Shown piece after piece: positions 1 through 64,000 of a DNA stretch of 64,000 nucleotides. The notes under the pieces were generated by a model. It worked only from the letters and a program-made list of their open reading frames with translations, ran no database searches and was not told where the DNA came from. Source of the DNA: Promethearchaeota archaeon. GTDB taxonomy: Archaea > Asgardarchaeota > Lokiarchaeia > Sigyniarchaeales > SOKP01. Numbering within the stretch: position 1 is the first letter of the stretch; each line of letters starts with the position of its first letter. The position numbers and the translations under genes are program-made. The stretch is from assembly GCA_019058445.1 (NCBI GenBank), contig JAHPZA010000009.1, forward strand, positions 722,355 to 786,354, written 5' to 3'.

Positions 1-1
1 A

Positions 2-619
2 AAAAAGGACACCTTTAATGATACTGCATTAAAAGTACAGGATTTCGTAAATGGGTTCTTTAAATATAAATACGATGAAGAAACAGCAGATTGTCCTGAA
101 TTCTGGCAATTCCCTTTTGAATCAATTCAGTCGGGAATTGGTGACTGTGAAGATGGTGCGATCTTAATCGCCAGCTTACTAATTAATGCGGGAATACCAT
201 CTTGGAGAGTTAAAGTTGCAGGAGGGGGAGTATTAACTGATCCGGTTTTTGCACCATCTGATACTGAATTAGCGGGGCATGCCTGGTGTATTTATTTAGC
301 AGAAAGACCTGATTCGAAACGCGGATTAGAATGGGTAATCTTAGATTGGTGTTACTCCCCGGACCCAGATACCCCAATAGAGGAAAAACCACTAGCAAAA
401 AATGGTGGCAAACAGGGAGGGTACAAGGAAACCTGGTTTACGTTTAATGATGAGTATAGTTGGGCTATTGATTTAACCCAGATCCCGGTAGGCAGAATAA
501 GTAACAACAGAACCACAAAGAAAGACGAAGTTCTAATAAAAATGGATGATCTGATGAGAAATTTTGCGAAGGAGCAAATGGCAAAAGTATTTGAAAAATA
601 CGGACTTAAAATAGAGTAA
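2..619 (+). CDS. Transglutaminase-like cysteine protease domain protein, C-terminal part (5' end outside window)
   Basis: Frame 2 is open from the window edge to TAA 617-619. It is absent from the ORF track because there is no start in the window. The translation shows the Cys/His/Asp layout of transglutaminase-like cores: GDCEDGAILIASLLINAGIP ... GHAWCIYL ... VILDWCY. Confidence 0.6.
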   Translation, partial: KKDTFNDTALKVQDFVNGFFKYKYDEETADCPEFWQFPFESIQSGIGDCEDGAILIASLLINAGIPSWRVKVAGGGVLTDPVFAPSDTELAGHAWCIYLAERPDSKRGLEWVILDWCYSPDPDTPIEEKPLAKNGGKQGGYKETWFTFNDEYSWAIDLTQIPVGRISNNRTTKKDEVLIKMDDLMRNFAKEQMAKVFEKYGLKIE

Positions 620-660
620 TTTAATCATTATTTTTTTTGTAGATTAACAAATAAATACAT

Positions 661-680
661 ATATAAGCGAGTACTTATAT
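661..680. promoter_or_regulatory. Candidate ArsR-family operator (palindrome ATATAAG-N6-CTTATAT) upstream of the regulator gene
   Basis: A perfect 7+7 dyad with a 6-nt spacer lies about 30 nt before the ATG at 710. The same dyad recurs at 1145-1180. Confidence 0.45.
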
Positions 681-709
681 TTATTAAAACTATTTTATTT
701 TTTGTACAA

Positions 710-1063
710 ATGGTTGATATTCTCGAAGATTTATCTGAATTCTTCAAGGCACTTAGTGATCCTACAAGACTTAAGCTATTACGAATTTTAATGTTTAATG
801 ATGAAAAAAAACTAAAAGTAATTGATATGGCAGAAAAAATTGGCATATCCCAACCAGCAATTACCCAACATATTAATGTATTGAAAGAACTCCGGCTTAT
901 CCAATCCAATAGAGAACAAAATCGGATATACTATTATGTAAACAAGAAGAAATTTAAGTCTTATAGAAGGATTCTTAATACAATGCTGGAAATACCTTAT
1001 ATGAAATGCACATTTGAAGGAAAATGTAGCGAATGTCCCAATAGTCAGGTACATGGAAGATAA
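710..1063 (+). CDS. ArsR/SmtB-family winged-helix transcriptional regulator with Cys-rich C-terminal tail
   Basis: LSEFFKALSDPTRLKLLRIL ... ISQPAITQHINVLKELRLI is the classic ArsR HTH signature. The tail is CTFEGKCSECP. Confidence 0.85.
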   Translation: MVDILEDLSEFFKALSDPTRLKLLRILMFNDEKKLKVIDMAEKIGISQPAITQHINVLKELRLIQSNREQNRIYYYVNKKKFKSYRRILNTMLEIPYMKCTFEGKCSECPNSQVHGR

Positions 1064-1144
1064 ATAACTATTTTTTTTAATATTTTGTTTAAACTTGTTC
1101 TTTTACTTTATAAAATGAATTTTTTTAGAAAAAATTAATCTTAA

Positions 1145-1180
1145 ATATAAGTAATCACTTATATAAGTAATCACTTATAA
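1145..1180. promoter_or_regulatory. Two overlapping tandem copies of the ATATAAG-N6-CTTATAT palindrome (candidate operator of the downstream operon)
   Basis: ATATAAGTAATCACTTATAT at 1145-1164 and ATATAAGTAATCACTTATAA at 1161-1180, in 16-nt register. The site ends about 25 nt before the ATG at 1204. Confidence 0.5.
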
Positions 1181-1203
1181 ATGTAAAAATAAGGTTAATA
1201 ATT

Positions 1204-2028
1204 ATGGATATGAAAATAGCTTTAATTTACTTTTCTCCTACAAACAATACTGCTAATATGGCTAAATATATAAAAGAAAAATTAGCAAATTTAGATAAAA
1301 ATATGCTAGTTGACGAGTTTAACATTACGAGCCATTCTAAAAGACAACAAAACTTAGAGATTGACCAGTATGACGCATTTTTTTTTGGATTTCCAATTTA
1401 CGCATGGAGGGCTCCTAAATTGGCTAGAGCATGGCTTCAGACTTTAGATGGGAGAAATAAAAAGTGTTCAGTCTTTTTTACGTACGGAGGTGTTGATCCT
1501 GGGGCAGCACATTATAATATAAAACATATATTAGAAGAACAAGGCTTTCAGCTTGTGTCAACAGCAGAATTTGTATGTAAACATACGTACAATTGTGGTG
1601 GTTGGAATGTGATGAAAAATAGGCCAAATAGATCTGATTTTAATATTGCTGATGAATATATCAAAAAAACTTATAAAAAGTTCTTAAGTGAAGATAATGA
1701 AAGTGTCCACATAGAAAATCCAAAAATTTCAGAAAGAATACTATTAAGACTTGAACAAGATATCAAAAAAGTTCTAAAACCTCCCTCCAGAAAAGGAGAG
1801 GAATGTAGCATTTGTAGATTATGTGAGATTGATTGTCCTGCAAATGCGATGGATTCTGAATTAGGAGATGCAGATTCAAATCTTTGCATTCGATGTTATA
1901 GATGCTTTATCAATTGTCCCGATAAGATATTAAAAATTGAGGATTTATATCCTATATATCTATTATTCGAGAAAGTAGAAAGATTAGGAGTAGATGAAAG
2001 TACTATTTTTAGCAATTTTTTCATATAA
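1204..2028 (+). CDS. Flavodoxin-like domain fused to a 2x[4Fe-4S] ferredoxin domain
   Basis: The N-terminus MKIALIYFSPTNNTANMAK is flavodoxin-like. The C-terminus carries two CxxCxxC..CP motifs (CSICRLCEIDCP, CIRCYRCFINCP). Confidence 0.7.
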   Translation: MDMKIALIYFSPTNNTANMAKYIKEKLANLDKNMLVDEFNITSHSKRQQNLEIDQYDAFFFGFPIYAWRAPKLARAWLQTLDGRNKKCSVFFTYGGVDPGAAHYNIKHILEEQGFQLVSTAEFVCKHTYNCGGWNVMKNRPNRSDFNIADEYIKKTYKKFLSEDNESVHIENPKISERILLRLEQDIKKVLKPPSRKGEECSICRLCEIDCPANAMDSELGDADSNLCIRCYRCFINCPDKILKIEDLYPIYLLFEKVERLGVDESTIFSNFFI

Positions 2029-2049
2029 TAAAAAACGAGGTCAGAAATT

Positions 2050-2586
2050 ATGGAAAATTATATTGATAAACCAATGAAAAATACCGGCTTTAGATTAATG
2101 TCAGCATTATTTGTAGTACGCGATAAATTCTCCGATCCTATGAAAAAGATTAAGAAAGCGAAAGTAAAGAGAGGCGATTATGTGTTAGATTATGGTTGTG
2201 GGCCAGGAAGCTTTTCTGTTGCGGCTTCCAAAGTAGTAGGCGACTCTGGTAAAGTTTTCTCTGCGGATATACACCCTCTATCTGCTGAGAAAATTCATAA
2301 AAAAGTATTAAAAGAAGCATTAAACAATATAGAAACAATTACTACCGATTGCTACACTGGATTAAAAGATAATTCTATTGATGTGATAATATGTTTTGAT
2401 ATGTTTCATATGGTTAACGACCAACAAAATATCTTAAAAGAGTTTAGTCGAGTTCTAAAGCCAAATGCTATTTTGTCATTAGATTGCCATCATATGAAAG
2501 AAATAGAATCAAAAGTAGTTGATACAGGTTTGTTTAAACTCATCGAAAAGATTGATAAAACATATAATTTCATAAAAACCATCTAA
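2050..2586 (+). CDS. Class I SAM-dependent methyltransferase
   Basis: Motif I is VLDYGCGPGSFS. An acidic residue follows after beta2 (SADIHP), and the motif ICFDMFHMV is present. The gene lies 21 nt downstream of the previous gene. Confidence 0.75.
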   Translation: MENYIDKPMKNTGFRLMSALFVVRDKFSDPMKKIKKAKVKRGDYVLDYGCGPGSFSVAASKVVGDSGKVFSADIHPLSAEKIHKKVLKEALNNIETITTDCYTGLKDNSIDVIICFDMFHMVNDQQNILKEFSRVLKPNAILSLDCHHMKEIESKVVDTGLFKLIEKIDKTYNFIKTI

Positions 2587-2778
2587 TTTTTTTTTATTTT
2601 CTATCTTGTGTATCTTTCTAAAAGAGATTGAAAACATCATAATTAAAAGATTTCTTTACTTTTTATCTAATAATTGGAATATTTTCAGAAAATTCATGAA
2701 AGTTACCAATTGAAGGCATAACCGTAAATCAATCGTAAATTATAAATAAGATTACAATAATCAAAGTAATGACGATAG

Positions 2779-3486
2779 ATGGGTGAAAACGAAATTTCAG
2801 AATATTTTTCTCTGGCGATGGCTCTTGAATATTTAATAATCACACATAGGGATAGTAAAGGGATCATATATATTAAACCGTCGTATGGTGTTGAGTTAGA
2901 TCCACAATTTATAGAACTTTTTCGAACAGCCATAAATGATGGAGTAATTAATTTTCCTGAAATAGAGGGAGAACTTGAGCACGCCACTTTTGAGGGAAAA
3001 TATATTCTTACTTTAGTAGGGAAAAAAATATGGATTACGATTTTTTTAAATCAAAAACCCACTAGACACACACGTGAGGCTCTAAATTTGTTTTCAAAAG
3101 AATTTGAAAATCACTTTGGAGGAAAAGTAAGAAATCTATATTCCAGATTTCAAGGGGATATCTCAATTTTCCAGGAAGAATCGATAACAAAAAAGACAGT
3201 CGAAGAAATTATTGATGATACATTTCATCTCAGCTTGAAATTACCGTATAAATTAGGACCTAAAAAAGGTAAGAAAATAATTGAAGAATCTAAAAAGATG
3301 TTCAATTTAGCTAAACATCTTTCACGAAGAACAAAGAAAATTATAAGCCTTGAAGATTTACTCCATGATGCAGAGGAAAAATTTGATTATAATACTAATG
3401 AAATTATCTATTTAATAAGTGATTTAATTGAGAATGAATTACTTATACCCATATTTCCAGAAAAAATCGAAGAGCAATTTTCATAA
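2779..3486 (+). CDS. Hypothetical protein; possible longin/roadblock-like N-terminal domain and winged-helix-like C-terminus
   Basis: A long ORF with coding-like composition. The by-eye secondary-structure pattern is beta-beta-alpha-beta-beta-beta-alpha (YLIITHRDSKGIIYIK / FIELFRTAIN / FEGKYILTLVGKKIWITIFL / EALNLFSKEFENHFG). I recognise no firm motif. Confidence 0.4.
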   Translation: MGENEISEYFSLAMALEYLIITHRDSKGIIYIKPSYGVELDPQFIELFRTAINDGVINFPEIEGELEHATFEGKYILTLVGKKIWITIFLNQKPTRHTREALNLFSKEFENHFGGKVRNLYSRFQGDISIFQEESITKKTVEEIIDDTFHLSLKLPYKLGPKKGKKIIEESKKMFNLAKHLSRRTKKIISLEDLLHDAEEKFDYNTNEIIYLISDLIENELLIPIFPEKIEEQFS

Positions 3487-3541
3487 ATAAAATACCCTCA
3501 TTCATTAAAATCAATAACTAAATTATAATTTCTAATATTTT

Positions 3542-5032
3542 ATGAAACAAACGACCGTCTCAAATAAAATGATTTTTTATCCTCAACGCTGTACTTTTTT
3601 TATAGATACTAATAATTTAGTTAGTCCATTTATGATTAAAACTATTTTAGATAAATTTGACGATGATGCAATAAATAGCCTAAATGAAGTAATAAAGGGA
3701 ATAAAATTTTATGTAGGTGGAAGGCAATGGCACCTTAATCAAAAGGGATATCTAAAAGAATCTACATATGAATATAATTTTAGTGAGGGAACTTTATTAG
3801 TTTTTCTTTCGAAAATTTTTACTATGGGGTATGAGAGATGGAGAAGATTAACTTATGGATCTTTAAAGAGATTTATCTGGGAATCTTTTTGCCATGAATT
3901 TATAATGTTGTTGTCCCAAGCAACGAAAATTGACGTAAAAGTAGCTAAGAAAGCAAAAGACTATTATTTAAATAAAGCAGATCAGCTAACAATAAACTTC
4001 TTAAAAGATTTATTTAATTATGAACAAGAGAATTTACCTCGTATCAATTATATCAAAATTATTAATACTATTTGGAATGAGGATCTTCCCAAAAATTTAG
4101 GTTTTTTAAATATATTTTATGCGAGGATGCTTAACAAATTAAAGAAAAAGCTGAATTTTACCCCAAATTTCATGAAAATTAAGATTTTTAATGAACTTCG
4201 AAAAATTAAATTAGAGTATAAATATGAATATAATCTCTCGGAACTCATTAATTACTGTATTCATAGCGAACATTTTGAAAAACTTTTCATGAATTCTAGT
4301 TGCTATGAGAAGCTTCAACGAGAGTTCTATTCCAAAGCTAAAAGAATCATAGTAAACTTCTTTAAAGAGTATGACATTTCTCATGAATTATTCCCCTATA
4401 AGGATTCTGCCAATCGTACTCATTATTTTTTAACTCATAAGACATTTGAGAGAGTAAAAAGTGTATGCCTACAGAAATGCATCCAAAAAGTTAAGAATAG
4501 ACTTTTAGAAGAATATGGAAATTTCAGAAATTTTTATTCCAAATGCCCCATTTGCCAACAAAATCATTCAAATCATCAAATTTGTGAAGAAATTTTCTTT
4601 TCATCCAAATATACCTTCTTTAAAGAGATTTTAATTGAAAAAATGAGAAATAATTCATTTGAGAGTCTAAATATCGGAGACTACTTCTTTGGAGTACCAT
4701 GTGAGCCTTGTTTTCAAATCATTCATAATATTCAGGGGAAATTCTCAGAATTGAATCAATTACAGAAATTTGTCGTTAAATACGGAATTTGTCCAGTATG
4801 TGGAGCAAAGAACCATAGAGATTACCTTTTATCTTTTTATCATGATGAGAGTAAGAAAGAGATACGTGAATATTTAGAAAATAATATATATTTCTCAAAA
4901 AGGCTAGAAAAATTTAAAATAAATATCGGAATTCCTTGTTGTAATTGCTTTGAGCAATTTTTTGACAATGATCAAAATTCAGATCCAAATATAGGAGTAT
5001 TTGATGTTTCTTGTCTCCAAGATGAATTATAA
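3542..5032 (+). CDS. Hypothetical protein with C-terminal cysteine-pair (zinc-ribbon-like) motifs
   Basis: A 496-aa ORF lying 55 nt after the previous gene. Four Cys pairs sit in the last third: CPICQQ, CEPCFQ, CPVCGAKNH, CCNCFE. Confidence 0.5.
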   Translation: MKQTTVSNKMIFYPQRCTFFIDTNNLVSPFMIKTILDKFDDDAINSLNEVIKGIKFYVGGRQWHLNQKGYLKESTYEYNFSEGTLLVFLSKIFTMGYERWRRLTYGSLKRFIWESFCHEFIMLLSQATKIDVKVAKKAKDYYLNKADQLTINFLKDLFNYEQENLPRINYIKIINTIWNEDLPKNLGFLNIFYARMLNKLKKKLNFTPNFMKIKIFNELRKIKLEYKYEYNLSELINYCIHSEHFEKLFMNSSCYEKLQREFYSKAKRIIVNFFKEYDISHELFPYKDSANRTHYFLTHKTFERVKSVCLQKCIQKVKNRLLEEYGNFRNFYSKCPICQQNHSNHQICEEIFFSSKYTFFKEILIEKMRNNSFESLNIGDYFFGVPCEPCFQIIHNIQGKFSELNQLQKFVVKYGICPVCGAKNHRDYLLSFYHDESKKEIREYLENNIYFSKRLEKFKINIGIPCCNCFEQFFDNDQNSDPNIGVFDVSCLQDEL

Positions 5033-5037
5033 ATTCA

Positions 5038-6630
5038 TTATTTAATATGATTGAAAAGTGAGATTCCTTTTACCGGTACGCAGCTCTGAATTAAACAACG
5101 CTTTTTAAATTCAACCTCGAACAATTTACATAACTCATTCTTAATTTTTTCTGAATATCCTTTTTTTACAAAAAGCATAGCACAACCGCCCATGCCCGCT
5201 CCCGAAAGCTGTGCACCTAATACTCCTCCTAATTTTTGAGAAGTATCAATAATAAAATCAATTTCAGGTATACTACACCCATATCCTCCCGAAATATGGT
5301 CGATACTCATATTGGATTCAATATCGGCTTTAATTTGATTCTCGTCCATTTCATTATTATATCGGGTAGGTTTTGGTTTTTCATCGTAGTTATATCTGAC
5401 AACTCTATCTCCATTATGAGAAATGTACATTAATTTCCCGACATGATTTATATCCCTCTTTTTAATAAGGTGATAAAATACTCTACTCCTTTCGCATTCG
5501 GAAATTCCATAAGCTATAATTTTTCTAATCGGAATAATTTGAGGAATCTCATTAAAATTAAATTTTTTTTTTAAGGGATCCCATTTTTTTCCTAATACTT
5601 TTGGAAGCTCGTTGAAATGTACGTATTCGGGAAGCTCTGATAAAATGTTTATTAAATCTGATGAAGTAATCTCTAAATTTTTAGGGTTGATATCGCTTAA
5701 GTATACTAATCTCGAAGAAAATTGAGGAAATTTCTTTTTTATTAAATAAAAACCTATATCATAGGCTAGGATTCTTTCATTGAAAACATCCTTCCTAGCT
5801 CCGGATTTATCTGCAAGGACTTGAGAGTTATAAATTAACAGTTCGCAATCATTAGGAAACTCAATCCAATCAAGAATCTCAAGAGGAAATAATTTTACGT
5901 GAGCAATTTGGTTCTTTTTAGCAAATATAATCGCAACTTGATCGCCGGTTCCACCACGAGTTCCTACAAACCATTCTGCTTCGGCACACCGACTAATCAT
6001 CTCATCTTCGTTAAAATTTAACTTATTTAATTCAGAAAGTGCCTTAAATATCCCGACAGTTAAAGCTGAGGAGCTACTCAACCCTGCCGCAATTAAAATA
6101 TTTCCTAATACACATATATTCGCACCATGTACTTTCTTTAACCCATATAAATTACTAAGCCTTAAATAAGCAGCCTTAAGATAATTATCCCAGCTTCCTC
6201 CAGGAGACCGATATTTATTGAGAAATTTCGTATTCTTAATCACATCTGACCAATTACTTAAACTTTCAAAACTTAAATTAGAGAAATTAATTGTTAGATC
6301 TGGAAAATTACCTGTGTCAATATTATAAGCTACCAATTTAAAATCTTTTCTAATAGATGCTGTAAAAAAGATCTCTTTATCAATTGCAATTAAATTTACG
6401 AGCCCATTTTGATGATCCACATGTCTTCCCATCAAATTTATCCTTCCAGGAGCCCTCACGATGATTATATCTTCATTACCGAATTTCTTTTTATGAAGAT
6501 TTAGTAATTGTAATATAGTTTTTTGTTTAACCTTAAAATTGTGATAATCAACCCCATAATCATTTTTTAAAAGATTTTCTGACTGTGTAGCATCTGTAAA
6601 AAAAGCTATCCAATCGTCCACTAAAGGCAT
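5038..6630 (-). CDS. Galactokinase-family (GHMP) sugar-1-kinase, long form
   Basis: Galactokinase signature APGRINLMGRHVDHQNG, GHMP motif AAGLSSSSALTV, and C-terminal motif SGAGMGGCAM. Confidence 0.75.
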   Translation of the reverse strand: MPLVDDWIAFFTDATQSENLLKNDYGVDYHNFKVKQKTILQLLNLHKKKFGNEDIIIVRAPGRINLMGRHVDHQNGLVNLIAIDKEIFFTASIRKDFKLVAYNIDTGNFPDLTINFSNLSFESLSNWSDVIKNTKFLNKYRSPGGSWDNYLKAAYLRLSNLYGLKKVHGANICVLGNILIAAGLSSSSALTVGIFKALSELNKLNFNEDEMISRCAEAEWFVGTRGGTGDQVAIIFAKKNQIAHVKLFPLEILDWIEFPNDCELLIYNSQVLADKSGARKDVFNERILAYDIGFYLIKKKFPQFSSRLVYLSDINPKNLEITSSDLINILSELPEYVHFNELPKVLGKKWDPLKKKFNFNEIPQIIPIRKIIAYGISECERSRVFYHLIKKRDINHVGKLMYISHNGDRVVRYNYDEKPKPTRYNNEMDENQIKADIESNMSIDHISGGYGCSIPEIDFIIDTSQKLGGVLGAQLSGAGMGGCAMLFVKKGYSEKIKNELCKLFEVEFKKRCLIQSCVPVKGISLFNHIK

Positions 6631-6831
6631 AAAGAGAAGAAACTAGTTAATAGGTTTTTTGAATAGTTTAAGTTTTCAAAATTTAATAACTATATTAATG
6701 AACTTATCTTTGATAATTAAATTACCGCACATAAAGACGATTATTGTTCGCAAAAGATTTAAATATAATTTTTATCAGTTTATAATCTGATTTGGTAAAT
6801 AAACGTAATCATACCATCCAGCTAGAATACA

Positions 6832-7476
6832 TTGACAATTGAAATAATATCTAAGATTGAAAGGTTTGATCATAAAATCTTTATGAAGATTTATAAAAAT
6901 GAGGCTTTAAAGAGAAACAGGATTATTATTTTTGCGAAGATCTTTTCCTTCTTCGGTAATATGTATTTTTGGGGAGTATTTTGGCTTATTTTAACAGTGT
7001 ATGGGTATATTACAAAAGATTACGGATTATTTTGTTTGATGACAGGAGGCGGAATACAGAGTGTGATTATACATGTTTTAGTTCGATTTAAACTCGTAAG
7101 TCGAAATCGACCATTCATAACTTTAGAAAAAGAAGGAGTTGCCCAACATGATGATCTAATCAGAGAAAATAAATCCTTTCCTTCCGGTCATGTTGCTTTT
7201 TTTCTATTTTTTGGCACCTTAATCGCTTTTTATTACCAAAGTTGGCTTGTCCTCATGATATTCATAATTTTGGACATAATTATGGCAATAACTAGGTTAA
7301 TTTTAGGGGTACATTTTCCTACGGATGTCATCGCTGGATTTGGTTTCGGCCTCCTATATGCATTAATTTTTCTATATGGAACAGCAATTTATTGGATTTC
7401 CTTATTTTATTGGATCGGGCATACGTACTCCCCTATTATCCATGAATGGCTTTATTACATTTTTCAAATTCCATAA
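6832..7476 (+). CDS. PAP2-family membrane phosphatase
   Basis: A polytopic membrane protein with the PAP2 motifs KSFPSGH and GVHFPTDVIAG. The start is an alternative codon per the ORF track. Confidence 0.75.
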   Translation: MTIEIISKIERFDHKIFMKIYKNEALKRNRIIIFAKIFSFFGNMYFWGVFWLILTVYGYITKDYGLFCLMTGGGIQSVIIHVLVRFKLVSRNRPFITLEKEGVAQHDDLIRENKSFPSGHVAFFLFFGTLIAFYYQSWLVLMIFIILDIIMAITRLILGVHFPTDVIAGFGFGLLYALIFLYGTAIYWISLFYWIGHTYSPIIHEWLYYIFQIP

Positions 7477-7496
7477 GTTCTATTGAATCTAAATTA

Positions 7497-8390
7497 TTAT
7501 TGTAAATAATTGAAAATCTTCTCAAAATCAGATAAATTGAACGGTTTTAAAATATAGCCATTAGCTTTTAATTCTTTGGTCTTTTTAGCTACTTCAGTTT
7601 CTGGTATTGCTGAGAGAAAAAATATAGGTAAATCACTATTTCTTTTTTCTAACCTAATCTTCTTAATTATCTCATAGCCACTAATATCGGGTAAAAGAAT
7701 ATCTAGTAAAATTAGTTTTGGTTTAAACCTTGTTAGTTCTTCGAGAGCTCTATTTCCTTCTAAAATTCCCTTACAGGAAAAACCTTCCATCTCAAAATAG
7801 CTTGTTAATAAATTTACAGTTTCATTATCATCTTCAATAAGAAGTATGTCGTATTCAAGAGGACCGTCATCCATAGCAGAATTTTTTTTCTCTATTTTTT
7901 CTAACTTTACTATCCGTTCTTCTAGTGTTTCGCATTGAGATAATATTCTTTCTAACATTGAGATCAAATCGTTGTCTATTGAATCTCTATATGTTTTGAT
8001 GATTAACTGAATATTTCCCTTTATACTTGTTAAAGGTTCTTTCAACTCATGAGAAAGAGCAGATATGAGGTCAATATCTGAACCTTTATAATTAAATTCA
8101 ATTTTTGACTGGTATTTAATGAAAAACTTCACTGCGTCCCTAATAAGTTTGGAGATAGTGGAATAATGATTACTATTATCCTTGATAAATCCATTCCATT
8201 CATCCTTAATCCCATCAGAAACATATAGGGAAATACGCTGTTTTTTAACATTATATACCTTTTCACCTCTTTGCCATTTCTTAAAGGCGTCTGTAATCTC
8301 ACCGTGCCAAATAGCCTCTTTACCAGTTTCTTCTTCGAATTTTTCCATCTCTTCAGTTTTCACTAGTTTTTTAGCTATTTTAATCACCAT
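7497..8390 (-). CDS. Response-regulator receiver fused to a HisKA/DHp phosphoacceptor segment and a probable N-terminal ribbon-helix-helix; no ATPase domain
   Basis: H-box LSHELKEPLTSIKGNIQLI. The receiver domain shows ILLIEDD ... LILLDILLPDISGYE ... LSA ... YILKPF. The N-terminal QRISLYVSDGIKDEWNGFI ... STISKLIRDAVKFFI resembles CopG-type RHH. No N/G1/G2 boxes are present. Confidence 0.7.
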   Translation of the reverse strand: MVIKIAKKLVKTEEMEKFEEETGKEAIWHGEITDAFKKWQRGEKVYNVKKQRISLYVSDGIKDEWNGFIKDNSNHYSTISKLIRDAVKFFIKYQSKIEFNYKGSDIDLISALSHELKEPLTSIKGNIQLIIKTYRDSIDNDLISMLERILSQCETLEERIVKLEKIEKKNSAMDDGPLEYDILLIEDDNETVNLLTSYFEMEGFSCKGILEGNRALEELTRFKPKLILLDILLPDISGYEIIKKIRLEKRNSDLPIFFLSAIPETEVAKKTKELKANGYILKPFNLSDFEKIFNYLQ

Positions 8391-8497
8391 AGAGAAAGTG
8401 TAATTTCAAAAGTTTTGAAAATATTTACTTTTTACATAATATCTTTTTTTTGCATATATAAATATTTTTTACATTCAAAAAAAAATATAAAAAAATA

Positions 8498-8523
8498 GGG
8501 AGTATCTTAAAAAAGATACTCCC
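8498..8523 (-). terminator. Hairpin plus T-tract downstream of the MCP-like gene (minus strand)
   Basis: GGGAGTATCTT-aaaa-AAGATACTCCC is a perfect 11-bp stem. On the minus strand it is followed by TATTTTTTATATTTTTTTT. It lies about 70 nt after the stop at 8590. Confidence 0.45.
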
Positions 8524-8589
8524 AAGTAGTTCTAAAGACCGGAATTTGTGGTTAGTTAGCTCTGATTTTAAGGGATATTGGTAATTCAT

Positions 8590-9711
8590 TTAATTATTTA
8601 AGTGTAATGAGTTTTTTAATTCTTCTGCTAAGGCTCCTAATTTATTTGCTGTAGCAGATATTTCTTCCATTGAAGCTGTTTGTTCTTCGGCTGCTGAGTT
8701 AATTTCTTCCATTGAAACTGCGGTCACTTTAATTCTGTCTAATATATCTTTAATATTTGAATTGGAATTAGTAACAGCGTTTTTTGATTCTTCGGCTAAT
8801 TTTCTTACCTCGTCGGCTACCACTACAAATCCTTTTCCGTATTCACCTGCTCTTCCTGCTTCAATGCTAGCGTTCAGTGCTAAGAGATTGGTTTGATCTG
8901 ATATATTTGTAATAATTTCCAAAATTTGTCCAATGGCGTTTGAGGATTCCATGACTTTTTGGCTTTCATTTGCTACTTGCTGCGTGGTAGTAGCAATTTC
9001 TTCGGATGATGCGTTTACCTCGTTTGCGGAGGCCACTAATTCGGTTGCCATATTTGAAACGTTAATACTTGTATCTGAAGCAAGATGTAACACGCTAATA
9101 AGTTTATTTTTAGTTGTTTCGAGTTGTATTTCAGTAAAAGCAGCGATTCCTGTTGTCATTAAAATGGTAAAAGATATAAGTGTTGTACCTGTTTCTATGG
9201 CTGGTGAACTTTCCAATCCGAATTGTGGAATCAACATAGAAATTGTATACACTATAAAGCATATAACTGTCGCATTCAGAAATGCATAGGTAGGAGATTT
9301 CTTTACTAAATATATCCGAATCATCATAATACTACAGATTATCATAAGTATTAATAGACTAGATAGCAATCCAATAAGGAAAAGTGGACTTAAAACAAGA
9401 GCAGGACTGATCTTCTTAATTATTGATATTTTCTTACCTCTATCCTTATAAAATGTTTCATAATAGTCTTTAAACACTGCAAGAAAGATAAGCGTAACAG
9501 GAACGACAGCAAAGAGGCTAAACGCAGTGAATAAATCTTCATAAATTCTCCCGATTATCTTAAATATTATCGTAAACAAAAAAGAGACATAAACAAAAAA
9601 CCAAATTACTAGTTCCCTACGTTTCATAAAAACAACTGCAAAAAGGCAAACTGCAATGCTCATCACGATTGTTTGTTGAATATTCATCAAAATAAGATCA
9701 TTATTATCCAT
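8590..9711 (-). CDS. Methyl-accepting-chemotaxis-protein-like transducer: polytopic membrane N-terminus plus short MCP signalling domain
   Basis: Hairpin-tip consensus [39 protein letters not shown]. The N-terminal half contains several hydrophobic helices. Confidence 0.8.
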
Positions 9712-9772
9712 ATTATAGATCTCACCATTTTAATATTATATTTTTAGCAGATTTTTAAAAAAAAATACTACC

Positions 9773-10888
9773 TTAGTTCCCCTTTATCATTGTATATTTT
9801 AGTTCCTCGGCCAAAGCTCCAAGTTTATTTGCTGTGGCCGAAATCTCTTCCATTGAGGCGGTTTGTTCTTCAGCTGCAGCACTAATCTCCTCCATTGAAA
9901 CCGCTGCGACTTTAATTCTTTGTAAAATGTCTTTTATCTTAGAATTACTGTTAATCACAGCATTCTTCGATTCTTCCGCTAATTTTCTCACTTCCTCAGC
10001 TACCACTGAGAAGCCCCTTCCGGCATCTCCTGCTCTTCCTGCTTCGATACTTGCGTTCAATGCTAAAAGATTCGTCTGATCTGATATGGTAGTAATGATT
10101 TGTAGTATCTGTCCAATGGCGTTTGAGGATTCCATGACTTTTTGGCTTTCATTTGCTACTTCTTGCGTCGTAGTAGCGATTTCTTCTGATGATGCGTTTA
10201 CTTCACTCGCACTTGCAGCAAGCTCAGTTGCCATATTTGAGACGTTGATACTTGCGTTTGAAGCGATATTCAAGAGATTTTTAATCCTTTTATGTGATTG
10301 CTCTAATTTCATTTCTGTAAAGGAAGCAACAGGGGTTGCCATCAAAATTGAAACAGATATAAGTGTTGAACCTATGCTTATAGGCAGGGCACCTTCAACT
10401 TCATATGCTATCATAAGAGAAGATATTACTACCATAAAAAATCCCAGTACTGACATATTAAGAAATGCGTAAGTAGGAGTTCTTTTCTTCATATAAATTC
10501 TAATGAGCATAACAATACTAATAATCATAAGAATCATCAAAAAATAGAGAAATCCGATTATGACAGGACTTGCCAACACGGAGGCTCCAAACTTATTTGA
10601 AATTGAGAGTTTTTTATCCTTGAGAAATATTTCATAATACTCTTTAAACACTGCGATAAAGATAAAAAATACTGGTATCGCTCTCGCTAAGGTCGATATC
10701 GTATATAATTCTGCAGAAATTGTTCCGAAAATCTTGAAAATGAGTGAGAAACAGATAGACATATACATAAGTAGCCAAAGGAATAACTCACGACGGTATC
10801 TTAGAAATATAAATGCAAATATGCATGTTGCTATGATCATGATTATTGCCTGTTGAACATTCAAACTTAGAATTTCATTAGTATCCAC
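9773..10888 (-). CDS. MCP-like transducer, tandem paralog of 8590-9711
   Basis: Same architecture, with [39 protein letters not shown]. The C-terminal halves are nearly identical to the neighbour. Confidence 0.8.
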
Positions 10889-11197
10889 GAAAATCTCACT
10901 TCTTTTAAAATTATTTTTTTATTAATTGATGCTAAATTTTGTATTTAAATTTTTGCATAATATTCCCTTTTTTGCATAATTGGATCACAAAAGTGGAAAT
11001 TTTATAATACCTATGTAAAAAAGTGAATCAATCTAATTTTTTACTTATTACTGAATATTTAACATTAGAAAAATAAAAATAAGTTTAAATAAGAGATATT
11101 TTGTAAATTTCTTGTAAATAAAGTAATATATGCTTAAATTCAGAATAGTTTTTATCTGTAAACAATATAAGGTCAAGAATCAGTACGGTTAATTATA

Positions 11198-13849
11198 TTG
11201 ATCAATCAAAATAATATCATAAACATACGGGAAGAATTTAATCCTTTATTTGAGTTTTCTTTAGACTTTTTATTTGTTTATGATTTAATTGGAAAAATAT
11301 GGGACGCTAATGATGTTGCCATAAATAATTTAGGATATTCAAGGGAAGAAATTCTTAATATGAGTATTTTTGATTTCCTAATGGGGGAGGATAAAAAAAC
11401 AGCTAAACAGGGATTAAAAGAAATTGGAGCCAGAGGTAAATTCGAAAACTATAATATTTTTAAAATTAAAAAGAAAGATAGTACGTTAATTTATTTAGAA
11501 GTTTCTGGAATCCCACTAAAAGATTCTTTAGATAACATATATGCATTTTTAGGTATCGGACATGATATAACTGTTCTTAAAGAGATAGAACAAGTATTAA
11601 TTGAATCCGAAGAAAAAAATCGATCATTAATAGAAGCAATGAATCAAGTGGGAATTGGTATTGATATTGTGAATAAAGAGTATAATATTTTGTTCCAAAA
11701 CGATATTCTAAAAAAAAAATTTGGAAATCTTACCGGAGAACTATGCTATGAAAAATATATGGGACTTGAAGATCCGTGTGATTTTTGTCCAATGATAGAA
11801 GCAATAAAAAATAACAAAATTGAGAGCATTGAATTAACAGCTGCCGATGGAAGAATTTATGAATTGATATCAGCTCCTTTTCCTAATCCAGATGGAACTA
11901 TTGATAAAGCTGCTGAAATTGTTATAGATCGTACTGAGCATATATTATCAGAGGAAAGATTAATCAATTCTGAAAAAAAATTTCGACATTTATTTACTCA
12001 ATCACCCTTTAGTATCTCGTTATTTGATATGAAGGGTAATCTAATTGAAAGTAATAGAAAATTTGTACAGACGCTAATGGAATATACCAATATAGATTAT
12101 ACAGGACAAAATTTCATAGACATTGCATCAAACTTTAAAAATTCGAACCAAATCATTCAATTGTTTAGCGAAAGATTTAAGTTAATTCGTAGTGGAAATG
12201 TTCTAAAACCTTTAGAATTTTATTTAATAACTATGAGTGGTAAAAAGGTCTGGCTACGTTGGCAAAGTTCTGTTGTTAAAATAGGAAATGACCAATTTAA
12301 CCAAGTAATAATTCAAGATATAACGGAACAAAAAGAAGCTGAGGAAAGAACAAAAGAATCTGAGGAAAAATTTAGAACTATTACTGAACAATCGTTTATG
12401 GGGATTGCCATTTTCCAAGATGATTTAATAAAATATGCAAATCAAGCCATGCTTAATATTTTTGGTTATTCAATGGATGAAGTGAAAAGCTGGAAAACTT
12501 TAGAATATTTAAAATTGTTCCCCTCTGAAGATAAAGAGTTGATTTTAGAACAAATAAGAAAAAGGCAGGAGGAATATGACTCAAGTCAATATAATTATCA
12601 GGTAAGGTTCATAAAAAAAAATGGAGAGATTGGGTGGTTGGAGTTATTCTCTAATATCATTGAATATAGAGGGAAAACCACAGCTTTAGTTTCTATTATT
12701 GATATTACGGAACAAAAAGAAGTAGATAAAAAAGTCAGAGAATCGGAAGAAAAATTTAGAAATATTGCTGAACAGACTTTTATGGGAATTACAATTATCC
12801 AAGATGATTTAATAATCTACGCAAATCAAGCCATGCTTGATATATTTGGATATTCGATGGATGAAGTAAAAAGTTGGAAACCGTTAGAATACTTGAAATT
12901 ATTCCCCCCTGAAGAAAAAGACTTCATGTCAAAACAAGAAAGAAGGAAGAAAGAAGAATACGATTCGAGCCAACATAATTATCAAGTAAGATTTATAAAA
13001 AGTAATGGAGAAAAAGGGTGGTTGGAATTATTCTCTAACGTTATTGAATATAAAGGAAAAAAGGCAGCTCTAGTTTCTATAATCGATATTACTGATAAAA
13101 AAATGGCTGAAGAATTAATTATTGAAGAAAATAAAAGGTTGTTGGAACTGCATGAAATGAGAAAGGACATTATTAATCGGGTTTCTCATGAACTCAAAAC
13201 ACCATTAACATCTATATATGGTGCTTCTGAAATTTTAATGGAGAAATTAAGAGATGAGATGAGTGAAAATGTTTTTAATTTCATGGAGATCTCATACAGG
13301 GGTGCATTAAGACTGAAAGAATTAGTAGAGAATCTTCTCGATAGTTCTCTATTAGATACAAAAAAAATTGAATTAAAATCGACAAATGAAGATATTGTAA
13401 GAATAATTCTAGAAGTAGTGAATGAAATGGCTCATTTAGCAAAACTTCGAAATCTCACGATAGAAACAGATCTGCCAGACTCTTTAGTTTTGGATGTGGA
13501 TAAACTTAGGCTTCGTCAAGCTATTAATAACATAATTTCAAACGCGATTAAAAATTCTCCTCCTGATAGAAAAATTTTTGTAAATTTGAGCGAAGAAAAG
13601 GGTATTGTTGATATTAAGATAAAGGATGAGGGAGTTGGTATTACGGAAAAAGAAAAGGAAAAATTATTTGAGAAATTTGGTAAGATAGAAAGATATGGAA
13701 TGAATTTAGATGTAGATATTGAGGGATCTGGACTTGGCTTATACATTTCAAAGGAAATAGTAGAATTACATGGTGGGCAAATTCTTGTCAAATCTATGGG
13801 AAGAAACAAGGGTACTACTTTTACAATCAGATTATATAGAAATAGCTAA
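11198..13849 (+). CDS. Multi-PAS sensor histidine kinase
   Basis: Several PAS-like modules are followed by the H-box RVSHELKTPLTSIYG and HATPase boxes (NAIKNSP, DEGVGI, GSGLGLYISKEIVELHGG). TTG start per the ORF track. Confidence 0.85.
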   Translation: MINQNNIINIREEFNPLFEFSLDFLFVYDLIGKIWDANDVAINNLGYSREEILNMSIFDFLMGEDKKTAKQGLKEIGARGKFENYNIFKIKKKDSTLIYLEVSGIPLKDSLDNIYAFLGIGHDITVLKEIEQVLIESEEKNRSLIEAMNQVGIGIDIVNKEYNILFQNDILKKKFGNLTGELCYEKYMGLEDPCDFCPMIEAIKNNKIESIELTAADGRIYELISAPFPNPDGTIDKAAEIVIDRTEHILSEERLINSEKKFRHLFTQSPFSISLFDMKGNLIESNRKFVQTLMEYTNIDYTGQNFIDIASNFKNSNQIIQLFSERFKLIRSGNVLKPLEFYLITMSGKKVWLRWQSSVVKIGNDQFNQVIIQDITEQKEAEERTKESEEKFRTITEQSFMGIAIFQDDLIKYANQAMLNIFGYSMDEVKSWKTLEYLKLFPSEDKELILEQIRKRQEEYDSSQYNYQVRFIKKNGEIGWLELFSNIIEYRGKTTALVSIIDITEQKEVDKKVRESEEKFRNIAEQTFMGITIIQDDLIIYANQAMLDIFGYSMDEVKSWKPLEYLKLFPPEEKDFMSKQERRKKEEYDSSQHNYQVRFIKSNGEKGWLELFSNVIEYKGKKAALVSIIDITDKKMAEELIIEENKRLLELHEMRKDIINRVSHELKTPLTSIYGASEILMEKLRDEMSENVFNFMEISYRGALRLKELVENLLDSSLLDTKKIELKSTNEDIVRIILEVVNEMAHLAKLRNLTIETDLPDSLVLDVDKLRLRQAINNIISNAIKNSPPDRKIFVNLSEEKGIVDIKIKDEGVGITEKEKEKLFEKFGKIERYGMNLDVDIEGSGLGLYISKEIVELHGGQILVKSMGRNKGTTFTIRLYRNS
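12356..13123 (+). repeat. Tandem duplication of one PAS module inside the kinase gene (2 x about 384 nt)
   Basis: ESEEKFRTITEQSFMGIAIFQDDLIKYANQAMLNIFGYSMDEVKSWKTLEYLKLFP ... SIIDITEQKE is followed 128 codons later by ESEEKFRNIAEQTFMGITIIQDDLIIYANQAMLDIFGYSMDEVKSWKPLEYLKLFP ... SIIDITDKK. Boundaries are approximate. Confidence 0.8.
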
Positions 13850-13977
13850 TTTTTACTTTTTTTATAATTCATATCTAATTAAAATTATTTTTAGACTACC
13901 TTTAAAAAATAATAATGGAAGTTATTAATTTTATGAATAATTATGCTTAAATAAAGAATTAGCTTAAAATCTTAAGT

Positions 13978-14709
13978 TTGGCTAGATTAAAAATGTCGAA
14001 AGATAAGAAAAAGGTTTTTGAATATGCGGATCCTACTTGTTTTAAATGCAACTCTCTAAATTATTGTACCATAGGAAGGGCTAGCAAGATGCTAGATAAT
14101 TGTCCTATGAAAGTTAGCCCGGAGATCCAAAAACAAGCTAAGGAGCTTTATAAAAACGATGAATTTGTAAAAAAATCAACTGGTGTGGCTTCAACTGTGG
14201 AAGCTAAAGGTTATATCCATTGGCCTCGGCTGAAGGACACTATTGAATATGCGAAAGGAATGGGGTATAACAAACTTGGTTTAGCTTTCTGTGTCGGATT
14301 AAGGGAAGAAGCAAAACAAGTTGCAGAAATATTGGAAAAATATGAATTTGATGTATGTGGAGTATGTTGTAAAACAGGAGGAGTTAAAAAAACTGCTGTT
14401 GATGTGCCTGAAGAATTCACAATGTATTCTAAAACAGGGTATATGATCGGGTGGATTACTTGTAATCCCGCTGCACAGGCATTACTACTTAATAAGGCAA
14501 AAACAGAGATGAATATCATAATCGGGTTGTGTGTAGGACATGATATCACTTTCACGCATCTTTCAGAGGCGCCCGTGACGACATTAATCGCAAAAGACCG
14601 ATCATCGCCCCATAATCCGTGTAGTGTATTGTTTACTCATTATGGAAACGAGTTTTTTAGGAAAGATCTTCAAGATTTAAAACATCCTGAAAAGAGTAAT
14701 AAAGAATAA
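13978..14709 (+). CDS. Conserved Cys-rich hypothetical protein (possibly DUF1847-like metal-binding protein)
   Basis: Cys clusters CFKCNSLNYC, CPMK, GLAFCVGL, VCGVCCK, GLCVGHD, plus AKDRSSPHNPC. The family assignment is from memory only. Confidence 0.35.
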   Translation: MARLKMSKDKKKVFEYADPTCFKCNSLNYCTIGRASKMLDNCPMKVSPEIQKQAKELYKNDEFVKKSTGVASTVEAKGYIHWPRLKDTIEYAKGMGYNKLGLAFCVGLREEAKQVAEILEKYEFDVCGVCCKTGGVKKTAVDVPEEFTMYSKTGYMIGWITCNPAAQALLLNKAKTEMNIIIGLCVGHDITFTHLSEAPVTTLIAKDRSSPHNPCSVLFTHYGNEFFRKDLQDLKHPEKSNKE

Positions 14710-14832
14710 GAAAAAATCTTGTTCTATTTTCTTTTAATTGGAGTAATTCACAAAAGCTTATATAAGGATAGTTCTATTATAATTATACACTTTTGGCATT
14801 TAATAAATTCCAAAAAGGAATGTGATCCGATA

Positions 14833-15552
14833 ATGGCTGTAGCATTAATAGATTTAATTAATGGTATATTTAGCATAATTTTTGTTTTAGTCTCGACCAT
14901 AGTCGGACTAATAACCATTTCGAAATACTTTAAAACAAAAAAAAGAACTATACTTTGGATTGGTCTCGCTTGGATATTAATAGTCAGTCCTTGGTGGCCC
15001 TCATCGTTATCTGTATTGTGTGCTCTAATTACTGGCAAAGGTCTTTCTCTTCAGTTATATCTCTTCATTGGAAATTTTTTAGTTCCCGTATTTTGTTTTT
15101 GTTTAGTTGCGGGCTTCACAAATACTTATCTACTTGAGAAGCAGAAAATTATTTTGGTCATATTTTTTATTTTCGGAGTTATTTTTGAAGTATATTTCCT
15201 GTACTATTTAGCTATCGATCCGAGCGTTCATGGCGAATTACAAGGATTAGTCGATATAGAGTTTAGGGGATTTCTGAGAATATATTTGATATTAATCATA
15301 CTTTTAACATTGATTCTTGGAATTTTAATTGCTCTAAATTCTATAAAAGCTGAACAACCTGAAATTAAGTTAAGAGGAAAATTTCTCCTAATGGCGTTTA
15401 TTTCTTGGACGATTGGGGCAATTTTTGATGCCAGCGTTACCTTAAATTTCGTAACTTTGCCCATTATAAGAATAATTTTAATTTCAAGCGCAATTGAATT
15501 TTATTTCGGCTTTGTACTACCAGATTGGATAAAACCCCGTTCTTTAAAATAA
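14833..15552 (+). CDS. Polytopic membrane protein, paralog of 39316-40041
   Basis: The track ORF starts at 14719, but the paralog aligns from MAVALIDLING (ATG 14833). Shared motifs are PEIKLRGKFLL and EFYFGFVLPDWIK. Confidence 0.6.
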   Translation: MAVALIDLINGIFSIIFVLVSTIVGLITISKYFKTKKRTILWIGLAWILIVSPWWPSSLSVLCALITGKGLSLQLYLFIGNFLVPVFCFCLVAGFTNTYLLEKQKIILVIFFIFGVIFEVYFLYYLAIDPSVHGELQGLVDIEFRGFLRIYLILIILLTLILGILIALNSIKAEQPEIKLRGKFLLMAFISWTIGAIFDASVTLNFVTLPIIRIILISSAIEFYFGFVLPDWIKPRSLK

Positions 15553-15587
15553 TAACAATTTTTTTTTATTATTCTTTCTTGAAAAAT

Positions 15588-16127
15588 TTAAAACCAATCT
15601 GTAAATTCTTCAACAGATCTCCTTTTTCCCTGTTTAATGTTTTTATAGTTGTCTACTTCCTCATCGACAGCGCCAATTGCGATAATTCCCATCAGCTCAT
15701 AAACTTTATCACTTAGTTTAAAGATCTCGTTAATTTGTTCCTTTATATCTGAATCAATTCCTAGCCAAACTGCTCCTATTTCAGGTAAAACATGAACAGC
15801 CAGAAGAATATTTTCTACGAACGCCCCTATCGCCAATATATCACTGTCTCTCTTATCACTTTTTTTTAAGTCAAGAAATACAACTAAACAGCAGGACGCC
15901 GTTTCATAGATATCTGCATATTGAGGCATTACTTCGGCCAACATCATCTTCACTGTTGGGTGTATAACGATATTTACTCTATAGGGCTGATTTAGATTCT
16001 CATCTAAGGCAAAACCGCATTCTAATATCTCTTTAATTGCTTGTTGGGTTAATTTTTTAAATGAAAAGTTCCTTACACTTTTTCTACTCTTAATTAAATC
16101 CATAAGATTTGAAGTCCGGACTTCCAT
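15588..16127 (-). CDS. Nitroreductase-family flavoprotein
   Basis: SRKSVRNF ... NQPYRV ... GAVWLG. Tandem paralog of the next gene. Confidence 0.75.
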   Translation of the reverse strand: MEVRTSNLMDLIKSRKSVRNFSFKKLTQQAIKEILECGFALDENLNQPYRVNIVIHPTVKMMLAEVMPQYADIYETASCCLVVFLDLKKSDKRDSDILAIGAFVENILLAVHVLPEIGAVWLGIDSDIKEQINEIFKLSDKVYELMGIIAIGAVDEEVDNYKNIKQGKRRSVEEFTDWF

Positions 16128-16228
16128 ATTTAAAAAATAAGGATTCTTATGAATATAAAGTTTTTTACTTAAAGCGTATATTAAAGTCTAGTAGTGATTA
16201 TTAAAAAAAATAAATAAATTATGTAAGA

Positions 16229-16768
16229 TCAATACCAATCAACAAAATCTTCAACGGGTCTTCTTTCTCTTGTTTTTTCATTCCTTTGTACTACCGCTTC
16301 ATCAACTTCACCAATGGCAATTACACCCATTAATTCAAATTTCTCCGGATCTAACTTAAATAATTCATTAACGCTCTCCTTTTTGTTTAATATTTCTCCT
16401 AACCAGACAGCACCTAAACCTGGTTGTGCATGTACTCCTAAAAGCAAATTTTGCATGAATGCACCAATACCTTGAATATCTTTTACCCGATCATAGGATT
16501 TTTCCTTATCTAGAAATACAACTAGATTCACATAAGCGCTTTCGATGATGTTGCCGTATTTAGTATGTTCTTTTAACATACCTTTCACTTTTTCATGCAT
16601 AACTACATTGACCCTCCAGGGTTGATTATTCCTGCCTGAAGGAGCCCAGCGGCCGAATTCTAAGATTTCAAGGATAGTATCTTTATATATTTTCGAAAAT
16701 ATAAAATTTCTAACGCTTTTGCGACTTCTAACAAATTCTAGATATTTTTTTGATTCGCTTTCTTCCAT
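16229..16768 (-). CDS. Nitroreductase-family flavoprotein
   Basis: SRKSVRNF ... APSGRNNQPWRV ... GAVWLGE. Confidence 0.8.
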   Translation of the reverse strand: MEESESKKYLEFVRSRKSVRNFIFSKIYKDTILEILEFGRWAPSGRNNQPWRVNVVMHEKVKGMLKEHTKYGNIIESAYVNLVVFLDKEKSYDRVKDIQGIGAFMQNLLLGVHAQPGLGAVWLGEILNKKESVNELFKLDPEKFELMGVIAIGEVDEAVVQRNEKTRERRPVEDFVDWY

Positions 16769-16914
16769 AATATTTAATATTTAGTTTATGGTTTTAAAAT
16801 TTTAACATAATATTTATGATCAAATATCTCAAAATAAAGGCAATAAATTATTAAATACTAAAAACAAATTACTTTTAAAAATCTAAATTATTAGAAGTTC
16901 AGTGAGAGAATTAA

Positions 16915-18216
16915 ATGTTAGGTGATATTAGTGATGAAGTAGCAAATGAGCTACTCGCTTATTTTTCGAAAAGTATGATCGGTAATATTATAATTCGAGA
17001 TGCTTCCTTGGAAAGTAAAATCTTTCCGGTAATGCATTATATTAATACGGCGTGCTATATCTTATACGATCAATCTTATCAATATAATATCTTGAAAAAA
17101 GTAGCCAGTGAGATATCCCCTGAGGATATTGCTAAAAGATCTAAAACCTTATGTTCACCTCTAAATCAGTTGGCTTTTTATTCTATTGCTATGCTTTATT
17201 TACAAGGTCGAGCAGCTACGATTCATGATAATCTCTACAAGAAAAGGTCCAATCCAAATTTAGATATAGAACCTGAAAATAAGAAGAAAGAAACTAAATT
17301 CATCCTTGATTTTTGGAGAAGATTAAGTCCTAACTACCGCAACGATGGAGCTTTAACGGCAGAAAATAAACATATTGTGTTTCTTTCTGATGAGTATATT
17401 AATTCATTAAGGGATGAAATGATTCCTATTAAAGATAATAGAGAGATTATCACAAAACTTAGACAAACCATTGCTCATTTAACTATTTTTAACTTCCTTT
17501 TTCAGGGGGAATGTAGGGCGGGAATTTCTGAACATGGGCCATACTATTTTGAAGGAGATCCAGATGCGTTAATATTCAAAGAATTTCAATTTCTCTATAC
17601 AGGTAAAAAGATTTTTGGAATAGACTACTCTGATTTTATGTGGCAAAAAATCACTAAGCCATCACCAATTCCTAATGTAATCTTCGGAATGACACTCAAG
17701 AATATGAATAAAATAGAATTTAATGATTGGGGAACATTATTTGCTGATCCAGCTGAGTGGCATTCCAATATAACATCAATAGGTATTTGGACAAAAGAAC
17801 AAATTCATCCAAAAGAATTACGTTATCCAAACAAAATGGGGTCAATAAAACCGCTTTCACTCAAAATTTTAGATGAATTAAGCGAATTTGCAAAAAGAGG
17901 TACCAAGGAACTTTATGTTGATTACTCCAAGTGGGATTTTACTAAGAAATTAATGCTTGGTACTAGCAATTATGCCAATAGTTGCATGGCATTATGTGCC
18001 GGGTATGCAGGAATAGAAAATGAATTTAATTGGACATGGGCTAGAGACTATGCTGCGGGTAAATCCCTTAAGACAGATTTATTAGATAAAGAAAGAATAA
18101 CGGAGTATATTGAGCATTTGAAAAGATGGAACGGAGGTCACCCATTTATGCAGCGCGTAATGAGAGGTAGAAAGATCCAAAAAACTGATCCCTTTTATTA
18201 TTTTTTACAAGATTAA
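16915..18216 (+). CDS. Hypothetical protein
   Basis: A 433-aa ORF with coding-like composition and no motif I recognise. Confidence 0.5.
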   Translation: MLGDISDEVANELLAYFSKSMIGNIIIRDASLESKIFPVMHYINTACYILYDQSYQYNILKKVASEISPEDIAKRSKTLCSPLNQLAFYSIAMLYLQGRAATIHDNLYKKRSNPNLDIEPENKKKETKFILDFWRRLSPNYRNDGALTAENKHIVFLSDEYINSLRDEMIPIKDNREIITKLRQTIAHLTIFNFLFQGECRAGISEHGPYYFEGDPDALIFKEFQFLYTGKKIFGIDYSDFMWQKITKPSPIPNVIFGMTLKNMNKIEFNDWGTLFADPAEWHSNITSIGIWTKEQIHPKELRYPNKMGSIKPLSLKILDELSEFAKRGTKELYVDYSKWDFTKKLMLGTSNYANSCMALCAGYAGIENEFNWTWARDYAAGKSLKTDLLDKERITEYIEHLKRWNGGHPFMQRVMRGRKIQKTDPFYYFLQD

Positions 18217-19202
18217 TCCCGTGTTGAGATTAGATATTCCGAAATACCATCTCCTTGTTTCCCCTCACATGTAAAAATTGCTACCTGTTCAAAAATTTCA
18301 GTTAAACCTGTACGAGATTTGAGAGGTAAGTACTTGGAAAAAATCGTTTTTGACTCTAATGATTTTTCCTTTCCTTCCTTATCCGTCAAAATAAATATTG
18401 AGGACACAGGTGTTTTTCCATCTTCTTCTGTTTTTGTAGAAACTTCTACTTTTTCTATTATCACATTTTCTTTTCCCTTAGTATAAATTACTCCAGATTG
18501 AGGGGCTTTTCCTAAGAGGTCAGATTTAACAAAATTAATAGTCTGCTCTTCAAATTGAGCAGAAACCCAATTCCATCCATCAATTTGGACCCATTTCCTA
18601 ATTCCCCAGCTGTGATCACGGTGGCCGTATCCTTTAATTTTTCGAGTTTCATAGATCTCACCTCTTTTCATCAAATCCAGAGTACCAGTTGCTAGCATAG
18701 GTTGTTCATAATGCTCTTGAGCTGCAATTTTGAGTAGTTCCTCACCATATTTTTCAAGAATCTTTTTGGGGTTTTCAATCTCAGCTAAATTAAATACTGG
18801 AAAGCGTCCCTGAAAATTAATGTCTAATTTAATTTTTTTATCTTTATATTTAACGCTCCATTCATTCATTGGTTTTATACAGTAGTATTTTAGCTTATTA
18901 TCAAATTCCCAGTTGGCGGGTATTTTTTCAAGGGGGACCTCATTATAATAGCTATTATCCTTGCCATCAACAATTAACAGCATTAATAATCGTGACTTGT
19001 TTTTATCCATATGTAGCGATAATCTAGTAATAAAGTACACATTATTTGGGCGATCAATAAAATTAAAGTACCAACTTTCGTTATGATATTGCGGGAATTT
19101 CCCTAATTCTTTTTCAAAATCATGAAAAAATTCATCCTTTTCGGACATTGGAACCCTATTCTTAATTAATTTCTCTAAGTCAATATCATCTGACATTAAC
19201 AT
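18213..19202 (-). CDS. Hypothetical protein (beta-rich; GHRDHSWGIRKW motif)
   Basis: A 329-aa ORF convergent with the previous gene; their stop codons overlap. I cannot assign a confident family. Confidence 0.5.
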   Translation of the reverse strand: MLMSDDIDLEKLIKNRVPMSEKDEFFHDFEKELGKFPQYHNESWYFNFIDRPNNVYFITRLSLHMDKNKSRLLMLLIVDGKDNSYYNEVPLEKIPANWEFDNKLKYYCIKPMNEWSVKYKDKKIKLDINFQGRFPVFNLAEIENPKKILEKYGEELLKIAAQEHYEQPMLATGTLDLMKRGEIYETRKIKGYGHRDHSWGIRKWVQIDGWNWVSAQFEEQTINFVKSDLLGKAPQSGVIYTKGKENVIIEKVEVSTKTEEDGKTPVSSIFILTDKEGKEKSLESKTIFSKYLPLKSRTGLTEIFEQVAIFTCEGKQGDGISEYLISTRD

Positions 19203-19417
19203 TCCCTCCTAAATTAAAATATTATTCTTTATAAAAATTCAATTAAAATGATTTTAATTTATAATTTTAATTTTATATCTATTAATATTTTGGATGTGAT
19301 ATAAAACTCTTTCATAATAAATGTTTATTATACTTTCAAATTATATAATTAGGAAAACCAATAAAAAAAGTATTTAAAAAAAAAGAAAGAAAATAAGAAA
19401 TTAAATATATTTTGTAT

Positions 19418-19936
19418 TTATTCGATATCTTTCGCATCATCTGGGATTGGATCATAGTATTCTATATCCATTAATCCACCAGTAGCATTCTCTTTCCAAT
19501 GTGCCTTAATTGGCATTCCGATATAAGTGTCTTTAACATTGATGCCTGGAGCTAATTCTGCTATAGAACATGTATCGGCACCATCATGTTGAACTAAAAT
19601 CATAGGTTTCTCTTCAACTTGTCCCGTATCTGGATTCTTAAGATAGGCAATCGCATAAGTAGCAACTCGGGCAGTATCTCTAATATCCACCCATCTATCT
19701 GGTTTCACTAGACATTGACCGCAAACTAGCCTGGGAGGAAAGAATACTCTATTGCATCCAGAACATTGATTTGCGATAAGTTTCTTCTCTTTTAATTTCT
19801 CTAACATTGGTTGATGATGTGTAATATTAAATCTAAATTTATAACTGGACAAATACCAACTTCCAGGCATTGTTCGAGTTCTTACATAATCCTTCTTAAT
19901 ATAGTCTAAAGATTTTCTTTGGGTTAATTTTGACAT
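19418..19936 (-). CDS. DUF35-type OB-fold / zinc-ribbon protein (acyl-CoA-associated)
   Basis: Zinc ribbon CSGCNRVFFPPRLVCGQC followed by an OB-fold-like segment. I prefer the start MSKL (ATG 19936) because GGAGGT lies 7 nt upstream; the track ORF starts at 19951. Confidence 0.75.
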   Translation of the reverse strand: MSKLTQRKSLDYIKKDYVRTRTMPGSWYLSSYKFRFNITHHQPMLEKLKEKKLIANQCSGCNRVFFPPRLVCGQCLVKPDRWVDIRDTARVATYAIAYLKNPDTGQVEEKPMILVQHDGADTCSIAELAPGINVKDTYIGMPIKAHWKENATGGLMDIEYYDPIPDDAKDIE

Positions 19937-19941
19937 TTTCT

Positions 19942-21189
19942 CTACCTCCATTTACGTTTTGGTTCATCTGACATAACCATAAGGGTACAAAGATTTAAAC
20001 TTCCACCCCAACCATGCCCTATGGATGTATGAACAGTTTTAGGTACCTGATTATCAGCTTTTCCCATTATTTGTAAGGCGGCAACCGCGGGTCTTTCCAT
20101 CGCAGAAGCACCAATAGCATTGGTAGAATTAACCCCACCCGAACAATTAACTGGTAGATCACCATCTAAAGCAGTTGTACCATTTTCATACATTTGTGGT
20201 GCTGTAGTTTCTTCGAATAATCCTAATTTCTCCAGCCACATAAGTTCTTGATTTGGGAACGGGGAGTATACCTCAGCATAGTCAATTTCTTTACGGGGGA
20301 ATGAAATTCCTGCTTGAGAATAGGCTAACTCAGAAGATCTCATAGCGCCTATTTGGGCTGAAGGGTCAGTTTGCGCTGAGCCGCTTCCATCATATCCAAG
20401 GACAGCAGATTCATTTGCAACACTTGCCACACCATTAACATAAACAGGGATATCACACATGTCTTTTGCTTTCTCTTCTGTCGTGAACAACATAGCACAA
20501 GCTCCATCCGATGCCGGACAAAGCATACCATAGCGCAAAGGATATTGCACATAGGGCGTGTCTAAAACCTCTTCAATTGTGAGATCAGGCATTCTTAAGT
20601 GAGCCCACCAATTCTTGGCAGCCATTCTTCTATTATGTACGACAACTCGAGCCAGATCCTCTTCAGTTATTCTTGCTTTACTCATATAATTTGTTGCTTG
20701 ATAAGCTGCTACTCCTATTGCTGCTCCGGCACTTAATATGCGTGAAAGGGAATCATAGTCTATTCCTAATGTATTAAGAATCGAAATTTCTCCATATGCA
20801 GTGCTAGCAAGCCCCACACTAGTATCTCCTTGAGATTGTTGCTCATACGCAATTGCTAAAACTGTATCGATGCCTGGTAACCCCGCTGTGACATTATAAT
20901 ATCCTGCGATAGCGACTGTACCACCCGTAGTTCCTCCAGTTGTTACGCGCAATAATGGTTTATTTCTTGCGCCCATCCAATCAGTACTCCACAATTCAGG
21001 CATATTAGCCCCCTCAAATGCAGGCATGTTTCCGGTTACAAACGCATCTATATCACTTATTCCTAAACTTGGAACTTTCTTCAAACAGTCCCTGATTGCC
21101 TCATTTACTAATTCCGGCATGTTTACATCAGATCTTTTTGAAGAATGCTCACAAAAACCAGCCGAAACTATAGCTACTTGTCTACCCAT
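19942..21189 (-). CDS. Thiolase-like (SCP-x/lipid-transfer type) protein lacking the nucleophile cysteine
   Basis: Thiolase-fold length and layout. The position equivalent to the N-x-x-C-x-S-G motif reads VTTGGTTGGTVA. I prefer the start MGRQVAIVSAGF (ATG 21187-21189), 1 nt after the upstream stop and preceded by GGAGGGAAGTGA. Confidence 0.75.
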   Translation of the reverse strand: MGRQVAIVSAGFCEHSSKRSDVNMPELVNEAIRDCLKKVPSLGISDIDAFVTGNMPAFEGANMPELWSTDWMGARNKPLLRVTTGGTTGGTVAIAGYYNVTAGLPGIDTVLAIAYEQQSQGDTSVGLASTAYGEISILNTLGIDYDSLSRILSAGAAIGVAAYQATNYMSKARITEEDLARVVVHNRRMAAKNWWAHLRMPDLTIEEVLDTPYVQYPLRYGMLCPASDGACAMLFTTEEKAKDMCDIPVYVNGVASVANESAVLGYDGSGSAQTDPSAQIGAMRSSELAYSQAGISFPRKEIDYAEVYSPFPNQELMWLEKLGLFEETTAPQMYENGTTALDGDLPVNCSGGVNSTNAIGASAMERPAVAALQIMGKADNQVPKTVHTSIGHGWGGSLNLCTLMVMSDEPKRKWR

Positions 21190-21190
21190 T

Positions 21191-22333
21191 TCAATCACTT
21201 CCCTCCAATGTAAATAATATATTATTCTGGGCACACATTCCTATTTGCCCCGAAGCAATTGCTTTTTTTGCTCCCTTAACTTGATACCCGTTCGCTTCAC
21301 CTCGAAGTTGTTTTGCCGCTTCAATAATTCTAATTAATCCCGTTGCACATGGGGGATTACCACCTATTGCCCCTCCAGACGGATTAATTGCTAAATCACC
21401 ATTAATTTCAGAATTCAGATTCGCAGCTTTTCCTTTGTCAGCTAATCCGAGTGCTTCCGCTAAAATTAATTCTTCATGAGCATAAGCTTCAAATAATTCC
21501 GCCACATCAATTTCGTTTTTTGGGTCTTTAATTCCCGCAGTAGTAAATGCTGTTTTTCCCGCAATTTCCATTGATTTACTTATTGATAAATCTCTCTCTC
21601 CAAGATAATATGCTTCCTGACTATATCCTACCCCTGTAATCCAAACAGGATTATCCGTTATTTTTAAAGCTTGTCTCTCAGGGGCCAATAAAATTGCAGC
21701 TATACTATCACAAGGTTGAGCAACCATTAACTCTGTTACAGGATCAGAATAAATTTCAGAATTTAATACATCTTCGACAGTTATATTAGCATTTTGAGCC
21801 TCTGCTAATGCTAAGGGATTTTTAGCCGCGTTTTTTCTATTTTTAACAGCTACCTTAGCAATCTCTTCTTTGCTTACTCCAAACTTCTCCATATATGCTC
21901 TCATTTGAAAACCTCCGGCAGTTATATCATTCACATATCCAAGCGGTCTTTCCCAAGTGGGATCCGTCTCATACAATCGAGTAGAATGATAAGGGTAGCA
22001 TGAAGGCATACTACCACTCCATATAACTGCTAATTTATGATTTCCGGATAAAATTCTCATTAATCCATAGAGAACTGCATGAGCTCCATCCATTTCACAC
22101 TTACTTTCATCTGCTAAATAACCGCCTCCTACCTCAACTGTGAATAAGTTACTTATGGTCCTGCCGTCATAGTAATCATTCGTACATGATATAACCGTAG
22201 TAATATCCTTTTTCTTTAAACCTGACTTATCAAGTGCGCCCCTTACAGCTTCAAAAATCATTTCATATCTGCCATAATTGGCATCTGAATACATTTTAAC
22301 TTGATTAAATCCAACAATTCCTACTTTTTCCAC
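21191..22333 (-). CDS. Thiolase-like protein (cysteine retained at nucleophile position)
   Basis: VGIVGF ... ESKCEMDGAHAV at the nucleophile position ... NPSGGAIGGNPPCATG. GTG start preceded by GAGGTGAT. Confidence 0.75.
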   Translation of the reverse strand: MEKVGIVGFNQVKMYSDANYGRYEMIFEAVRGALDKSGLKKKDITTVISCTNDYYDGRTISNLFTVEVGGGYLADESKCEMDGAHAVLYGLMRILSGNHKLAVIWSGSMPSCYPYHSTRLYETDPTWERPLGYVNDITAGGFQMRAYMEKFGVSKEEIAKVAVKNRKNAAKNPLALAEAQNANITVEDVLNSEIYSDPVTELMVAQPCDSIAAILLAPERQALKITDNPVWITGVGYSQEAYYLGERDLSISKSMEIAGKTAFTTAGIKDPKNEIDVAELFEAYAHEELILAEALGLADKGKAANLNSEINGDLAINPSGGAIGGNPPCATGLIRIIEAAKQLRGEANGYQVKGAKKAIASGQIGMCAQNNILFTLEGSD

Positions 22334-22344
22334 TTTTTATCACC

Positions 22345-22812
22345 TCATACCTTCACAAATCCATTTATATCAGATGGGGCTCCAGTAGTTTTTTCGCTCC
22401 AATCAACTTTAACCCTCATCCCAATCTTAATTTCATCAGGTGGCATATTCAAGAGTCTATTTACAATCGCTGTATTGCTACCATCAATTTGCACCATGGC
22501 TATAAGTTGAGGATCTTTAACCTTTCTAGTTCTTCTATCAGTAACTTTAAAATGTGTTATCGTAAAATTTTGCAATGTTCCAGAATCCGGTAAGTCTACC
22601 CAGTTTTGATCAAGCGATAGGTTTTCATTACATTTTCCACACACACTACGGGGTGGGCAAAACACATCACCGCATTTGGGGCATTTATTACCAACAATTT
22701 TCTTTTGTTCTAGACCATCGTAGAATTTATCCATGTATCTTCCAACCCAGAAATTAAATTCCGCACGAACTAAGCCCTTATTATTTACTATTACTTTTTC
22801 TTCTTCGGCCAT
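22345..22812 (-). CDS. DUF35-type OB-fold / zinc-ribbon protein
   Basis: Zinc ribbon CPKCGDVFCPPRSVCGKC plus an OB-fold-like C-terminus. First gene of the four-gene minus-strand operon. Confidence 0.75.
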   Translation of the reverse strand: MAEEEKVIVNNKGLVRAEFNFWVGRYMDKFYDGLEQKKIVGNKCPKCGDVFCPPRSVCGKCNENLSLDQNWVDLPDSGTLQNFTITHFKVTDRRTRKVKDPQLIAMVQIDGSNTAIVNRLLNMPPDEIKIGMRVKVDWSEKTTGAPSDINGFVKV

Positions 22813-23214
22813 TTTTTAATAACCATCTTTTATATTTAATTGAGTTGTGTTTACTATTTTTGATAGTTTATTTGTAATAATATTAATAGAACTTGATGAC
22901 TAATATAAATTGCAGATTCTTAACTAATCAATTATAATTCATCATAAAAGCATTAATTACGAAAAGGTATAATATTCGGGTATTATTTTTTTTAAAATAG
23001 GAAAAGAAGTAAAGGAAAATTGTAGAATAAAAATAATACGATTAATAACATAGATATTAAACTATTATTTTTATAATACCTCAATATTACTCCTATTATC
23101 TTCTACATCATATACCTATATTTTCGAGAAACACATCCCGATAATTCTCTTCTTTAAATATCTTCAGAATTTTTTAATATTTGTAGTAAACCTTACTATT
23201 AAAAAAGGTTAAGT

Positions 23215-23601
23215 GTGATAATTGTGAAAATATGGAAAAAAGAAGATGATGATATTTTAAGTATTGGTTCGCCTCATGAGACCTTAGGATTTTCTAAAGG
23301 AGAGAATTACCTTCAGATGTCTAAGGTTTTTCAAAAGTTCCTCATAAAAAAATATGACTTCAATTCCATCAAACAAGTTCCTGAGATTAAGAAGCAATTG
23401 CAGGGAAGGAATATTTTAATCGTGAATGCAGAAGCCGTTCTTAAAAACAGAAAAACTTTAGAAGAGTTAAAAGATGCTTTGGAAGAACTTAAAGGGTATC
23501 TTAAGAAATGTGGAGGATCAATTGGAAGACTCGGAGATCACTATCTCATTTTGACTCCAAGTTCTAATGTAAAAATTGCCAACAAATATGAAAGAAAATA
23601 A
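23215..23601 (+). CDS. Small protein, possibly SepF-like (DUF552) cell-division protein
   Basis: The C-terminal ILIVNAEAV ... LEELKDALEELKGYLKKCGGSIGRLGDHYLILTPSSNVKI resembles the archaeal SepF core as I remember it. Confidence 0.4.
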   Translation: MIIVKIWKKEDDDILSIGSPHETLGFSKGENYLQMSKVFQKFLIKKYDFNSIKQVPEIKKQLQGRNILIVNAEAVLKNRKTLEELKDALEELKGYLKKCGGSIGRLGDHYLILTPSSNVKIANKYERK

Positions 23602-23737
23602 GAGATCAATTTATTTTTTCTCTCTCTGATTTAGGATTTTGAGAAACGTTTGATTTTAGCTAATTTCTAGAAAGTATCTCCCAAAATATATTTATAAAAG
23701 TCCGACGAAATAATATTAAAATTATCTTATTAAGAGT

Positions 23738-24586
23738 GTGAACCCAAATATGGTTGAATTAGAAAATTATAGAGAAATTGGAAAAACATTAATGGATGAA
23801 TTGAAACTTACTAAATATCCAGTAGCAGTTAGGTTAATAGCACCAGACGAGGAAGTTCCAAAAAACGCAATAAAACCATTAGAATTGTTCGGTACTGAGG
23901 TTGCGGCATGTTTAACTTATACTTGGTGTAGTACAACTGGATTTTCGTTTTATTTAACAAAAAACGATATTGCTTGTAAACCAATTAGTATTGGTAATTT
24001 TGGATTAGAAAAAATAGCAGATGCAGAAGATTTATACAAGGCTTGGGAGAGAAAAGCAGCATATAAAAGAAATGCGGAATCGGAAAAAAAATCCCGCGAA
24101 AATGATGCGAGATTCCCTTATGGTCAAATTAAAGGTCTTGTTATTACACCATTACATCAAACCATTATTAAACCTCATTTAACGATCGTATATTGTTCTC
24201 CTTTAATATTATCCCATTTAATTCTGGCTGCTACCTATGATGGAGATTGTATAATTAGTAGTTTCAATGGGATGGAAGCATCTTGTAAAGAAGGAATAAT
24301 ACGAACGTATCTTACTAATGAATGCCAGGTGGTTTGTCCAGGGATGGGTGATCGTGTCATAGCGGGTGTACAAGATCATGAAATGATTTTTTCAATTCCA
24401 GAGAGCAAATTGGAGCTTGTTATGAACAATTTGTTTCTTGCTGGTAAAAAATTACAGAGTTCTGTTGGTTTGCATCCTTTTAAAATGCCATCTGTTAAAT
24501 CAATAGGACCGATTACAATGTTTGGAAGACCAACCGAGCCTGAAGTGTGGAACATTTTAAGAAAAAAAATAATAAAGGAAGATTGA
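23738..24586 (+). CDS. Hypothetical protein, possibly DUF169 family
   Basis: The N-terminal LKLTKYPVAVRL pattern and a size of about 280 aa fit. The assignment is tentative. Confidence 0.35.
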   Translation: MNPNMVELENYREIGKTLMDELKLTKYPVAVRLIAPDEEVPKNAIKPLELFGTEVAACLTYTWCSTTGFSFYLTKNDIACKPISIGNFGLEKIADAEDLYKAWERKAAYKRNAESEKKSRENDARFPYGQIKGLVITPLHQTIIKPHLTIVYCSPLILSHLILAATYDGDCIISSFNGMEASCKEGIIRTYLTNECQVVCPGMGDRVIAGVQDHEMIFSIPESKLELVMNNLFLAGKKLQSSVGLHPFKMPSVKSIGPITMFGRPTEPEVWNILRKKIIKED

Positions 24587-24664
24587 AAATTTTAAGATTA
24601 GATAAACCTTCTTAAAAGTAGAAAAAATGCAAAAGAATCTGAAGAAGCAAATTAAGAAGTAATA

Positions 24665-25927
24665 TTATTTTTTTTTTCGTTGTCTTAGAATTTCAATGAA
24701 ACTTTCTATTTGGTTGGTAACTTGAGTCTCATTCAGCTTTCTGGGGTCGTTCATGTCCGCGTCTATAATTAAACATGGGATATCAGCCTCATCCATTAAT
24801 TTACGTTTTAGATCATATAATCCACATGAATTAGGACGACATGACATATTATTATGCAAAAGAACTCCGTCTATTTTCCAATCTCGAACTGTTTCTTCAA
24901 ATTTTTTCACACGCGTTTCAAAATCATAAATATACCAAAAACTAAGCATTAATTCTGCCATAGCTTCAATTGGTTGGTTTAGAACCATTTCTTTAGTTAC
25001 ATTAGGGTTCATATATTTACTAAAGGCATAGGTATACGGCTCATACACAATAATGGCACCCCACCGTTCAAGCGTACCAAAATATTTTAAATTATACCAA
25101 AAAGGTATCCCCTCGAACATCAAGCGAAAATTTTCTTGTTCTAATGCCCCAATACCATTATCTACTCTTGCTTTTGCTTCTTTATACATTTTTTTATAGA
25201 GTCTAATCGGCTCTTTAAGACCTGGCATGGTAAATAAGGGAAATAACCCTCCAAAGGTGTCCCTTGTCGATATCGGACAGGGAACTACTTTTCGTAATTC
25301 ATAGATATCTTGCCAAACCATGCTTAAATCCCAAGAATTCTGGGTAATTTGTCTTGCTCGTTCTTCATCATATTCATGTCCTGTTACTTCTTGAATAAAA
25401 TCTAAGAATTCATAGAGTTGTTCAACTACGTATTTTTTAAAATAATTGTATTGTCTTTGGTTTGTATTGCTTACTACATGAGGGACATCAATAGTAAAAT
25501 GGGGTACATTAAATCTTTCGGCTTGAACTTGAAACCAATTCACATGAGTATCACAGATCACATCTGTAGATAACATAAACGTTGGTTTTCTTGTGCCCCC
25601 CTTTATCATATCAGCTTCACTTTTAACGGCACCAACATTAGTTTTAAAATAAGAGCAGAGATCATACGAATATCCCTCTTCTTCAGCCATTTCAATGAAA
25701 TTTTGGGAGTATTTTTGAGCAGCAGACACTGTGGCAGAATTTTCAGGTAGCATCGGTTGCACATCCATAGCATATAATATTTCAACCGGAGACCCTGAAG
25801 TTGCCCAAGCGGTCGGTTTTCCATCTCGGTATGCTTGCTCGATGGCTAAGAAATGTCTTCCCATAATATTTTTTAACCCCATTGTAGCATTTAGCATTTT
25901 ATTACTTTTTATTTCAGCTTTTGACAT
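24665..25927 (-). CDS. 2-hydroxyacyl-CoA dehydratase / benzoyl-CoA reductase family subunit (HgdA/BcrC-like)
   Basis: GKPTAWATSGSPVEILYAMDVQP ... DLCSYFK ... MFEGIPFWYN is a family-typical layout. Confidence 0.7.
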   Translation of the reverse strand: MSKAEIKSNKMLNATMGLKNIMGRHFLAIEQAYRDGKPTAWATSGSPVEILYAMDVQPMLPENSATVSAAQKYSQNFIEMAEEEGYSYDLCSYFKTNVGAVKSEADMIKGGTRKPTFMLSTDVICDTHVNWFQVQAERFNVPHFTIDVPHVVSNTNQRQYNYFKKYVVEQLYEFLDFIQEVTGHEYDEERARQITQNSWDLSMVWQDIYELRKVVPCPISTRDTFGGLFPLFTMPGLKEPIRLYKKMYKEAKARVDNGIGALEQENFRLMFEGIPFWYNLKYFGTLERWGAIIVYEPYTYAFSKYMNPNVTKEMVLNQPIEAMAELMLSFWYIYDFETRVKKFEETVRDWKIDGVLLHNNMSCRPNSCGLYDLKRKLMDEADIPCLIIDADMNDPRKLNETQVTNQIESFIEILRQRKKK

Positions 25928-25937
25928 TTACCCACCT

Positions 25938-26975
25938 CTAAATAATTTCAGCAAATGCTGAAAATCTTGTTGATAATTGTTTATATGATTCTCGATTATA
26001 TGTTACTTCTACAAAAAGATATGGTATCTCAAGGTTTTTAAACATCTTATTCATATATGGATGATCATAGAGTATCGGTTCACAAAATTTTTGGGCAATA
26101 TTTATAATCCCATCTACCTCGTAAATTTCTGCTAACTTTTTGATTACTTCAAATCTTTCATACGATGGAAATTTAGTAGAATGAATTGGTTTATTTAAAT
26201 GGTATTTGGCTAATGCTACTATTGGTTCTTCATTTTCGTCAATGAGATCCCAGAAATATTTAGTTCCTACCCCTAAATCATCTATGATAATATGGAAACC
26301 AAGCTCTTCAAGATATTTAATAAATTCGGTATCATCAATATCCGATCCAGTTAAAATAACTTTTTTAATATTGGTATCTAAAAAAGGGTTTCTAGTTTTA
26401 AATTCTTCCAGTTTGGACTCGAGGATTTTTACAACCTCATCCTTATCTTGTTGTTGAGCTAATTTTACTAAAGCATGGAATTCTGAGCCTTTCAATATCA
26501 TTTTTTTTCTAAACTCAGAAATTTCTTTCAATAAACTCCGGATATTATTCATCTTTTTTATAGATTCTCTTAATTTTTCGGTAGTTATTTTTACATTAAA
26601 ATGATCTTCTAATTGGGTAATTAACTCTTTCATGTCATCGATAAAAAACTTTAACGCACTCTCATCACGTTTTCTTGGAGAATTAAGAAAGAACATGAAA
26701 TCAAAATTCAGGCACTCAAGCCATATATCAAATTCACGATTAGTGCGATCACAGCCATGGGTTCCAATTATTCCAATAATATCCTCATCTAAACCTTTTA
26801 TTGCCTTTTCCAGGAGATTTCTTGTCCAAACGCAGTGGGTTGGTGGGATATGTTCATTTGCTTTATCAGGTTCAATTGTAGGATCACCAAAAAGGCGATA
26901 AGGAATTAATCCCGCTGCAAGAATGATTTCTTCTGGTGTCTCAACACCACTATCAAAAATACCAATCTTTTTCAT
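25938..26975 (-). CDS. 2-hydroxyacyl-CoA dehydratase family subunit (HgdB/BcrB-like)
   Basis: TPEEIILAAGLIPYRLFG ... IPPTHCVWTRNLLE ... THGCDRTN. The start is 11 nt upstream of the partner gene. Confidence 0.7.
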   Translation of the reverse strand: MKKIGIFDSGVETPEEIILAAGLIPYRLFGDPTIEPDKANEHIPPTHCVWTRNLLEKAIKGLDEDIIGIIGTHGCDRTNREFDIWLECLNFDFMFFLNSPRKRDESALKFFIDDMKELITQLEDHFNVKITTEKLRESIKKMNNIRSLLKEISEFRKKMILKGSEFHALVKLAQQQDKDEVVKILESKLEEFKTRNPFLDTNIKKVILTGSDIDDTEFIKYLEELGFHIIIDDLGVGTKYFWDLIDENEEPIVALAKYHLNKPIHSTKFPSYERFEVIKKLAEIYEVDGIINIAQKFCEPILYDHPYMNKMFKNLEIPYLFVEVTYNRESYKQLSTRFSAFAEII

Positions 26976-27117
26976 ATTAAAGTACTCAATAAAATAGTTT
27001 TTAATAAGTATAAGTATTGCTAAATTAAATCCTTAAGAATAAAAAAATATTTATATTTTATTTTCATTTTATAGAATATTCTAATAGATTCTACTCATTA
27101 AATAAAAAGTTTTTCTA

Positions 27118-27438
27118 ATGTCTCAGCACACCATTTCAAGAACACTAAGTAAAGCAATTTTAAAGCCCGAAGTTCGTATAAAATTAAAGATTTGGAATAC
27201 ATATTTAACAGGGAAACTTGTAAAGTTCGATAATTATATGAATTTAATTGTAGAAAATGCTAAAGAAATTTATTTTGGCAGGGGTGGAAAACGAAGCAAG
27301 GATCTTGGAACTGTTATGATCCGTGGCGCGTCTATAATATTCATTGGTCAAGATCGAGAGAAGATCGTATTTATGGAAACTGATGAAGATATGGATCATG
27401 ATGAATTGATGCATCGAGACGAATTTGATGATATATAG
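27118..27438 (+). CDS. Sm-like (LSm/SmAP) RNA-binding protein with acidic C-terminal tail
   Basis: Sm1 VRIKLKIWNTYLTGKLVKFDNYMNLIVENAKE and Sm2 LGTVMIRGASIIFIG. The tail is ETDEDMDHDELMHRDEFDDI. Confidence 0.8.
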   Translation: MSQHTISRTLSKAILKPEVRIKLKIWNTYLTGKLVKFDNYMNLIVENAKEIYFGRGGKRSKDLGTVMIRGASIIFIGQDREKIVFMETDEDMDHDELMHRDEFDDI

Positions 27439-27457
27439 AAAAGGAGTCTGATTAAAA

Positions 27458-27658
27458 ATGGGAAAAGGAACTCCAAGTAAAGGGAAAAAAAATAAGGCTA
27501 GTAGTCATAAAACTTGTAGAAGATGTGGGAAACATTCTTTCCATCGTAGAAAGAGATTTTGTGCAAGTTGCGGATTTGGAAGGACAGCCAAACTTCGTCA
27601 ACCAAGTTGGAGAAATAGATATAGACCATTTAATGGGAATAAGGGTTTCTATCGATAG
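27458..27658 (+). CDS. rpl37e: 50S ribosomal protein L37e
   Basis: MGKGTPSKGKKNK..HKTCRRCGKHSFH...CASCGFG zinc ribbon. GGAG lies upstream of the ATG. The Sm-L37e gene pair is a known archaeal arrangement. Confidence 0.9.
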   Translation: MGKGTPSKGKKNKASSHKTCRRCGKHSFHRRKRFCASCGFGRTAKLRQPSWRNRYRPFNGNKGFYR

Positions 27659-27811
27659 GATGTATTAAAATTAATTCTTCTTTATTTAGATTAAGTTAGA
27701 TTTTTGTTCCATTTCGATTTTAAATAATAGTATCGCATATTTTTTTAGATTGAAATGATTATTATTTTTAAATTAAACCTCTTTTGAATAGCAATTAAGT
27801 AAGAAATTTCA

Positions 27812-28189
27812 ATGAATATCTTAAAAATTGAAAGCCTAAATAGGGAATTAAAGGAATTAGAGATACGAAGTGGGATTACGGGTTCTGTTATTGTAAGTCG
27901 TAATGGACTTTTAATTACCTCTAGATTACCGAGGGATATGGATAAGAGAACGATTGGAGCTATAGCGGCTACTATGTTCGGCGCTATAGAAATGGCTTCA
28001 ACAGCATTAGGAAGTAATGAAAAAGTCTATTGCATTACTATAGAGTTAGATGATTATCAACTAATAGTCCTAAACGTGACCAATGATATTATTTTTGCTT
28101 TATTGATAGATTTAAATGTGAATTTGGGTTTAATTCTTATTGAATTAGAAGAAACACTCAAAAAAATACGAATTATTGCTAAAAGGTAA
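27812..28189 (+). CDS. Roadblock/LC7 (MglB-like) domain protein
   Basis: ITGSVIVSRNGLLITSRLP ... IGAIAATMFGAIEMAS ... ITIELDDYQLIVLNV ... FALLIDLNVNLGLI. Confidence 0.75.
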   Translation: MNILKIESLNRELKELEIRSGITGSVIVSRNGLLITSRLPRDMDKRTIGAIAATMFGAIEMASTALGSNEKVYCITIELDDYQLIVLNVTNDIIFALLIDLNVNLGLILIELEETLKKIRIIAKR

Positions 28190-28193
28190 TAGT

Positions 28194-28934
28194 ATGTTAA
28201 CTGAAGATCAAAGGAAAAGATACTCACGACAAATTATTTCACCATTAATTGGAGAGAAGGGACAAGAAATAATATCTTCTCTTAGGGTTCTACAAATTGG
28301 AGCTGGAGGGCTTGGATCCCCTTGTTCTTTATATCTTATTGCCTCAGGGATTAAAGAACTTACAATAATTGATGATGATATTGTATCCATCTCCAACCTT
28401 CAAAGACAAATACTCTATAACGAAACCCATGTGGGTAAAGTTAAGGTTGAGATGGCCAAACAAGTATTGTCTAATTTGAATTCCGAGGTTCAAATAAATG
28501 CCTATAAAGATTTTATCGACGAGAATTCAATAAAAAAATATTTAAAAAATCAAGATTTTATAATTGATTGCAGCGACAATATGAAAACTAAGTTCTTAGT
28601 AAATAAAGTTGCTGTGGAAAACAAAATTAAAGCTGTCATTGCTGGTATTAAGGATTTTTACGGCCAAATTATCACAGTTAATCCGCAAAAAAGTGCCTGT
28701 TATCAATGTATTTTTCCAGAGCCTGAGTCTGAGCCCTCAAAAACTGAGGGCCCTTTACCAGTTATAGGAGTTACACCCGGTATCTTAGGCACTTTAGAAG
28801 CTTTAGAAGTTATAAAAACTGCTTTAAATCTGCCCAATTTGGAGAATAATCTTTTAATGGTTAATCTTATAGATATGAGCTTTAGTAAGATAGAAGTTCT
28901 TAAAAACGAGAATTGTATATGCTCGGGAAAATAA
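28194..28934 (+). CDS. ThiF/MoeB/UbaA-type E1-like adenylyltransferase
   Basis: RYSRQI ... VLQIGAGGLGSP ... IIDDDIVSISNLQRQ ... CYQC ... CICSG. I prefer ATG 28194, 4 nt after the Roadblock stop; the track ORF starts at 28176. Confidence 0.8.
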   Translation: MLTEDQRKRYSRQIISPLIGEKGQEIISSLRVLQIGAGGLGSPCSLYLIASGIKELTIIDDDIVSISNLQRQILYNETHVGKVKVEMAKQVLSNLNSEVQINAYKDFIDENSIKKYLKNQDFIIDCSDNMKTKFLVNKVAVENKIKAVIAGIKDFYGQIITVNPQKSACYQCIFPEPESEPSKTEGPLPVIGVTPGILGTLEALEVIKTALNLPNLENNLLMVNLIDMSFSKIEVLKNENCICSGK

Positions 28935-28947
28935 AATAGAAAAAAAA

Positions 28948-29478
28948 TTAGATTTTAGTATATTCTGGATGTTTTTCAAAAAATTCTTTAAAAAATTGTC
29001 CGTTTTTTGCGTATTCCACCGTCCCTAAATTTCCCCTTCGAGGGATTTTTTTTTTAACTTCCGCAGGAATACCCACTACCATACTATTAGGTGGTATTTC
29101 TTTATTCACTAATACTGCTCCTGCGGCAAGCAGAGAACCCTCGCCTAATATAGAATTATGTAACACTTTAGCACCCATGCCCACCAAACACCCATCACCA
29201 ATAGTACATGGGCCATGAATAGTAGCAGAATGTCCAATTATACAATCTGAACCTATATCAACAATGGTTCTAACTGTTACGTGTACGACCACATTTTCTT
29301 GAATACTCGTATTTTTCCCTACCTTAATTGTGCCCCAATCACCACGCAACACTGCTCCGAACCATATATTTGCTCCCTCTTCAATTATAACATCTCCAAT
29401 GATAACCGCCGTGGGGGCAATGAACGCAGTTTCATCTATTTGGGGTTCTATATCTGTTCTTGGACTTGGTATTATCAA
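28948..29478 (-). CDS. Gamma-carbonic-anhydrase-family left-handed beta-helix (hexapeptide repeat) protein
   Basis: Hexapeptide repeats with LRGDWGTIKVGKNTSIQENVVVH and IGHSATIHGPCTIG. Confidence 0.8.
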   Translation of the reverse strand: MIIPSPRTDIEPQIDETAFIAPTAVIIGDVIIEEGANIWFGAVLRGDWGTIKVGKNTSIQENVVVHVTVRTIVDIGSDCIIGHSATIHGPCTIGDGCLVGMGAKVLHNSILGEGSLLAAGAVLVNKEIPPNSMVVGIPAEVKKKIPRRGNLGTVEYAKNGQFFKEFFEKHPEYTKI

Positions 29479-29616
29479 CTAAATCACCTATTTTATTCTC
29501 TTGTTGTCTTAACTTCTAAAATACATTATATTTTATTATATATTTGCTAGTTCACAATTGACATTTTCCATAAATAAAGAGGGTTAAATTGTAAAAAAGG
29601 AAAATGATTTAGATAA

Positions 29617-30162
29617 TTATTTCAATAATTCGGGATGTTGTGTGAAAAAATCTTTAAATTTCTTTCCGTTTTCTAAATATAATACAGAAGTCTTAGCCCC
29701 TTCAAACTCTCCTTGATAAATTCCTTCTTTTTTAAGTGAGGCGGGTATTCCTACTGCTAAACTTCTTGGGGGAATCTCATTATTCAGCAAAACAGCACCA
29801 GCGGCAAGTACAGAGCCATCTCCTAGTTTCGAATTATGTAAGGCATTAGATCCAATCCCTACAACGCAACCATCCCCAATAGTGCAGGGGCCATGAATCA
29901 TCGCATGATGCCCCACAATACAATCATCTCCAATAGAGACAGTCGTGCCATCTTCATTATGAATAGTTACATTTTCTTGGATACTTGTATTTTTCCCGAT
30001 TTTTATTGTTCCCCAATCACCACGTAAAACTGCACCAAACCAAATATTAGCTCCTTCTTCTATTGTAACATCACCTATTATAACAGCAGAGGGAGCAATA
30101 AAAGCAGATTGATGAATTTTTGGCTCTATTCCTGTTCTTGGACTTGGAATGATAAGTGGCAT
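29617..30162 (-). CDS. Gamma-carbonic-anhydrase-family hexapeptide-repeat protein, paralog of 28948-29478
   Basis: LRGDWGTIKIGKNTSIQENVTIH, VGHHAMIHGPCTIG. Confidence 0.8.
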   Translation of the reverse strand: MPLIIPSPRTGIEPKIHQSAFIAPSAVIIGDVTIEEGANIWFGAVLRGDWGTIKIGKNTSIQENVTIHNEDGTTVSIGDDCIVGHHAMIHGPCTIGDGCVVGIGSNALHNSKLGDGSVLAAGAVLLNNEIPPRSLAVGIPASLKKEGIYQGEFEGAKTSVLYLENGKKFKDFFTQHPELLK

Positions 30163-30298
30163 ATCTTAAACCTTTTATTTGTTCTTTCTGTTAATTTTTT
30201 TATTTTTCTTAATATATTTGATATAAATTTACGTAATTTTTAAAAATTCTTTTAATATTGTAAAAATTATTCTATTAGACGATTTAGGAAAAAGAGCT

Positions 30299-31528
30299 GT
30301 GGTAATAAAATTGACTAATATTGAATATAATAATGAACTAGTTCAAAAATATGCAAATCTCACACGAACTATTAATGAGGAGTTTATCAATATCCATCCA
30401 ATTCAGAGAGGGGGAATTTTAACCCCTGAAGCTTATAAAGCATTAGTAGCTTATGGAGATGGATATAGTTTATGTGATAATTGCCTTAAAGGGAGAATTG
30501 ACAAAATTGAAAACCCTCCTGTTGTTGAGTTTTTAAAAGATATGGCTAATTTTTTAAACATTGATGATGTATTGCTTACAGGTGCCGCTAGAGATTCCAA
30601 GAGAATTATTATGGGAGTATTAGCGAAGAAATATCCGAAGCGGAAAACTGTAGTAATTGATAGTTTAGCTCATTATACAACATATTTAGCTATTGAACAT
30701 AATAACTTAAACGTAAGTGAAGTCCCAAACTCTGGAGATTCTGAGTTTAAAATAGAAGCTAGTGATTACGAAAAAATAATTAATGAAGTTATAGATGATG
30801 ATGGGGAGTTGCCATTACTAGTGGTATTAACTCACGTTGATTATAAATATGGAAATTACAATGACCCTACGCCAATTGGAAAGATTTGTAAAAAATTTAA
30901 TATCCCCTTTCTGTTAAATGCAGCATATTCTGCAGGTACACTACCCATCGATTGCAAAAATTTTCACATTGATTTTATATCTTGTAGCGGTCATAAATCG
31001 ATGGCTGCATCCGGACCAATAGGACTTTTAGGATTTAAAGAGGAATTTTATGATGATATTATGAATGCATCACAAATTCAAGGTAATTTATCAGCAAAAT
31101 CTTTTCCCAGTAAAATCTGTAATGTTATGGGGTGTCCACCTGTGTATGGAGCTCCTCTAATTACTCTTATGGCAAGTTTTCCCACCGTGGTCAAGCGTAC
31201 TCAAAAGAAATATACGGACGAGGAGGGCAAAAAAATTAACTATGTCATAGATAAGATTAAGAATATAAAGGGAGTACAAATTAAGGGTAAATTACCTAAA
31301 ATTCATCCCCTCACAAATATAACTACTGAAGGATTTGCTAACGTGGCTATGACTCATCCGAGAAAAGGATTTTTTGTAAGAGACGAGTTTAAAGAACGAG
31401 GGATTATAGGGATGCTCCCCGGTATTTCTAAAGAAATGAAATTCAGTACCTATGGTCTAACTTGGGACCAAGTAATACACTTTACAAATGCATTTTTAGA
31501 AATCGCTAAAAAATATAATCTCATCTAA
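30299..31528 (+). CDS. pscS: O-phosphoseryl-tRNA(Cys):cysteinyl-tRNA synthase (SepCysS)-like PLP enzyme
   Basis: INIHPIQRGGILTPEA...YGDGYSLCDNC ... SGHKSMAASGPIGLLG ... LITLMASFP closely follows the archaeal SepCysS sequence as I remember it. GTG start. Confidence 0.7.
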   Translation: MVIKLTNIEYNNELVQKYANLTRTINEEFINIHPIQRGGILTPEAYKALVAYGDGYSLCDNCLKGRIDKIENPPVVEFLKDMANFLNIDDVLLTGAARDSKRIIMGVLAKKYPKRKTVVIDSLAHYTTYLAIEHNNLNVSEVPNSGDSEFKIEASDYEKIINEVIDDDGELPLLVVLTHVDYKYGNYNDPTPIGKICKKFNIPFLLNAAYSAGTLPIDCKNFHIDFISCSGHKSMAASGPIGLLGFKEEFYDDIMNASQIQGNLSAKSFPSKICNVMGCPPVYGAPLITLMASFPTVVKRTQKKYTDEEGKKINYVIDKIKNIKGVQIKGKLPKIHPLTNITTEGFANVAMTHPRKGFFVRDEFKERGIIGMLPGISKEMKFSTYGLTWDQVIHFTNAFLEIAKKYNLI

Positions 31529-31567
31529 GTTTTTGTGTTAATAAAAAAAAGAGAAGAAAAAAACACA

Positions 31568-32860
31568 TTAATAAACTTTCTCTATAATATGTATACAGAG
31601 GGCAGCTTCTCCAGCACCTATATTTCCGCCTCCATTTTCAGCAAGAGCTATTTTAGGATTCTTAACTTGTCTTTTATCCGCTTCTCCTCGTAATTGTGTC
31701 ACTAATTCATACATCTGTGCAAGACCTGATGCTCCAATAGGGTGCCCACGAGCCAAAAGACCCCCACTAGGATTAATGGGGATCTTCCCAGTAAGTTCGG
31801 TAGCTCCACTTTCTACAAAAGGACCACCTTCCCCAACCGGACAGAATCCTACTTGTTCCATGATATGAAGTTCGCCAAATGCAGTTGCATCATGAACTTC
31901 TGCCACATTTATATCATCTGGTCCAAGACCGGACATCTCAAATGCTGCCTTAGCAGCTCGTTTACAAATAGTATTGCTTTTCCATGAACCAGATTTTAAA
32001 ATGGATGCACGTACTAAAATGGCTCTCTTTTTTAGATTAGGATGATCATCCAAAAACTTCTCAGAACAAAGAATAGATGCTGCGGAACCATCTCCAATAG
32101 GGGCACACATCGCTCTTGTTAATGGATAAGCTACAACGTAATCATTCATAACCTGTTCAACAGTTTGAGGAAATGTGTATTGAGCTAAAGGATTCATTGT
32201 GGAATTATTATGGTTTTTGGCAGCAATAACAGCTATCTGCCGCTGTGTAGTTCCATATTTTTTCATATGATTACGAGAGGCCATGGCATAAAAATCCATG
32301 AACATAGAGTGCTCTTTTTTTTTCTGCTCTTTATTATCGCCCTTTTCTTTAGCACCTTTCTTGTTTCCTTCTTGAATCTGTTTTTTTAGTTGTGCAATCA
32401 TCTTTCTTGTTCTTTCTACATCTGTCCCCGAGATAAAACCTGCCATACTTCCACCTCCACCACTGCGTTTTTTGCCGCTTTTAGAGGGTCTTTGATAATA
32501 CATCTTTTCGGTACCGATGGCTAGCGTACAATTGTACAATCCTGCTTTTATTGCTGTCCAGGCGCCTTGAAAAGCAGTACTCCCGCTCGCACAAGCATTT
32601 TCTACATTCGTAATTGGGATCTTATCTACTCCATTTGCACTAAGCGCCACTTGACCTCTTATACAATGTTGAAACTCAGCCATACCCCACCCTGAATTAC
32701 TGAACCAAGCAGCTTCAATATCTTTTTTTTTTAATTCAACGTCCTTGAGTGCCAATTCAAGGGATTCTCCAGTCATGCTCTTGATTGTTTTATCAAAATT
32801 TTTTCCAAATTTGATCATACCGACTCCGATTATATAAACATTATCACTCATAATTTTCAC
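31568..32860 (-). CDS. Thiolase (acetyl-CoA acetyltransferase / SCP-x type) with Lys/Gly-rich internal insertion
   Basis: VYIIGVGM, nucleophile motif VENACASGSTAF, NPSGGLLARGHPIGASG. The start may be the fourth codon (MSDNVY). Confidence 0.8.
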   Translation of the reverse strand: MKIMSDNVYIIGVGMIKFGKNFDKTIKSMTGESLELALKDVELKKKDIEAAWFSNSGWGMAEFQHCIRGQVALSANGVDKIPITNVENACASGSTAFQGAWTAIKAGLYNCTLAIGTEKMYYQRPSKSGKKRSGGGGSMAGFISGTDVERTRKMIAQLKKQIQEGNKKGAKEKGDNKEQKKKEHSMFMDFYAMASRNHMKKYGTTQRQIAVIAAKNHNNSTMNPLAQYTFPQTVEQVMNDYVVAYPLTRAMCAPIGDGSAASILCSEKFLDDHPNLKKRAILVRASILKSGSWKSNTICKRAAKAAFEMSGLGPDDINVAEVHDATAFGELHIMEQVGFCPVGEGGPFVESGATELTGKIPINPSGGLLARGHPIGASGLAQMYELVTQLRGEADKRQVKNPKIALAENGGGNIGAGEAALCIHIIEKVY

Positions 32861-33026
32861 TTCTAATTTATGTTCAATTTAATTTATTTAAGTGAATTAA
32901 AATATCTAAATATTTAGAACTTTAATTTAAATTAAATCAATGCAAATTGTTTTAAAAGAAAAAAGAATTCTTTTTATACTAATCTTATTTTGATAATATG
33001 AGAATAGGCAACATTAAAATAAAATT

Positions 33027-33971
33027 ATGACCGTAAAAGAATTACAAAGCGAAATTATTAGTTTGAGGAAAAAAGCGGATGCCACAATTTTAGCTCATTA
33101 TTATCAACCAATTGAAATTCAGGAAATCGCAGATTTTTTAGGGGATTCACTCGGATTATCGCGAATAGCAAAGGAAAAAACAAACACAGAGTATATTATA
33201 TTTGCGGGAGTTGATTTTATGGCAGAAACTGCATCAATAATAAATCCAGATAAACATGTGATGCTTCCCAGTTATGAGTCATTTTGTCCAATGGCAGCGT
33301 TTCTTACCCCCGAAAAAGTGAGAGAATTTAAAAAAATTTATTCTGAATTACCTACTGTAGTTTATGTTAATTCTACTGCTGCTGTAAAAGCAGAATGTGA
33401 TGTATGTTGTACCTCATCAAATGCTGTTAAGATAGTGAAAGCAATAAAGGAAGAGTATGATGTGGAAGCTGTATTATTTGGTCCAGATGCAAATTTAGCT
33501 GATTATGCCGAACAAAAATCAAATATTAAAACGATTAAAATGCCTGAAAATGGCCATTGTTATGTTCATTCTCAAATAACTTTGGAAGACATTAAAACTG
33601 CTAGAAAAGCTCATCCAAATGCGCTACTTCTTGTACATCCAGAATGCAAAAGAGAAGTCCGAGACTTGGCAGATTTTGTAGGTTCTACAGCACAAATGTA
33701 TAACTTTGCTAAGGAGAGTCCACCTGAGGAGATAAATTTTATTATAGGGACAGAGGAAGGCCTTTTAGAAAGAATGGCCCAAGATTTTCATGATAAACGC
33801 TTTTATATCGCAAAGGAAAAATTAATTTGCTATAATATGAAAAAGCACAATCTTGAACTAATTAAATATGTACTGGAACATCCTGATGATAAAAAGCATG
33901 AGGTAAAAGTACCTTCTGAAATTGCTAAAAAAGCAGTTATTCCTATTGAGAAGATGTTAAAATATTCATAA
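33027..33971 (+). CDS. nadA: Quinolinate synthase
   Basis: ILAHYYQPIEIQEIADFLGDSLGLS ... VYVNSTAAVKAECDVCCTSSNA ... VHPEC. Confidence 0.85.
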   Translation: MTVKELQSEIISLRKKADATILAHYYQPIEIQEIADFLGDSLGLSRIAKEKTNTEYIIFAGVDFMAETASIINPDKHVMLPSYESFCPMAAFLTPEKVREFKKIYSELPTVVYVNSTAAVKAECDVCCTSSNAVKIVKAIKEEYDVEAVLFGPDANLADYAEQKSNIKTIKMPENGHCYVHSQITLEDIKTARKAHPNALLLVHPECKREVRDLADFVGSTAQMYNFAKESPPEEINFIIGTEEGLLERMAQDFHDKRFYIAKEKLICYNMKKHNLELIKYVLEHPDDKKHEVKVPSEIAKKAVIPIEKMLKYS

Positions 33972-34106
33972 AAAGTTCGTTATTCTAAGTTGGTTTTTAT
34001 CATCCAAGAATTTTAAAAAAGGATTTGTGAGTCTCCCCCCCTATTTATAACCAGTTATTTAAATCTTAATTTATTAAATTTTCTCTTTTTAGTTAAAAAA
34101 TCTTTT

Positions 34107-35306
34107 TTATGTTCTAGATTCACTTTCTAAGATAGTCACAATGTTAAAACTTTCTCGAATTTTATTTCCATCCAATATATTTTGTTTAAGTCTTTTACCT
34201 TCTACAGATTTCAACAATTCTTTAGATTGAGAAATAAATTCTAAAAATTTCTTCCTATCAGTTTCTAATAATCCCATATCAATCGCATTTTTTATTATAA
34301 GGTTTAGAATTAATAATTCAAATTGTTTTTGAATGGCATCCCAAATTAACCCCATTTCTCTTAATTGAATTGAGATTTCTCTTGCCATTTTATCTAAATT
34401 AGATAATTCTGTATAATATCCGGACTCAAAATGGATAATTTCATCGATTAACCGGTCTTTTATCAGGCGCAATGTTGTAGTTCCTACTAAATCATCTTCA
34501 TGGAAAAAAAAGTCGTCATTCTCTCGCTTAATTAGATAAAATCCAAGTTCATGTGTAATTAATTTAAGGCGGGCTAAATAATTTATCGCTTCAGGTGCTA
34601 CATTATATATTTCACAAAACTGATCTAAGTTAAGTTTGTAACCAGAGAATTTTTGCATATCGCTAGTTTCATCCTCTTCATTCACACGCCAATATCTTCT
34701 TGCAAAGGCACCTTGACCTAGAATTGAGTTATAAAATACATAAAAAAGGGAAAGATAAAGATCTCGATCCTGTTGAATTTCGAAGAAATTATCCCCTATC
34801 TTAGAAACAATTTTAACAATATGAAATATAAATGAATCAACAACTCCAATTTCTTTATAAAAAGTAATTAAATTATCAAGTTTCTTGACGTTACGTTTGA
34901 GCTCATTTATCATAAATAGCTCTTCTTTTAATTTTAAAGGCTCTTCACCTAGTTTTTCGATCCCCTTTTCGGTAATAACGTATCCTTGATATTGTTTATT
35001 AGTTAATTTATCCGTAATGAGTCTCTGTTCAATATTGTTGTTTTCTCTATGCGAATTTAAATATTTTGAGACAGTTGATCTACTTAAATTTGAATATTTG
35101 ACTAAACTTGTAAATCTTTGCGGACCTAAATTTCTTAGAATAAATAGTAACCTCCTACTATTATCGTCAATGGAACGCGCCTTTCTTAGCATTTCACCCT
35201 TTAATTTCTTTGAAATATTCCAGCTTTCCATATCTATCATATAATATTCAAAATATTTAAAGTTGGACCAAATTTCCAAACTTGGACTAAATTTTTTGAA
35301 AAACAC
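34107..35306 (-). CDS. Hypothetical protein with N-terminal winged-helix-like segment
   Basis: A 399-aa ORF. RFTSLVKYSNLSRSTVSKYLNSH is HTH-like. Nothing else is recognisable. Confidence 0.45.
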   Translation of the reverse strand: MFFKKFSPSLEIWSNFKYFEYYMIDMESWNISKKLKGEMLRKARSIDDNSRRLLFILRNLGPQRFTSLVKYSNLSRSTVSKYLNSHRENNNIEQRLITDKLTNKQYQGYVITEKGIEKLGEEPLKLKEELFMINELKRNVKKLDNLITFYKEIGVVDSFIFHIVKIVSKIGDNFFEIQQDRDLYLSLFYVFYNSILGQGAFARRYWRVNEEDETSDMQKFSGYKLNLDQFCEIYNVAPEAINYLARLKLITHELGFYLIKRENDDFFFHEDDLVGTTTLRLIKDRLIDEIIHFESGYYTELSNLDKMAREISIQLREMGLIWDAIQKQFELLILNLIIKNAIDMGLLETDRKKFLEFISQSKELLKSVEGKRLKQNILDGNKIRESFNIVTILESESRT

Positions 35307-35440
35307 TTAATGTTAAAATTCAGTATATTTAATTATACTCTATAATCATACCCTAAAATCAATATAATTTCATAAAAGAAAGCATTTCATGGTAGTATGA
35401 AATCAATTAAATAGTAAAGAAAACTAAGATCCATAGAAAA

Positions 35441-35629
35441 ATGTCAATAGAAAACCCGAATTTATTGGAAAGAATAAAAAAAATTGAACAAAGATTAGAT
35501 GCAATCGAGGATCGAATTTTATCATTAGAAACTTTTCTAAATCGCCGTCCATTAAGACCAGGACCTCCTATGCCTCCTGGACCGACACCTCCTGGGCCTC
35601 CAAAACCACCTGAACCATTTCGATTCTGA
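35441..35629 (+). CDS. Small coiled-coil plus proline-rich protein
   Basis: 62 aa. A heptad-like LLERIKKIEQRLDAIEDRILSLETFL is followed by RPLRPGPPMPPGPTPPGPPKPPEP. The GC-rich proline tract is unlikely to arise by chance in this AT-rich DNA. Confidence 0.45.
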   Translation: MSIENPNLLERIKKIEQRLDAIEDRILSLETFLNRRPLRPGPPMPPGPTPPGPPKPPEPFRF

Positions 35630-35815
35630 ATTTCTAATTAAAGCGATAGTACATGGAAAAATTTAATAATTGCTAGAGAATTAAACTAAAGTATATTTTT
35701 TTAGACAAAAATACTTAATTATCTCTTCATCTTATTTCAGACTAAAAACATTTTTTAGAAAAAAATAAAAAAGGTGTGATGCAAAATTACGCAATATAGA
35801 TTCAGGCTTACTGGT

Positions 35816-36040
35816 GTGCCCCCAGATCAAGCTATTAAGTTAATCGAAGTAGACCCTAACCAAGGGATTGCTGAAATTAAAAAGTCAGTACAAAGAGAAT
35901 ATAAATTAAATCCAATTTTAGCAATTCAATTTATCTTCAAGGGTAAAGTTTTACCTGATGATTTGAAGTTTTCTAAGATTGGTATACATCCAAAGAAGGA
36001 TGTTATAACAGTAATGGCTACTCAAGCTGGTGGCATCTAA
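35816..36040 (+). CDS. Ubiquitin-like beta-grasp protein ending GG-Ile; true 5' end probably upstream (see findings)
   Basis: IQFIFKGKVLPDDLKFSKIGIHPKKDVITVMATQAGGI lines up by eye with ubiquitin [34 protein letters not shown]. The coordinates are the minimal GTG-started ORF from the track. Confidence 0.65.
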   Translation: MPPDQAIKLIEVDPNQGIAEIKKSVQREYKLNPILAIQFIFKGKVLPDDLKFSKIGIHPKKDVITVMATQAGGI

Positions 36041-36132
36041 AAGATTAACTTTAATAATTATTTACTATTTTTTTATTTTTGTACTATTGTTAAGTACAAT
36101 AAAACTGTATATAATCACCTTGAGGAAGATAA

Positions 36133-37413
36133 ATGATTACGCTTTATGATTCGCTACAAGATATTTTCAAGAATGTAACGTTGAAATTTTGCGATTCTCC
36201 AGGTAGAGATATCTTTGAATCAAATGAAATGAAAAGGCTCAGTAATCTCCTCCCTGAATGGGGCAGCATAATTTATGAGGGGCTAAATCATGATGAAGTT
36301 GAAACTTATAGAACTATACGACATATTTTTCGCTCTTTATGGAGTTATTATGCGATAATGAATGAAAAGTTCGAATCGAATGTTAAAAAGGAAAATATTA
36401 AATCGCTCCAGAAGGATTTAGAGAAAATTTTTGAATATCAGTCAGATTTTCTTCCATTGTTACTTCTATATCATGATATTGGTCGACCATTTAATAGAGA
36501 GTGGCATACTTTTGAATCTGCTAAAATAGTTCACCAAAAAAAGTTGTTTCATCGTTTTCATTTAACTCCAATTCAAAGGATTATTCTTACTGGGGTGATT
36601 AGACATCATTTACTCCCAGGAACAGTATTTACAGGAGAATCAAGTTATTTTGGAGCGATTTCTCTTTATAATGATGAGAGTTTACAAGATATTTGGTCAT
36701 CATATGAAAATATTGATATTTTATTCCATACCTTAATGGTTTTCACGATTATAGACATTTGGGGATATGATTATTCAAAAATTTATGACCATTATTTTTC
36801 GCATTACCTTGAGATTCGTAATAACCTAATACGTGTATTTACAAATCTTAAATCCATAGAAAAGAAAGATCATCATATATATCTGTATCAAGAATTCTCT
36901 AAAATTGACAAACTTAATCTAAAGTGGCGTATAGCTTGTGCATTAAGGATTTTCCAATTTGTTAATACTCAATCATATTTGACAGAAAAGTTTTATTTTG
37001 CCAAAATTGATGAGGGATTAAATGATAAAAATCAAACCTGGAAAGATTTTTCGAGTTATTTAGGAAATGAACACAGTTTAATTCAATTTAAGTATGCACT
37101 TCCTCTCATGATGGTTCTCGCATCAGGTAATTTTGTGCGAAAGCCATTTGATATAGAGGAAAAAATACACTCTAAAATTTTTGATTTTTGGCAAACATGT
37201 ACAAATATTGTAAGATCTTCAAGTAAAAATCCAACATTAAGTTCTTCTAATCATCCAATATTATGGAACTTTATATTCAACTTACCTCGTGGTTGGTTTT
37301 ATCAATCAAAACAAGTCAAATACGTACTAAGCGATAATTTCCTAATGAATATTAGAAAAAGTTCCATTGAATTTAGTTCTAAAATGGATAGTTTCTTAGT
37401 AGATATTAAATAA
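36133..37413 (+). CDS. HD-domain-like protein
   Basis: LLLLYHDIGRPF ... GVIRHHLLPG ... TIIDIWGYD is spaced like an HD phosphohydrolase fold. The rest is unrecognised. Confidence 0.5.
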   Translation: MITLYDSLQDIFKNVTLKFCDSPGRDIFESNEMKRLSNLLPEWGSIIYEGLNHDEVETYRTIRHIFRSLWSYYAIMNEKFESNVKKENIKSLQKDLEKIFEYQSDFLPLLLLYHDIGRPFNREWHTFESAKIVHQKKLFHRFHLTPIQRIILTGVIRHHLLPGTVFTGESSYFGAISLYNDESLQDIWSSYENIDILFHTLMVFTIIDIWGYDYSKIYDHYFSHYLEIRNNLIRVFTNLKSIEKKDHHIYLYQEFSKIDKLNLKWRIACALRIFQFVNTQSYLTEKFYFAKIDEGLNDKNQTWKDFSSYLGNEHSLIQFKYALPLMMVLASGNFVRKPFDIEEKIHSKIFDFWQTCTNIVRSSSKNPTLSSSNHPILWNFIFNLPRGWFYQSKQVKYVLSDNFLMNIRKSSIEFSSKMDSFLVDIK

Positions 37414-37697
37414 ATAAGCGATTTTCACTCAAATTGATTATTTAGAGTAAAATAATTTCTAAAGTTCTATAGTTGTAAATTGAAATCCAAATTGTTGGAA
37501 ATAGATGTAAGAAAGAATTCATTATTAAATCTAATTTAAATTTTCTGAACTAAATTCATTTCAAATGACTCTTCTCAGAACTACAGCAGCATAATTTAAC
37601 TCAAGGTAAAATTTATAAATCATATCGATGAATATATTTTCATTAACAATCTAAATTTAATTTATTTGTAACATAGAAATCTTTTGTTGATTTTAAA

Positions 37698-39104
37698 ATG
37701 AATAGTGAAAGTGATAATGATATAATTGAACGGAAGATGGCTACTACAGGGAAAATGATATCTTGGTCTGTTGGTGATATCCCGGGTTATCATTTAGGAA
37801 CTGCCTATGCAATTTTTATTTTCTTTTTTTACGAAGTTGAAGTTGGCTTACCTACTGCATTAGTCGGTCTCGCTCTTATAATATTTGCCACCTGGAATGC
37901 AATAAATGATCCTATATTAGGTTATTTAACTGATAAACCCCGGAAATGGACAAAAAAATGGGGTATGCGATTTCCTTGGATTATGATAGGTGCTTTTCCT
38001 GCTCTACTCTTTTATTTTCTTATCTTCACTCCACAAATTGTTAATATCAATTCAAATCATTGGATAATCTTCTTATATTTGGTAATGATATTATGTCTTT
38101 TCGATTTATTTTACTCACTCTTTGATATACATTTAGTTGGATCTTTTACAATGCAATTTCGTTCTGATGAAGAACGCAGGAAGGCAGGTGAATATGATCA
38201 AATTATCCCTGGTTTGGGTATCATGGTATTAAGTATTATTCCGCCACTTATTATTGTATATGGAGATATTGAGTCATATTCTTTAGCAGCATTGATAGTA
38301 GTTTTAATCATGTTAGTTTGTGTTATCCTTTCTATTCCTGGTGTAAAGGAATCTGAAGAGTTGAAAGATATCTTTATTCAAGGATACGAATCTGCCGAAA
38401 AATTCTCATTTTTGAAAACATTAAAAATCGCGTTTAAACATAGAAGTTATGTGGTAGTAGCTATCTCAATCCTTCTGTTTGAAACGGCTTATACTTTATT
38501 TTTAGCATCCCAACTCTATTATTTCAGGGATATTTTAAGGTTACCCTATTCCAATGCGTTGTATTCAACTATAGCTACTTTTCTCGGTTTTATTATATCT
38601 ATACCTTTTTGGGCTTGGGTTGCCAAAAAAATTGGACATGCACAGACTTTTACTCTGGGTCTTCTCTTAACATCCGTGACTCTTGTACCACTATTATGGA
38701 TAGTAACTTTAGAAGGCTTCATTATATCCACTTTTATATGGGGTTTTGGTTTAGGAGCCTATTATGTGATGATTCTACCAATATTTGCGGATGTAAATGA
38801 TGAGGTCGCTCTTACTGCCGAAAAACGTCTCGAAGCAACTCTGACTGGAATTAGAGTTGTCTTTTCTCGCATAGCCATTATCTTCCAAGCTATTATTCTT
38901 GTATTGGTTCATATAGCTACAGGATATAATCCTGAGAGCTCTAAACAAACTACTTCGGCTGTTTGGGGAGTTCGCCTTCACATAGCATTGATTCCTTTAA
39001 TATTACTCTTTATAGCATTTTTAATAATGCTTATATGGTATGACTTAAAAGATGAGAAAAAAGAAAAGATATTTGCCCAGTTAAAAGAAAAAGGTCTTAA
39101 ATGA
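37698..39104 (+). CDS. GPH/MFS-type (glycoside-pentoside-hexuronide-like) cation symporter
   Basis: About 12 hydrophobic helices and the N-terminal motif NAINDPILGYLTDK typical of GPH carriers. Confidence 0.7.
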   Translation: MNSESDNDIIERKMATTGKMISWSVGDIPGYHLGTAYAIFIFFFYEVEVGLPTALVGLALIIFATWNAINDPILGYLTDKPRKWTKKWGMRFPWIMIGAFPALLFYFLIFTPQIVNINSNHWIIFLYLVMILCLFDLFYSLFDIHLVGSFTMQFRSDEERRKAGEYDQIIPGLGIMVLSIIPPLIIVYGDIESYSLAALIVVLIMLVCVILSIPGVKESEELKDIFIQGYESAEKFSFLKTLKIAFKHRSYVVVAISILLFETAYTLFLASQLYYFRDILRLPYSNALYSTIATFLGFIISIPFWAWVAKKIGHAQTFTLGLLLTSVTLVPLLWIVTLEGFIISTFIWGFGLGAYYVMILPIFADVNDEVALTAEKRLEATLTGIRVVFSRIAIIFQAIILVLVHIATGYNPESSKQTTSAVWGVRLHIALIPLILLFIAFLIMLIWYDLKDEKKEKIFAQLKEKGLK

Positions 39105-39315
39105 ACCTTTAATTTATTTATCATATTTTTTTTTATCAAAAATTTGCTTCTAATTCTGAATTTTCTCGATAAGTGAAAAATATAGAAATATTATAAGAGA
39201 TAATTAAGAGAAAATGAATTACAATTATATGAAAAGAAAACTTTAAATGTTAAAAGTTATTGTATTTTTGTAAGTAGTTTAAATGATTTAAATTTCGAAA
39301 TCTAAGTGATTTAAA

Positions 39316-40041
39316 ATGGAACTTGAAACAATTGAATATTGGCAAGGGACAACTTCTTTAATCTTTATAATAGTAATTTTTTTTGTAGGATTGCACTTTT
39401 TTTTAAAGTATTTTAAATTTCATGAGAAGAATTTAGCGTATGCGGGAATTTCTTGGATTGGAATTTCAATAACATTTTTACCTGAAGCAATTAATTTAAT
39501 AATGATTCTCTTCTTTAATTCTCATCTAAGCATAGAGGTATACTTCTTAATAGTCTTTGGTTTTCTTCCTTTCACATTGTTAGCGTGGCTAATTCTTATA
39601 ACAAATTTGATGTATAGAAACAAACAGAAATTATTATTAATTATCTATGTTTTAATTTTCGGAATCCTTGAAGTAGTTTTTTTCTATCTTCTATATAACG
39701 AGATAGAATATATCGGGAACTATTTAACATCCTTTAATATTAGATTTGGTTTATTCAGTCAAATTTACTTGCTTATTTCTATAATTACTTTTGAAATTCC
39801 AGGTTTTCTATTTGCTCACCGAGGGTTAAAATCAGATGATCCTGAAATAAAATTGAAAGGAAGATTTCTTTTATTGGCCTTAATTCTCTTTGCTGTTGCG
39901 GCAGTTCTAGAAGTAGTTGCACCCTGGACTGTAGTTGTTGTAATTTCTGTAAGAATTCTTTTGATATTAAGTTCTTTTGCGTTTTATTACGGCTTTGTGC
40001 TACCTAACTTTATCAAGAAACTCTTTTTAAACGTGGAATAA
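39316..40041 (+). CDS. Polytopic membrane protein, paralog of 14833-15552
   Basis: Same length and helix pattern. Shared motifs are DPEIKLKGRFLLL and AFYYGFVLPNFIK. Confidence 0.6.
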   Translation: MELETIEYWQGTTSLIFIIVIFFVGLHFFLKYFKFHEKNLAYAGISWIGISITFLPEAINLIMILFFNSHLSIEVYFLIVFGFLPFTLLAWLILITNLMYRNKQKLLLIIYVLIFGILEVVFFYLLYNEIEYIGNYLTSFNIRFGLFSQIYLLISIITFEIPGFLFAHRGLKSDDPEIKLKGRFLLLALILFAVAAVLEVVAPWTVVVVISVRILLILSSFAFYYGFVLPNFIKKLFLNVE

Positions 40042-40203
40042 TGCATATAACTATAGATTTTAAAGAAAAAAAATTATTATTATATTTTTTGAGTTTTATT
40101 TTTTTTTTTATATTGAATGAGGTCTAGTTTATCCTATGTGTTTTCTGTAGTGACTTCTTTTTCGATATTTAGAAGGTATAAAGATTTAGAAAAATATAAA
40201 AAA

Positions 40204-41367
40204 TCATTTCTCCTGTATTTTTAAGGCAATTAAATCAAGGATGTCAATAACTTTTATTTTATCTTGAATTTTAGATGCCATTTCGTTTAATGCATCGTTT
40301 AAATTACCTATGCAAAAGGGACAGCTAGATAATAATATTTCAGCACCGGTCTCAATCGCTTCTCTGATTCGATCTTTAGCATTATTTATAGCTAAGTCTG
40401 GAAATTGGCTCTTTACACCGCCTCCTGCTCCACAACAAAATGCATTTTTACGATTTCTTTTCATTTCAATTAAATCAATTCCAGGAATTTTAGAAATTAC
40501 TTCGCGAGGGACTTCAAAAAGATTCATATGTCGACCTAAATGACAGGGATCGTGGTATGTGACTTTAGTTTTCTCTTTTTCTTCAGTAAATGGTAATTTG
40601 TTAATTTTTAGTATTTCGACTAATAATTCTGTAATATGTTTTACTTCAAAAGGTAATTTTTCACCTAAAATTTCTGGATAGTCTTTTTTTAAAGTTCTAT
40701 AACACCCCGCACATGCGGTCATAACTGTCTTAGCCCCCATATCCTTAAATAGTTCAATATTATGTTTAGCTTGTTCCTCAGCAAATTTTATATCACCAAT
40801 TCTCAATCCTATGGAACCGCAACACCACTCATCTTTTGTGATTGCAATTTCCTTTCCAGCAGCATGTAATATTTTTATCATATTTTTCAAAGTGCTTGGA
40901 GATCTAAGGGGCATCGTACAACCTCCAAAGAAAACTAATTCACCCTTATCTTTTATATTGGAAAATTCTGTAGTCCATTCATATTTTTTAGTTTTTTCCT
41001 CTCCATAAGGATTCCTCATATGATCGTGCTTCATATATTCAACTAATTTTTTATGTCTTTCCAACGGTGCGAATCCGTTTTTTACTAAATCTTTTCTAAA
41101 AGCTTCATAAATATCTGTAGTAGGGACTCCTGCCTCGCACATGTCTTTACAATATCCACAAGTAGTACAACTATATATCACATCTGCAATTTCTTTATTC
41201 AGTTTAAGATCACCATTTAATATTCCTTGAATGAGATACATACGCCCACGTGCAAAGTAAGTTTCAAATCTCATTTGTTCCCAGCTAGGGCACCCTTCTC
41301 GACAAAAAGCGCAACGTTCTAAAGTGCAATATTCAATTTCAGTTTTATATTTTTCAATTTGCATCAT
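40204..41367 (-). CDS. (Fe-S)-binding CCG-domain oxidoreductase subunit (GlcF/LutA-like)
   Basis: Cys motifs CAFCREGCPS and CTTCGYCKDMC, followed by two CCG-type regions (CAGCYRTL, CCGAGGG ... CPFC). Confidence 0.75.
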   Translation of the reverse strand: MMQIEKYKTEIEYCTLERCAFCREGCPSWEQMRFETYFARGRMYLIQGILNGDLKLNKEIADVIYSCTTCGYCKDMCEAGVPTTDIYEAFRKDLVKNGFAPLERHKKLVEYMKHDHMRNPYGEEKTKKYEWTTEFSNIKDKGELVFFGGCTMPLRSPSTLKNMIKILHAAGKEIAITKDEWCCGSIGLRIGDIKFAEEQAKHNIELFKDMGAKTVMTACAGCYRTLKKDYPEILGEKLPFEVKHITELLVEILKINKLPFTEEKEKTKVTYHDPCHLGRHMNLFEVPREVISKIPGIDLIEMKRNRKNAFCCGAGGGVKSQFPDLAINNAKDRIREAIETGAEILLSSCPFCIGNLNDALNEMASKIQDKIKVIDILDLIALKIQEK

Positions 41368-41371
41368 TATA

Positions 41372-42751
41372 TCACTTTATATCAATTTGTTTTCCTGGAT
41401 TTAGAATATTATTTGGATCTAGAGCTTGTTTTATCTTTTTCATAATATCAATTCCCCAAATTCCATGTTCTTTTTCCATATATCGCTTAAAAGCAAGCCC
41501 TACGCCGTGGACGGTTTCCATTGTTCCGCCAAATTTATGCACTTCCTCAACAAGCTCTCTATGAGCCTTTATGGCTGATTCTCCTTGTTCAGGAGTAAAC
41601 ATAATACCTATGAAAAAATCACCTGGATGATCCCAGATACCTACATATAAAACATTAATATTATACTTTCGACATATTTCAAGAGATTTGCTACGAAATT
41701 CTTTAACAAAAGGTACAGGAAGCCCAACATTTAAATCCCAACCGTGATATTTTACATAATTATCTAGACCTAATCTTTTCGCCAATTTTTGAAAACCAAT
41801 ATGACGTTCTTCCCATTTCTTTTTTACAGAACGTGCTCTATTTTCTCGTCCACCATTTTTTTCACAGAGCCCTTTTAACATTTTAGTTTGGAGATCTACA
41901 ATTTCTTCGATACCTTCAAACACTATTTGTAGTGTTGCAGGTGTATTGGACGTTCTGGGTAATTCTTCTTCAAGTTCTAAAGAAGCAGGATATAATCCTT
42001 TTTTAAATAAGTTGACTACAGTTTCAAAACCTTTATTAAAATTTTCAAATGTAAAACCCAAAATATTACGCTTTTCATATAAAGGGAATGCTTTAATCAC
42101 GGCTTCAGTAATTACTCCAAAAATTCCTTCAGTTCCTATAAAAAGCCTATTCAAATCTAAACCCATTGAAGATTTATGTATTGCTCTTGTTCGGATTAAA
42201 TTTCCTGTAGGAAGTACAACTTCTAACCCTAATACTTGTTCTCCCATACTTTTATATTTTGTAGCACGATATCCAACTGAATTCGTGGAAATGCATCCCC
42301 CTACTGTAGCTGATGGTCTACTCCATGGATCATGTCCCAATATTAAATTTTTTTTTTTTAATTCATTATTTAAAAATTCTAAATTAATACCAGGTTGAAC
42401 TCGTACACTCATATCATCCTCATTAATTTCAAGAATTTTATTCATAGATTTCATGTCTAATAAAATACCCCCATAATGAGGAATAGCAGCTCCTAATAAT
42501 CCAGTGCCTCCCGAATAAGGAGTTATGGGAATTTTCTGTTTATTAGCAAGTTTAAATATTTTTACTATTTGTTCAGTATTTTCAGGCTTCACAACGATAT
42601 CAGGAGAATGTTCAATAGTTTTTTTGAATTCAAAACTTCTATAAATGACTCCCCAATCTTTTCTATATGAATAAAGAATGAAGTCCTTAATAGAAGCATT
42701 TTCTATAGGAACAATTCTTACTATTTCGTTAAAAAGATCTGTTTTTTCCAT
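41372..42751 (-). CDS. FAD-linked oxidase (GlcD / D-lactate dehydrogenase-like)
   Basis: FAD-binding PCMH-type pattern ITPYSGGTGLLGAAIP and C-terminal HGVGLAF ... LDPNNILNPGK. It ends 4 nt upstream of the Fe-S subunit gene. Confidence 0.8.
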   Translation of the reverse strand: MEKTDLFNEIVRIVPIENASIKDFILYSYRKDWGVIYRSFEFKKTIEHSPDIVVKPENTEQIVKIFKLANKQKIPITPYSGGTGLLGAAIPHYGGILLDMKSMNKILEINEDDMSVRVQPGINLEFLNNELKKKNLILGHDPWSRPSATVGGCISTNSVGYRATKYKSMGEQVLGLEVVLPTGNLIRTRAIHKSSMGLDLNRLFIGTEGIFGVITEAVIKAFPLYEKRNILGFTFENFNKGFETVVNLFKKGLYPASLELEEELPRTSNTPATLQIVFEGIEEIVDLQTKMLKGLCEKNGGRENRARSVKKKWEERHIGFQKLAKRLGLDNYVKYHGWDLNVGLPVPFVKEFRSKSLEICRKYNINVLYVGIWDHPGDFFIGIMFTPEQGESAIKAHRELVEEVHKFGGTMETVHGVGLAFKRYMEKEHGIWGIDIMKKIKQALDPNNILNPGKQIDIK

Positions 42752-42958
42752 TTAAATCACAAATAAGGATTTTTATATATTTAATATTCTATTATCAATC
42801 TTTTATATCTTAATCAGTCATAATAGTGAATATAATTAATAATATTGATTCTCACCTTTTATTTTTTCTACATTTAAATTATGTATTTGAAAAAATTGAG
42901 TTTGCATTATAAATCTGGACTTATGGTTAAATTCTTTTAATTGATATTATCATGATAT

Positions 42959-43981
42959 TTATAGCAAATTATATTTCGCTTTTAATTCCGTATAAGTTTC
43001 ACCAATAACTCGCCACACTTCCTTTGGATTTCTACTAGCAACAGATGTCCCTTCAGCACCCCTATAACACCATGAAAAAATTGAATCTACTTTATAATCA
43101 TCAAAAATTTTAATTGCTTTTTTCAATTCAATTTCTTTTTTTCTTGGAATTAGAAATGCTAAACACCATAATTGTGATTCAAGGTTATATTTCGTTGCTA
43201 AATCAACTGTTATTTTGGTATATTTTTCAACATAATCCAAGGATTTTCTATATAATAACCAGTATGGATCGGAGCTGAAGACGTCAATTGTATCTTTTAA
43301 AATCGCGCAACATCGATTCCAATCTTGTATACCTGTTACTTCTGGAGGGGGAAGTAAACAAACTGTTATTTTTTTTGTAGGATCTATCTCTTTAACTTGT
43401 ATTGAAATTTCTTTTAAAAAATTGATAATCATATCTTCTTTAAATTTGATTATATCGTCTGTCAATACTATAGGCATATTTTTTTTATAAAAATCAGTAA
43501 ATATCTCTTGGCATGTTTTACATCTGCAGGTAAAATATTCCGCGGTTGGAGGTGTATAATAATAATGAGGCTCATCCCAGAAAAATCCATCAATAAAATC
43601 TTTTTTTGCCAGAATTTTAATGGCATCAAATATATACTTCTGAAATTCAGGTTTATTAAAACATGCCGCTGGAACCTTTACTCCAGTTGTAGAGATTTCT
43701 TGCCTATATTTATGATTATTATGAAGAAAAAATGAGGGAGCTTCACCACCAAATATTCCACCCCACGCCCAAAAATTTATATAAACTGTGAAATCAAATT
43801 CTTTTGCTATTTGGCAAATACTAAAAACATTTTTTTTCCATTCAATCCAATCATATTCAGACATTGCAATTAATATTGAATTGCATCCATGTTCACTCAT
43901 TTCTTCAATATCTTGACGAGCTCTGTCAGGAAATAGATTGCCATAATATGCCACACCCAACTCTTTTACCATTTTATACAC
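42959..43981 (-). CDS. Hypothetical protein, possibly TIM-barrel glycoside-hydrolase-like
   Basis: A 340-aa ORF with alternating beta/alpha-looking segments and the motif FFWDEPHYY. The call is weak. Confidence 0.3.
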   Translation of the reverse strand: MYKMVKELGVAYYGNLFPDRARQDIEEMSEHGCNSILIAMSEYDWIEWKKNVFSICQIAKEFDFTVYINFWAWGGIFGGEAPSFFLHNNHKYRQEISTTGVKVPAACFNKPEFQKYIFDAIKILAKKDFIDGFFWDEPHYYYTPPTAEYFTCRCKTCQEIFTDFYKKNMPIVLTDDIIKFKEDMIINFLKEISIQVKEIDPTKKITVCLLPPPEVTGIQDWNRCCAILKDTIDVFSSDPYWLLYRKSLDYVEKYTKITVDLATKYNLESQLWCLAFLIPRKKEIELKKAIKIFDDYKVDSIFSWCYRGAEGTSVASRNPKEVWRVIGETYTELKAKYNLL

Positions 43982-44244
43982 CAGATTTACAATGCTTTGA
44001 TATAATTCAAAAATGTGGTTGTTTATTATTATAACAGTAAATATTTTAAAGAATTTAAGTAAAATTATTTGTAAAGCTTTATTTATAGCATGATTATGGA
44101 TATACCAAAAATTAAAAATTCAAATAGATGAGTCATTTTCACTTAAATTAATTTTTAAAAAAATCTGATACTAAATCCTAATTTTAAAACTTAAATAATT
44201 ACTTAATTATTTAATAAAAAATAAATTCGATTTGAAATATAAAA

Positions 44245-45636
44245 ATGAAAATTGCCATATTAAATGGAAGTCCGAAAGGAGATCAAAGTGTTACAATGCA
44301 ATACATATTGTATGTAAAGAAGAAAATTCCGGAGCATGAGTATAACATTTTAAATGTAGCTCAACAAATAAAAAGGCTTGAAAAAAACGATGCCGCTTTT
44401 CAAGAAATTTTGGATGCGATCAGAGATTCAGATGCGGTTATTTGGGGTTTTCCTTTATATGTCATGGTTATTGCTTCCCAGTTTAAACGGTTTATTGAAC
44501 TTATTTTTGAGAAAAAGGCTACGAGCTATTTTAATGATAAATATACCATGTTGTTATTGACTTCAATTCACTTTTTTGACCATACCGCTGAAAATTATAT
44601 GCATGGAATTTGCGATGATCTGGGAATGAAATTTGTGGATTTTTATTCCGCAGATAGTTGGGATCTATTATATCCTAAAAGAAGAGCGATGTGGCTAAAA
44701 ATAGCTGAAAATTTCTTTGAAGCAGTCGAAAAGAAGATTCCAACTACGAGACAATTCCCTCCGATCCACTTAAGGGAATTTGAATATAATCCAGAAAAAT
44801 TCAAAAATGGAGAAAAAAAAGTAGATCCTGAAGATAAAAAAATTCTTATTATTACTGATTCTATAGATGATAATAAAAATCTGGGAAAAATGATCAAAAA
44901 GTTCCAATCTTGTTTTTCCAAGAACATAGAAATAATCAATATTCATGATGTAGATATTCTGGGAGGATGCATAGGCTGCGGTAAATGTGGATATAATCAT
45001 GAATGCTCATATACGGGAAAAGATGGATATCAAGAATTTTGGGAAGAAAGTGTAATGAAGGCTGACGTATTGATATTTGCAGGAACTATAAAGGATAGGT
45101 TCTTATCTTCAAGATGGAAAATGGTGTATGACAGAGCTTTTTATAACACCCACACTCCAACTTTAATTGGAAAACAGTTAGGGTATATAGTTTCCGGGCC
45201 TTTTAGTCAAATCCCTAATCTAAAAGAAATGATGCAAGCACATGTAGAAATCCAAATGTCAAATCTCGTAGGGTTTGTAACAGATGAGTATGGAGATTCC
45301 GCTGAAATAGATGCCCTACTATATGATCTTGCTCGACGATTAATTAAATTTGCGCAAATGAATCTCATAAAACCTCAGACTTTTCTTGGAGTGGGAGGTT
45401 TTAAAATATTTAGAGATGATGTATATGGACGTAATCGTTTCGTATTCTTAGCGGACCATAAATGGTATGAAGAACATGGGGTGTATGATTCCTTTCCTCA
45501 AAATGATCAGAGAGCGATTGAAATGAATAAGAAACTGATTCCTTTAATACAAATTGACAAAATTAGAAATAAAATGGACTTTAGAATAGAATTTTTAAAA
45601 CCTTTTAAGAAAGTAATCACTGATCCAAATAAATAA
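44245..45636 (+). CDS. Two-module flavoprotein: NAD(P)H-FMN-reductase-like module plus iron-sulfur-flavoprotein (Isf)-like module
   Basis: The N-terminus is MKIAILNGSPKG ... VIWGFPLY. The second module begins KILIITDS and carries the compact motif CIGCGKCGYNHEC (CX2CX2CX5C). Confidence 0.6.
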   Translation: MKIAILNGSPKGDQSVTMQYILYVKKKIPEHEYNILNVAQQIKRLEKNDAAFQEILDAIRDSDAVIWGFPLYVMVIASQFKRFIELIFEKKATSYFNDKYTMLLLTSIHFFDHTAENYMHGICDDLGMKFVDFYSADSWDLLYPKRRAMWLKIAENFFEAVEKKIPTTRQFPPIHLREFEYNPEKFKNGEKKVDPEDKKILIITDSIDDNKNLGKMIKKFQSCFSKNIEIINIHDVDILGGCIGCGKCGYNHECSYTGKDGYQEFWEESVMKADVLIFAGTIKDRFLSSRWKMVYDRAFYNTHTPTLIGKQLGYIVSGPFSQIPNLKEMMQAHVEIQMSNLVGFVTDEYGDSAEIDALLYDLARRLIKFAQMNLIKPQTFLGVGGFKIFRDDVYGRNRFVFLADHKWYEEHGVYDSFPQNDQRAIEMNKKLIPLIQIDKIRNKMDFRIEFLKPFKKVITDPNK

Positions 45637-45665
45637 AATTAAAAAAACCAAATTGAGATATAAAA

Positions 45666-47063
45666 ATGAAAATTGCTGTATTAAATGGAAGTCCTAAAGG
45701 TAACCTAAGCGTTACTATGCAATACATTCTCTATATTCAAAAAAAATTCCCCCAACATGAACTTAAAATCCTAAATGTTGCACAACAAATCAAAACACTT
45801 GAAAAAGATCAAGAAAAGTTTCAGGAGGTTATTGAAGTAATTAAGGCTTCTGAAGGGGTAATATGGGGTTTTCCTTTATATGTTACGTTAGTCTCATCTC
45901 AGTACAAACACTTCATTGAACTTATTAGTGAAAAAGGCGTAGAAGATGCCTTTAAAGATAAATATGCCGCTTTAGTATGCACGTCCATTCATTTCTATGA
46001 TCATACTGCTGTGAACTATATCAATGCAATCAGTGATGATTTAGAAATGAGATTTGTAGGATTCTATTCCGCAGAAATGATGGATTTAATGGAAGAGGAG
46101 CAAAGAGAAAACCTAGTTTCATTTGCTAAAGATTTTTTTTATACAATTGAAAACAAGTTATCAACAACAAGGAGATATCCCCCTCTAAAATTACGAGAGT
46201 ATAAATACACACCAAGTGGACTTATAAACGATAAAGAAAAAATTCATGCGAATGGGAAGAAAATTTCAATTATTACTGACTTGACAGATGAAGAATCTAA
46301 CTTAGCAAAAATGATTAAATCATTTCAGGATTGTTTTTCAAGTAATGTTGAAATAATTAATGTGAATGATGTAGATATTAAGGGAGGTTGTTTAGGATGT
46401 TGCCAGTGTGCGTATGATAACCAATGCATATATAGGGATAAAGATGGATTTACAGAATTCTATAATACAAAAGTTAAAACGCCGGATATAATTATCCGGG
46501 CTTTAACGATAAAAGACAGATATTTTTCTTCTAGATGGAAATTAGTGCTTGATAGGAGCTTTTTTAACGGTCATGTTCCGACGATAATCGGGAGACAAAT
46601 CGGCTATATTATTTCAGGTCCGCTGGGACAAATACCTAACCTGAGACAAATCATTTACGGGATGACTGAACTTGCAGATAACAATCTGGTTGACATTGTT
46701 ACGGATGAATATGGAGAATCACGGGACATTGATCAAATGCTTTATAATTTAGCAGAAAGGGTAGTAAGACTCTCAAATTCTAATTATATTAGTCCGGGGA
46801 CTTATCTTGCTGTAGGGGGGAGAAAAATATTCCGAGATGCCATTTATGGTAGAATGCGCTTTGTTTTTCAAGCTGATCATCGGTATTATGAAGAACATGG
46901 ATTATATGATTTCCCACAAGACGATGAACAAGCCAAGAAGATGAATGATATGTTTATCCCCTTGATTAATAAAGATGAGAAATTTAGAAAAATGTTTTAT
47001 TCGAGAACCACAACGGAAATGGTAAAACCATTGCAGGAGATAGTGAAAAATCCTAAAAAATAG
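45666..47063 (+). CDS. Two-module flavoprotein, tandem paralog of 44245-45636
   Basis: MKIAVLNGSPKG ... VIWGFPLY ... CLGCCQCAYDNQC. Collinear with the neighbour. Confidence 0.6.
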   Translation: MKIAVLNGSPKGNLSVTMQYILYIQKKFPQHELKILNVAQQIKTLEKDQEKFQEVIEVIKASEGVIWGFPLYVTLVSSQYKHFIELISEKGVEDAFKDKYAALVCTSIHFYDHTAVNYINAISDDLEMRFVGFYSAEMMDLMEEEQRENLVSFAKDFFYTIENKLSTTRRYPPLKLREYKYTPSGLINDKEKIHANGKKISIITDLTDEESNLAKMIKSFQDCFSSNVEIINVNDVDIKGGCLGCCQCAYDNQCIYRDKDGFTEFYNTKVKTPDIIIRALTIKDRYFSSRWKLVLDRSFFNGHVPTIIGRQIGYIISGPLGQIPNLRQIIYGMTELADNNLVDIVTDEYGESRDIDQMLYNLAERVVRLSNSNYISPGTYLAVGGRKIFRDAIYGRMRFVFQADHRYYEEHGLYDFPQDDEQAKKMNDMFIPLINKDEKFRKMFYSRTTTEMVKPLQEIVKNPKK

Positions 47064-47096
47064 AGTGGTTATAAATTAAATAAATCAGGGATTCAA

Positions 47097-47285
47097 ATGG
47101 TTTGGGGTGGAGCTTTTGATGAAAAAGGATCCGACTATATTAGAAATTTAGTACAGGCTGAAAAAACGATAAAATTCCTCGAAAAATTTAAAGAAGAAGT
47201 AAATCAGGATGAGAAAGAATGCCTATTAAAGACCATAGATATTATAGTAAACCACTTTTCAAAAAATAGAAATGAAGAACCTTAG
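47097..47285 (+). CDS. Small hypothetical protein (uncertain)
   Basis: A 62-aa ORF with charged, helical-looking composition. No other support. Confidence 0.25.
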   Translation: MVWGGAFDEKGSDYIRNLVQAEKTIKFLEKFKEEVNQDEKECLLKTIDIIVNHFSKNRNEEP

Positions 47286-47290
47286 ATTAT

Positions 47291-47860
47291 TTATATTTTT
47301 TTTATTATTTCTTTTATAATATTAATAAGATTATCAGCTACTTTTTTTATTGTATCTGTGAGTTGAAAGTCAAAAAAAGGTAAATCTTCATTCTCACTTT
47401 TATCATCAATGGAAAATTCATCGTTTTTATACAAAACCAATTCTTTAAATCCCTCAAGGCTTTCTGGAACAATACCTATCATAAACACGGATAAATTTTG
47501 AAGTCTCTCAACAATTAAATCCACAACAATATGAACAGGGATAGTATGAGTAGAAATAGGAATATAATCACATAAATTTTCACGTTCTAATATTGCTACG
47601 GTTCCTGGTGGCCCGCTTAAAGTACACGTATCTAAAATTACTAAGTGCGATGGATTAAATTCTATAACCTGATCAATTCTCGCCATAGGGTCTATATTTG
47701 CATTCATAAATAAAAATCGTTCATTAGAATAATCTAGAAGTTCAGTAACTATATAAGACCCTACTCCATCATCACTCATTTTTTCCTCGCCAATTCCCAT
47801 GAACACTATTTTGGTGGCACCATTTAAGCGGCTCAATAATTTTTCAAGTATCTCTTTCAT
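47291..47860 (-). CDS. Hydrogenase maturation endopeptidase-like protein (HycI/FrhD family)
   Basis: IVFMGIGEEKMSDDGVGSYI, then ILDTC, then STHTIP. This matches the Asp/Asp/His metal-site spacing of hydrogenase maturation proteases. It has an extra C-terminal tail. Confidence 0.55.
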   Translation of the reverse strand: MKEILEKLLSRLNGATKIVFMGIGEEKMSDDGVGSYIVTELLDYSNERFLFMNANIDPMARIDQVIEFNPSHLVILDTCTLSGPPGTVAILERENLCDYIPISTHTIPVHIVVDLIVERLQNLSVFMIGIVPESLEGFKELVLYKNDEFSIDDKSENEDLPFFDFQLTDTIKKVADNLINIIKEIIKKI

Positions 47861-47958
47861 AGTTATAGTAGAAAGGAATAGAAAATAAATTAATATTTCC
47901 TCTTCCTCCAGAAAACGGTAAAATTCATTAATTAGAGAAGATTTTAATTAAATAGGAA

Positions 47959-48567
47959 ATGACGGAAAAACCGATTGAAAAGAGTCAAATAGAAGGAATT
48001 ATAGAAGGTAATAAAGTTATTATTTCTGATAAAGAAGGAATTGAAGATTTCTATAAAACTTCATATATTGGAACACTTGAAAAAGATACGAATAATCAGG
48101 ATATATTGATTTTAGAGCCAATGGAAGTCCTTCTTTTATGCGAGAGGCGAAGAATATTATTATGGGAAAACAATGATAAAAATAAAGCTCAATATGATTT
48201 CGAAAAACTCTTAGAATATTTCACTCAAAATGATGATAGATTATGGCATAAATATATCATCTATATGGACTTACGAAAAAGAGGTTACATCGTTAGAACT
48301 GGTTATGGTGATGGCATAGAATTCCGCGTGTTCAAAAGAGGTGCTAACTTTGAAGAAGATTCTGCCAAATTTTTAATATATCCCGTGTATGAGGGGAGTC
48401 CTATAGAATTGAAAGATTTAGATAGGATCTCCAGAGTTGCGATGAGTTCTCGCAAAGATCTTATAGTAGCTACTGTTGATAGGTTAAGTAAACCAATATA
48501 TTACAGTGTGAAAAAATTCCAAATATTAAACATTGAAGGTAGTGAAAAAAAACAAAATGCAAGATAA
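47959..48567 (+). CDS. endA: tRNA-splicing endonuclease family protein, apparently lacking catalytic Tyr and His
   Basis: YIIYMDLRKRGYIVRTGYGDGIEFRVFKRGANFEEDSAKFLIYPV ... RVAMSSRKDLIVATVD aligns by eye with M. jannaschii EndA [44 protein letters not shown] ... RVAHSVRKKLLIAIVD. Confidence 0.7.
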   Translation: MTEKPIEKSQIEGIIEGNKVIISDKEGIEDFYKTSYIGTLEKDTNNQDILILEPMEVLLLCERRRILLWENNDKNKAQYDFEKLLEYFTQNDDRLWHKYIIYMDLRKRGYIVRTGYGDGIEFRVFKRGANFEEDSAKFLIYPVYEGSPIELKDLDRISRVAMSSRKDLIVATVDRLSKPIYYSVKKFQILNIEGSEKKQNAR

Positions 48568-50224
48568 ATTTGCTTGTGATACGTCTGTAATCTTTAATGG
48601 TCAAATCATAAATCTCATAGAAGATGGAGAATTAGGAGAAAAACCAGAAATTTTTATTTCAAATATAGTACTTGCAGAAGTTGAATACAGAACAAATATC
48701 CATAAAGAAATTGGGTATTTTGGATTAAACGTATTGAAACATTTGAGAGAACTTCATGATAATGGAGAAATCACACTTCACATTGTAGGTAAGCGCCCTA
48801 CAAGAGAGGAAATCAAAATGAGTCCGGGAGGAGAACTTGATGCCTTAATTAGAGAGTCTGCGCGTGAGAATGATGCAGTATTAATCACAGCAGACCGAAT
48901 TCAAGGTGATGTAGGTGCATTTGAGGGATTAGAAATATTATTTGCCTGGGAAAAAAAACCTAAAACAGAAATATTACCACAATCTCTTAAATTGATTTCT
49001 TATTTTGATGATGAAACGATGAGTGTTCATCTTAAACGTAATTTAGCGCCATATGCTAAAAAAGGACGGCCCGGTGATTGGCGTTTACAAAAAATATCCG
49101 AAGAACCGATATCAACCCAATTAATTGAAGATATCGCCCTTGAAATTATTGAAAACGTTAGAGAGGACGAGCATTCTTTTATTGAGATCGAAAAAGAAGG
49201 TGCTCTTGTAGCCCAACTTCGTGAGTTTAGAATTGTAATAACACGCCCTCCGTTTTCTACAGATGTGGAAATTACTGCTGTGCGGCCTCTTGTGAGTTTA
49301 ACATTAAATGATTATGCTATTGATAAAAGGCTAAAAACTAGGCTCAATAAAGCAGAGGGAATATTAGTTGCAGGACCACCAGGAGCAGGGAAATCTACAT
49401 TCTCTGCAGCTTTAGCTAATTATTATTTAGAACAAGATAAAGTAATTAAAACTCTTGAGAGTGTAAGAGATTTGCAGGTAAGACCTGAAATTACACAATA
49501 TACTAAATTAGAGGGAAGTCTTGAAAATTCTGCGGATGTGCTATTACTTGTAAGACCTGATTTTACAATATTCGATGAAGTACGGGTATTTGAAGATTTT
49601 AAAATTTATTCAGATTTTCGGTTATCTGGTGTAGGTATGGTTGGAGTGGTTCATTCTTCTTCTGCAATTGATGCTATCCAAAGATTTATAGGAAGAATCG
49701 AACTTGGAATGATACCTTCCATAATTGATACTATCATTTTTATCGAGGGTGGTGATATTTCTACTGTTTTAACTTTAAAAATGACAGTAAAAGTCCCTCA
49801 CGGATTTAGAGATAAAGACCTTGCCAGACCAGTGGTAGAAGTTAGAAATTTTGATAATGGTCGACTTGCTTTTGAAATCTATAGTTTCGGACAAGACGTA
49901 GTTATAAATCCAATCAATCCATTAAAAACAAAAAGACCAACAAAAGATTTTGAATTTTCTAGGGAGTTTATACCGGGTAAAAGGGGGAAAGCTCCAAAAG
50001 AAAAAATCGAACTAGATGTAATTATTGAAAAGGAAAAAGTTATCATAAAAGCCGATCTCAATTATGCTAGTCAAAACATAGAAATATATGCAGATGGAAA
50101 ACACATTTTTACTGGCTCACTGAGTAGAAAAAGTGAAATTAATCTTTCATTATTAAATAAAGAGGGAAGAAGAATTCTTAAAGAACTAGACAGGAATAAA
50201 GATATTTATGGAAAGATTAAATAG
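48557..50224 (+). CDS. PIN-domain plus P-loop ATPase (archaeal COG1855 / PilT-PhoH-like type)
   Basis: PIN-like N-terminus (ACDTSVIFNG ... LITADR) and Walker A GPPGAGKST. I prefer ATG 48557, which overlaps the EndA stop by 11 nt; the track ORF starts at 48533. Confidence 0.65.
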   Translation: MQDKFACDTSVIFNGQIINLIEDGELGEKPEIFISNIVLAEVEYRTNIHKEIGYFGLNVLKHLRELHDNGEITLHIVGKRPTREEIKMSPGGELDALIRESARENDAVLITADRIQGDVGAFEGLEILFAWEKKPKTEILPQSLKLISYFDDETMSVHLKRNLAPYAKKGRPGDWRLQKISEEPISTQLIEDIALEIIENVREDEHSFIEIEKEGALVAQLREFRIVITRPPFSTDVEITAVRPLVSLTLNDYAIDKRLKTRLNKAEGILVAGPPGAGKSTFSAALANYYLEQDKVIKTLESVRDLQVRPEITQYTKLEGSLENSADVLLLVRPDFTIFDEVRVFEDFKIYSDFRLSGVGMVGVVHSSSAIDAIQRFIGRIELGMIPSIIDTIIFIEGGDISTVLTLKMTVKVPHGFRDKDLARPVVEVRNFDNGRLAFEIYSFGQDVVINPINPLKTKRPTKDFEFSREFIPGKRGKAPKEKIELDVIIEKEKVIIKADLNYASQNIEIYADGKHIFTGSLSRKSEINLSLLNKEGRRILKELDRNKDIYGKIK

Positions 50225-50263
50225 ATAATTATAAAAATAAAAAAAAAGAATATTATATTTTAT

Positions 50264-51550
50264 TTAAGCTTTAATTGAAGTAAGATCTACTCCTTTTGTT
50301 TCTTTAATGTATTTATAGACTAAAGGTACATTTATGAATAATGGTATTGAAAAGAGTATAAATGCCATCCCTAAGCCTAAAAATAGCACAACAATACCTC
50401 CCAAAAGTAATCCACTGGTAATACCAAGAGCAGAGATAAAACCTCTTAGACCACCAGCAGTACCTCTTTTATCAGTTGGGACAATTTCAACTGTTACAAT
50501 TCGTATACCTCCTATCAATCCCCACCATGCACCGTAGACCAAACCAAAGAAGATCCAAGTAATAATACTCGTTCCCATTCCAATATTGACTAGCATAACA
50601 ACAATAATTACAAATATTGGAAGTAATATTGACCAGAAATATAATACAAACTTTCTTCCTATTTTGTCCCCGGTTATTCCAGAAACGATATATGCGGATA
50701 GAATCATAGTTGCAGTAATTAATACGGCTGTATTTACTTGGCTTTCACTCACTCCTCCTTGGGTCCTCAAATATTCCTGCCCAACTATACAGAACAGATA
50801 ACTTAGCCCATTTGTAAGAGCTAAGAATAAAACTACAATATATTCAGTTCTTCGGGAGGATTTAAATAATGCTTTGACATTTTCCGTAAATGATGGAGTT
50901 TCCACTTTTTCTCCAGATTCTTTATGTTCCTTATAGGTCGAAGTTTCCTTGAGAGTGAATAAGACGAGTATTGTACATAAAAATCCTAAGATTACTGCAA
51001 ACCACGATAAGCCCCTCCATGCGCCAACAGGGGAAGTCTCTGTAATAAAGACACCCCGAAGTATAGATGATACAAAGACTCCAATAATCCCTCCAGACAC
51101 AATAATATTAGCCCAAATGGCTCTTTTATCGTCTGGACATTCCTCATTAATGTATATCATCCAGATATCGGAACTAAAGAACAGATAGAGCAGAAACAAA
51201 AAGACAATATACATGATGAAAGTTGTAGATAAGATCATCATGAGAGAGGCAAACGCCATTCCAAAACAAGTAAAAGCAAGTATCTTTTTTCTTCCAATTC
51301 TATCTGCCATATATTGATTTACAAAGACAAAATACATTCCTATTGTTGCAATACCAGCTCCTATGGAATAAATTGCTTGTGCGGTATTCCGATTCATGTC
51401 TGCTAAGAATTCATCTATTATATTCGAGGGGATCACCAACGGATAAGCTGTTGTGTAAGCATCGAGTATTTCTATTAGAATTAAGACAAACACTAAATAC
51501 CGAAAATAGCCCTTTGACACTCTTAAAGAGCTACTAGAAGATTCGGTCAT
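50264..51550 (-). CDS. MFS transporter
   Basis: About 12 hydrophobic helices and the loop 2-3 motif ADRIGRKKIL. Confidence 0.75.
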   Translation of the reverse strand: MTESSSSSLRVSKGYFRYLVFVLILIEILDAYTTAYPLVIPSNIIDEFLADMNRNTAQAIYSIGAGIATIGMYFVFVNQYMADRIGRKKILAFTCFGMAFASLMMILSTTFIMYIVFLFLLYLFFSSDIWMIYINEECPDDKRAIWANIIVSGGIIGVFVSSILRGVFITETSPVGAWRGLSWFAVILGFLCTILVLFTLKETSTYKEHKESGEKVETPSFTENVKALFKSSRRTEYIVVLFLALTNGLSYLFCIVGQEYLRTQGGVSESQVNTAVLITATMILSAYIVSGITGDKIGRKFVLYFWSILLPIFVIIVVMLVNIGMGTSIITWIFFGLVYGAWWGLIGGIRIVTVEIVPTDKRGTAGGLRGFISALGITSGLLLGGIVVLFLGLGMAFILFSIPLFINVPLVYKYIKETKGVDLTSIKA

Positions 51551-51674
51551 AAATATGAATCGATATTAATCTATATAAATATTTGCCGTTTCTGATTAAG
51601 TAAAAAAAGAATAAATAGACAACAATGGAAAAAATGAATTTTTAAAAAAAAAAAATAATTATAAGTAATTTGAC

Positions 51675-52901
51675 TTACCTTTCTTCTTGCACTGCTTCTA
51701 AAACCTTACCTTTAGTTTCATAGGGCTTTATTAATAGGGTAATCAAAGGGATAATCATAAAGATACCGCCCCATATGAAAAATCCACCCATAGTGGGATA
51801 TGCTATTAATAAAACAAACGCAACCAGGGGGCCAATTACATATGCGGCACGAACTGCTGTGTAAGAGACGCCTACAGCGGTAGACCTGATTTTAGTTGGA
51901 AATATTTCTGCAAAATACACCATAATCCAAGCTAGAATAATCGGCATAAATAAGTAAATCATAAAGAAGAAGATTGTTGTACCACCGGTAATTCCAAGAC
52001 CTATGAATCCAATTACGGAACCAGTACATCCAATAATCATCGTACCATTTCTCCCCACCTTCTCCATCAAAATTCCAGATAAGATAGCACCAACCATCGT
52101 AAGTAATGCTGCAACTGTGAGTATGCTACGAAATTGAGGTTCTGACCAACCCAAAATGTTCATATAGTAATATGCACCCCAAGATCGAATAAGAATATAT
52201 GAAATTGTCCACATACTATATACAATGGTACACATTAAAACGTAAATCATATCCGTTCTTTTCATTTCTTTAAGTGCTTCTTTTAATTTCAGAAGTCTAG
52301 ATTCTCTTTTTGTGTGTTCAATCTCCCATCTCTGCGGTTCTTTCATGAAGTACCACATAACACAAAGTCCTAACATAAAGAAGAACCATATCCCATATGC
52401 CCAACGCCATCCTATACTTGTCGCTATAGGACCTGCTACAAATGCCCATATAGGTATTACACCTATAAGAAATGCGATGCTACCATATAGAGCTCTCTTC
52501 GCCGGGGGCGATTCCTCAGCTACAGGAATTTCCCAAATATTTGAAAGAGTTCCTAAGATCATAATTGAATACAGTATCATGAACCAATGGAAGTTACCTT
52601 CAGTTGTGAAAACAATTAAAAGAGCGGGAATACCTAATACTAACATTAGAAATAACATCCCTTTTCTCCTTCCATATGCATCTGCAACCCATGCTATAAT
52701 GAAAACTGCAAAAGTAATAATCCCGTAAATTCCTTGCCAGAACGCAAATTCTGCTGCTGTTATTCCATAATCTTGAAGAATAAAGGGTATGAGAGGGCCC
52801 TCAATTTGAGATAAGCTTTGATCAAGAAGTCCAATAAGTCCCATGAATATTACAAGGAAAGCAACATATCCACCTGACCTTTGTTCAAATTCTTCTGACA
52901 T
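51675..52901 (-). CDS. MFS transporter
   Basis: About 12 hydrophobic helices and the loop 2-3 motif DAYGRRKGML. Confidence 0.75.
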   Translation of the reverse strand: MSEEFEQRSGGYVAFLVIFMGLIGLLDQSLSQIEGPLIPFILQDYGITAAEFAFWQGIYGIITFAVFIIAWVADAYGRRKGMLFLMLVLGIPALLIVFTTEGNFHWFMILYSIMILGTLSNIWEIPVAEESPPAKRALYGSIAFLIGVIPIWAFVAGPIATSIGWRWAYGIWFFFMLGLCVMWYFMKEPQRWEIEHTKRESRLLKLKEALKEMKRTDMIYVLMCTIVYSMWTISYILIRSWGAYYYMNILGWSEPQFRSILTVAALLTMVGAILSGILMEKVGRNGTMIIGCTGSVIGFIGLGITGGTTIFFFMIYLFMPIILAWIMVYFAEIFPTKIRSTAVGVSYTAVRAAYVIGPLVAFVLLIAYPTMGGFFIWGGIFMIIPLITLLIKPYETKGKVLEAVQEER

Positions 52902-53074
52902 TTTTAATCATTTTAATTTATTTTTTATATTAGAATTTCTCCATAAATTGTATGTTATGTCTTCTTTAAGATGTTTAACTATTTAAAGGTAGAATTTCCT
53001 TTAAAAAGAAAAAAAGGATAAAAAAAATTAATGAAATATCCTAAAATTATTAATACGTTATAGATATGTTTATA

Positions 53075-53875
53075 TTAATCTTTCTCTATTAAATCTTTTA
53101 CTTTTTCAATGATTGGAGGCAGAACATCTATAATATCATCAAAGAATCTTAAATCTGCTACTCTATCATAGGGTGTTTCTCCTCTATTTAAAATTATGAG
53201 TTTAGAACCCGATTGTTTCGCAATCCCCGGCATATTAGCCGCAGGGGTTACGACTAGAGAAGATCCAATTACAAAAAACACATCTGAAGCTTCAGACCTC
53301 CTCATAGATTCATATAATTCATCTTCTGGCAGAGGATCTCCGAAATTTACTATACTATTAATTATCCTCCCCCCGCACTGCGGACATTTTGGCTGACCAT
53401 CCTTAATTCCATCTGTTCTATATCCTTTTCCCCATTTATTCTTATCCCATCCTGCCTCTTCGAAAAGCATTTTTTTATTACATTGTAGGCATTTCATGTA
53501 GTACATGTTTATGGCATATGATGAATACTATCATATGTTTCCATGAAGTTCTGCCAGCTTTTCAAAGGGGATCCCTGATTTCGCATGAAGCCCGTCAACA
53601 TTCTGAGAAATTAAGTAGTCTAATTTCCCAATTTTCAATAATTCTACAATAGAAAAGTGAGCGATATTTGGTTTTACTTGGTCCCATGGAGGGGATTTTG
53701 GAGGAGGTAGCCCTGCATCCCTACGAGTCCACACTCCATCCGGTCCACGATAATCTGGTAGACCACTATGAGTGGAAACTCCTGCTCCAGTAAAGACTAC
53801 GAGTTGTTCAGATTCAGCAATCCATTTTGCTGCTAAATCGATTTTTTCTTTAAGTTCTGGTTCCATAATACACAA
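53075..53875 (-). pseudogene. Sir2-family NAD-dependent deacylase split into two in-frame ORFs (53531-53875 and 53075-53506) by a short insertion carrying TGA TAG
   Basis: The two halves are collinear with the intact paralog at 54008-54787. The break falls right after the catalytic ELHGN motif, and both ORFs are in the same frame. Confidence 0.6.
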
Positions 53876-54007
53876 ATAAAATTACTATTTATAAAAAGAT
53901 ATTGTCCAAAATCTAAATTTAAAATACTGAAAATAAAAAGTCATATTTTTCAGATTAAAGGAAAATTGTTGTTTTAGTATCTCTTTAAATAATTATGATA
54001 TCATAAT

Positions 54008-54787
54008 TTAGCGTGCATGATCCACCCCTACCATTTCTTTAACTTTTTCTACAATAGGAGGTAATACATCAGCAATAGAATCAGAGAACCTCAAATCAGC
54101 TATATTGTCATATGGGGTTTCTCCTTGGTTGAGAATGATTAATTTCGCACCACTTTGTCGAGCAAGACTAGGCATATGTGCTGCAGGATATACTACTAAA
54201 GATGACCCTATAACGAAAAATACATCACTTTCTGCTGATCTTCTCATTGATTCTTGTAAATCATCTTGGGGTAATGGGTCTCCAAAATTAACAATACTAT
54301 TAATTAACCTTCCTTCACAATCCGGACATCTTGGGTGTCGTTTTCGTGGTTTTGACATTCGAAATCCCATTCCATGTAGTCGTCTATTCCATCCTGCTTC
54401 TTCAAATGTTAACTTTTTTCCACAACCTAAACATCTCATAAGTTGCATATTTCCGTGTAATTCTGCAAGTTTTTCAAAGGGGATACCAGATTTTATGTGA
54501 AGCCCATCTATATTTTGGGATATTAAATAATCTAGCTTTCCCATTTCTAATAACTCTACTATTAAATAATGAGCGATGTTAGGGTTAACTTTATCCCATG
54601 GAGGAGACTTAGGAGGGGGTAGACCAGCATCTCTCCGAGTCCACAGCCCATCTGGGCCACGAAAGTCAGGTAATCCGCTATCTGTGGATATACCCGCCCC
54701 GGTAAATATTACTAGTCGTTCAGATTCGGCAATCCATTTTGCGGCTAAATCTATTTTTTCTTTAAGATCTGATTCCATAGTACACAA
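54008..54787 (-). CDS. Sir2-family NAD-dependent protein deacylase (sirtuin) with Cys4 zinc module
   Basis: FTGAGISTDSGLPDFRGPDGLW, QNIDGLH, ELHGN, CLGCGKK ... CPDCEG, GSSLVVYPAA. Confidence 0.85.
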   Translation of the reverse strand: MCTMESDLKEKIDLAAKWIAESERLVIFTGAGISTDSGLPDFRGPDGLWTRRDAGLPPPKSPPWDKVNPNIAHYLIVELLEMGKLDYLISQNIDGLHIKSGIPFEKLAELHGNMQLMRCLGCGKKLTFEEAGWNRRLHGMGFRMSKPRKRHPRCPDCEGRLINSIVNFGDPLPQDDLQESMRRSAESDVFFVIGSSLVVYPAAHMPSLARQSGAKLIILNQGETPYDNIADLRFSDSIADVLPPIVEKVKEMVGVDHAR

Positions 54788-54921
54788 ATAAAATAACTAT
54801 TAATAAAAACATATTGTAATTAGTTAAAAAGAACCTAATTAAAAAGATATCCTACATTAAAATCAAAAAAATTAATTAATACTTGTATAACTATATAATA
54901 AAATCACGGAAGGAATTTAAA

Positions 54922-56337
54922 ATGGCGAAAAAGAAATCAAAAAAGAAAATTTCAAAGGATTACGATTTCAAATTATTACTACAGTCAATGACAGTTGCGA
55001 AAATTAAGGAACTAATTGATTATTACAATGAGAAATTTGTCATCAATGGACCGAAAGATGAATTGTTAAAGCGATTTTCTACCCTTAAGAAAGCAGAACT
55101 GGTGGAATTTGTTGATGCTGCTTTTACTAAGGCGGAGAAGGATGAATTGTATGATGAATTTGCCCCTGAAATTATACAGACTATAATGACTGATGCTCTT
55201 TCTCTAGTTAGTGGCGAACATAAAGTTGAACAAATTCATAATGCGTCAGTTATTTCTGGAGGAAAAGGCTATAGAGTATGGTTTAAAGGAAAATATGGCT
55301 CGAATCGCGCATCTTTGCAAATTCTGGATGATTCCACTAAAAAGAGTTGTACTTGTAGATTAGGAAGCATAGATGGGATCTGTATGCATCAAATGGCTAT
55401 TTATCTGATGCTTTTGAGTAAAAAAGCAATCTCTTTAGATAACATGCCTTTCAATGTTGATGAAAAATGGTTTAAGTCTATACAGAAAAGGTTAGATCTG
55501 CTAGCAGCTCAAAGTTTATTTAAAGAAGACCCGACTATTATGCTTTCGAATGATTACTCCATCTATGTAAGCGGAGACCTTGTTACATTGCAATGGGGAG
55601 GGGATTATGCGGGGCGAACTACCAAGGATATCTCAGAGGAAGGGGGGGATGTAGATGAATGGGTTGCTCAAAAAGTGGTGGATATACTCCTTAAACCTAT
55701 TAAAGTAAAAACAAAGGAGGGGGCGCCAAATAAATTAGTTATTGATTCTTATGGAATTATTTCAAAAATAATGGGGAATCCTAAGTTAAAAGAGAAAATT
55801 TTGAAAAAGTTTGCTAAACTTGAAGATCCAGACCTACCCTCTGATGAACAATCTCTTGAAGAGTTTCTAAGAAGTGATTTAAAAGAGCAGACCGCAGATT
55901 TAAAGATTGACCCCCCATTTGAAGCTTATATGGGAAACGAGCCATTTCTATTCATAAGTTATACACATAAGGATAAATCAGAAGTATACCCCATAATAGA
56001 AAAATTATATAACAACGGAATTAATATTTGGTATGATGAAGGAATCCCTTTGAGTACTGATTGGTGTAATACCCTCGCAGAAAAAATTTTGGATTGTCAA
56101 GTCTTTTTATCATTTATTTCTCCCCATGTAAATGAATCGGATAACACTCAAGACGAAATACAATTTGCAATAAACGAAAAAAAAACCTTTCTTGCGGTGT
56201 ATTTAACCGAAGGGGATCTTTCTCCTGGATTAAAAATGAGAATGAGGAGAATTCAGGGTATTGAAAAATTCCAAATGGACCAAGAGAGATTTTATGACAA
56301 GCTATTGAACGAAATTAATAGAATAGTAAGCAACTAA
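54922..56337 (+). CDS. SAP/HeH-like plus SWIM zinc finger plus C-terminal TIR-like domain protein
   Basis: SWIM is CTCRLGSIDGICMHQMAIY. The TIR-like C-terminus is PFLFISYTHKDKSEVYPIIEKLYNNGINIWYDEGIP ... DWC ... VFLSFISP ... SDNTQDEIQFAI. I prefer ATG 54922 (GGAAGGA upstream); the track ORF starts at 54883. Confidence 0.6.
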   Translation: MAKKKSKKKISKDYDFKLLLQSMTVAKIKELIDYYNEKFVINGPKDELLKRFSTLKKAELVEFVDAAFTKAEKDELYDEFAPEIIQTIMTDALSLVSGEHKVEQIHNASVISGGKGYRVWFKGKYGSNRASLQILDDSTKKSCTCRLGSIDGICMHQMAIYLMLLSKKAISLDNMPFNVDEKWFKSIQKRLDLLAAQSLFKEDPTIMLSNDYSIYVSGDLVTLQWGGDYAGRTTKDISEEGGDVDEWVAQKVVDILLKPIKVKTKEGAPNKLVIDSYGIISKIMGNPKLKEKILKKFAKLEDPDLPSDEQSLEEFLRSDLKEQTADLKIDPPFEAYMGNEPFLFISYTHKDKSEVYPIIEKLYNNGINIWYDEGIPLSTDWCNTLAEKILDCQVFLSFISPHVNESDNTQDEIQFAINEKKTFLAVYLTEGDLSPGLKMRMRRIQGIEKFQMDQERFYDKLLNEINRIVSN

Positions 56338-56350
56338 TGAAATAAAAATA

Positions 56351-57085
56351 CTATATGTTTTTTTCTTTTTTTAATAACCTTATCAAATGGTTTAGATTAT
56401 CTTCCAGACCATATTCTTTTACTCTATAAAAAGGTTCCTCTATCAAACCAAGTTGTTTTGAATTATGCGCATCACTTCCAATACTCACGGGAATTTTATG
56501 ATTCCTTAACTTTTCGAAAAATACAAGATATTTAGGGGAATAAAATTGTGAATAACTTGAATTGAATTCAAAGAAGACATTACATTTTCTTAGAAATTGG
56601 ATCAGTCTATCTATTCCAGTATATATAAAATTTGAGGGATCAAAATGAGCTAATCCGAATAGTGGGAGATTATCAAACGAGATCTTTCTTTGCCAATAAT
56701 TAATTAGGTTATTGATAAAGGCAAGACCTTCAAAAGTCTCCAAGTATTCAAATAATATGATATCAAATTTGCACGGTTCTATAAGATTTTTTATAAATTC
56801 TTCAGAACTTCCAAGATCTACCTCTATTCCTTTATAGAGCAGGAGATTTTTCGAATTTGAGTTCAAATAACTTTGGCAGTTTGAGATTTCATCTAAATAG
56901 GTTTCAATTTTTTCAACAGAGTTTAAAGTGGGCATTAATCCAGACTTCCAAGAATTTGTGAAATGATCAGTAATCGCTAGATAATTTAATCCAATCTTGA
57001 CAGCTTTAGCAACAATTTTATTAATCGAATTTTTTCCGTCAGAATAAATTGAATGACAATGTAGATTAATTTTAGGAAAATTCAT
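56351..57085 (-). CDS. PHP-domain metal-dependent phosphoesterase
   Basis: INLHCHSIYSDGK at the N-terminus, ITDH, and GSDAHN near the C-terminus. Confidence 0.7.
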   Translation of the reverse strand: MNFPKINLHCHSIYSDGKNSINKIVAKAVKIGLNYLAITDHFTNSWKSGLMPTLNSVEKIETYLDEISNCQSYLNSNSKNLLLYKGIEVDLGSSEEFIKNLIEPCKFDIILFEYLETFEGLAFINNLINYWQRKISFDNLPLFGLAHFDPSNFIYTGIDRLIQFLRKCNVFFEFNSSYSQFYSPKYLVFFEKLRNHKIPVSIGSDAHNSKQLGLIEEPFYRVKEYGLEDNLNHLIRLLKKEKNI

Positions 57086-57099
57086 AATTGCAATAACAA

Positions 57100-59019
57100 T
57101 TAAATTAATCTAAATTTTCTATTGAGATACAACATATAAGTCCCACTAATACTTAGACAAATCCCAAAAAACAATAGACTTGATGTGTAGAAAAATTCAC
57201 TAGTAATATGTCCTATGGTTATCCCTCTGAATGTTATTTGCTCAATTGAAATGAAATCTATTTCAAACAAAATTACTATATAAAATATAAAGAGGGAGGA
57301 TAGTATTTGCATGATTCCGATGATTATATTGGCATTATAAATCAATCTTGATTCTGTTTTATCTAATTCTATTATTTGGCCAACACCAATATCAATTGCC
57401 ACTCTTTCTCTATCCACTTTTTTAATTAAAAAATAAGCTACTTCTCTTAATGGAATTATGTCCAGAATGACTGTTGCAATTGTAAAGATACAAATAACAA
57501 TTAATATCCGTAATAACACTTGAGTAAAATACAGTTCATAGCCGGGGGAGGGGGAACTAAGTGTACTTAAATTATTTAATACCCAAATTAATATCCCTAT
57601 TACAATAATACATAATGCCTTTAATCCAGCTAAAGTTATTACTATGGAATAGCGATCTGTAATAGTTAATGAATAGTATAACACTGTTATAAGAAATAGA
57701 ATTGAGCCTAAAATGATTGCAGCTGGTTCCAAAACAAATGCTAAAATCAAACATGTAGTCCCAACGATTATTGGGAGATAGGGAAAAAAGGGAGCTTTGA
57801 AAGGTCGAGCCAATGACTTTCTTTTGCGCCTCAAATTGACCGCAGCAAAATTAACCGCAGCTAGTCCAATAAAATAGATAAACGTGGTAATCTCTGCAGT
57901 AAAACCAATACTAGTGTAAACTATTGCTAAAAATGTAAAAAGTATTGCAATGATAGTTGTAAGCAATAAGGCATACGTGGGCACAGTTTTCTTTTTATTT
58001 AATTCAGTAAATTTACTATGAACATAATTATCTCTCGCAAGTGCTTGTAATAGACTAGTTGCTGAACCTAAAGCTGCGTTCATAGCTATTAACGTCGATA
58101 TTAACATTGCAGCACCCATTAGGTAAAATCCTATAGGTCCTAAAATATCAAATAAAATCTCACCTAATAATACTGGGGATCCGATTAAATCTCCTCTTAA
58201 ATTTCCTAAATTAATTAAAACAACAAAGGTTATTGATAAATAAATTACCAATGTTAAGAGTATGGCCAAGATATTGACTCTTGGAATATTTTTTGAAGGA
58301 TTTTCTAAATCTACATTGAAATAGGCCAGATTTGATGTAATTGACGTAAATAATATGAATAAAAGTGCGAACATCTGAATTATTCCTAAAACACTCATTT
58401 GTGAATAAAGATAATCAGGATTATACCCAGAAGGATTAGTATTTGGAGAAATAAATAATCCTGAAATAATAAAAATTGAAAAAATGGTAATCAATGTGAT
58501 TGTTAATATAATTAACGTTCTAGTAGCAAATCTCTGAGTCCTAAAAAATACAATACTAGTTAGTACAACTGCCAAAATTGCAACTGGAATGATAAATGGT
58601 TCTAAAAATGGAAAGAAGATAATGATTATGATGGTAAATGCTTGAGCTGAAAAAGAACATGTAGCAATATTTGCTATAAATAGGAAAGTTCCAATAATAA
58701 ATGCAGAAAATCCACCAATACCTTCCTTACTAAAATTATACGCCCCCCCTGACAGAGGCAAACTGGTTGAGAGCTCAGAGTAATTAAGAGCGGTTAGAAA
58801 GATAAGTATCCCTCCAAGTAATAAACTAATTAAAACGCCAGGTCCCGCAACCTCGATCCCTATACCCAGTAGAACGAAAATTGAGCCTCCTATTCCACAA
58901 CCTATACCATATAGGATTCCTGCAGTAATTCCATATTTTTTTTCAGTTGGAGGTTCAATTTCATTCAAATTGTTAATCAGCTTAACACTAAATTTAAAAT
59001 TTAATTTTATTAGATCCAA
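57100..59019 (-). CDS. APC-superfamily amino acid/polyamine permease with extra C-terminal membrane domain
   Basis: The N-terminal 440 aa or so has an APC-like helix pattern (GIGGSIFVL ... SGGAYNFSKEG). About 200 further residues carry more hydrophobic helices. Confidence 0.65.
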   Translation of the reverse strand: MDLIKLNFKFSVKLINNLNEIEPPTEKKYGITAGILYGIGCGIGGSIFVLLGIGIEVAGPGVLISLLLGGILIFLTALNYSELSTSLPLSGGAYNFSKEGIGGFSAFIIGTFLFIANIATCSFSAQAFTIIIIIFFPFLEPFIIPVAILAVVLTSIVFFRTQRFATRTLIILTITLITIFSIFIISGLFISPNTNPSGYNPDYLYSQMSVLGIIQMFALLFILFTSITSNLAYFNVDLENPSKNIPRVNILAILLTLVIYLSITFVVLINLGNLRGDLIGSPVLLGEILFDILGPIGFYLMGAAMLISTLIAMNAALGSATSLLQALARDNYVHSKFTELNKKKTVPTYALLLTTIIAILFTFLAIVYTSIGFTAEITTFIYFIGLAAVNFAAVNLRRKRKSLARPFKAPFFPYLPIIVGTTCLILAFVLEPAAIILGSILFLITVLYYSLTITDRYSIVITLAGLKALCIIVIGILIWVLNNLSTLSSPSPGYELYFTQVLLRILIVICIFTIATVILDIIPLREVAYFLIKKVDRERVAIDIGVGQIIELDKTESRLIYNANIIIGIMQILSSLFIFYIVILFEIDFISIEQITFRGITIGHITSEFFYTSSLLFFGICLSISGTYMLYLNRKFRLI

Positions 59020-59042
59020 CTAACTTTAGAACTTCTAAAAAT

Positions 59043-60569
59043 TTAAGATTTTTCAAGGTGAAAAAAACCTGAAATAAGTGTTAAAGAAGCAGCAATGATC
59101 ATAAGGATAAAAATTGTTGGATTTTCAATGTCTCCCGCATTCAACAAGTTTAAAATGAACATTAATCCAATAATGATAAAGAAAAAACCAGCCGCAATTA
59201 GAATCCCGCCAAATAATTTAGATGCTCTATAGATAAAAGACAAAAATTCTAACCTATTAATCCTACTCTCTTTATCTCTAATTTCAGATTCAGTCTTTTC
59301 TAATTCAGCTTTTAACTTCTGGAAAATTGCCCGTGAATCAGTAATACTAGTTTCAATTACCTCTTTAGTTTTCACCAGTTTATCATATTCCGGTTGTAAA
59401 TGGTCTATTTTCTCAGTTAACGCAACTAAACGTTCTTCCCTCTCATTATATTCCCTCGTTGATTCATCAATTGCATTTTTTATGTCAGTTAATCTTTTTT
59501 CACTTACTTCAATCAAATCTTCTTTGCTCTGAATTTGTTCGTTCAGAGATTCTAACGTATCAGTTACCTCTTGTATTCTAGATTCTATACCAATCATTTG
59601 CTGTTGTTTGTCAGTCAATTGGACCTTATATTTCTCTAAAAGTTCTATATAGGTATCTTTTTGTTTTTCCATTTCAGGGAAGCCCTCATTATATTGCTCT
59701 TGTAATTCCTGAATTTCCTTTATTCTGGATTCTTTTTTTTCTACTTGTTCATTTAAAGTCTTAAGCTCATCCTCTTTTGCTAGAATTAAATTATCTGTAT
59801 GCTGATATTCAATTTTGTTTTTCTCTATTGATACTTTTAACGTATCGTTTTCAGTTCTAAGACTTTTTAATTTTTTTTCCAGCGCTTCAGTTTCTTCTCT
59901 CTGTTTTTCGAGTTTATTTTCTCGTTCCTCAATATCTTTATTGGTTTTAGATATTTTAGACCTTAAATCTTCTTGGGTTGCTACTTTTTCTTTAATCCCA
60001 TCAGTGAGCACAATTAAATCTACTTGTCTGTTCTCATAGGTTTTAACTAATTGTTCATTATTTTTTAGAAGCTCTTTATATTCCTCTTCTAAAGTTTCCT
60101 TACTTTCTTTTGTTATTTGGGCTTGTTCTTCTAATGTTTTAGTTTCTTCGACCTTACGATTGTAATCTTCCTCAAGTTTAGCTATCTTGTCTTCTAAAGC
60201 GGTTAAATATTCCTTTTTATCTGTAATTTTTTTTGAAATAGATTCAAATTGAGAATTTGCCTCTTCGATTTCTTTCCCTATTCTTTCAATAATCATTCGA
60301 TCGATTTCTTCTTCTTCGATATCTTCTTTTTTCTCCGCTTCTTTTTTAACTTCCTCAATTGTAGTTTCAAAAGTCCGCAACTTTTTGTCTATCATATCCC
60401 TAGAGTCTTTGGCTTTTGATAATAACTCTTTGTCTACCTTTTCACTTTCTTTATCTATCTTACTATTTTTTTCTTTCTCCGTTTTACTATTCTTCTCTTC
60501 TTGGTCGCCAGAAGCCATTTTATCGCTCTTATGAGTCATAATTTTATTATAAAATTGAGTTACATACAA
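59043..60569 (-). CDS. Long Glu/Lys-rich coiled-coil protein with C-terminal membrane anchor
   Basis: About 430 aa of heptad-like E/K/L-rich sequence, followed by two hydrophobic helices (FGGILIAAGFFFIIIGLMFIL, IFILMIIAASLTLISGFF). Confidence 0.6.
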   Translation of the reverse strand: MYVTQFYNKIMTHKSDKMASGDQEEKNSKTEKEKNSKIDKESEKVDKELLSKAKDSRDMIDKKLRTFETTIEEVKKEAEKKEDIEEEEIDRMIIERIGKEIEEANSQFESISKKITDKKEYLTALEDKIAKLEEDYNRKVEETKTLEEQAQITKESKETLEEEYKELLKNNEQLVKTYENRQVDLIVLTDGIKEKVATQEDLRSKISKTNKDIEERENKLEKQREETEALEKKLKSLRTENDTLKVSIEKNKIEYQHTDNLILAKEDELKTLNEQVEKKESRIKEIQELQEQYNEGFPEMEKQKDTYIELLEKYKVQLTDKQQQMIGIESRIQEVTDTLESLNEQIQSKEDLIEVSEKRLTDIKNAIDESTREYNEREERLVALTEKIDHLQPEYDKLVKTKEVIETSITDSRAIFQKLKAELEKTESEIRDKESRINRLEFLSFIYRASKLFGGILIAAGFFFIIIGLMFILNLLNAGDIENPTIFILMIIAASLTLISGFFHLEKS

Positions 60570-60830
60570 TTAGAATTTAGGATTTTAAAATTTAATTTTC
60601 ATTTATATATGAAATTGACTTGGGTTTTTTTGATCAAACAGACTTTTCTTTAAATAAATATTCATTTTATACAACCCAAAATAGAAAGCTCTAAATATAT
60701 AAACCCTTTCATCTTTATAAATCCATATTTTTTTCCGTTTTTTTCAAAGTACTAAAAGGTCTTTGAGGAATAAGTTTATATAGGAAAATTGTTTAATACA
60801 TCCCGATTAATTTTTTTTTACCCCTAAAAT

Positions 60831-60915
60831 GGGGTTTATGTTTCTCTTGACCGGATTGGGATATAACGCTATGGCTTGTATATTTGGATCGCGGGTGAAC
60901 AGAAACATTAACCCC
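60831..60915. ncRNA. Candidate structured RNA element, or short inverted-repeat element, in a long intergenic region
   Basis: GGGGTTTATGTTTCT (60831-60845) pairs with AGAAACATTAACCCC (60901-60915) at 14 of 15 positions, enclosing 55 nt that are visibly more GC-rich than the flanks. The inner pairing GGATATA/TATATTT needs 2 G-U pairs. Class and strand are unknown. Confidence 0.3.
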
Positions 60916-61148
60916 ACCTATAAAGAAATTTTTAATTTTTGGCAACAGATTTAACAAGATTTTTATCTAAAACAATTATAAATTTCTAAATTCTCCTTAA
61001 TTATAATCTATAATTAAAATTACAAGCAAGTCAATATCTCTGAAAAGTTAAACTATATATTAAATCATTTCCTAATTTTTATTTAATCATATTTATCTAT
61101 AAACAGTCATGAAAAACAATTTTAAAATGGATTTAAAGTTGAAATTTT

Positions 61149-64000
61149 ATGAACAAAAAAAAAATAAATAAACGATTACTAATAATATTTCTGATTTTAT
61201 TCCCTGCAGCTGTACTTTTTGGGTTTTTAACTGTCAATACTCGTGCTGAAGTATATGTCCCAGAAGAAAGTGAATATAATAATTGGCGTTGGGAAGTAGC
61301 TCAAAATGATATATTAGCATTTGAAGTGGAGCTTATCATGAAAGAAAATGATACGGGGGATCTGTTCCTACAACAAAAATATCTTGAAATTATGCAAATT
61401 GATGATATAGTTAATACGACCACTGATCTTATGGGGCCTTCAGAGGTATCTGATATAAGTGCTATACGTATGTTTTATAATTGCACCAGTAAAAAACCAG
61501 AGCAAATTCCAGATAGCGACCCCTTTGAAATTGCTATGTTCGGTTATAATGAAACTAATGCGCCACATGAAAGATATTTTACAGGAGAATTTATATTTGC
61601 TCCATTGGTTTTACCTCTTAATGGATCAACATTGGATTCGTCTTTAGTAGATATCCTTAATAAAACTTTCTTCTATAACGTATATAAGATGGGTTATATG
61701 AATAGTGTAGACGAAAGTGGATATGACGATGCTTATAGTCCGGGAATAGATAAAATTTGGTACCATAACACCTCATTAGATTACTATATGAATTTTACAT
61801 ATTTTGAGAATAATGGAACTCTTCAAACTGCTGCTATGGACTTCCTTATGTATTTTGATGAGGGTGAGGATGACGGCAGATGGATGATCGTAACGTATTT
61901 AGTACAAAGAGTTTTTGAGTATGATATTACTGATGAAGTCGAATGGGCAGTAGAGGAAGGAGACACTCTTTACTTTGGCATGGGTGCAGATGACGAAACT
62001 AGTGAATATAAAATCAATATTACTGATATTAGCTGTGAGAACGTTGAATTCCAGGTAATGGGAGAATGGACGCTTCAGCCTTTTCAAATAGTGTGGGGTG
62101 ATACTTCAAGTTGGAATGGTACTGGTTATGAGCCTGAGCAATATGATGTACCTCTCGGTATTGCAAATAATTTCTATCCAATACACCCATATGTTCTTGG
62201 CAGTGAGGATTTCATCCCTATACTTTATCCTAATAATACGGCATTTGAAGATTGGTCATTTGAATTTAATAATTTTACGGAAGAACATTGGGAATTTGGG
62301 GAAGTTCTTATTCACGATGATATAATTATAGAATTCCTAATTCCTGAGGAGGACATTCATGTTGCTCTTAATATCGATCAAGACACGGGAATTCTAAAGT
62401 TATTAACATATGAAGAAGAAGGGCTCTTAGAAATGGTCTTATTTAGAAAAAATGTAACAAAACTACTAGATGGAGTTAGATTTGATGGTCAGATCTATTC
62501 AGATCTTATTGGAAATAATAAAGTCTTTCTTAGTAATCTAACTCTGAGCGGTGATACAGAAATATACGGAGCAGTTTTACCAGTCAATTTCCTTGAACCC
62601 CAGTATGGTCCATTTATACAAGAAATTCCCGGCTTGGAATTATATATTGATACCTACTCCAATAATACTAATTTAATTTCTAATCCTAATATTACGATTC
62701 TCTATGACACACAAGTTTTACTTGATCTAGGAATTCCAGAAAGTGCATTAAAAGTATACCAATTCGATATGGAGGAACATATATGGGAGGAACATGTTGG
62801 TAACTATACAGTAATTAATGGGGAAGTTAATATAACTCATCTTGATTCCGCGTACCATACTATTGGAGTTGAGGAATCCTGGAATTGGAGCGATGATGTG
62901 TTTTCGGCAATTGATGATATATTAATTTATGAATCCTTAGGAAATTTGTATGGAAATATATCTGAATTTGGCGGTTTCGTAAACATACCTTACATAAATT
63001 TCGCGATTTTGAATATTACTAATGTAGGATTAGTAGATAGCTTTTATCAAGGGGATCCCCAAGAATTTAATCAAGTAAACGCAACATTAATGTATTATGA
63101 TCCTGTAGTTGATGACCTGGTAACATGGGAAGATGCCGGTGAATTCATATTAAGCGAATACTATTATAACCAGAGTCGAAAACCAGATCCAACTTTTTAC
63201 TTAAACCTAACTCAGAATATGCTCGGATTCCCGATAATTATTCCATTACGATGGGATCAATTAGCTCTTCCGACGATTGGGCGTGTTTTAAATGAGACAT
63301 TCTATAGTTCTCCATTGGCAAGAGAGTTAGGCTTTCCGATATGGGATGAGATTGAGGTAAATACACTGAAAAACATGATAACTTTTAATGATACGACTAG
63401 TGATTATTTCATGGAATTAACTTATTATGACAATGGTACCTTAAAAGATGCGGAGGTTGCCACAAAATTCACCATAGATGACCAAGGCATAGATTTTAAT
63501 TTAACTAGCACCAGGTTATTTGATTATAATACCACGGATGAAGTTGAGTGGGGTCTCGAGGTGGGAGAAAGTTATTATTTCGGTTCAAATTATCCCGAGG
63601 GTGGACCTACTTATGAACTGAATATCACTATAGTAAAACTCAATCAAAGTGCGGTATACTTAGCAGAACTTTTCGGTTTTGATGAAGAAGCCTTCATGTT
63701 TCAGACATGGCTCACATTCGAAAATGTTTGGGCAAAGATGGAAATTTGGAATGTAAGTGATGTGGGAAATGGAGTAAGCACTGGAGAATGGATCCCTTTA
63801 GATGTTAAGCAACCCATTTTTATTATCGCAGCCGCAAACAATTATTTTCCATTTGCTCCTGGCGATTATCTGGGATATCATGGGCTCAGTGGTTCTATGG
63901 TTCCTCTTTTATTACCTAAAGGAATAGACGGCAATGATATCTCGCAGGATTTCTTAGATTTTGTAGCGATAATGATCAGTAAGGAATATGGAGGAGAGGT
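61149..64000 (+). CDS. Very large secreted or cell-surface protein with signal peptide, many N-X-S/T sequons and about 1.6-kb internal repeats (3' end outside window)
   Basis: ATG 61149 opens a frame with no stop through 64000. It is missing from the ORF track because there is no stop in the window. The N-terminus MNKKKINKRLLIIFLILFPAAVLFGFLTVNTRAEV is signal-peptide-like. The track ORFs at 61459, 61899 and 62098 are off-frame shadows. Confidence 0.7.
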   Translation, partial: MNKKKINKRLLIIFLILFPAAVLFGFLTVNTRAEVYVPEESEYNNWRWEVAQNDILAFEVELIMKENDTGDLFLQQKYLEIMQIDDIVNTTTDLMGPSEVSDISAIRMFYNCTSKKPEQIPDSDPFEIAMFGYNETNAPHERYFTGEFIFAPLVLPLNGSTLDSSLVDILNKTFFYNVYKMGYMNSVDESGYDDAYSPGIDKIWYHNTSLDYYMNFTYFENNGTLQTAAMDFLMYFDEGEDDGRWMIVTYLVQRVFEYDITDEVEWAVEEGDTLYFGMGADDETSEYKINITDISCENVEFQVMGEWTLQPFQIVWGDTSSWNGTGYEPEQYDVPLGIANNFYPIHPYVLGSEDFIPILYPNNTAFEDWSFEFNNFTEEHWEFGEVLIHDDIIIEFLIPEEDIHVALNIDQDTGILKLLTYEEEGLLEMVLFRKNVTKLLDGVRFDGQIYSDLIGNNKVFLSNLTLSGDTEIYGAVLPVNFLEPQYGPFIQEIPGLELYIDTYSNNTNLISNPNITILYDTQVLLDLGIPESALKVYQFDMEEHIWEEHVGNYTVINGEVNITHLDSAYHTIGVEESWNWSDDVFSAIDDILIYESLGNLYGNISEFGGFVNIPYINFAILNITNVGLVDSFYQGDPQEFNQVNATLMYYDPVVDDLVTWEDAGEFILSEYYYNQSRKPDPTFYLNLTQNMLGFPIIIPLRWDQLALPTIGRVLNETFYSSPLARELGFPIWDEIEVNTLKNMITFNDTTSDYFMELTYYDNGTLKDAEVATKFTIDDQGIDFNLTSTRLFDYNTTDEVEWGLEVGESYYFGSNYPEGGPTYELNITIVKLNQSAVYLAELFGFDEEAFMFQTWLTFENVWAKMEIWNVSDVGNGVSTGEWIPLDVKQPIFIIAAANNYFPFAPGDYLGYHGLSGSMVPLLLPKGIDGNDISQDFLDFVAIMISKEYGGE

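Follow-up and report, generated by a model that had tools for sequence, protein, structure and literature searches.

A ubiquitin-type modifier gene of Lokiarchaeia whose translation most likely begins at a near-cognate AUU codon

In a 64,000-nucleotide stretch of a Promethearchaeota archaeon genome (contig JAHPZA010000009.1, hereafter the window), the gene at 35786..36040 (+ strand) very probably encodes a functional Lokiarchaeial modifier of the ubiquitin type, with the near-cognate codon AUU 35786 as its most likely translation start. This CDS of 84 codons plus TAA is supported by Pfam, AF2 and Foldseek analyses and by 148 distinct intact orthologous CDS, and its predicted product is (M)TQYRFRLTGVPPDQAIKLIEVDPNQGIAEIKKSVQREYKLNPILAIQFIFKGKVLPDDLKFSKIGIHPKKDVITVMATQAGG-I. 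About 40% of the sampled Lokiarchaeial ubiquitin genes lack a canonical start and evidently use AUU, ACG or AUA instead, and many copies of a linked E1-like gene lack one as well. Lokiarchaeia are close archaeal relatives of eukaryotes, and Asgard ubiquitin systems serve to reconstruct the origin of eukaryotic protein tagging.

The open frame runs from a TGA (35777-79) to a TAA (36038-40) and reads CKITQYRFRLTGVPPDQ...ATQAGGI. Past this TGA, the earliest in-frame ATG, GTG or TTG is GTG 35816. An ATG in the neighbouring frame (35779-81) opens a frame that closes after six codons (MQNYAI*), and the same region holds GGTG (35773-76), an A4 run (35783-86) and ATT (35786-88). The TGA, GTG 35816, the out-of-frame ATG, the A4 run, ATT and GGTG had been pointed out in an earlier sequence-only reading of this DNA, and each was confirmed. 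The same reading had placed the product in the ubiquitin family rather than with ThiS/MoaD, which was borne out by profile searches: the protein matched Pfam PF00240 with 38.7 bits against a curated cut-off of 25.4 (E 8.7e-10), and no ThiS, MoaD or Urm1 family matched it in Pfam (E<=1) or NCBIfam (E<=0.01). At E<=1e-3, 192 homologues were obtained, nearly all of 83-88 aa and with 71-95% identity, a resemblance therefore far beyond chance; NCBI already names several of the orthologues 'ubiquitin-like protein'. A public gene index gave no match for the 74-aa protein that would start at the window's GTG.

AF2 predicted a beta-grasp fold with a mean pLDDT of 91.3, comprising strands at residues 2-8, 17-22, 46-51 and 73-79 and helices at residues 13-16 and 28-38. 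The best Foldseek matches were ubiquitin, SUMO, NEDD8 and Caldiarchaeum Ub, and ThiS/MoaD proteins were absent among the best 50 structural matches listed. Residues 2-8 form strand beta-1 in the model, where the block of residues 1-10 reached a pLDDT of 94. Codons 2-10 (TQYRFRLTG; 35789..35815, + strand), which encode this strand and the following turn, lie 5' of GTG 35816, so that the first strand, TQYRFRL, is encoded upstream of the earliest ATG, GTG or TTG. The proposal that the stretch before the canonical start mirrors beta-1 of ubiquitin thus agrees with the predicted structure, in which the N-terminus completes the beta-grasp and L8-T9-G10 aligns with the ubiquitin LTG. In the model, the fold would be complete only with translation starting at or before codon 2.

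A protein shortened at its N-terminus and initiated at GTG 35816 (MPPDQAIK...) had been offered as another option, and this codon, the first canonical start, is indeed the one chosen by automatic gene callers (P0092 starts VPPDQ). However, such a product loses beta-1 of the AF2 model, and no Shine-Dalgarno sequence precedes 35816. The corresponding Val codon is GTG in just 4 of 34 comparable orthologues, GTT, GTC or GTA being used in the others, and several ATT-type loci have no further canonical start until 40-76 codons downstream. Codons 2-10 are, moreover, under strict purifying selection. We therefore consider initiation at GTG 35816 to be extremely unlikely.

The position of the start codon was compared across 148 distinct Lokiarchaeial CDS, comprising 84 from species-representative genomes and 64 more from metagenomes. 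The codon aligned with ATT 35786, four positions before RFRLTG, is ATG in 81 cases, ATT in 46, ACG in 11, TTG in 6, ATA in 3 and GTG in 1; ATT, ATA and ACG occupy the same aligned codon and are each one base away from ATG. After the in-frame TGA of the window and before codon 2, ATT (35786..35788, + strand) is the sole near-cognate codon, and its alignment with the start codon of the orthologues points to it as the putative AUU start. Most non-AUG genes, that of the window included, have an in-frame stop two or three codons upstream. Such a stop, with no ATG, GTG or TTG before codon 11, was found in 34 of 40 non-AUG CDS, and in these 34 the amino acids of codons 2-10 are invariant, with 2-5 synonymous codons per site. 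The orthologues thus align their start with ATT 35786 and not with the equivalent of GTG 35816; together with the Shine-Dalgarno data described below, this alignment favours initiation at ATT 35786 behind GGTG, the third option of the sequence-only reading. Translation might instead start one codon later, at codon 2, which is the near-cognate ACG in this genome.

The ATT pattern was seen in independent assemblies, namely those of three JGI samples (L002-L004) and a further five (L006-L009/L047), and also in a chromosome record of 2.27 Mb (L063). In a neighbour-joining tree, ATT-type genes group into a few clades; Fitch parsimony gave 17 ATG/ATT changes on this poorly resolved tree of a 246-nt gene, a number that we regard as an overestimate. 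Distant members carry long N-terminal extensions in gene calls, and one of them, L090, fits a non-AUG start (GGGAGAGGA-ACA-ACG).

These data bear on the possibility of a homopolymer sequencing or assembly error, in which deleting one A of 35783-86 would restore a true gene from ATG 35779 (MQITQYRF...), as had been proposed. Both sequence features behind this idea, the out-of-frame ATG-CAA and the A4 run, are really present. Nonetheless, the two nearest relatives, L099 (91.6% nucleotide identity) and L101 (85.5%), keep GGTGTGAT-N5-ATT, the in-frame TGA and the AAAATT run at the same spacing, but have GTGATT and GTGATC, respectively, where the window has GTGATG; the out-of-frame ATG is missing in both, which rules out the proposed repair. 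In addition, a canonical start is missing at the aligned position in 60 of the 148 distinct orthologues, a set drawn from many samples and assemblers, and no orthologue starts with MQI. The likeness of MQI to the N-terminus of ubiquitin is a coincidence made by the Shine-Dalgarno sequence, and an error in the A-run is hardly credible. Metagenome contigs scanned for the exact 5' pattern of the window, with the A-run length allowed to vary, gave no match.

Loss of the start codon in a ubiquitin gene undergoing decay would likewise leave no canonical start. Against this, every one of the 148 distinct CDS is intact and keeps an 83-residue core free of indels, class-wide identity is 71-95%, and the Shine-Dalgarno sequence is stronger, not weaker, in genes without ATG. 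A pseudogene is consequently the least probable of the readings considered here; intact orthologues under purifying selection contradict this option of the sequence-only reading and also that of a frameshift, which was raised along with it.

A Shine-Dalgarno-like sequence, AGGTGTGAT (35772..35780, + strand), precedes the ATT and was recognized by its predicted duplex, its enriched 5-mers and its conserved core. With the anti-Shine-Dalgarno sequence assumed to be that of the conserved archaeal 16S 3' end, its duplex with GGAUCACCUCCU has a predicted energy of -10.5 kcal/mol, in the top 0.9% of random windows. The 16S 3' end itself was found neither in the window (Rfam scan) nor in any orthologue locus. 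The GTGA core lies 6 nt before ATT; the TGA contained in AGGTGTGAT (35777-79) is the in-frame stop, and the final base of AGGTGTGAT opens the out-of-frame ATG. A GTG[AG] core is present 5-7 nt before the start in 39 of 40 non-AUG orthologues versus 15 of 42 ATG orthologues. The mean Shine-Dalgarno energy, compared with shared ancestry ignored, is -9.4 kcal/mol for non-AUG and -4.4 kcal/mol for ATG genes (Mann-Whitney p=1e-11), and the metagenome set agrees (-9.6 versus -4.8 kcal/mol, p=9e-7, shared ancestry again ignored). Among 5-mers upstream of the window genes, AGTGA and GTGAT show the highest enrichment, and similar sites precede other genes of the window (GAGGUGAUAAAAA-GUG at 22333, - strand, and AUAGGUGAUUUAG-UUG at 29478, - strand); to judge from these motifs, this Shine-Dalgarno sequence is used by the organism for other genes. 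In the one cultured relative analysed, Shine-Dalgarno sequences were not prevalent (PMC7531240).

The same motif had to be considered as a site of programmed +1 frameshifting, or of transcriptional slippage on the A-run, by which a short ORF from the ATG or GTG in GTGTGAT(G) would be joined to the ubiquitin frame. In many ATT-type loci a GTG out of frame with the ORF does precede an A-rich stretch, as in GTG ATT AAA AAT TAC. However, the frame of the upstream GTG is inconstant (0 in 4 loci, +1 in 30 and +2 in 5), the A-runs measure just 3-7 nt and vary in sequence, and the window's out-of-frame ATG is missing in the closest relatives. The GTGA motif also stands at the same distance before ordinary ATG starts (L019, L024, L026 and L029) and matches the ribosome-binding site of other genes, all of which makes a frameshift very unlikely. 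We give an equally low probability to the possibility that ribosomes start at the in-frame GTG 35774 and recode or read through TGA 35777, or reinitiate at AUU after a GUG-UGA start-stop mini-ORF. An in-frame (A/G)TG-TGA does occur in the window and in many ATT-type loci, and some gene callers translated M-W there (P0001 and P0003). Yet tandem stops (TGA-TAA or TGA-TGA) are found in at least eight species, others have AAG, ACG, AGT or AGG before the TGA and hence no start codon available, and the motif is found equally before ATG-type genes. Scanned with Rfam, the window had no match, SECIS-like elements included.

Further upstream lies a conserved box, aaactaaagt-N-...aaaatacttaattat (35683..35722, + strand), a putative transcription-factor site with BRE/TATA, about 64-103 nt before the ATT start. 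Its position suggests a leader of about 40 nt that would include the Shine-Dalgarno sequence; related boxes are equally distant in ATG-type and non-AUG-type loci. A leaderless mRNA was considered for one clade, where a TATA-like TTATAA occurs about 30 nt before ATT. We preferred the conserved box, about 70 nt upstream in both start types, and leaderless translation is also disfavoured by the association of start-codon type with Shine-Dalgarno strength. The data are consistent with a model in which a leadered mRNA would arise from this promoter-like box and its extended Shine-Dalgarno sequence, AGGUGUGAU, would pair with the 16S rRNA 3' end. This pairing would set AUU, six nucleotides past the GUGA core, into the P site, where the initiator tRNA would read it as Met. 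The strong Shine-Dalgarno sequence would thereby compensate for the weak start codon, giving throttled expression that is possibly sensitive to the fidelity factor aIF1. Downstream of the gene, the oligo-T run TTTTTTTATTTTT (36068..36080, + strand), read from the sequence, is a putative transcription terminator, oligo-T termination being known in archaea.

At the C-terminus, GGT GGC ATC (36029..36037, + strand) encodes a Gly-Gly motif and a one-residue Ile tail. Gly-Gly is found at a fixed position in 84/84 CDS, while the tail is missing in 18 of the 84 and varies in the others (I, F, V, L, N, A, Y, K, YC, FLI and more). This variable, non-conserved tail supports the earlier suggestion that the residue after Gly-Gly implies C-terminal processing. 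The product, (M)TQYRF...ATQAGG-I, would thus be a complete beta-grasp precursor from which the Ile has to be removed to expose Gly-Gly.

The candidate partner for activation is an E1-like adenylyltransferase of the ThiF/MoeB/UbaA type (246 aa; 28194..28934, + strand; Pfam ThiF PF00899, 231 bits), encoded 7.6 kb upstream of the ubiquitin gene and starting with ATG in this genome. It contains the Gly-rich nucleotide-loop motif VLQIGAGGLGSP, and among solved structures it is nearest to ThiF, MoeB and Uba4. It stays below every NCBIfam equivalog cut-off (MoeB, ThiF and UbaA), scoring 194 bits with the UbaA model against a cut-off of 450. In 39 loci the 10-kb flank contains an E1-like gene upstream of the ubiquitin gene and in the same orientation, and from this conserved linkage we infer that the two genes are paired; the 28194-28934 product is probably the enzyme that would activate the exposed Gly-Gly of this ubiquitin. 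In those 39 loci the E1-like gene starts with ATT in 19, ATC in 3 and ATA in 2. The non-AUG starts follow AGGTGAT, and their Shine-Dalgarno energy is -9.0 versus -5.5 kcal/mol (p=4e-4, shared ancestry ignored).

The modifier resembles eukaryotic ubiquitin and ubiquitin-like proteins (PF00240) in its beta-grasp fold (TM-score 0.76-0.84 to ubiquitin), its L8-T9-G10 turn, its C-terminal Gly-Gly and a precursor with extra C-terminal residue(s); I50 and K54, the equivalents of I44 and K48, are invariant in alignment A1. It differs in having just 26% identity to human ubiquitin, a five-residue insertion after beta-1 (VPPDQ, a short helix), a gene that is single-copy and stand-alone with no polyubiquitin or ribosomal fusion, and a predicted AUU rather than AUG start. 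Haloferax SAMP/UbaA and ThiS/MoaD share with it the GG terminus and a small ThiF/MoeB-type E1, whereas the modifier itself scores with the ubiquitin family and has ubiquitin, SUMO and NEDD8 as structural neighbours. Another archaeal ubiquitin-fold modifier, that of Caldiarchaeum subterraneum, is among its top matches (6fnn_C and 6fno_D, TM 0.75-0.77). The C. subterraneum operon comprises Ub, E1, E2, RING and Rpn11, and its Ub precursor is reported to be processed by a JAMM/Rpn11 protease (PMC6043591). The window genes, by contrast, do not form one operon: only the ThiF-type gene is loosely linked, Pfam detected no E2, RING or JAMM gene among window ORFs of at least 120 aa, and the start codon is non-canonical. 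In organism group and protein type the gene is like the Asgard ubiquitin of the Ub-ESCRT system (PMC9192718).

An AUU start is unusual here, since reviews name AUG, GUG and UUG as the only archaeal start codons (PMC7531240); its use by this gene is suggested by comparative evidence. In a prokaryote survey of 61,358 ancestral AUG starts, one switch to AUU was recorded (PMC5622118). For archaea there is hardly any documentation of conserved near-cognate initiation, and our literature search on start codons found no paper that ascribes a non-AUG start to an Asgard ubiquitin. In bacteria, infC, the gene for IF3, has an AUU start that renders its translation IF3-sensitive; IF3 selects against non-canonical start codons. 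The ubiquitin gene resembles infC in its conserved AUU and ribosome-binding site, and a weak codon could tie its expression to initiation fidelity. It differs in belonging to another domain of life, with aIF1/aIF2 in place of IF3, and in encoding no translation factor, with no feedback loop evident. Archaeal aIF1 has been reported to discriminate against non-AUG codons (PMC6237735).

The coupling of Shine-Dalgarno strength to start codon suggests a hypothesis for translational control of the archaeal ubiquitin pathway. We tentatively propose, as a possibility more doubtful than probable, that Lokiarchaeia, as a conserved means of regulation in ubiquitin, E1-like and scattered other genes, combine near-cognate starts (AUU, AUC, AUA and ACG) with unusually strong Shine-Dalgarno sequences. 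If so, the level of the conjugation machinery would be set at start-codon selection and be sensitive to aIF1 or to stress, comparable to infC and to eIF1-dependent near-cognate initiation in eukaryotes; standard gene callers would truncate, over-extend or miss such genes, and surveys of Asgard ubiquitin could be distorted. A census for more ATT starts, with ubiquitin and E1 genes removed, gave no clear excess over other AT-rich triplets. One further case of a non-AUG start, in a membrane-protein family, looks real: L069 has ATT where the aligned codon of L084 and L087 is ATG. Public records of the ubiquitin gene show truncation at Val11, tens of spurious added residues or the TGA translated as Trp, and with starts misannotated in this way presence/absence surveys and expressed constructs can be wrong. 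In one study, Thorarchaeota are said to be without ubiquitin homologues, a statement based on gene calls (PMC9192718).

Two neighbours of the ubiquitin gene are conserved. Directly upstream is a 62-aa ORF (35441..35629, + strand) encoding a coiled coil and a proline-rich tail; it has no significant family match in Pfam or NCBIfam, and tblastn placed its relatives about 150-400 nt before the ubiquitin gene in most of 53 loci. The divergent neighbour (34107..35306, - strand) encodes a 399-aa winged-helix protein with weak HTH_45, HTH_5 and MarR matches, for which tblastn matches were found in 81 loci.

The ubiquitin frame of the window follows TGA 35777-35779, reads CKITQYRFRLTGVPPDQAIKLIEV...ATQAGGI and is closed by TAA 36038-36040. 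As described in the sequence-only reading, this frame contains no ATG, GTG or TTG between that TGA and GTG 35816, and the ATG at 35779-35781 belongs to the neighbouring frame, which stops after MQNYAI. The product scored 38.7 bits against PF00240 (ubiquitin family; curated cut-off 25.4) and the Pfam scan gave no match to ThiS, MoaD or Urm1, in line with the earlier assignment to ubiquitin rather than to those families. Among solved structures, polyubiquitin ranked with the UBL domains of Mdy2/Get5 and Rad23 as the best matches in sequence. Searching 5.8 billion proteins yielded 192 homologues, almost all of them 83-88 aa long with 71-95% identity; their source names were Lokiarchaeota or Promethearchaeota, some being annotated 'ubiquitin-like protein'. 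The gene belongs to the known Asgard/archaeal ubiquitin family and is itself ordinary for a Lokiarchaeon. Because most orthologues begin M-[T/V/A/P]-QYRFRLTGVPPDQ, the stretch noticed upstream of GTG 35816 is the family's true N-terminus.

We sampled orthologous DNA from close relatives, 80 species-representative genomes and 80 metagenome contigs, and defined the start position as the codon four places ahead of RFRLTG, which is the start codon in ATG-type genes. Among 148 distinct CDS, this codon was ATG in 81, ATT in 46, ACG in 11, TTG in 6, ATA in 3 and GTG in one. The ATT at 35786-35788 of the window falls exactly on it, and initiation there, one of four explanations offered earlier, is most likely the right one. 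An in-frame upstream stop, usually 2-3 codons ahead of the start position, combined with the lack of a canonical start before codon 11, was found in 34/40 non-AUG CDS of the genome set. In these 34, codons 2-10 (T-Q-Y-R-F-R-L-T-G) encode constant amino acids with 2-5 synonymous codons per site, five of them at Arg5; since the residues are fixed while synonymous codons vary, these codons are translated and under purifying selection. Moreover, identical non-AUG sequences recur in independent assemblies (relatives' loci L002-L004 from three JGI samples, L006-L009/L047 from five assemblies), and L063, a record titled chromosome, carries ATT at the start position.

These data led us to reject the proposal that the gene is a pseudogene, as well as two others. 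The first held that a homopolymer error hides an "MQI..." start. The two closest relatives of the window, L099 (AAAAAGGTGTGATTTAAA-ATT, 91.6% nt identity) and L101 (AAAAAGGTGTGATCTAAA-ATT), keep the spacing, the in-frame TGA and AAAATT, and neither has the out-of-frame ATG. The second was a truncated product from GTG 35816. This codon, Val11, is GTG in only 4/34 non-AUG CDS, the codons upstream of it are conserved, and several ATT-type loci lack another canonical start until 40-76 codons downstream.

An AlphaFold2 model built from an alignment of 38 family members (pLDDT 91.3) showed a ubiquitin-type beta-grasp with beta-1 at residues 2-8, a short helix corresponding to a VPPDQ insertion (13-16), beta-2 (17-22), a helix (28-38) and strands at 46-51 and 73-79. 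Thus, residues encoded upstream of GTG 35816 are modelled as the first strand of the fold. The best PDB matches by Foldseek were ubiquitin (TM 0.76-0.84), SUMO, NEDD8, ISG15 and Caldiarchaeum ubiquitin. The protein is 26% identical to human ubiquitin; L8-T9-G10, the LTG likeness pointed out before, and the I44- and K48-equivalents (I50, K54) align with it and are invariant. At the C-terminus, the GG position is fixed in 84/84 CDS and is followed by nothing in 18, Ile in 27, Phe in 11, Val in 8 and other short tails in the rest. Judged from sequence, such variable tails mark a precursor that is cut back to a terminal Gly-Gly, as had been proposed from the single residue after GG, and they recall the Caldiarchaeum ubiquitin precursor, which an Rpn11 homologue was shown to trim (PMC6043591).

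The TGA closing the frame upstream sits inside a conserved motif, (A/G)GG(G/A)TGTGA(T) or GAAGTGAT, which fits the archaeal Shine-Dalgarno consensus GGAGGUGAU; GGTG occupies 35773-35776 of the window, and a comparable leader is that of P. abyssi aEF1A, GGAGGUGAUUUAAAUG (PMC6237735). Pairing energies rest on an anti-Shine-Dalgarno sequence, GGAUCACCUCCU, assumed from the conserved archaeal 16S 3' end; no 16S gene was found in the window or the loci. With this sequence, the predicted duplex of the window motif reached -10.5 kcal/mol, a value attained by 0.9% of random 22-nt windows. The top enriched 5-mers ahead of window genes were AGTGA, TGATT and GTGAT, and the same motif occurs as GAGGUGAUAAAAA-GUG at 22333(-). 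Internal genes of an operon of thiolase-like genes and ChsH2-type OB/zinc-ribbon partners (19418-22812 (-) and 31568-32860 (-)), which have clear GGUGAU Shine-Dalgarno sequences, served as in-window controls. A GTG[AG] core 5-7 nt before the start was present in 39/40 non-AUG versus 15/42 ATG orthologues. Mean predicted pairing was -9.4 versus -4.4 kcal/mol (p=1e-11), and an independent metagenome set agreed (-9.6 versus -4.8 kcal/mol, p=9e-7), both comparisons using the assumed anti-Shine-Dalgarno and being uncorrected for shared ancestry. The GTG within the motif has no fixed frame relative to the ORF (0, +1 or +2), and several species either carry tandem stops or offer no start codon ahead of the TGA. 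Both findings argue against frameshifting, also raised by the sequence-only reading, against recoding of the TGA and against a start-stop mini-ORF as an obligatory step.

A Shine-Dalgarno-anchored scan for near-cognate starts across all loci turned up a second family, a 246-aa ThiF/MoeB-type E1-like protein. Its gene is loosely linked to the ubiquitin gene: in 39 loci (among them L064, L068, L071, L074, L076, L077, L079, L080, L081, L088, L034, L050 and L060) it shares the strand of the latter and precedes it inside the 10-kb flank. Its start-position codon was ATT in 19, ATG in about 11, ATC in 3 and ATA in 2, and in 24/39 loci ATT, ATC or ATA stood behind AGGTGAT. In the loci that the scan recovered, in-frame stops lay 0-6 codons upstream and the first canonical start came 17-91 codons downstream, mostly past the nucleotide-binding loop. 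The Shine-Dalgarno match of non-AUG copies was again stronger (-9.0 versus -5.5 kcal/mol, p=4e-4; assumed anti-Shine-Dalgarno, shared ancestry uncorrected). The window copy (28194-28934 (+)), which follows a Roadblock gene, starts with ATG; it scored 231 bits against Pfam ThiF, fell below all NCBIfam equivalog cut-offs and had ThiF, MoeB and Uba4 as closest solved structures. Near-cognate initiation is widespread in the ubiquitin family and common to the linked E1-like gene. A third case is a ~455-aa membrane-protein gene with AGGTGA-N6-ATT in L069 (-) at about 12415 and ATG in its L084 and L087 orthologues; L078 (-) at about 2755 was grouped with it. More genes of these genomes may start at ATT behind a strong Shine-Dalgarno; a census excluding ubiquitin and E1 genes revealed no clear general ATT excess.

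In the best-supported model, the ubiquitin mRNA would be leadered, a strong Shine-Dalgarno duplex would set AUU 35786 in the P site and initiator tRNA would decode it as Met; the precursor would be cut after GG, and the linked E1-like enzyme would presumably activate it. The pairing of a weak codon with a strong Shine-Dalgarno suggests compensated and, possibly, fidelity-dependent expression. The factor aIF1 reportedly selects against non-AUG codons (PMC6237735). According to a review, archaeal start codons are AUG, GUG and UUG, and Shine-Dalgarno sequences are not prevalent in Prometheoarchaeum (PMC7531240); Haloferax ribosome profiling saw near-cognate sites and set them aside (PMC7261190), and in a survey of 61,358 ancestral AUG starts a single one had switched to AUU (PMC5622118). 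Our full-text literature search returned no report linking Asgard ubiquitin to a non-AUG start, and its conserved near-cognate initiation is apparently a new, unusual and undescribed variant.

These starts bear directly on annotation. Public calls for non-AUG orthologues disagree: GTG-TGA is read as M-W in protein P0001 (P0003 begins alike), and others carry 20-65 spurious upstream residues or are truncated at Val11. The inconsistent calls cover P0001 and P0003 (L005 335-601), P0005 (L006-L009), P0092 (L002-L004), P0122 and others. L054, L072 and L076, titled Candidatus Thorarchaeota in their records, carry the ubiquitin gene, two with ATT; Thorarchaeota seem to lack ubiquitin homologues according to PMC9192718.

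A conserved non-coding box, AAACTnAAGT-N(12-16)-...AAAAT(A/C)CTTAAT(T/G)A, lies ~64-103 nt before the ubiquitin start (35683-35722 (+)) in both ATG and non-AUG loci. Its second part is BRE/TATA-like, and from its sequence the box probably combines a transcription-factor site with BRE/TATA; its position suggests a ~40 nt leader holding the Shine-Dalgarno sequence. The divergent winged-helix gene (34107-35306; tblastn matches in 81 loci) is a candidate regulator. NadA, another neighbour in this conserved surrounding, matched in 65 loci. The ORF directly upstream (35441-35629 (+); 62 aa, coiled coil, PGPP-rich tail, ending EPFRF) matched in 53 loci, most of which have it right before the ubiquitin gene, and a family search gave no significant match.

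The window has a G+C content of ~30% and also encodes Lsm, Roadblock, tRNA-splicing endonuclease, a SepSecS/SepCysS-like enzyme and SepF, contents that fit a Lokiarchaeota/Promethearchaeota archaeon. Pfam scans of its ORFs of at least 120 aa detected no E2, RING or JAMM. At 53075-56337, two minus-strand SIR2 sequences, a gene of that family (54008-54787) and a C-terminal fragment (53075-53506), adjoin a plus-strand gene for a TIR_2-domain protein (54883-56337), and the three may form a defence-type cluster. Two tandem paralogues of ~464 aa each (44245-47063 (+)) combine an N-terminal FMN_red/Flavodoxin_2 domain with ~300 residues without family, and L006 has a similar gene close to its ubiquitin gene.

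What the first reader, a model, noticed from the sequence alone, without database searches (positions are those of the whole stretch)
53075..57085. NAD-centred locus: duplicated sirtuins divergent from a SAP-SWIM-TIR protein, followed by a PHP phosphoesterase
The 484-aa protein combines three parts: a Lys-rich HeH/SAP-like N-terminus, a SWIM zinc finger (CTCRLGSIDGICMH), and a C-terminal TIR-like domain (FISYTHKDK ... NIWYDEG ... FISP ... SDNTQDEIQFAI, with a candidate catalytic Glu). Prokaryotic TIR domains are NAD-cleaving or signal-generating modules in antiviral systems, and SIR2 domains are NAD-depleting effectors in several of those systems, for example Thoeris. Here the TIR gene shares a divergent promoter region with a tandemly duplicated sirtuin. 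The duplication includes about 40 nt of upstream sequence: compare 53876-53915 with 54788-54825. However, these sirtuins look like canonical zinc-ribbon deacylases rather than ThsA-like effectors, so the link is speculative. I do not know of a described SAP-SWIM-TIR architecture.
Basis: partly seen in the sequence, partly recalled or inferred. Interest (0 to 1): 0.65.

Follow-up and report, generated by a model that had tools for sequence, protein, structure and literature searches.

The report
Asgard SWIM-TIR protein and split sirtuin
In a Lokiarchaeial (Asgard) genome, a conserved and undescribed TIR (NAD-cleaving type) protein with a DNA-binding-type front end sits beside ordinary SIRT6-like sirtuins to which it is not functionally tied, and one sirtuin gene carries a tiny conserved hairpin insert that looks like a tRNA-type intron inside a protein-coding gene.

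Summary
The genes exist as described, with corrections. The TIR ORF is really 471 aa (start 54922). One of the two sirtuins is not an intact ORF.

The proposed NAD-centred, Thoeris-like link is not supported:
- The sirtuins are canonical, highly conserved SIRT6/Sir2-Af2-like deacylases.
- A sirtuin lies next to the TIR gene only in the window's closest relatives. 20 other species-level genomes place the gene beside other housekeeping genes.
- A sister lineage keeps PHP-sirA-sirB but has deleted the TIR gene, leaving a 5' relic.

The TIR protein belongs to a Lokiarchaeia-specific family with one copy per genome and dN/dS of about 0.1. Its parts are a Lys-rich tail, a HeH/Rho_N-like motif, an invariant CxCx8CxH (SWIM-type) motif, an unknown middle domain and a TIR domain with an invariant catalytic-position Glu. 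The front module also exists without TIR. I infer a nucleic-acid-tethered TIR NADase activated by clustering.

Unexpectedly, the canonical sirtuin (sirB) is interrupted just after its catalytic His by a 30-nt insert with bulge-helix-bulge geometry. Removing it restores the ortholog sequence exactly. A 29-nt version sits at the same site in a sirtuin only 77% identical. Seven exon-1 alleles stop at that point. This is probably an mRNA BHB intron.

The parts
54922..56337 (+). Gene for the 471-aa HeH-SWIM-X-TIR protein. The longest ORF starts at 54883, but orthologs start at 54922.
   Evidence: 45 full-length ortholog clusters at 47-84% identity, all Lokiarchaeia-type MAGs. dN/dS is 0.075-0.11.
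54922..55122 (+). Lys-rich tail (MAKKKSKKK) and HeH/Rho_N-like helix-extended-helix, residues 1-67.
   Evidence: Rho_N hits in 6/18 family members and HeH in 2/18. Remote homologs of the module hit Rho_N at up to 4.4e-12. AF2 predicts helices at 25-41 and 57-67.
55219..55419 (+). SWIM-type zinc-finger region: four strands plus a helix. C143, C145, C154 and H156 lie at 55348-55389.
   Evidence: CxCx8CxH is invariant in 26 orthologs and 9 TIR-less paralogs. Pfam SWIM hits 12/18 members, best 8.6e-4, but only E=0.23 for the window protein. Coordinates checked.
55429..55926 (+). Middle alpha/beta domain of unknown fold, residues 170-335.
   Evidence: Confident AF2 model (pLDDT 83), but no significant match in PDB or BFVD. 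Conserved in the TIR-less paralogs.
55939..56334 (+). TIR domain, residues 340-471. The catalytic-position Glu E412 is at 56155-56157.
   Evidence: Pfam TIR_2 3.4e-17. Foldseek matches SARM1, SPARTA and RPS4 TIR domains. E412 is invariant and aligned to the motif Glu of Cat1 and AbTIR-like TIRs.
54788..54921 (.). Divergent intergenic region between sirA and the TIR gene. The duplicated sirtuin promoter-proximal segment lies at about 54788-54827.
   Evidence: The homologous spacer plus a relic of the TIR 5' end survives in L086-L088.
54008..54778 (-). sirA: intact 256-aa sirtuin, the more divergent paralog.
   Evidence: SIR2 1.2e-33. Best PDB match is SIRT6 at 1.6e-46. It deviates at 6 of 128 columns that are at least 95% conserved in the family.
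53539..53866 (-). sirB exon 1 (111 aa when read into the insert). It ends just after the catalytic His (ELHGN).
   Evidence: Its product P0306 clusters with three other 111-aa alleles that all end in ...ELHGNI*.
53509..53538 (-). 30-nt insert ACATATGATAGTATTCATCATATGCCATAA, a candidate BHB (HBh') mini-intron. It has a 4-bp helix AUGG/CCAU flanked by AAA bulges and an inner 8-bp helix. It carries TGA TAG in frame.
   Evidence: The insert is absent from four related sirtuin genes. The minimum-free-energy fold shows the motif. A 29-nt version sits at the same site in L093.
53075..53508 (-). sirB exon 2: zinc ribbon and the C-terminal half of the Rossmann fold.
   Evidence: The spliced product is 253 aa, colinear with intact orthologs (94% identical to P0054), with 0 deviations at 128 conserved columns.
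56351..57085 (-). PHP-family phosphoesterase. It is a syntenic neighbour with no shown link to the TIR gene.
   Evidence: Pfam PHP 1.5e-10. It stays adjacent to sirA in L086-L088, where the TIR gene is deleted.
47959..48564 (+). tRNA-splicing endonuclease (EndA) catalytic-type subunit, the enzyme that would cut a BHB motif.
   Evidence: Pfam tRNA_int_endo 2.9e-18 plus the N-terminal domain. Asgard EndA is reported as the (alpha-beta)2 type with the L1 loop, which gives broad specificity (PMC5829648).

Best explanation
The region is a block of neighbouring but independent genes in a Lokiarchaeial chromosome, not an NAD-based defence cassette.

1. The 471-aa protein belongs to a Lokiarchaeia-specific family that is vertically inherited and present once per genome.
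   - Shown: it has a Lys-rich tail with a HeH/Rho_N-like motif, an invariant SWIM-type CxCx8CxH motif, an unknown middle domain, and a TIR domain that keeps the catalytic-position Glu. The N-terminal module is an evolutionary unit of its own, because TIR-less paralogs exist and its HeH-SWIM core is also fused to LRR or WD40 proteins.
   - Inferred mechanism: the front end tethers the protein to nucleic acid or chromatin, or to a partner. Binding of its ligand clusters the TIR domains. As in SARM1, SPARTA, Cat1 and AbTIR, clustering forms composite active sites that cleave NAD+, giving either depletion or an ADPR-type signal.
   - The trigger is unknown. My estimate is about 45% invader nucleic acid (a one-protein immune sensor-effector) and about 35% an endogenous cue such as DNA damage or a chromatin or NAD state (SARM1-like).

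2. sirA and sirB are canonical SIRT6/Sir2-Af2-like deacylases produced by a tandem duplication that included the promoter.

3. sirB, the canonical copy, is interrupted right after the catalytic His codon by a 30-nt element.
   - Shown: it has bulge-helix-bulge geometry.
   - Inferred: the tRNA-splicing endonuclease cuts it in the two AAA bulges and RtcB ligates the exons, restoring ...HGN|MYYMKC....
For: TIR protein:
- Domain evidence.
- Family: 45 full-length clusters. One copy in each of 23 MAGs, 22 of them full-length or nearly so and L032 holding only the C-terminal 203 residues.
- Selection: dN/dS 0.075-0.11, like PINA (0.05), MFS (0.08) and the sirtuins.
- Context is clade-specific and housekeeping: Elp3 | TIR | PyrK-PyrD-Nop5-fibrillarin in 8-10 genomes, Rad50 -> TIR -> Alba in 3, and metabolic genes in Ca. 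Lokiarchaeum ossiferum.
- There is no defence island and no strong PADLOC hit.
- The gene is deleted in L086-L088, leaving a 5' relic (MAKKKSKNLHSTTDAKIKELID*).
- TIR-less paralogs and LRR/WD40 fusions of the front module exist.

Sirtuins.

sirB insert:
- It is absent from 4 related sirtuin genes.
- The minimum-free-energy fold gives a 4-bp helix, a 3-nt bulge and an 8-bp helix.
- Excision gives a 253-aa product with 0 deviations at 128 conserved columns.
- L093 carries a 29-nt version at the same codon in a sirtuin that is 77% aa and 73% nt identical (dS 1.8, dN/dS 0.097). The stems, the H helix and the bulges are identical and only the loop differs. 29 nt shifts the frame while 30 nt carries stops, so neither version is read through.
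- Seven distinct exon-1 alleles from NCBI, JGI, ENA and Logan data end at ...HGNI* or ...HGII*.
- An EndA gene lies in the window.
- Literature: Asgard EndA has broad specificity (PMC5829648). Cleavage falls between the 2nd and 3rd bulge nucleotides, and relaxed BHB motifs occur in cbf5 pre-mRNA (PMC2738675; PMC6379350).
Against: - No biochemical or RNA data exist for any step.
- SWIM and HeH are below Pfam thresholds in this protein, and the N-terminal 336 residues have no significant structural match.
- NADase activity is inferred only from the fold and one conserved Glu. The Trp of the usual SxWCxxE motif is missing (SDNTQDE).
- The stable, single-copy, housekeeping-like pattern is atypical for an immune gene, while the clean loss in a sister lineage is atypical for an essential one.
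- The insert lacks the outer exon-exon helix (h), so the 3' bulge is not closed in the canonical way.
- In L093 the minimum-free-energy fold prefers an alternative pairing.
- The two DNA copies show no compensatory changes, so there is no covariation support.
- A 6-nt direct repeat (AAACAT) flanks the insert. This also fits insertion with target duplication, or take-off and landing codons for ribosome hopping.
Confidence: 0.6

Rival explanations
1. One reading: a Thoeris-like NAD-centred defence cassette. The TIR protein senses infection and signals to, or cooperates with, the neighbouring SIR2 proteins, which deplete NAD+.
For: TIR and SIR2 genes are divergently arranged with a 134-nt spacer. 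The arrangement recurs in the nearest relatives L010, L089 and L011. There are weak ThsB-type hits: PF08937 at 0.0093 and PADLOC ThsB at 0.0016.
Against: The sirtuins are canonical 250-aa SIRT6/Sir2-Af2/CobB-like enzymes with no SLOG or other sensor domain and no ThsA hit. They belong to a 75-94% identical Asgard-wide family. 20 other species-level genomes have the TIR ortholog with no SIR2 within the sequence held, up to 10 kb on each side. L086-L088 keep both sirtuins but have deleted the TIR gene.
Confidence: 0.04
2. The TIR protein is not an immune protein. It is an endogenous enzyme tethered to chromatin or to DNA-repair factors, acting in NAD+ or nucleotide signalling (SARM1-like), with the SWIM/HeH module placing it on DNA.
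For: It is single-copy and vertically inherited, with strong purifying selection over its whole length. Its neighbours in different clades have a chromatin or DNA flavour: Rad50 directly upstream with Alba downstream, Elp3, and sirtuins. There is no defence island.
Against: The neighbourhoods differ by clade and could be chance. The gene is cleanly lost in one lineage. The nearest TIR relatives are multi-copy Asgard TIR paralogs with variable N-termini, some in tandem arrays, which is a conflict-system pattern. The HeH-SWIM core is also fused to LRR and WD40 proteins.
Confidence: 0.3
3. The TIR domain is a non-enzymatic scaffold used for homotypic assembly only.
For: Many animal TIR domains are scaffolds. 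The motif Trp before the Glu is absent.
Against: The Glu at the catalytic position, the WYDEG motif and the FxSYxHxDK motif are invariant. The closest solved relatives by sequence are the NADases Cat1 and AbTIR-type TIRs.
Confidence: 0.08
4. The sirB insert is rescued at translation, or not at all. Either (a) ribosomes hop from the AAC codon before the insert to the AAC codon after it, as in T4 gene 60 and the mitochondrial 'byp' elements, or (b) the two halves are made as separate polypeptides that assemble into a split sirtuin.
For: AAC(AT) is matched on both sides, a stop codon follows one codon after the first AAC, and a hairpin lies in the gap. Both halves are intact ORFs, and the second begins at native Met codons.
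Against: Neither model needs the exact geometry of a 4-bp exon-intron helix with two 3-nt bulges, which is conserved in both DNA copies. Allele P0290 ends in ...HGII*, which implies a changed first 'take-off' codon. That change is neutral for BHB cleavage after bulge nucleotide 2, but it would break codon matching and replace the conserved Asn (inference from the protein only). No Shine-Dalgarno-like sequence precedes the second ORF. Hopping has not been described in archaea (my knowledge).
Confidence: 0.2
5. The sirB insert is simply an inactivating lesion (pseudogene) or an assembly artefact.
For: It introduces two stop codons. sirB has an intact paralog next door that could cover for it. 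The nearest database alleles (P0054 at 94%, P0057 at 90%) lack the insert.
Against: The interruption at the same site is seen in at least 7 distinct alleles from four data sources and in two clades that are only 77% identical. dN/dS across them is 0.097, with no other defect. The insert is about 93% conserved, while third codon positions of the flanking exons are 51% identical.
Confidence: 0.05

Closest known systems
Prokaryotic sensor-TIR NADase effectors (SPARTA TIR-APAZ, Cat1, TIR-SAVED, AbTIR) and animal SARM1
   Same: The TIR_2-type domain has a flavodoxin-like fold (TM about 0.7 to SARM1 TIR) and keeps the catalytic-position Glu and a WYDE-type motif. A sensor or tether region is fused N-terminally. 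Like SARM1, it is a conserved single-copy gene.
   Different: The N-terminal HeH, SWIM-type and unknown-domain module is not found in any of them and has no significant structural match. There is no partner gene (Argonaute, CRISPR, CD-NTase). The motif reads SDNTQDE rather than SxWCxxE. Activity is untested.
Thoeris (ThsB TIR + ThsA SIR2-SLOG)
   Same: A TIR gene lies next to SIR2-family genes, and both families use NAD+.
   Different: The sirtuins are canonical deacylases without SLOG. The adjacency is confined to one small clade and is broken by deletion in a sister lineage. ThsB matches are below threshold.
BHB introns in archaeal pre-mRNA (cbf5 of Desulfurococcales and Sulfolobales)
   Same: It is a short intervening sequence in a protein-coding gene with a relaxed bulge-helix-bulge motif. 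It sits at the codon of a catalytic residue. Its distribution among close relatives is patchy (gain and loss). The host has a hetero-oligomeric, broad-specificity EndA.
   Different: The host gene is a SIRT6-like sirtuin and the phylum is Asgard. The element is only 29-30 nt and almost identical in two diverged clades, which suggests recent spread or strong sequence constraint. No cDNA evidence exists yet.
Human SIRT6 and Archaeoglobus Sir2-Af2 (canonical sirtuins)
   Same: The full-length catalytic core matches (1.6e-46 and 1.5e-45). The GAGxS motif, the catalytic His and the four-Cys zinc ribbon are present.
   Different: The enzymes are about 250 aa with no eukaryotic N- or C-terminal extensions. 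They are tandemly duplicated here, and one copy is interrupted.
Programmed translational bypassing (T4 gene 60; mitochondrial byp elements)
   Same: It is a short hairpin-containing coding gap with matched codons at both edges and a stop codon just after the first.
   Different: The extra 4-bp helix and symmetric 3-nt bulges are not part of bypass signals. Bypassing is not known in archaea.
SWIM zinc-finger proteins (MuDR/FAR1 transposase-derived, SWI2/SNF2-associated, Shu2/SWS1, ZSWIM)
   Same: The CxCxnCxH signature follows a small beta-sheet and leads into a helix. Members of this family typically act in DNA- or protein-binding contexts.
   Different: The Pfam match is below threshold in this protein. 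The fusion to HeH and TIR is not described. The fold similarity is only hinted at (BFVD prob 0.85).

Membership tests
TIR domain (Pfam TIR_2, enzymatic TIRs) | Profile match above the curated threshold | tested here: met
   63.5 bits against a cut-off of 28, E=3.4e-17.
TIR domain (Pfam TIR_2, enzymatic TIRs) | Flavodoxin-like TIR fold | tested here: met
   AF2 pLDDT 82.8. Foldseek prob 1.0 and TM 0.69-0.73 to SARM1 TIR, with further matches to SPARTA and RPS4 TIRs.
TIR domain (Pfam TIR_2, enzymatic TIRs) | Catalytic Glu at the start of helix alpha-C | tested here: met
   E412 is invariant in 26 orthologs. It aligns to the Glu of SDWCWDE in Cat1 and NWTEYE in 7uxr.
TIR domain (Pfam TIR_2, enzymatic TIRs) | NAD+ cleavage or cyclisation activity | not testable with these tools
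   Needs an enzyme assay.
Thoeris defence system | ThsB-type TIR protein | tested here: inconclusive
   PF08937 E=0.0093, below its cut-off. PADLOC ThsB 0.0016.
Thoeris defence system | ThsA effector (SIR2 or TM domain plus a SLOG or Macro sensor) | tested here: not met
   The sirtuins are 250-aa canonical cores with no extra domain and no ThsA hit. The best matches are CobB, SIRT6 and Sir2-Af2.
Thoeris defence system | Conserved thsA-thsB gene neighbourhood | tested here: not met
   A SIR2 gene lies near the TIR ortholog in only 3 of 23 species-level genomes, counting the window's own. The TIR gene is deleted beside intact sirtuins in L086-L088.
SWIM zinc finger (PF04434) | CxCxnCxH signature | tested here: met
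   C143, C145, C154 and H156 are invariant in 26 orthologs and 9 TIR-less paralogs.
SWIM zinc finger (PF04434) | Profile match above the curated threshold | tested here: not met
   The window protein scores 11.5 bits against a cut-off of 19.6 (E=0.23). 12 of 18 family members match at E<1, best 8.6e-4.
SWIM zinc finger (PF04434) | SWIM fold and zinc binding | tested here: inconclusive
   AF2 shows four strands followed by a helix that starts at the C-x-H. There is no PDB match. A BFVD SWIM-type protein matches at prob 0.85, TM 0.30.
HeH / SAP / Rho_N helix-extended-helix | Profile match | tested here: inconclusive
   Rho_N in 6/18 members (best 0.0079) and HeH in 2/18. Significant Rho_N hits occur in homologs of the same module (4.4e-12 and 1.6e-7). 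No SAP hit in the family itself.
Canonical sirtuin deacylases | SIR2 profile, GAGxS, catalytic His, four-Cys zinc ribbon | tested here: met
   SIR2 1.2e-33. The sequences show GAGIST/GAGVST, ELHG and CxxC...CxxC.
Archaeal BHB introns | Two 3-nt bulges separated by a 4-bp helix at the exon-intron borders | tested here: met
   AUGG/CCAU is flanked by AAA and AAA. It is present in the minimum-free-energy fold of the window RNA and identical in L093. Definition from PMC6379350.
Archaeal BHB introns | Flanking helices h (outer) and h' (inner) | tested here: inconclusive
   h' is present (8-9 bp). The outer exon-exon helix is absent, which makes this the relaxed HBh' type also seen in pre-mRNA and non-canonical tRNA introns.
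Archaeal BHB introns | Cleavage between bulge nucleotides 2 and 3 restores a functional sequence | tested here: met
   Removing 30 nt (window) or 29 nt (L093) gives ...HGNMY[YF]MKC..., colinear with intron-less orthologs, with 0 deviations at 128 conserved columns.
Archaeal BHB introns | Host encodes a splicing endonuclease able to cut relaxed motifs | tested here: met
   An EndA subunit gene lies at 47959-48564. Asgard EndA is reported as (alpha-beta)2 with the L1 loop (PMC5829648). The beta subunit and RtcB were not looked for, because only 64 kb is available.
Archaeal BHB introns | Spliced RNA and excised (circular) intron observed | not testable with these tools
   Needs RNA data.

The most novel reading that the evidence does not exclude
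The 29-30-nt element in the SIRT6-like sirtuin genes of Lokiarchaeia is a genuine, possibly mobile, bulge-helix-bulge mini-intron in an mRNA. The tRNA-splicing endonuclease and RtcB would remove it. Full-length sirtuin would then be made only after this unconventional splicing, a potential on/off switch placed right after the catalytic His codon. It would be mechanistically analogous to HAC1/XBP1 mRNA splicing in eukaryotes. As far as my searches show, it would be the first protein-coding BHB intron in the archaeal lineage closest to eukaryotes.
Probability: 0.55. Interest if true: 0.8.

Novelty: new variant of a known kind. Interest (0 to 1): 0.62.

Why it matters
1. The result removes a tempting but wrong inference that a TIR gene next to a SIR2 gene means a Thoeris-like system. 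It shows how to test such a claim by synteny across relatives.

2. It defines a conserved Asgard TIR family with a new HeH-SWIM front end and an intact catalytic position.
   - A stably inherited, SARM1-like single-copy version in the closest archaeal relatives of eukaryotes bears on how TIR signalling entered eukaryotes.
   - A homolog exists in the cultured Ca. Lokiarchaeum ossiferum, so the family is experimentally reachable.

3. The interrupted sirtuin, if spliced, adds a second gene family and a new phylum to the very short list of archaeal mRNA introns. It also suggests that an NAD-dependent chromatin-type deacylase could be regulated through tRNA-type splicing.

Tried and rejected
- PADLOC on the locus and on all 53 window proteins gave only generic hits: ThiF to E1-E2, an ArsR HTH to Csa3, and cysteine desulfurase to DndA/SspA. 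The window is not a defence island.
- Foldseek of the N-terminal 336 residues against PDB and BFVD found nothing significant.
- Rfam and ARAGORN found no RNA genes in the window, so no tRNA introns were available for comparison.
- An exact search for the 23-nt hairpin core found only the known copies: none in JGI metagenomes or IMG/VR, and one in the window itself, at up to 3 mismatches. A gapped hairpin pattern run over all fetched loci matched only L093.
- My own scan for 'BHB motif plus ORF merging' over 1.2 Mb gave 1713 hits. It is therefore unspecific and was dropped. A relaxed BHB-like motif alone is common by chance. The case rests on the register matching the homology-defined insert borders and on conservation.
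- I asked whether the 321-aa gene next to the TIR ortholog in L001 is a TIR-less paralog. It is not.
- The contexts of TIR-less paralogs (L090, L091) were too short to be informative.
- A fold-back duplication as the origin of the hairpin was considered and rejected. The right arm is the reverse complement of the left arm minus the AAA, so a simple fold-back copy does not produce it (read from the sequence).

Full report
OBSERVATION

The window has low G+C (about 31%) and comes from a Lokiarchaeia-type Asgard archaeon. The evidence is an archaeal PINA ATPase and EndA, and the fact that every close homolog comes from Promethearchaeota, Lokiarchaeota or Hermodarchaeota MAGs.

Three corrections are needed.
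- All orthologs start at the ORF's Met14, so the TIR gene is 54922-56337 and 471 aa.
- sirA most likely starts at the ATG at 54778, giving 256 aa.
- The second sirtuin is two same-frame ORFs separated by a 30-nt insert that carries TGA TAG.

The duplication does include promoter-proximal DNA. 27 of the 30 nt upstream are identical, against 72% identity in the coding part.

THE TIR PROTEIN

A database search returned 45 full-length clusters of about 470 aa at 47-84% identity, all from Lokiarchaeia-type MAGs. A scan of species-representative genomes found one copy in each of 23 MAGs. 22 of these are full-length or nearly so, and one (L032) holds only the C-terminal 203 residues.

The alignment of 26 orthologs shows conservation over the whole length. 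Invariant positions include:
- C143, C145, C154 and H156, forming CxCx8CxH;
- the TIR motifs FxSYxHxDK and WYDEG;
- S406 and E412.

E412 aligns with the Glu of the S-x-W-C-x-x-E motif in the solved NADases Cat1 and an AbTIR-like TIR. The AlphaFold model is confident (pLDDT 82.8). Its C-terminal domain matches SARM1, SPARTA and plant TIR domains with TM of about 0.7.

The N-terminal 336 residues, modelled separately (pLDDT 83.3), have no significant match in PDB or BFVD. A weak match to a viral SWIM-type protein has prob 0.85.

Pfam SWIM and Rho_N/HeH are below threshold in the window protein but recur across the family: SWIM in 12/18 members, Rho_N in 6/18 and HeH in 2/18.

An exhaustive profile search with the N-terminal region gave two results.
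- TIR-less paralogs of 308-342 aa cover the whole module and keep the Cys/His motif.
- More distant proteins fuse only the HeH-helix-SWIM core to LRR, WD40 or multiple HeH/SAP domains. Their Rho_N hits reach 4.4e-12.

The front module is an evolutionary unit to which TIR was added.

IS IT LINKED TO THE SIRTUINS?

No. The evidence falls into four groups.

Genomic context. Among 23 species-level genomes with a full-length or nearly full-length ortholog (the window's own genome plus 22 MAG loci), a SIR2 gene lies within 10 kb only in the window and its two nearest relatives, L010 (84%) and L011 (70%). One metagenome contig, L089, shows the same arrangement. Elsewhere the gene sits in clade-specific housekeeping contexts:
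- between Elp3 and PyrK-PyrD-Nop5-fibrillarin in 8-10 genomes;
- directly after Rad50, with Alba downstream, in three genomes;
- next to metabolic genes in others, including the cultured Ca. Lokiarchaeum ossiferum.

Gene loss. Contigs L086-L088 are as close to the window as L010 is (PINA 88%, sirA 87%). They carry AA-permease, PHP, sirA, sirB, MFS and PINA with no TIR gene. Their PHP-sirA spacer still holds the TIR promoter region and a decayed 5' end (MAKKKSKNLHSTTDAKIKELID*). The gene was therefore ancestral at this locus and was deleted, while both sirtuins stayed.

Nature of the sirtuins. They are canonical: CobB-type by NCBIfam, best solved relatives human SIRT6 and Sir2-Af2, and part of a family that is 75-94% identical across Asgard archaea. 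They have no SLOG domain and no ThsA hit.

Defence content. No defence system is detectable in the whole window, whose genes are metabolic and housekeeping.

SELECTION

dN/dS for the TIR gene is 0.075-0.11. This matches PINA (0.05), MFS (0.08), the sirtuins (0.07-0.12) and PHP (0.13-0.15). The gene is under strong purifying selection, is vertically inherited within clades, and yet is dispensable in at least one lineage.

MECHANISM (INFERRED)

By analogy with solved TIR NADases, which need TIR-TIR assembly to form the active site (established knowledge for SARM1, plant TIRs, SPARTA, AbTIR and Cat1), I propose the following steps.
1. The Lys-rich tail and HeH motif tether the protein to nucleic acid.
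2. The SWIM and middle domains recognise a ligand or partner.
3. The resulting clustering switches on NAD+ cleavage that depends on E412.

Whether the trigger is foreign nucleic acid or an endogenous cue cannot be decided.
- The single-copy housekeeping-like pattern and the chromatin/DNA flavour of the neighbours (Rad50, Alba, Elp3, sirtuins) point to an endogenous cue.
- Three features point to an immune role. The nearest TIR relatives are multi-copy Asgard paralogs in tandem arrays. The front module is fused to LRR and WD40 proteins. The gene has been cleanly lost in one lineage.

THE INTERRUPTED SIRTUIN

Relative to sirA, to both L010 sirtuins and to the L011 sirtuin, sirB has exactly 30 extra nucleotides just after the codons for ELHGN, which include the catalytic His.

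As RNA the region reads ...CUUC AUGG AAA CAUAUGAU AGUAUUC AUCAUAUG CCAU AAA CAUGUAC.... It contains:
- a 4-bp helix formed by the last exon nucleotides and the 3' end of the insert;
- 3-nt bulges on opposite strands flanking that helix;
- an inner 8-bp helix.

The minimum-free-energy fold contains this structure. This is the topology of the archaeal bulge-helix-bulge splice motif, two 3-nt bulges separated by 4 bp, with cleavage between bulge nucleotides 2 and 3 (PMC6379350; PMC2738675). It lacks the outer helix, which makes it the relaxed HBh' type. That type is cut by hetero-oligomeric EndA, the type reported for Asgard archaea (PMC5829648). An EndA subunit gene lies 5 kb away.

Cutting in the bulges removes 53538-53509 and yields a 253-aa protein. 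That protein is 94% identical to the nearest intact database protein and has no deviation at 128 columns that are at least 95% conserved in 120 homologs. sirA has six deviations. sirB is therefore the canonical copy.

A degenerate pattern search of metagenomes for any 20-50-nt insert at this codon found L093. This is a different Asgard sirtuin in a different gene context: 77% aa and 73% nt identity, dS 1.8, third codon positions 51% identical, dN/dS 0.097. It carries a 29-nt insert at the same site. The stems, the 4-bp helix and the bulges are identical, and only the loop differs.

An insert of 29 nt shifts the reading frame, while one of 30 nt carries stops. Neither can be read through, yet both exons remain under purifying selection.

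Cluster look-ups found five further exon-1 alleles that stop at the same place: P0307-P0309 in the window's clade and P0289 and P0290 in the L093 clade. They come from ENA, JGI and Logan data. P0290 ends in ...HGII*. This implies a change of the third nucleotide of the 5' bulge, which would be intronic if cleavage follows bulge nucleotide 2. That inference is made from the protein sequence only.

Intact alleles occur in the same 90% clusters, so the element is patchy among close relatives, as was described for the cbf5 intron.

A recent pseudogene or an assembly artefact is thus very unlikely. The remaining alternatives are ribosome hopping between the matched AAC codons and a two-piece sirtuin. 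Neither explains the conserved BHB register.

No RNA evidence is available, and two DNA copies give no covariation. I put spliced BHB intron at about 0.55-0.7.

COMPARISON AND NOVELTY

The TIR protein works like sensor-fused TIR NADases and resembles SARM1 in being a conserved single-copy gene. It is not Thoeris, because two defining features were tested and not met. The HeH-SWIM-X-TIR architecture has no description in the literature I could search and no structural precedent for its front end. It is a new variant of a known kind.

The sirtuin insert, if spliced, is a new member of the small class of archaeal pre-mRNA BHB introns, in a new gene and a new phylum.

VERDICT

The functional interpretation of an NAD-centred cassette is not supported. 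The architecture claim is supported. An unexpected and more interesting feature, a conserved intron-like element in the sirtuin gene, lies inside the flagged coordinates.

Noticed in passing
L086:1597-1810, also L087 and L088: The spacer between PHP and sirA holds a relic of the TIR gene: its promoter region and a decayed 5' end (MAKKKSKNLHSTTDAKIKELID*). About 1.3 kb of the gene has been deleted.
   Followed up: yes
L093:10898-11691 (contig SMTZ1_10003828): A second Asgard sirtuin gene is split at the same codon by a 29-nt version of the hairpin insert. Its neighbours (a TPR protein and an unknown 273-aa protein) differ from those in the window.
   Followed up: yes
L041, L050, L054, L056 (Asgard); L070 (Eubacteriales): Three or four TIR-domain genes lie in tandem, spaced about 2.5 kb apart. 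Their TIR domains are 40-49% identical to the window's, but their N-termini differ.
   Followed up: partly
P0225, P0248-P0251, P0259, P0271, P0221, P0238 (one search hits): The HeH-helix-SWIM core of the N-terminal module also occurs inside large LRR, WD40 or multi-HeH/SAP proteins of up to 1735 aa. Their taxonomy and context are unknown.
   Followed up: partly
P0177-P0200; loci L090, L091: Stand-alone paralogs of 308-342 aa keep the whole HeH-SWIM-middle module without TIR. The Cys/His motif is invariant in them.
   Followed up: partly
L092:10001-11224 (Ca. Lokiarchaeum ossiferum CP163304.1): A 407-aa divergent homolog (SWIM, middle domain and TIR, without the HeH part) exists in a cultured Asgard archaeon, in a metabolic gene context. 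It is a handle for experiments.
   Followed up: partly
L011:6515-9579: In the Hermodarchaeota-labelled relative, the TIR gene lies between two sirtuin genes rather than after both. This is a different local arrangement from the window.
   Followed up: no
L004/L012, L008, L013: In one sub-clade the TIR ortholog directly follows Rad50 on the same strand (in L004, the HerA / unannotated 331-aa gene / Mre11 / Rad50 block). An Alba gene lies a few genes downstream in L004/L012 and L008.
   Followed up: partly
window 54008-54778 and 53075-53866: The closest solved relative of these archaeal sirtuins is human SIRT6 (1.6e-46), slightly ahead of archaeal Sir2-Af2. JGI labels some family members 'sirtuin 6'.
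   Followed up: partly
window 44245-47060, 50264-52901, 8593-10888, 15591-16768: Several other genes also occur as adjacent pairs of almost equal length on the same strand: 463/465 aa, 428/408 aa (both MFS transporters), 373/371 aa and 179/179 aa. Tandem duplication may therefore be common in this genome. I did not compare the members of each pair with each other.
   Followed up: no
window 59043-60569 (-): A 508-aa protein is almost entirely coiled coil (weak SMC/Rad50-type hits) with a hydrophobic C-terminal anchor. Its function is unknown.
   Followed up: no
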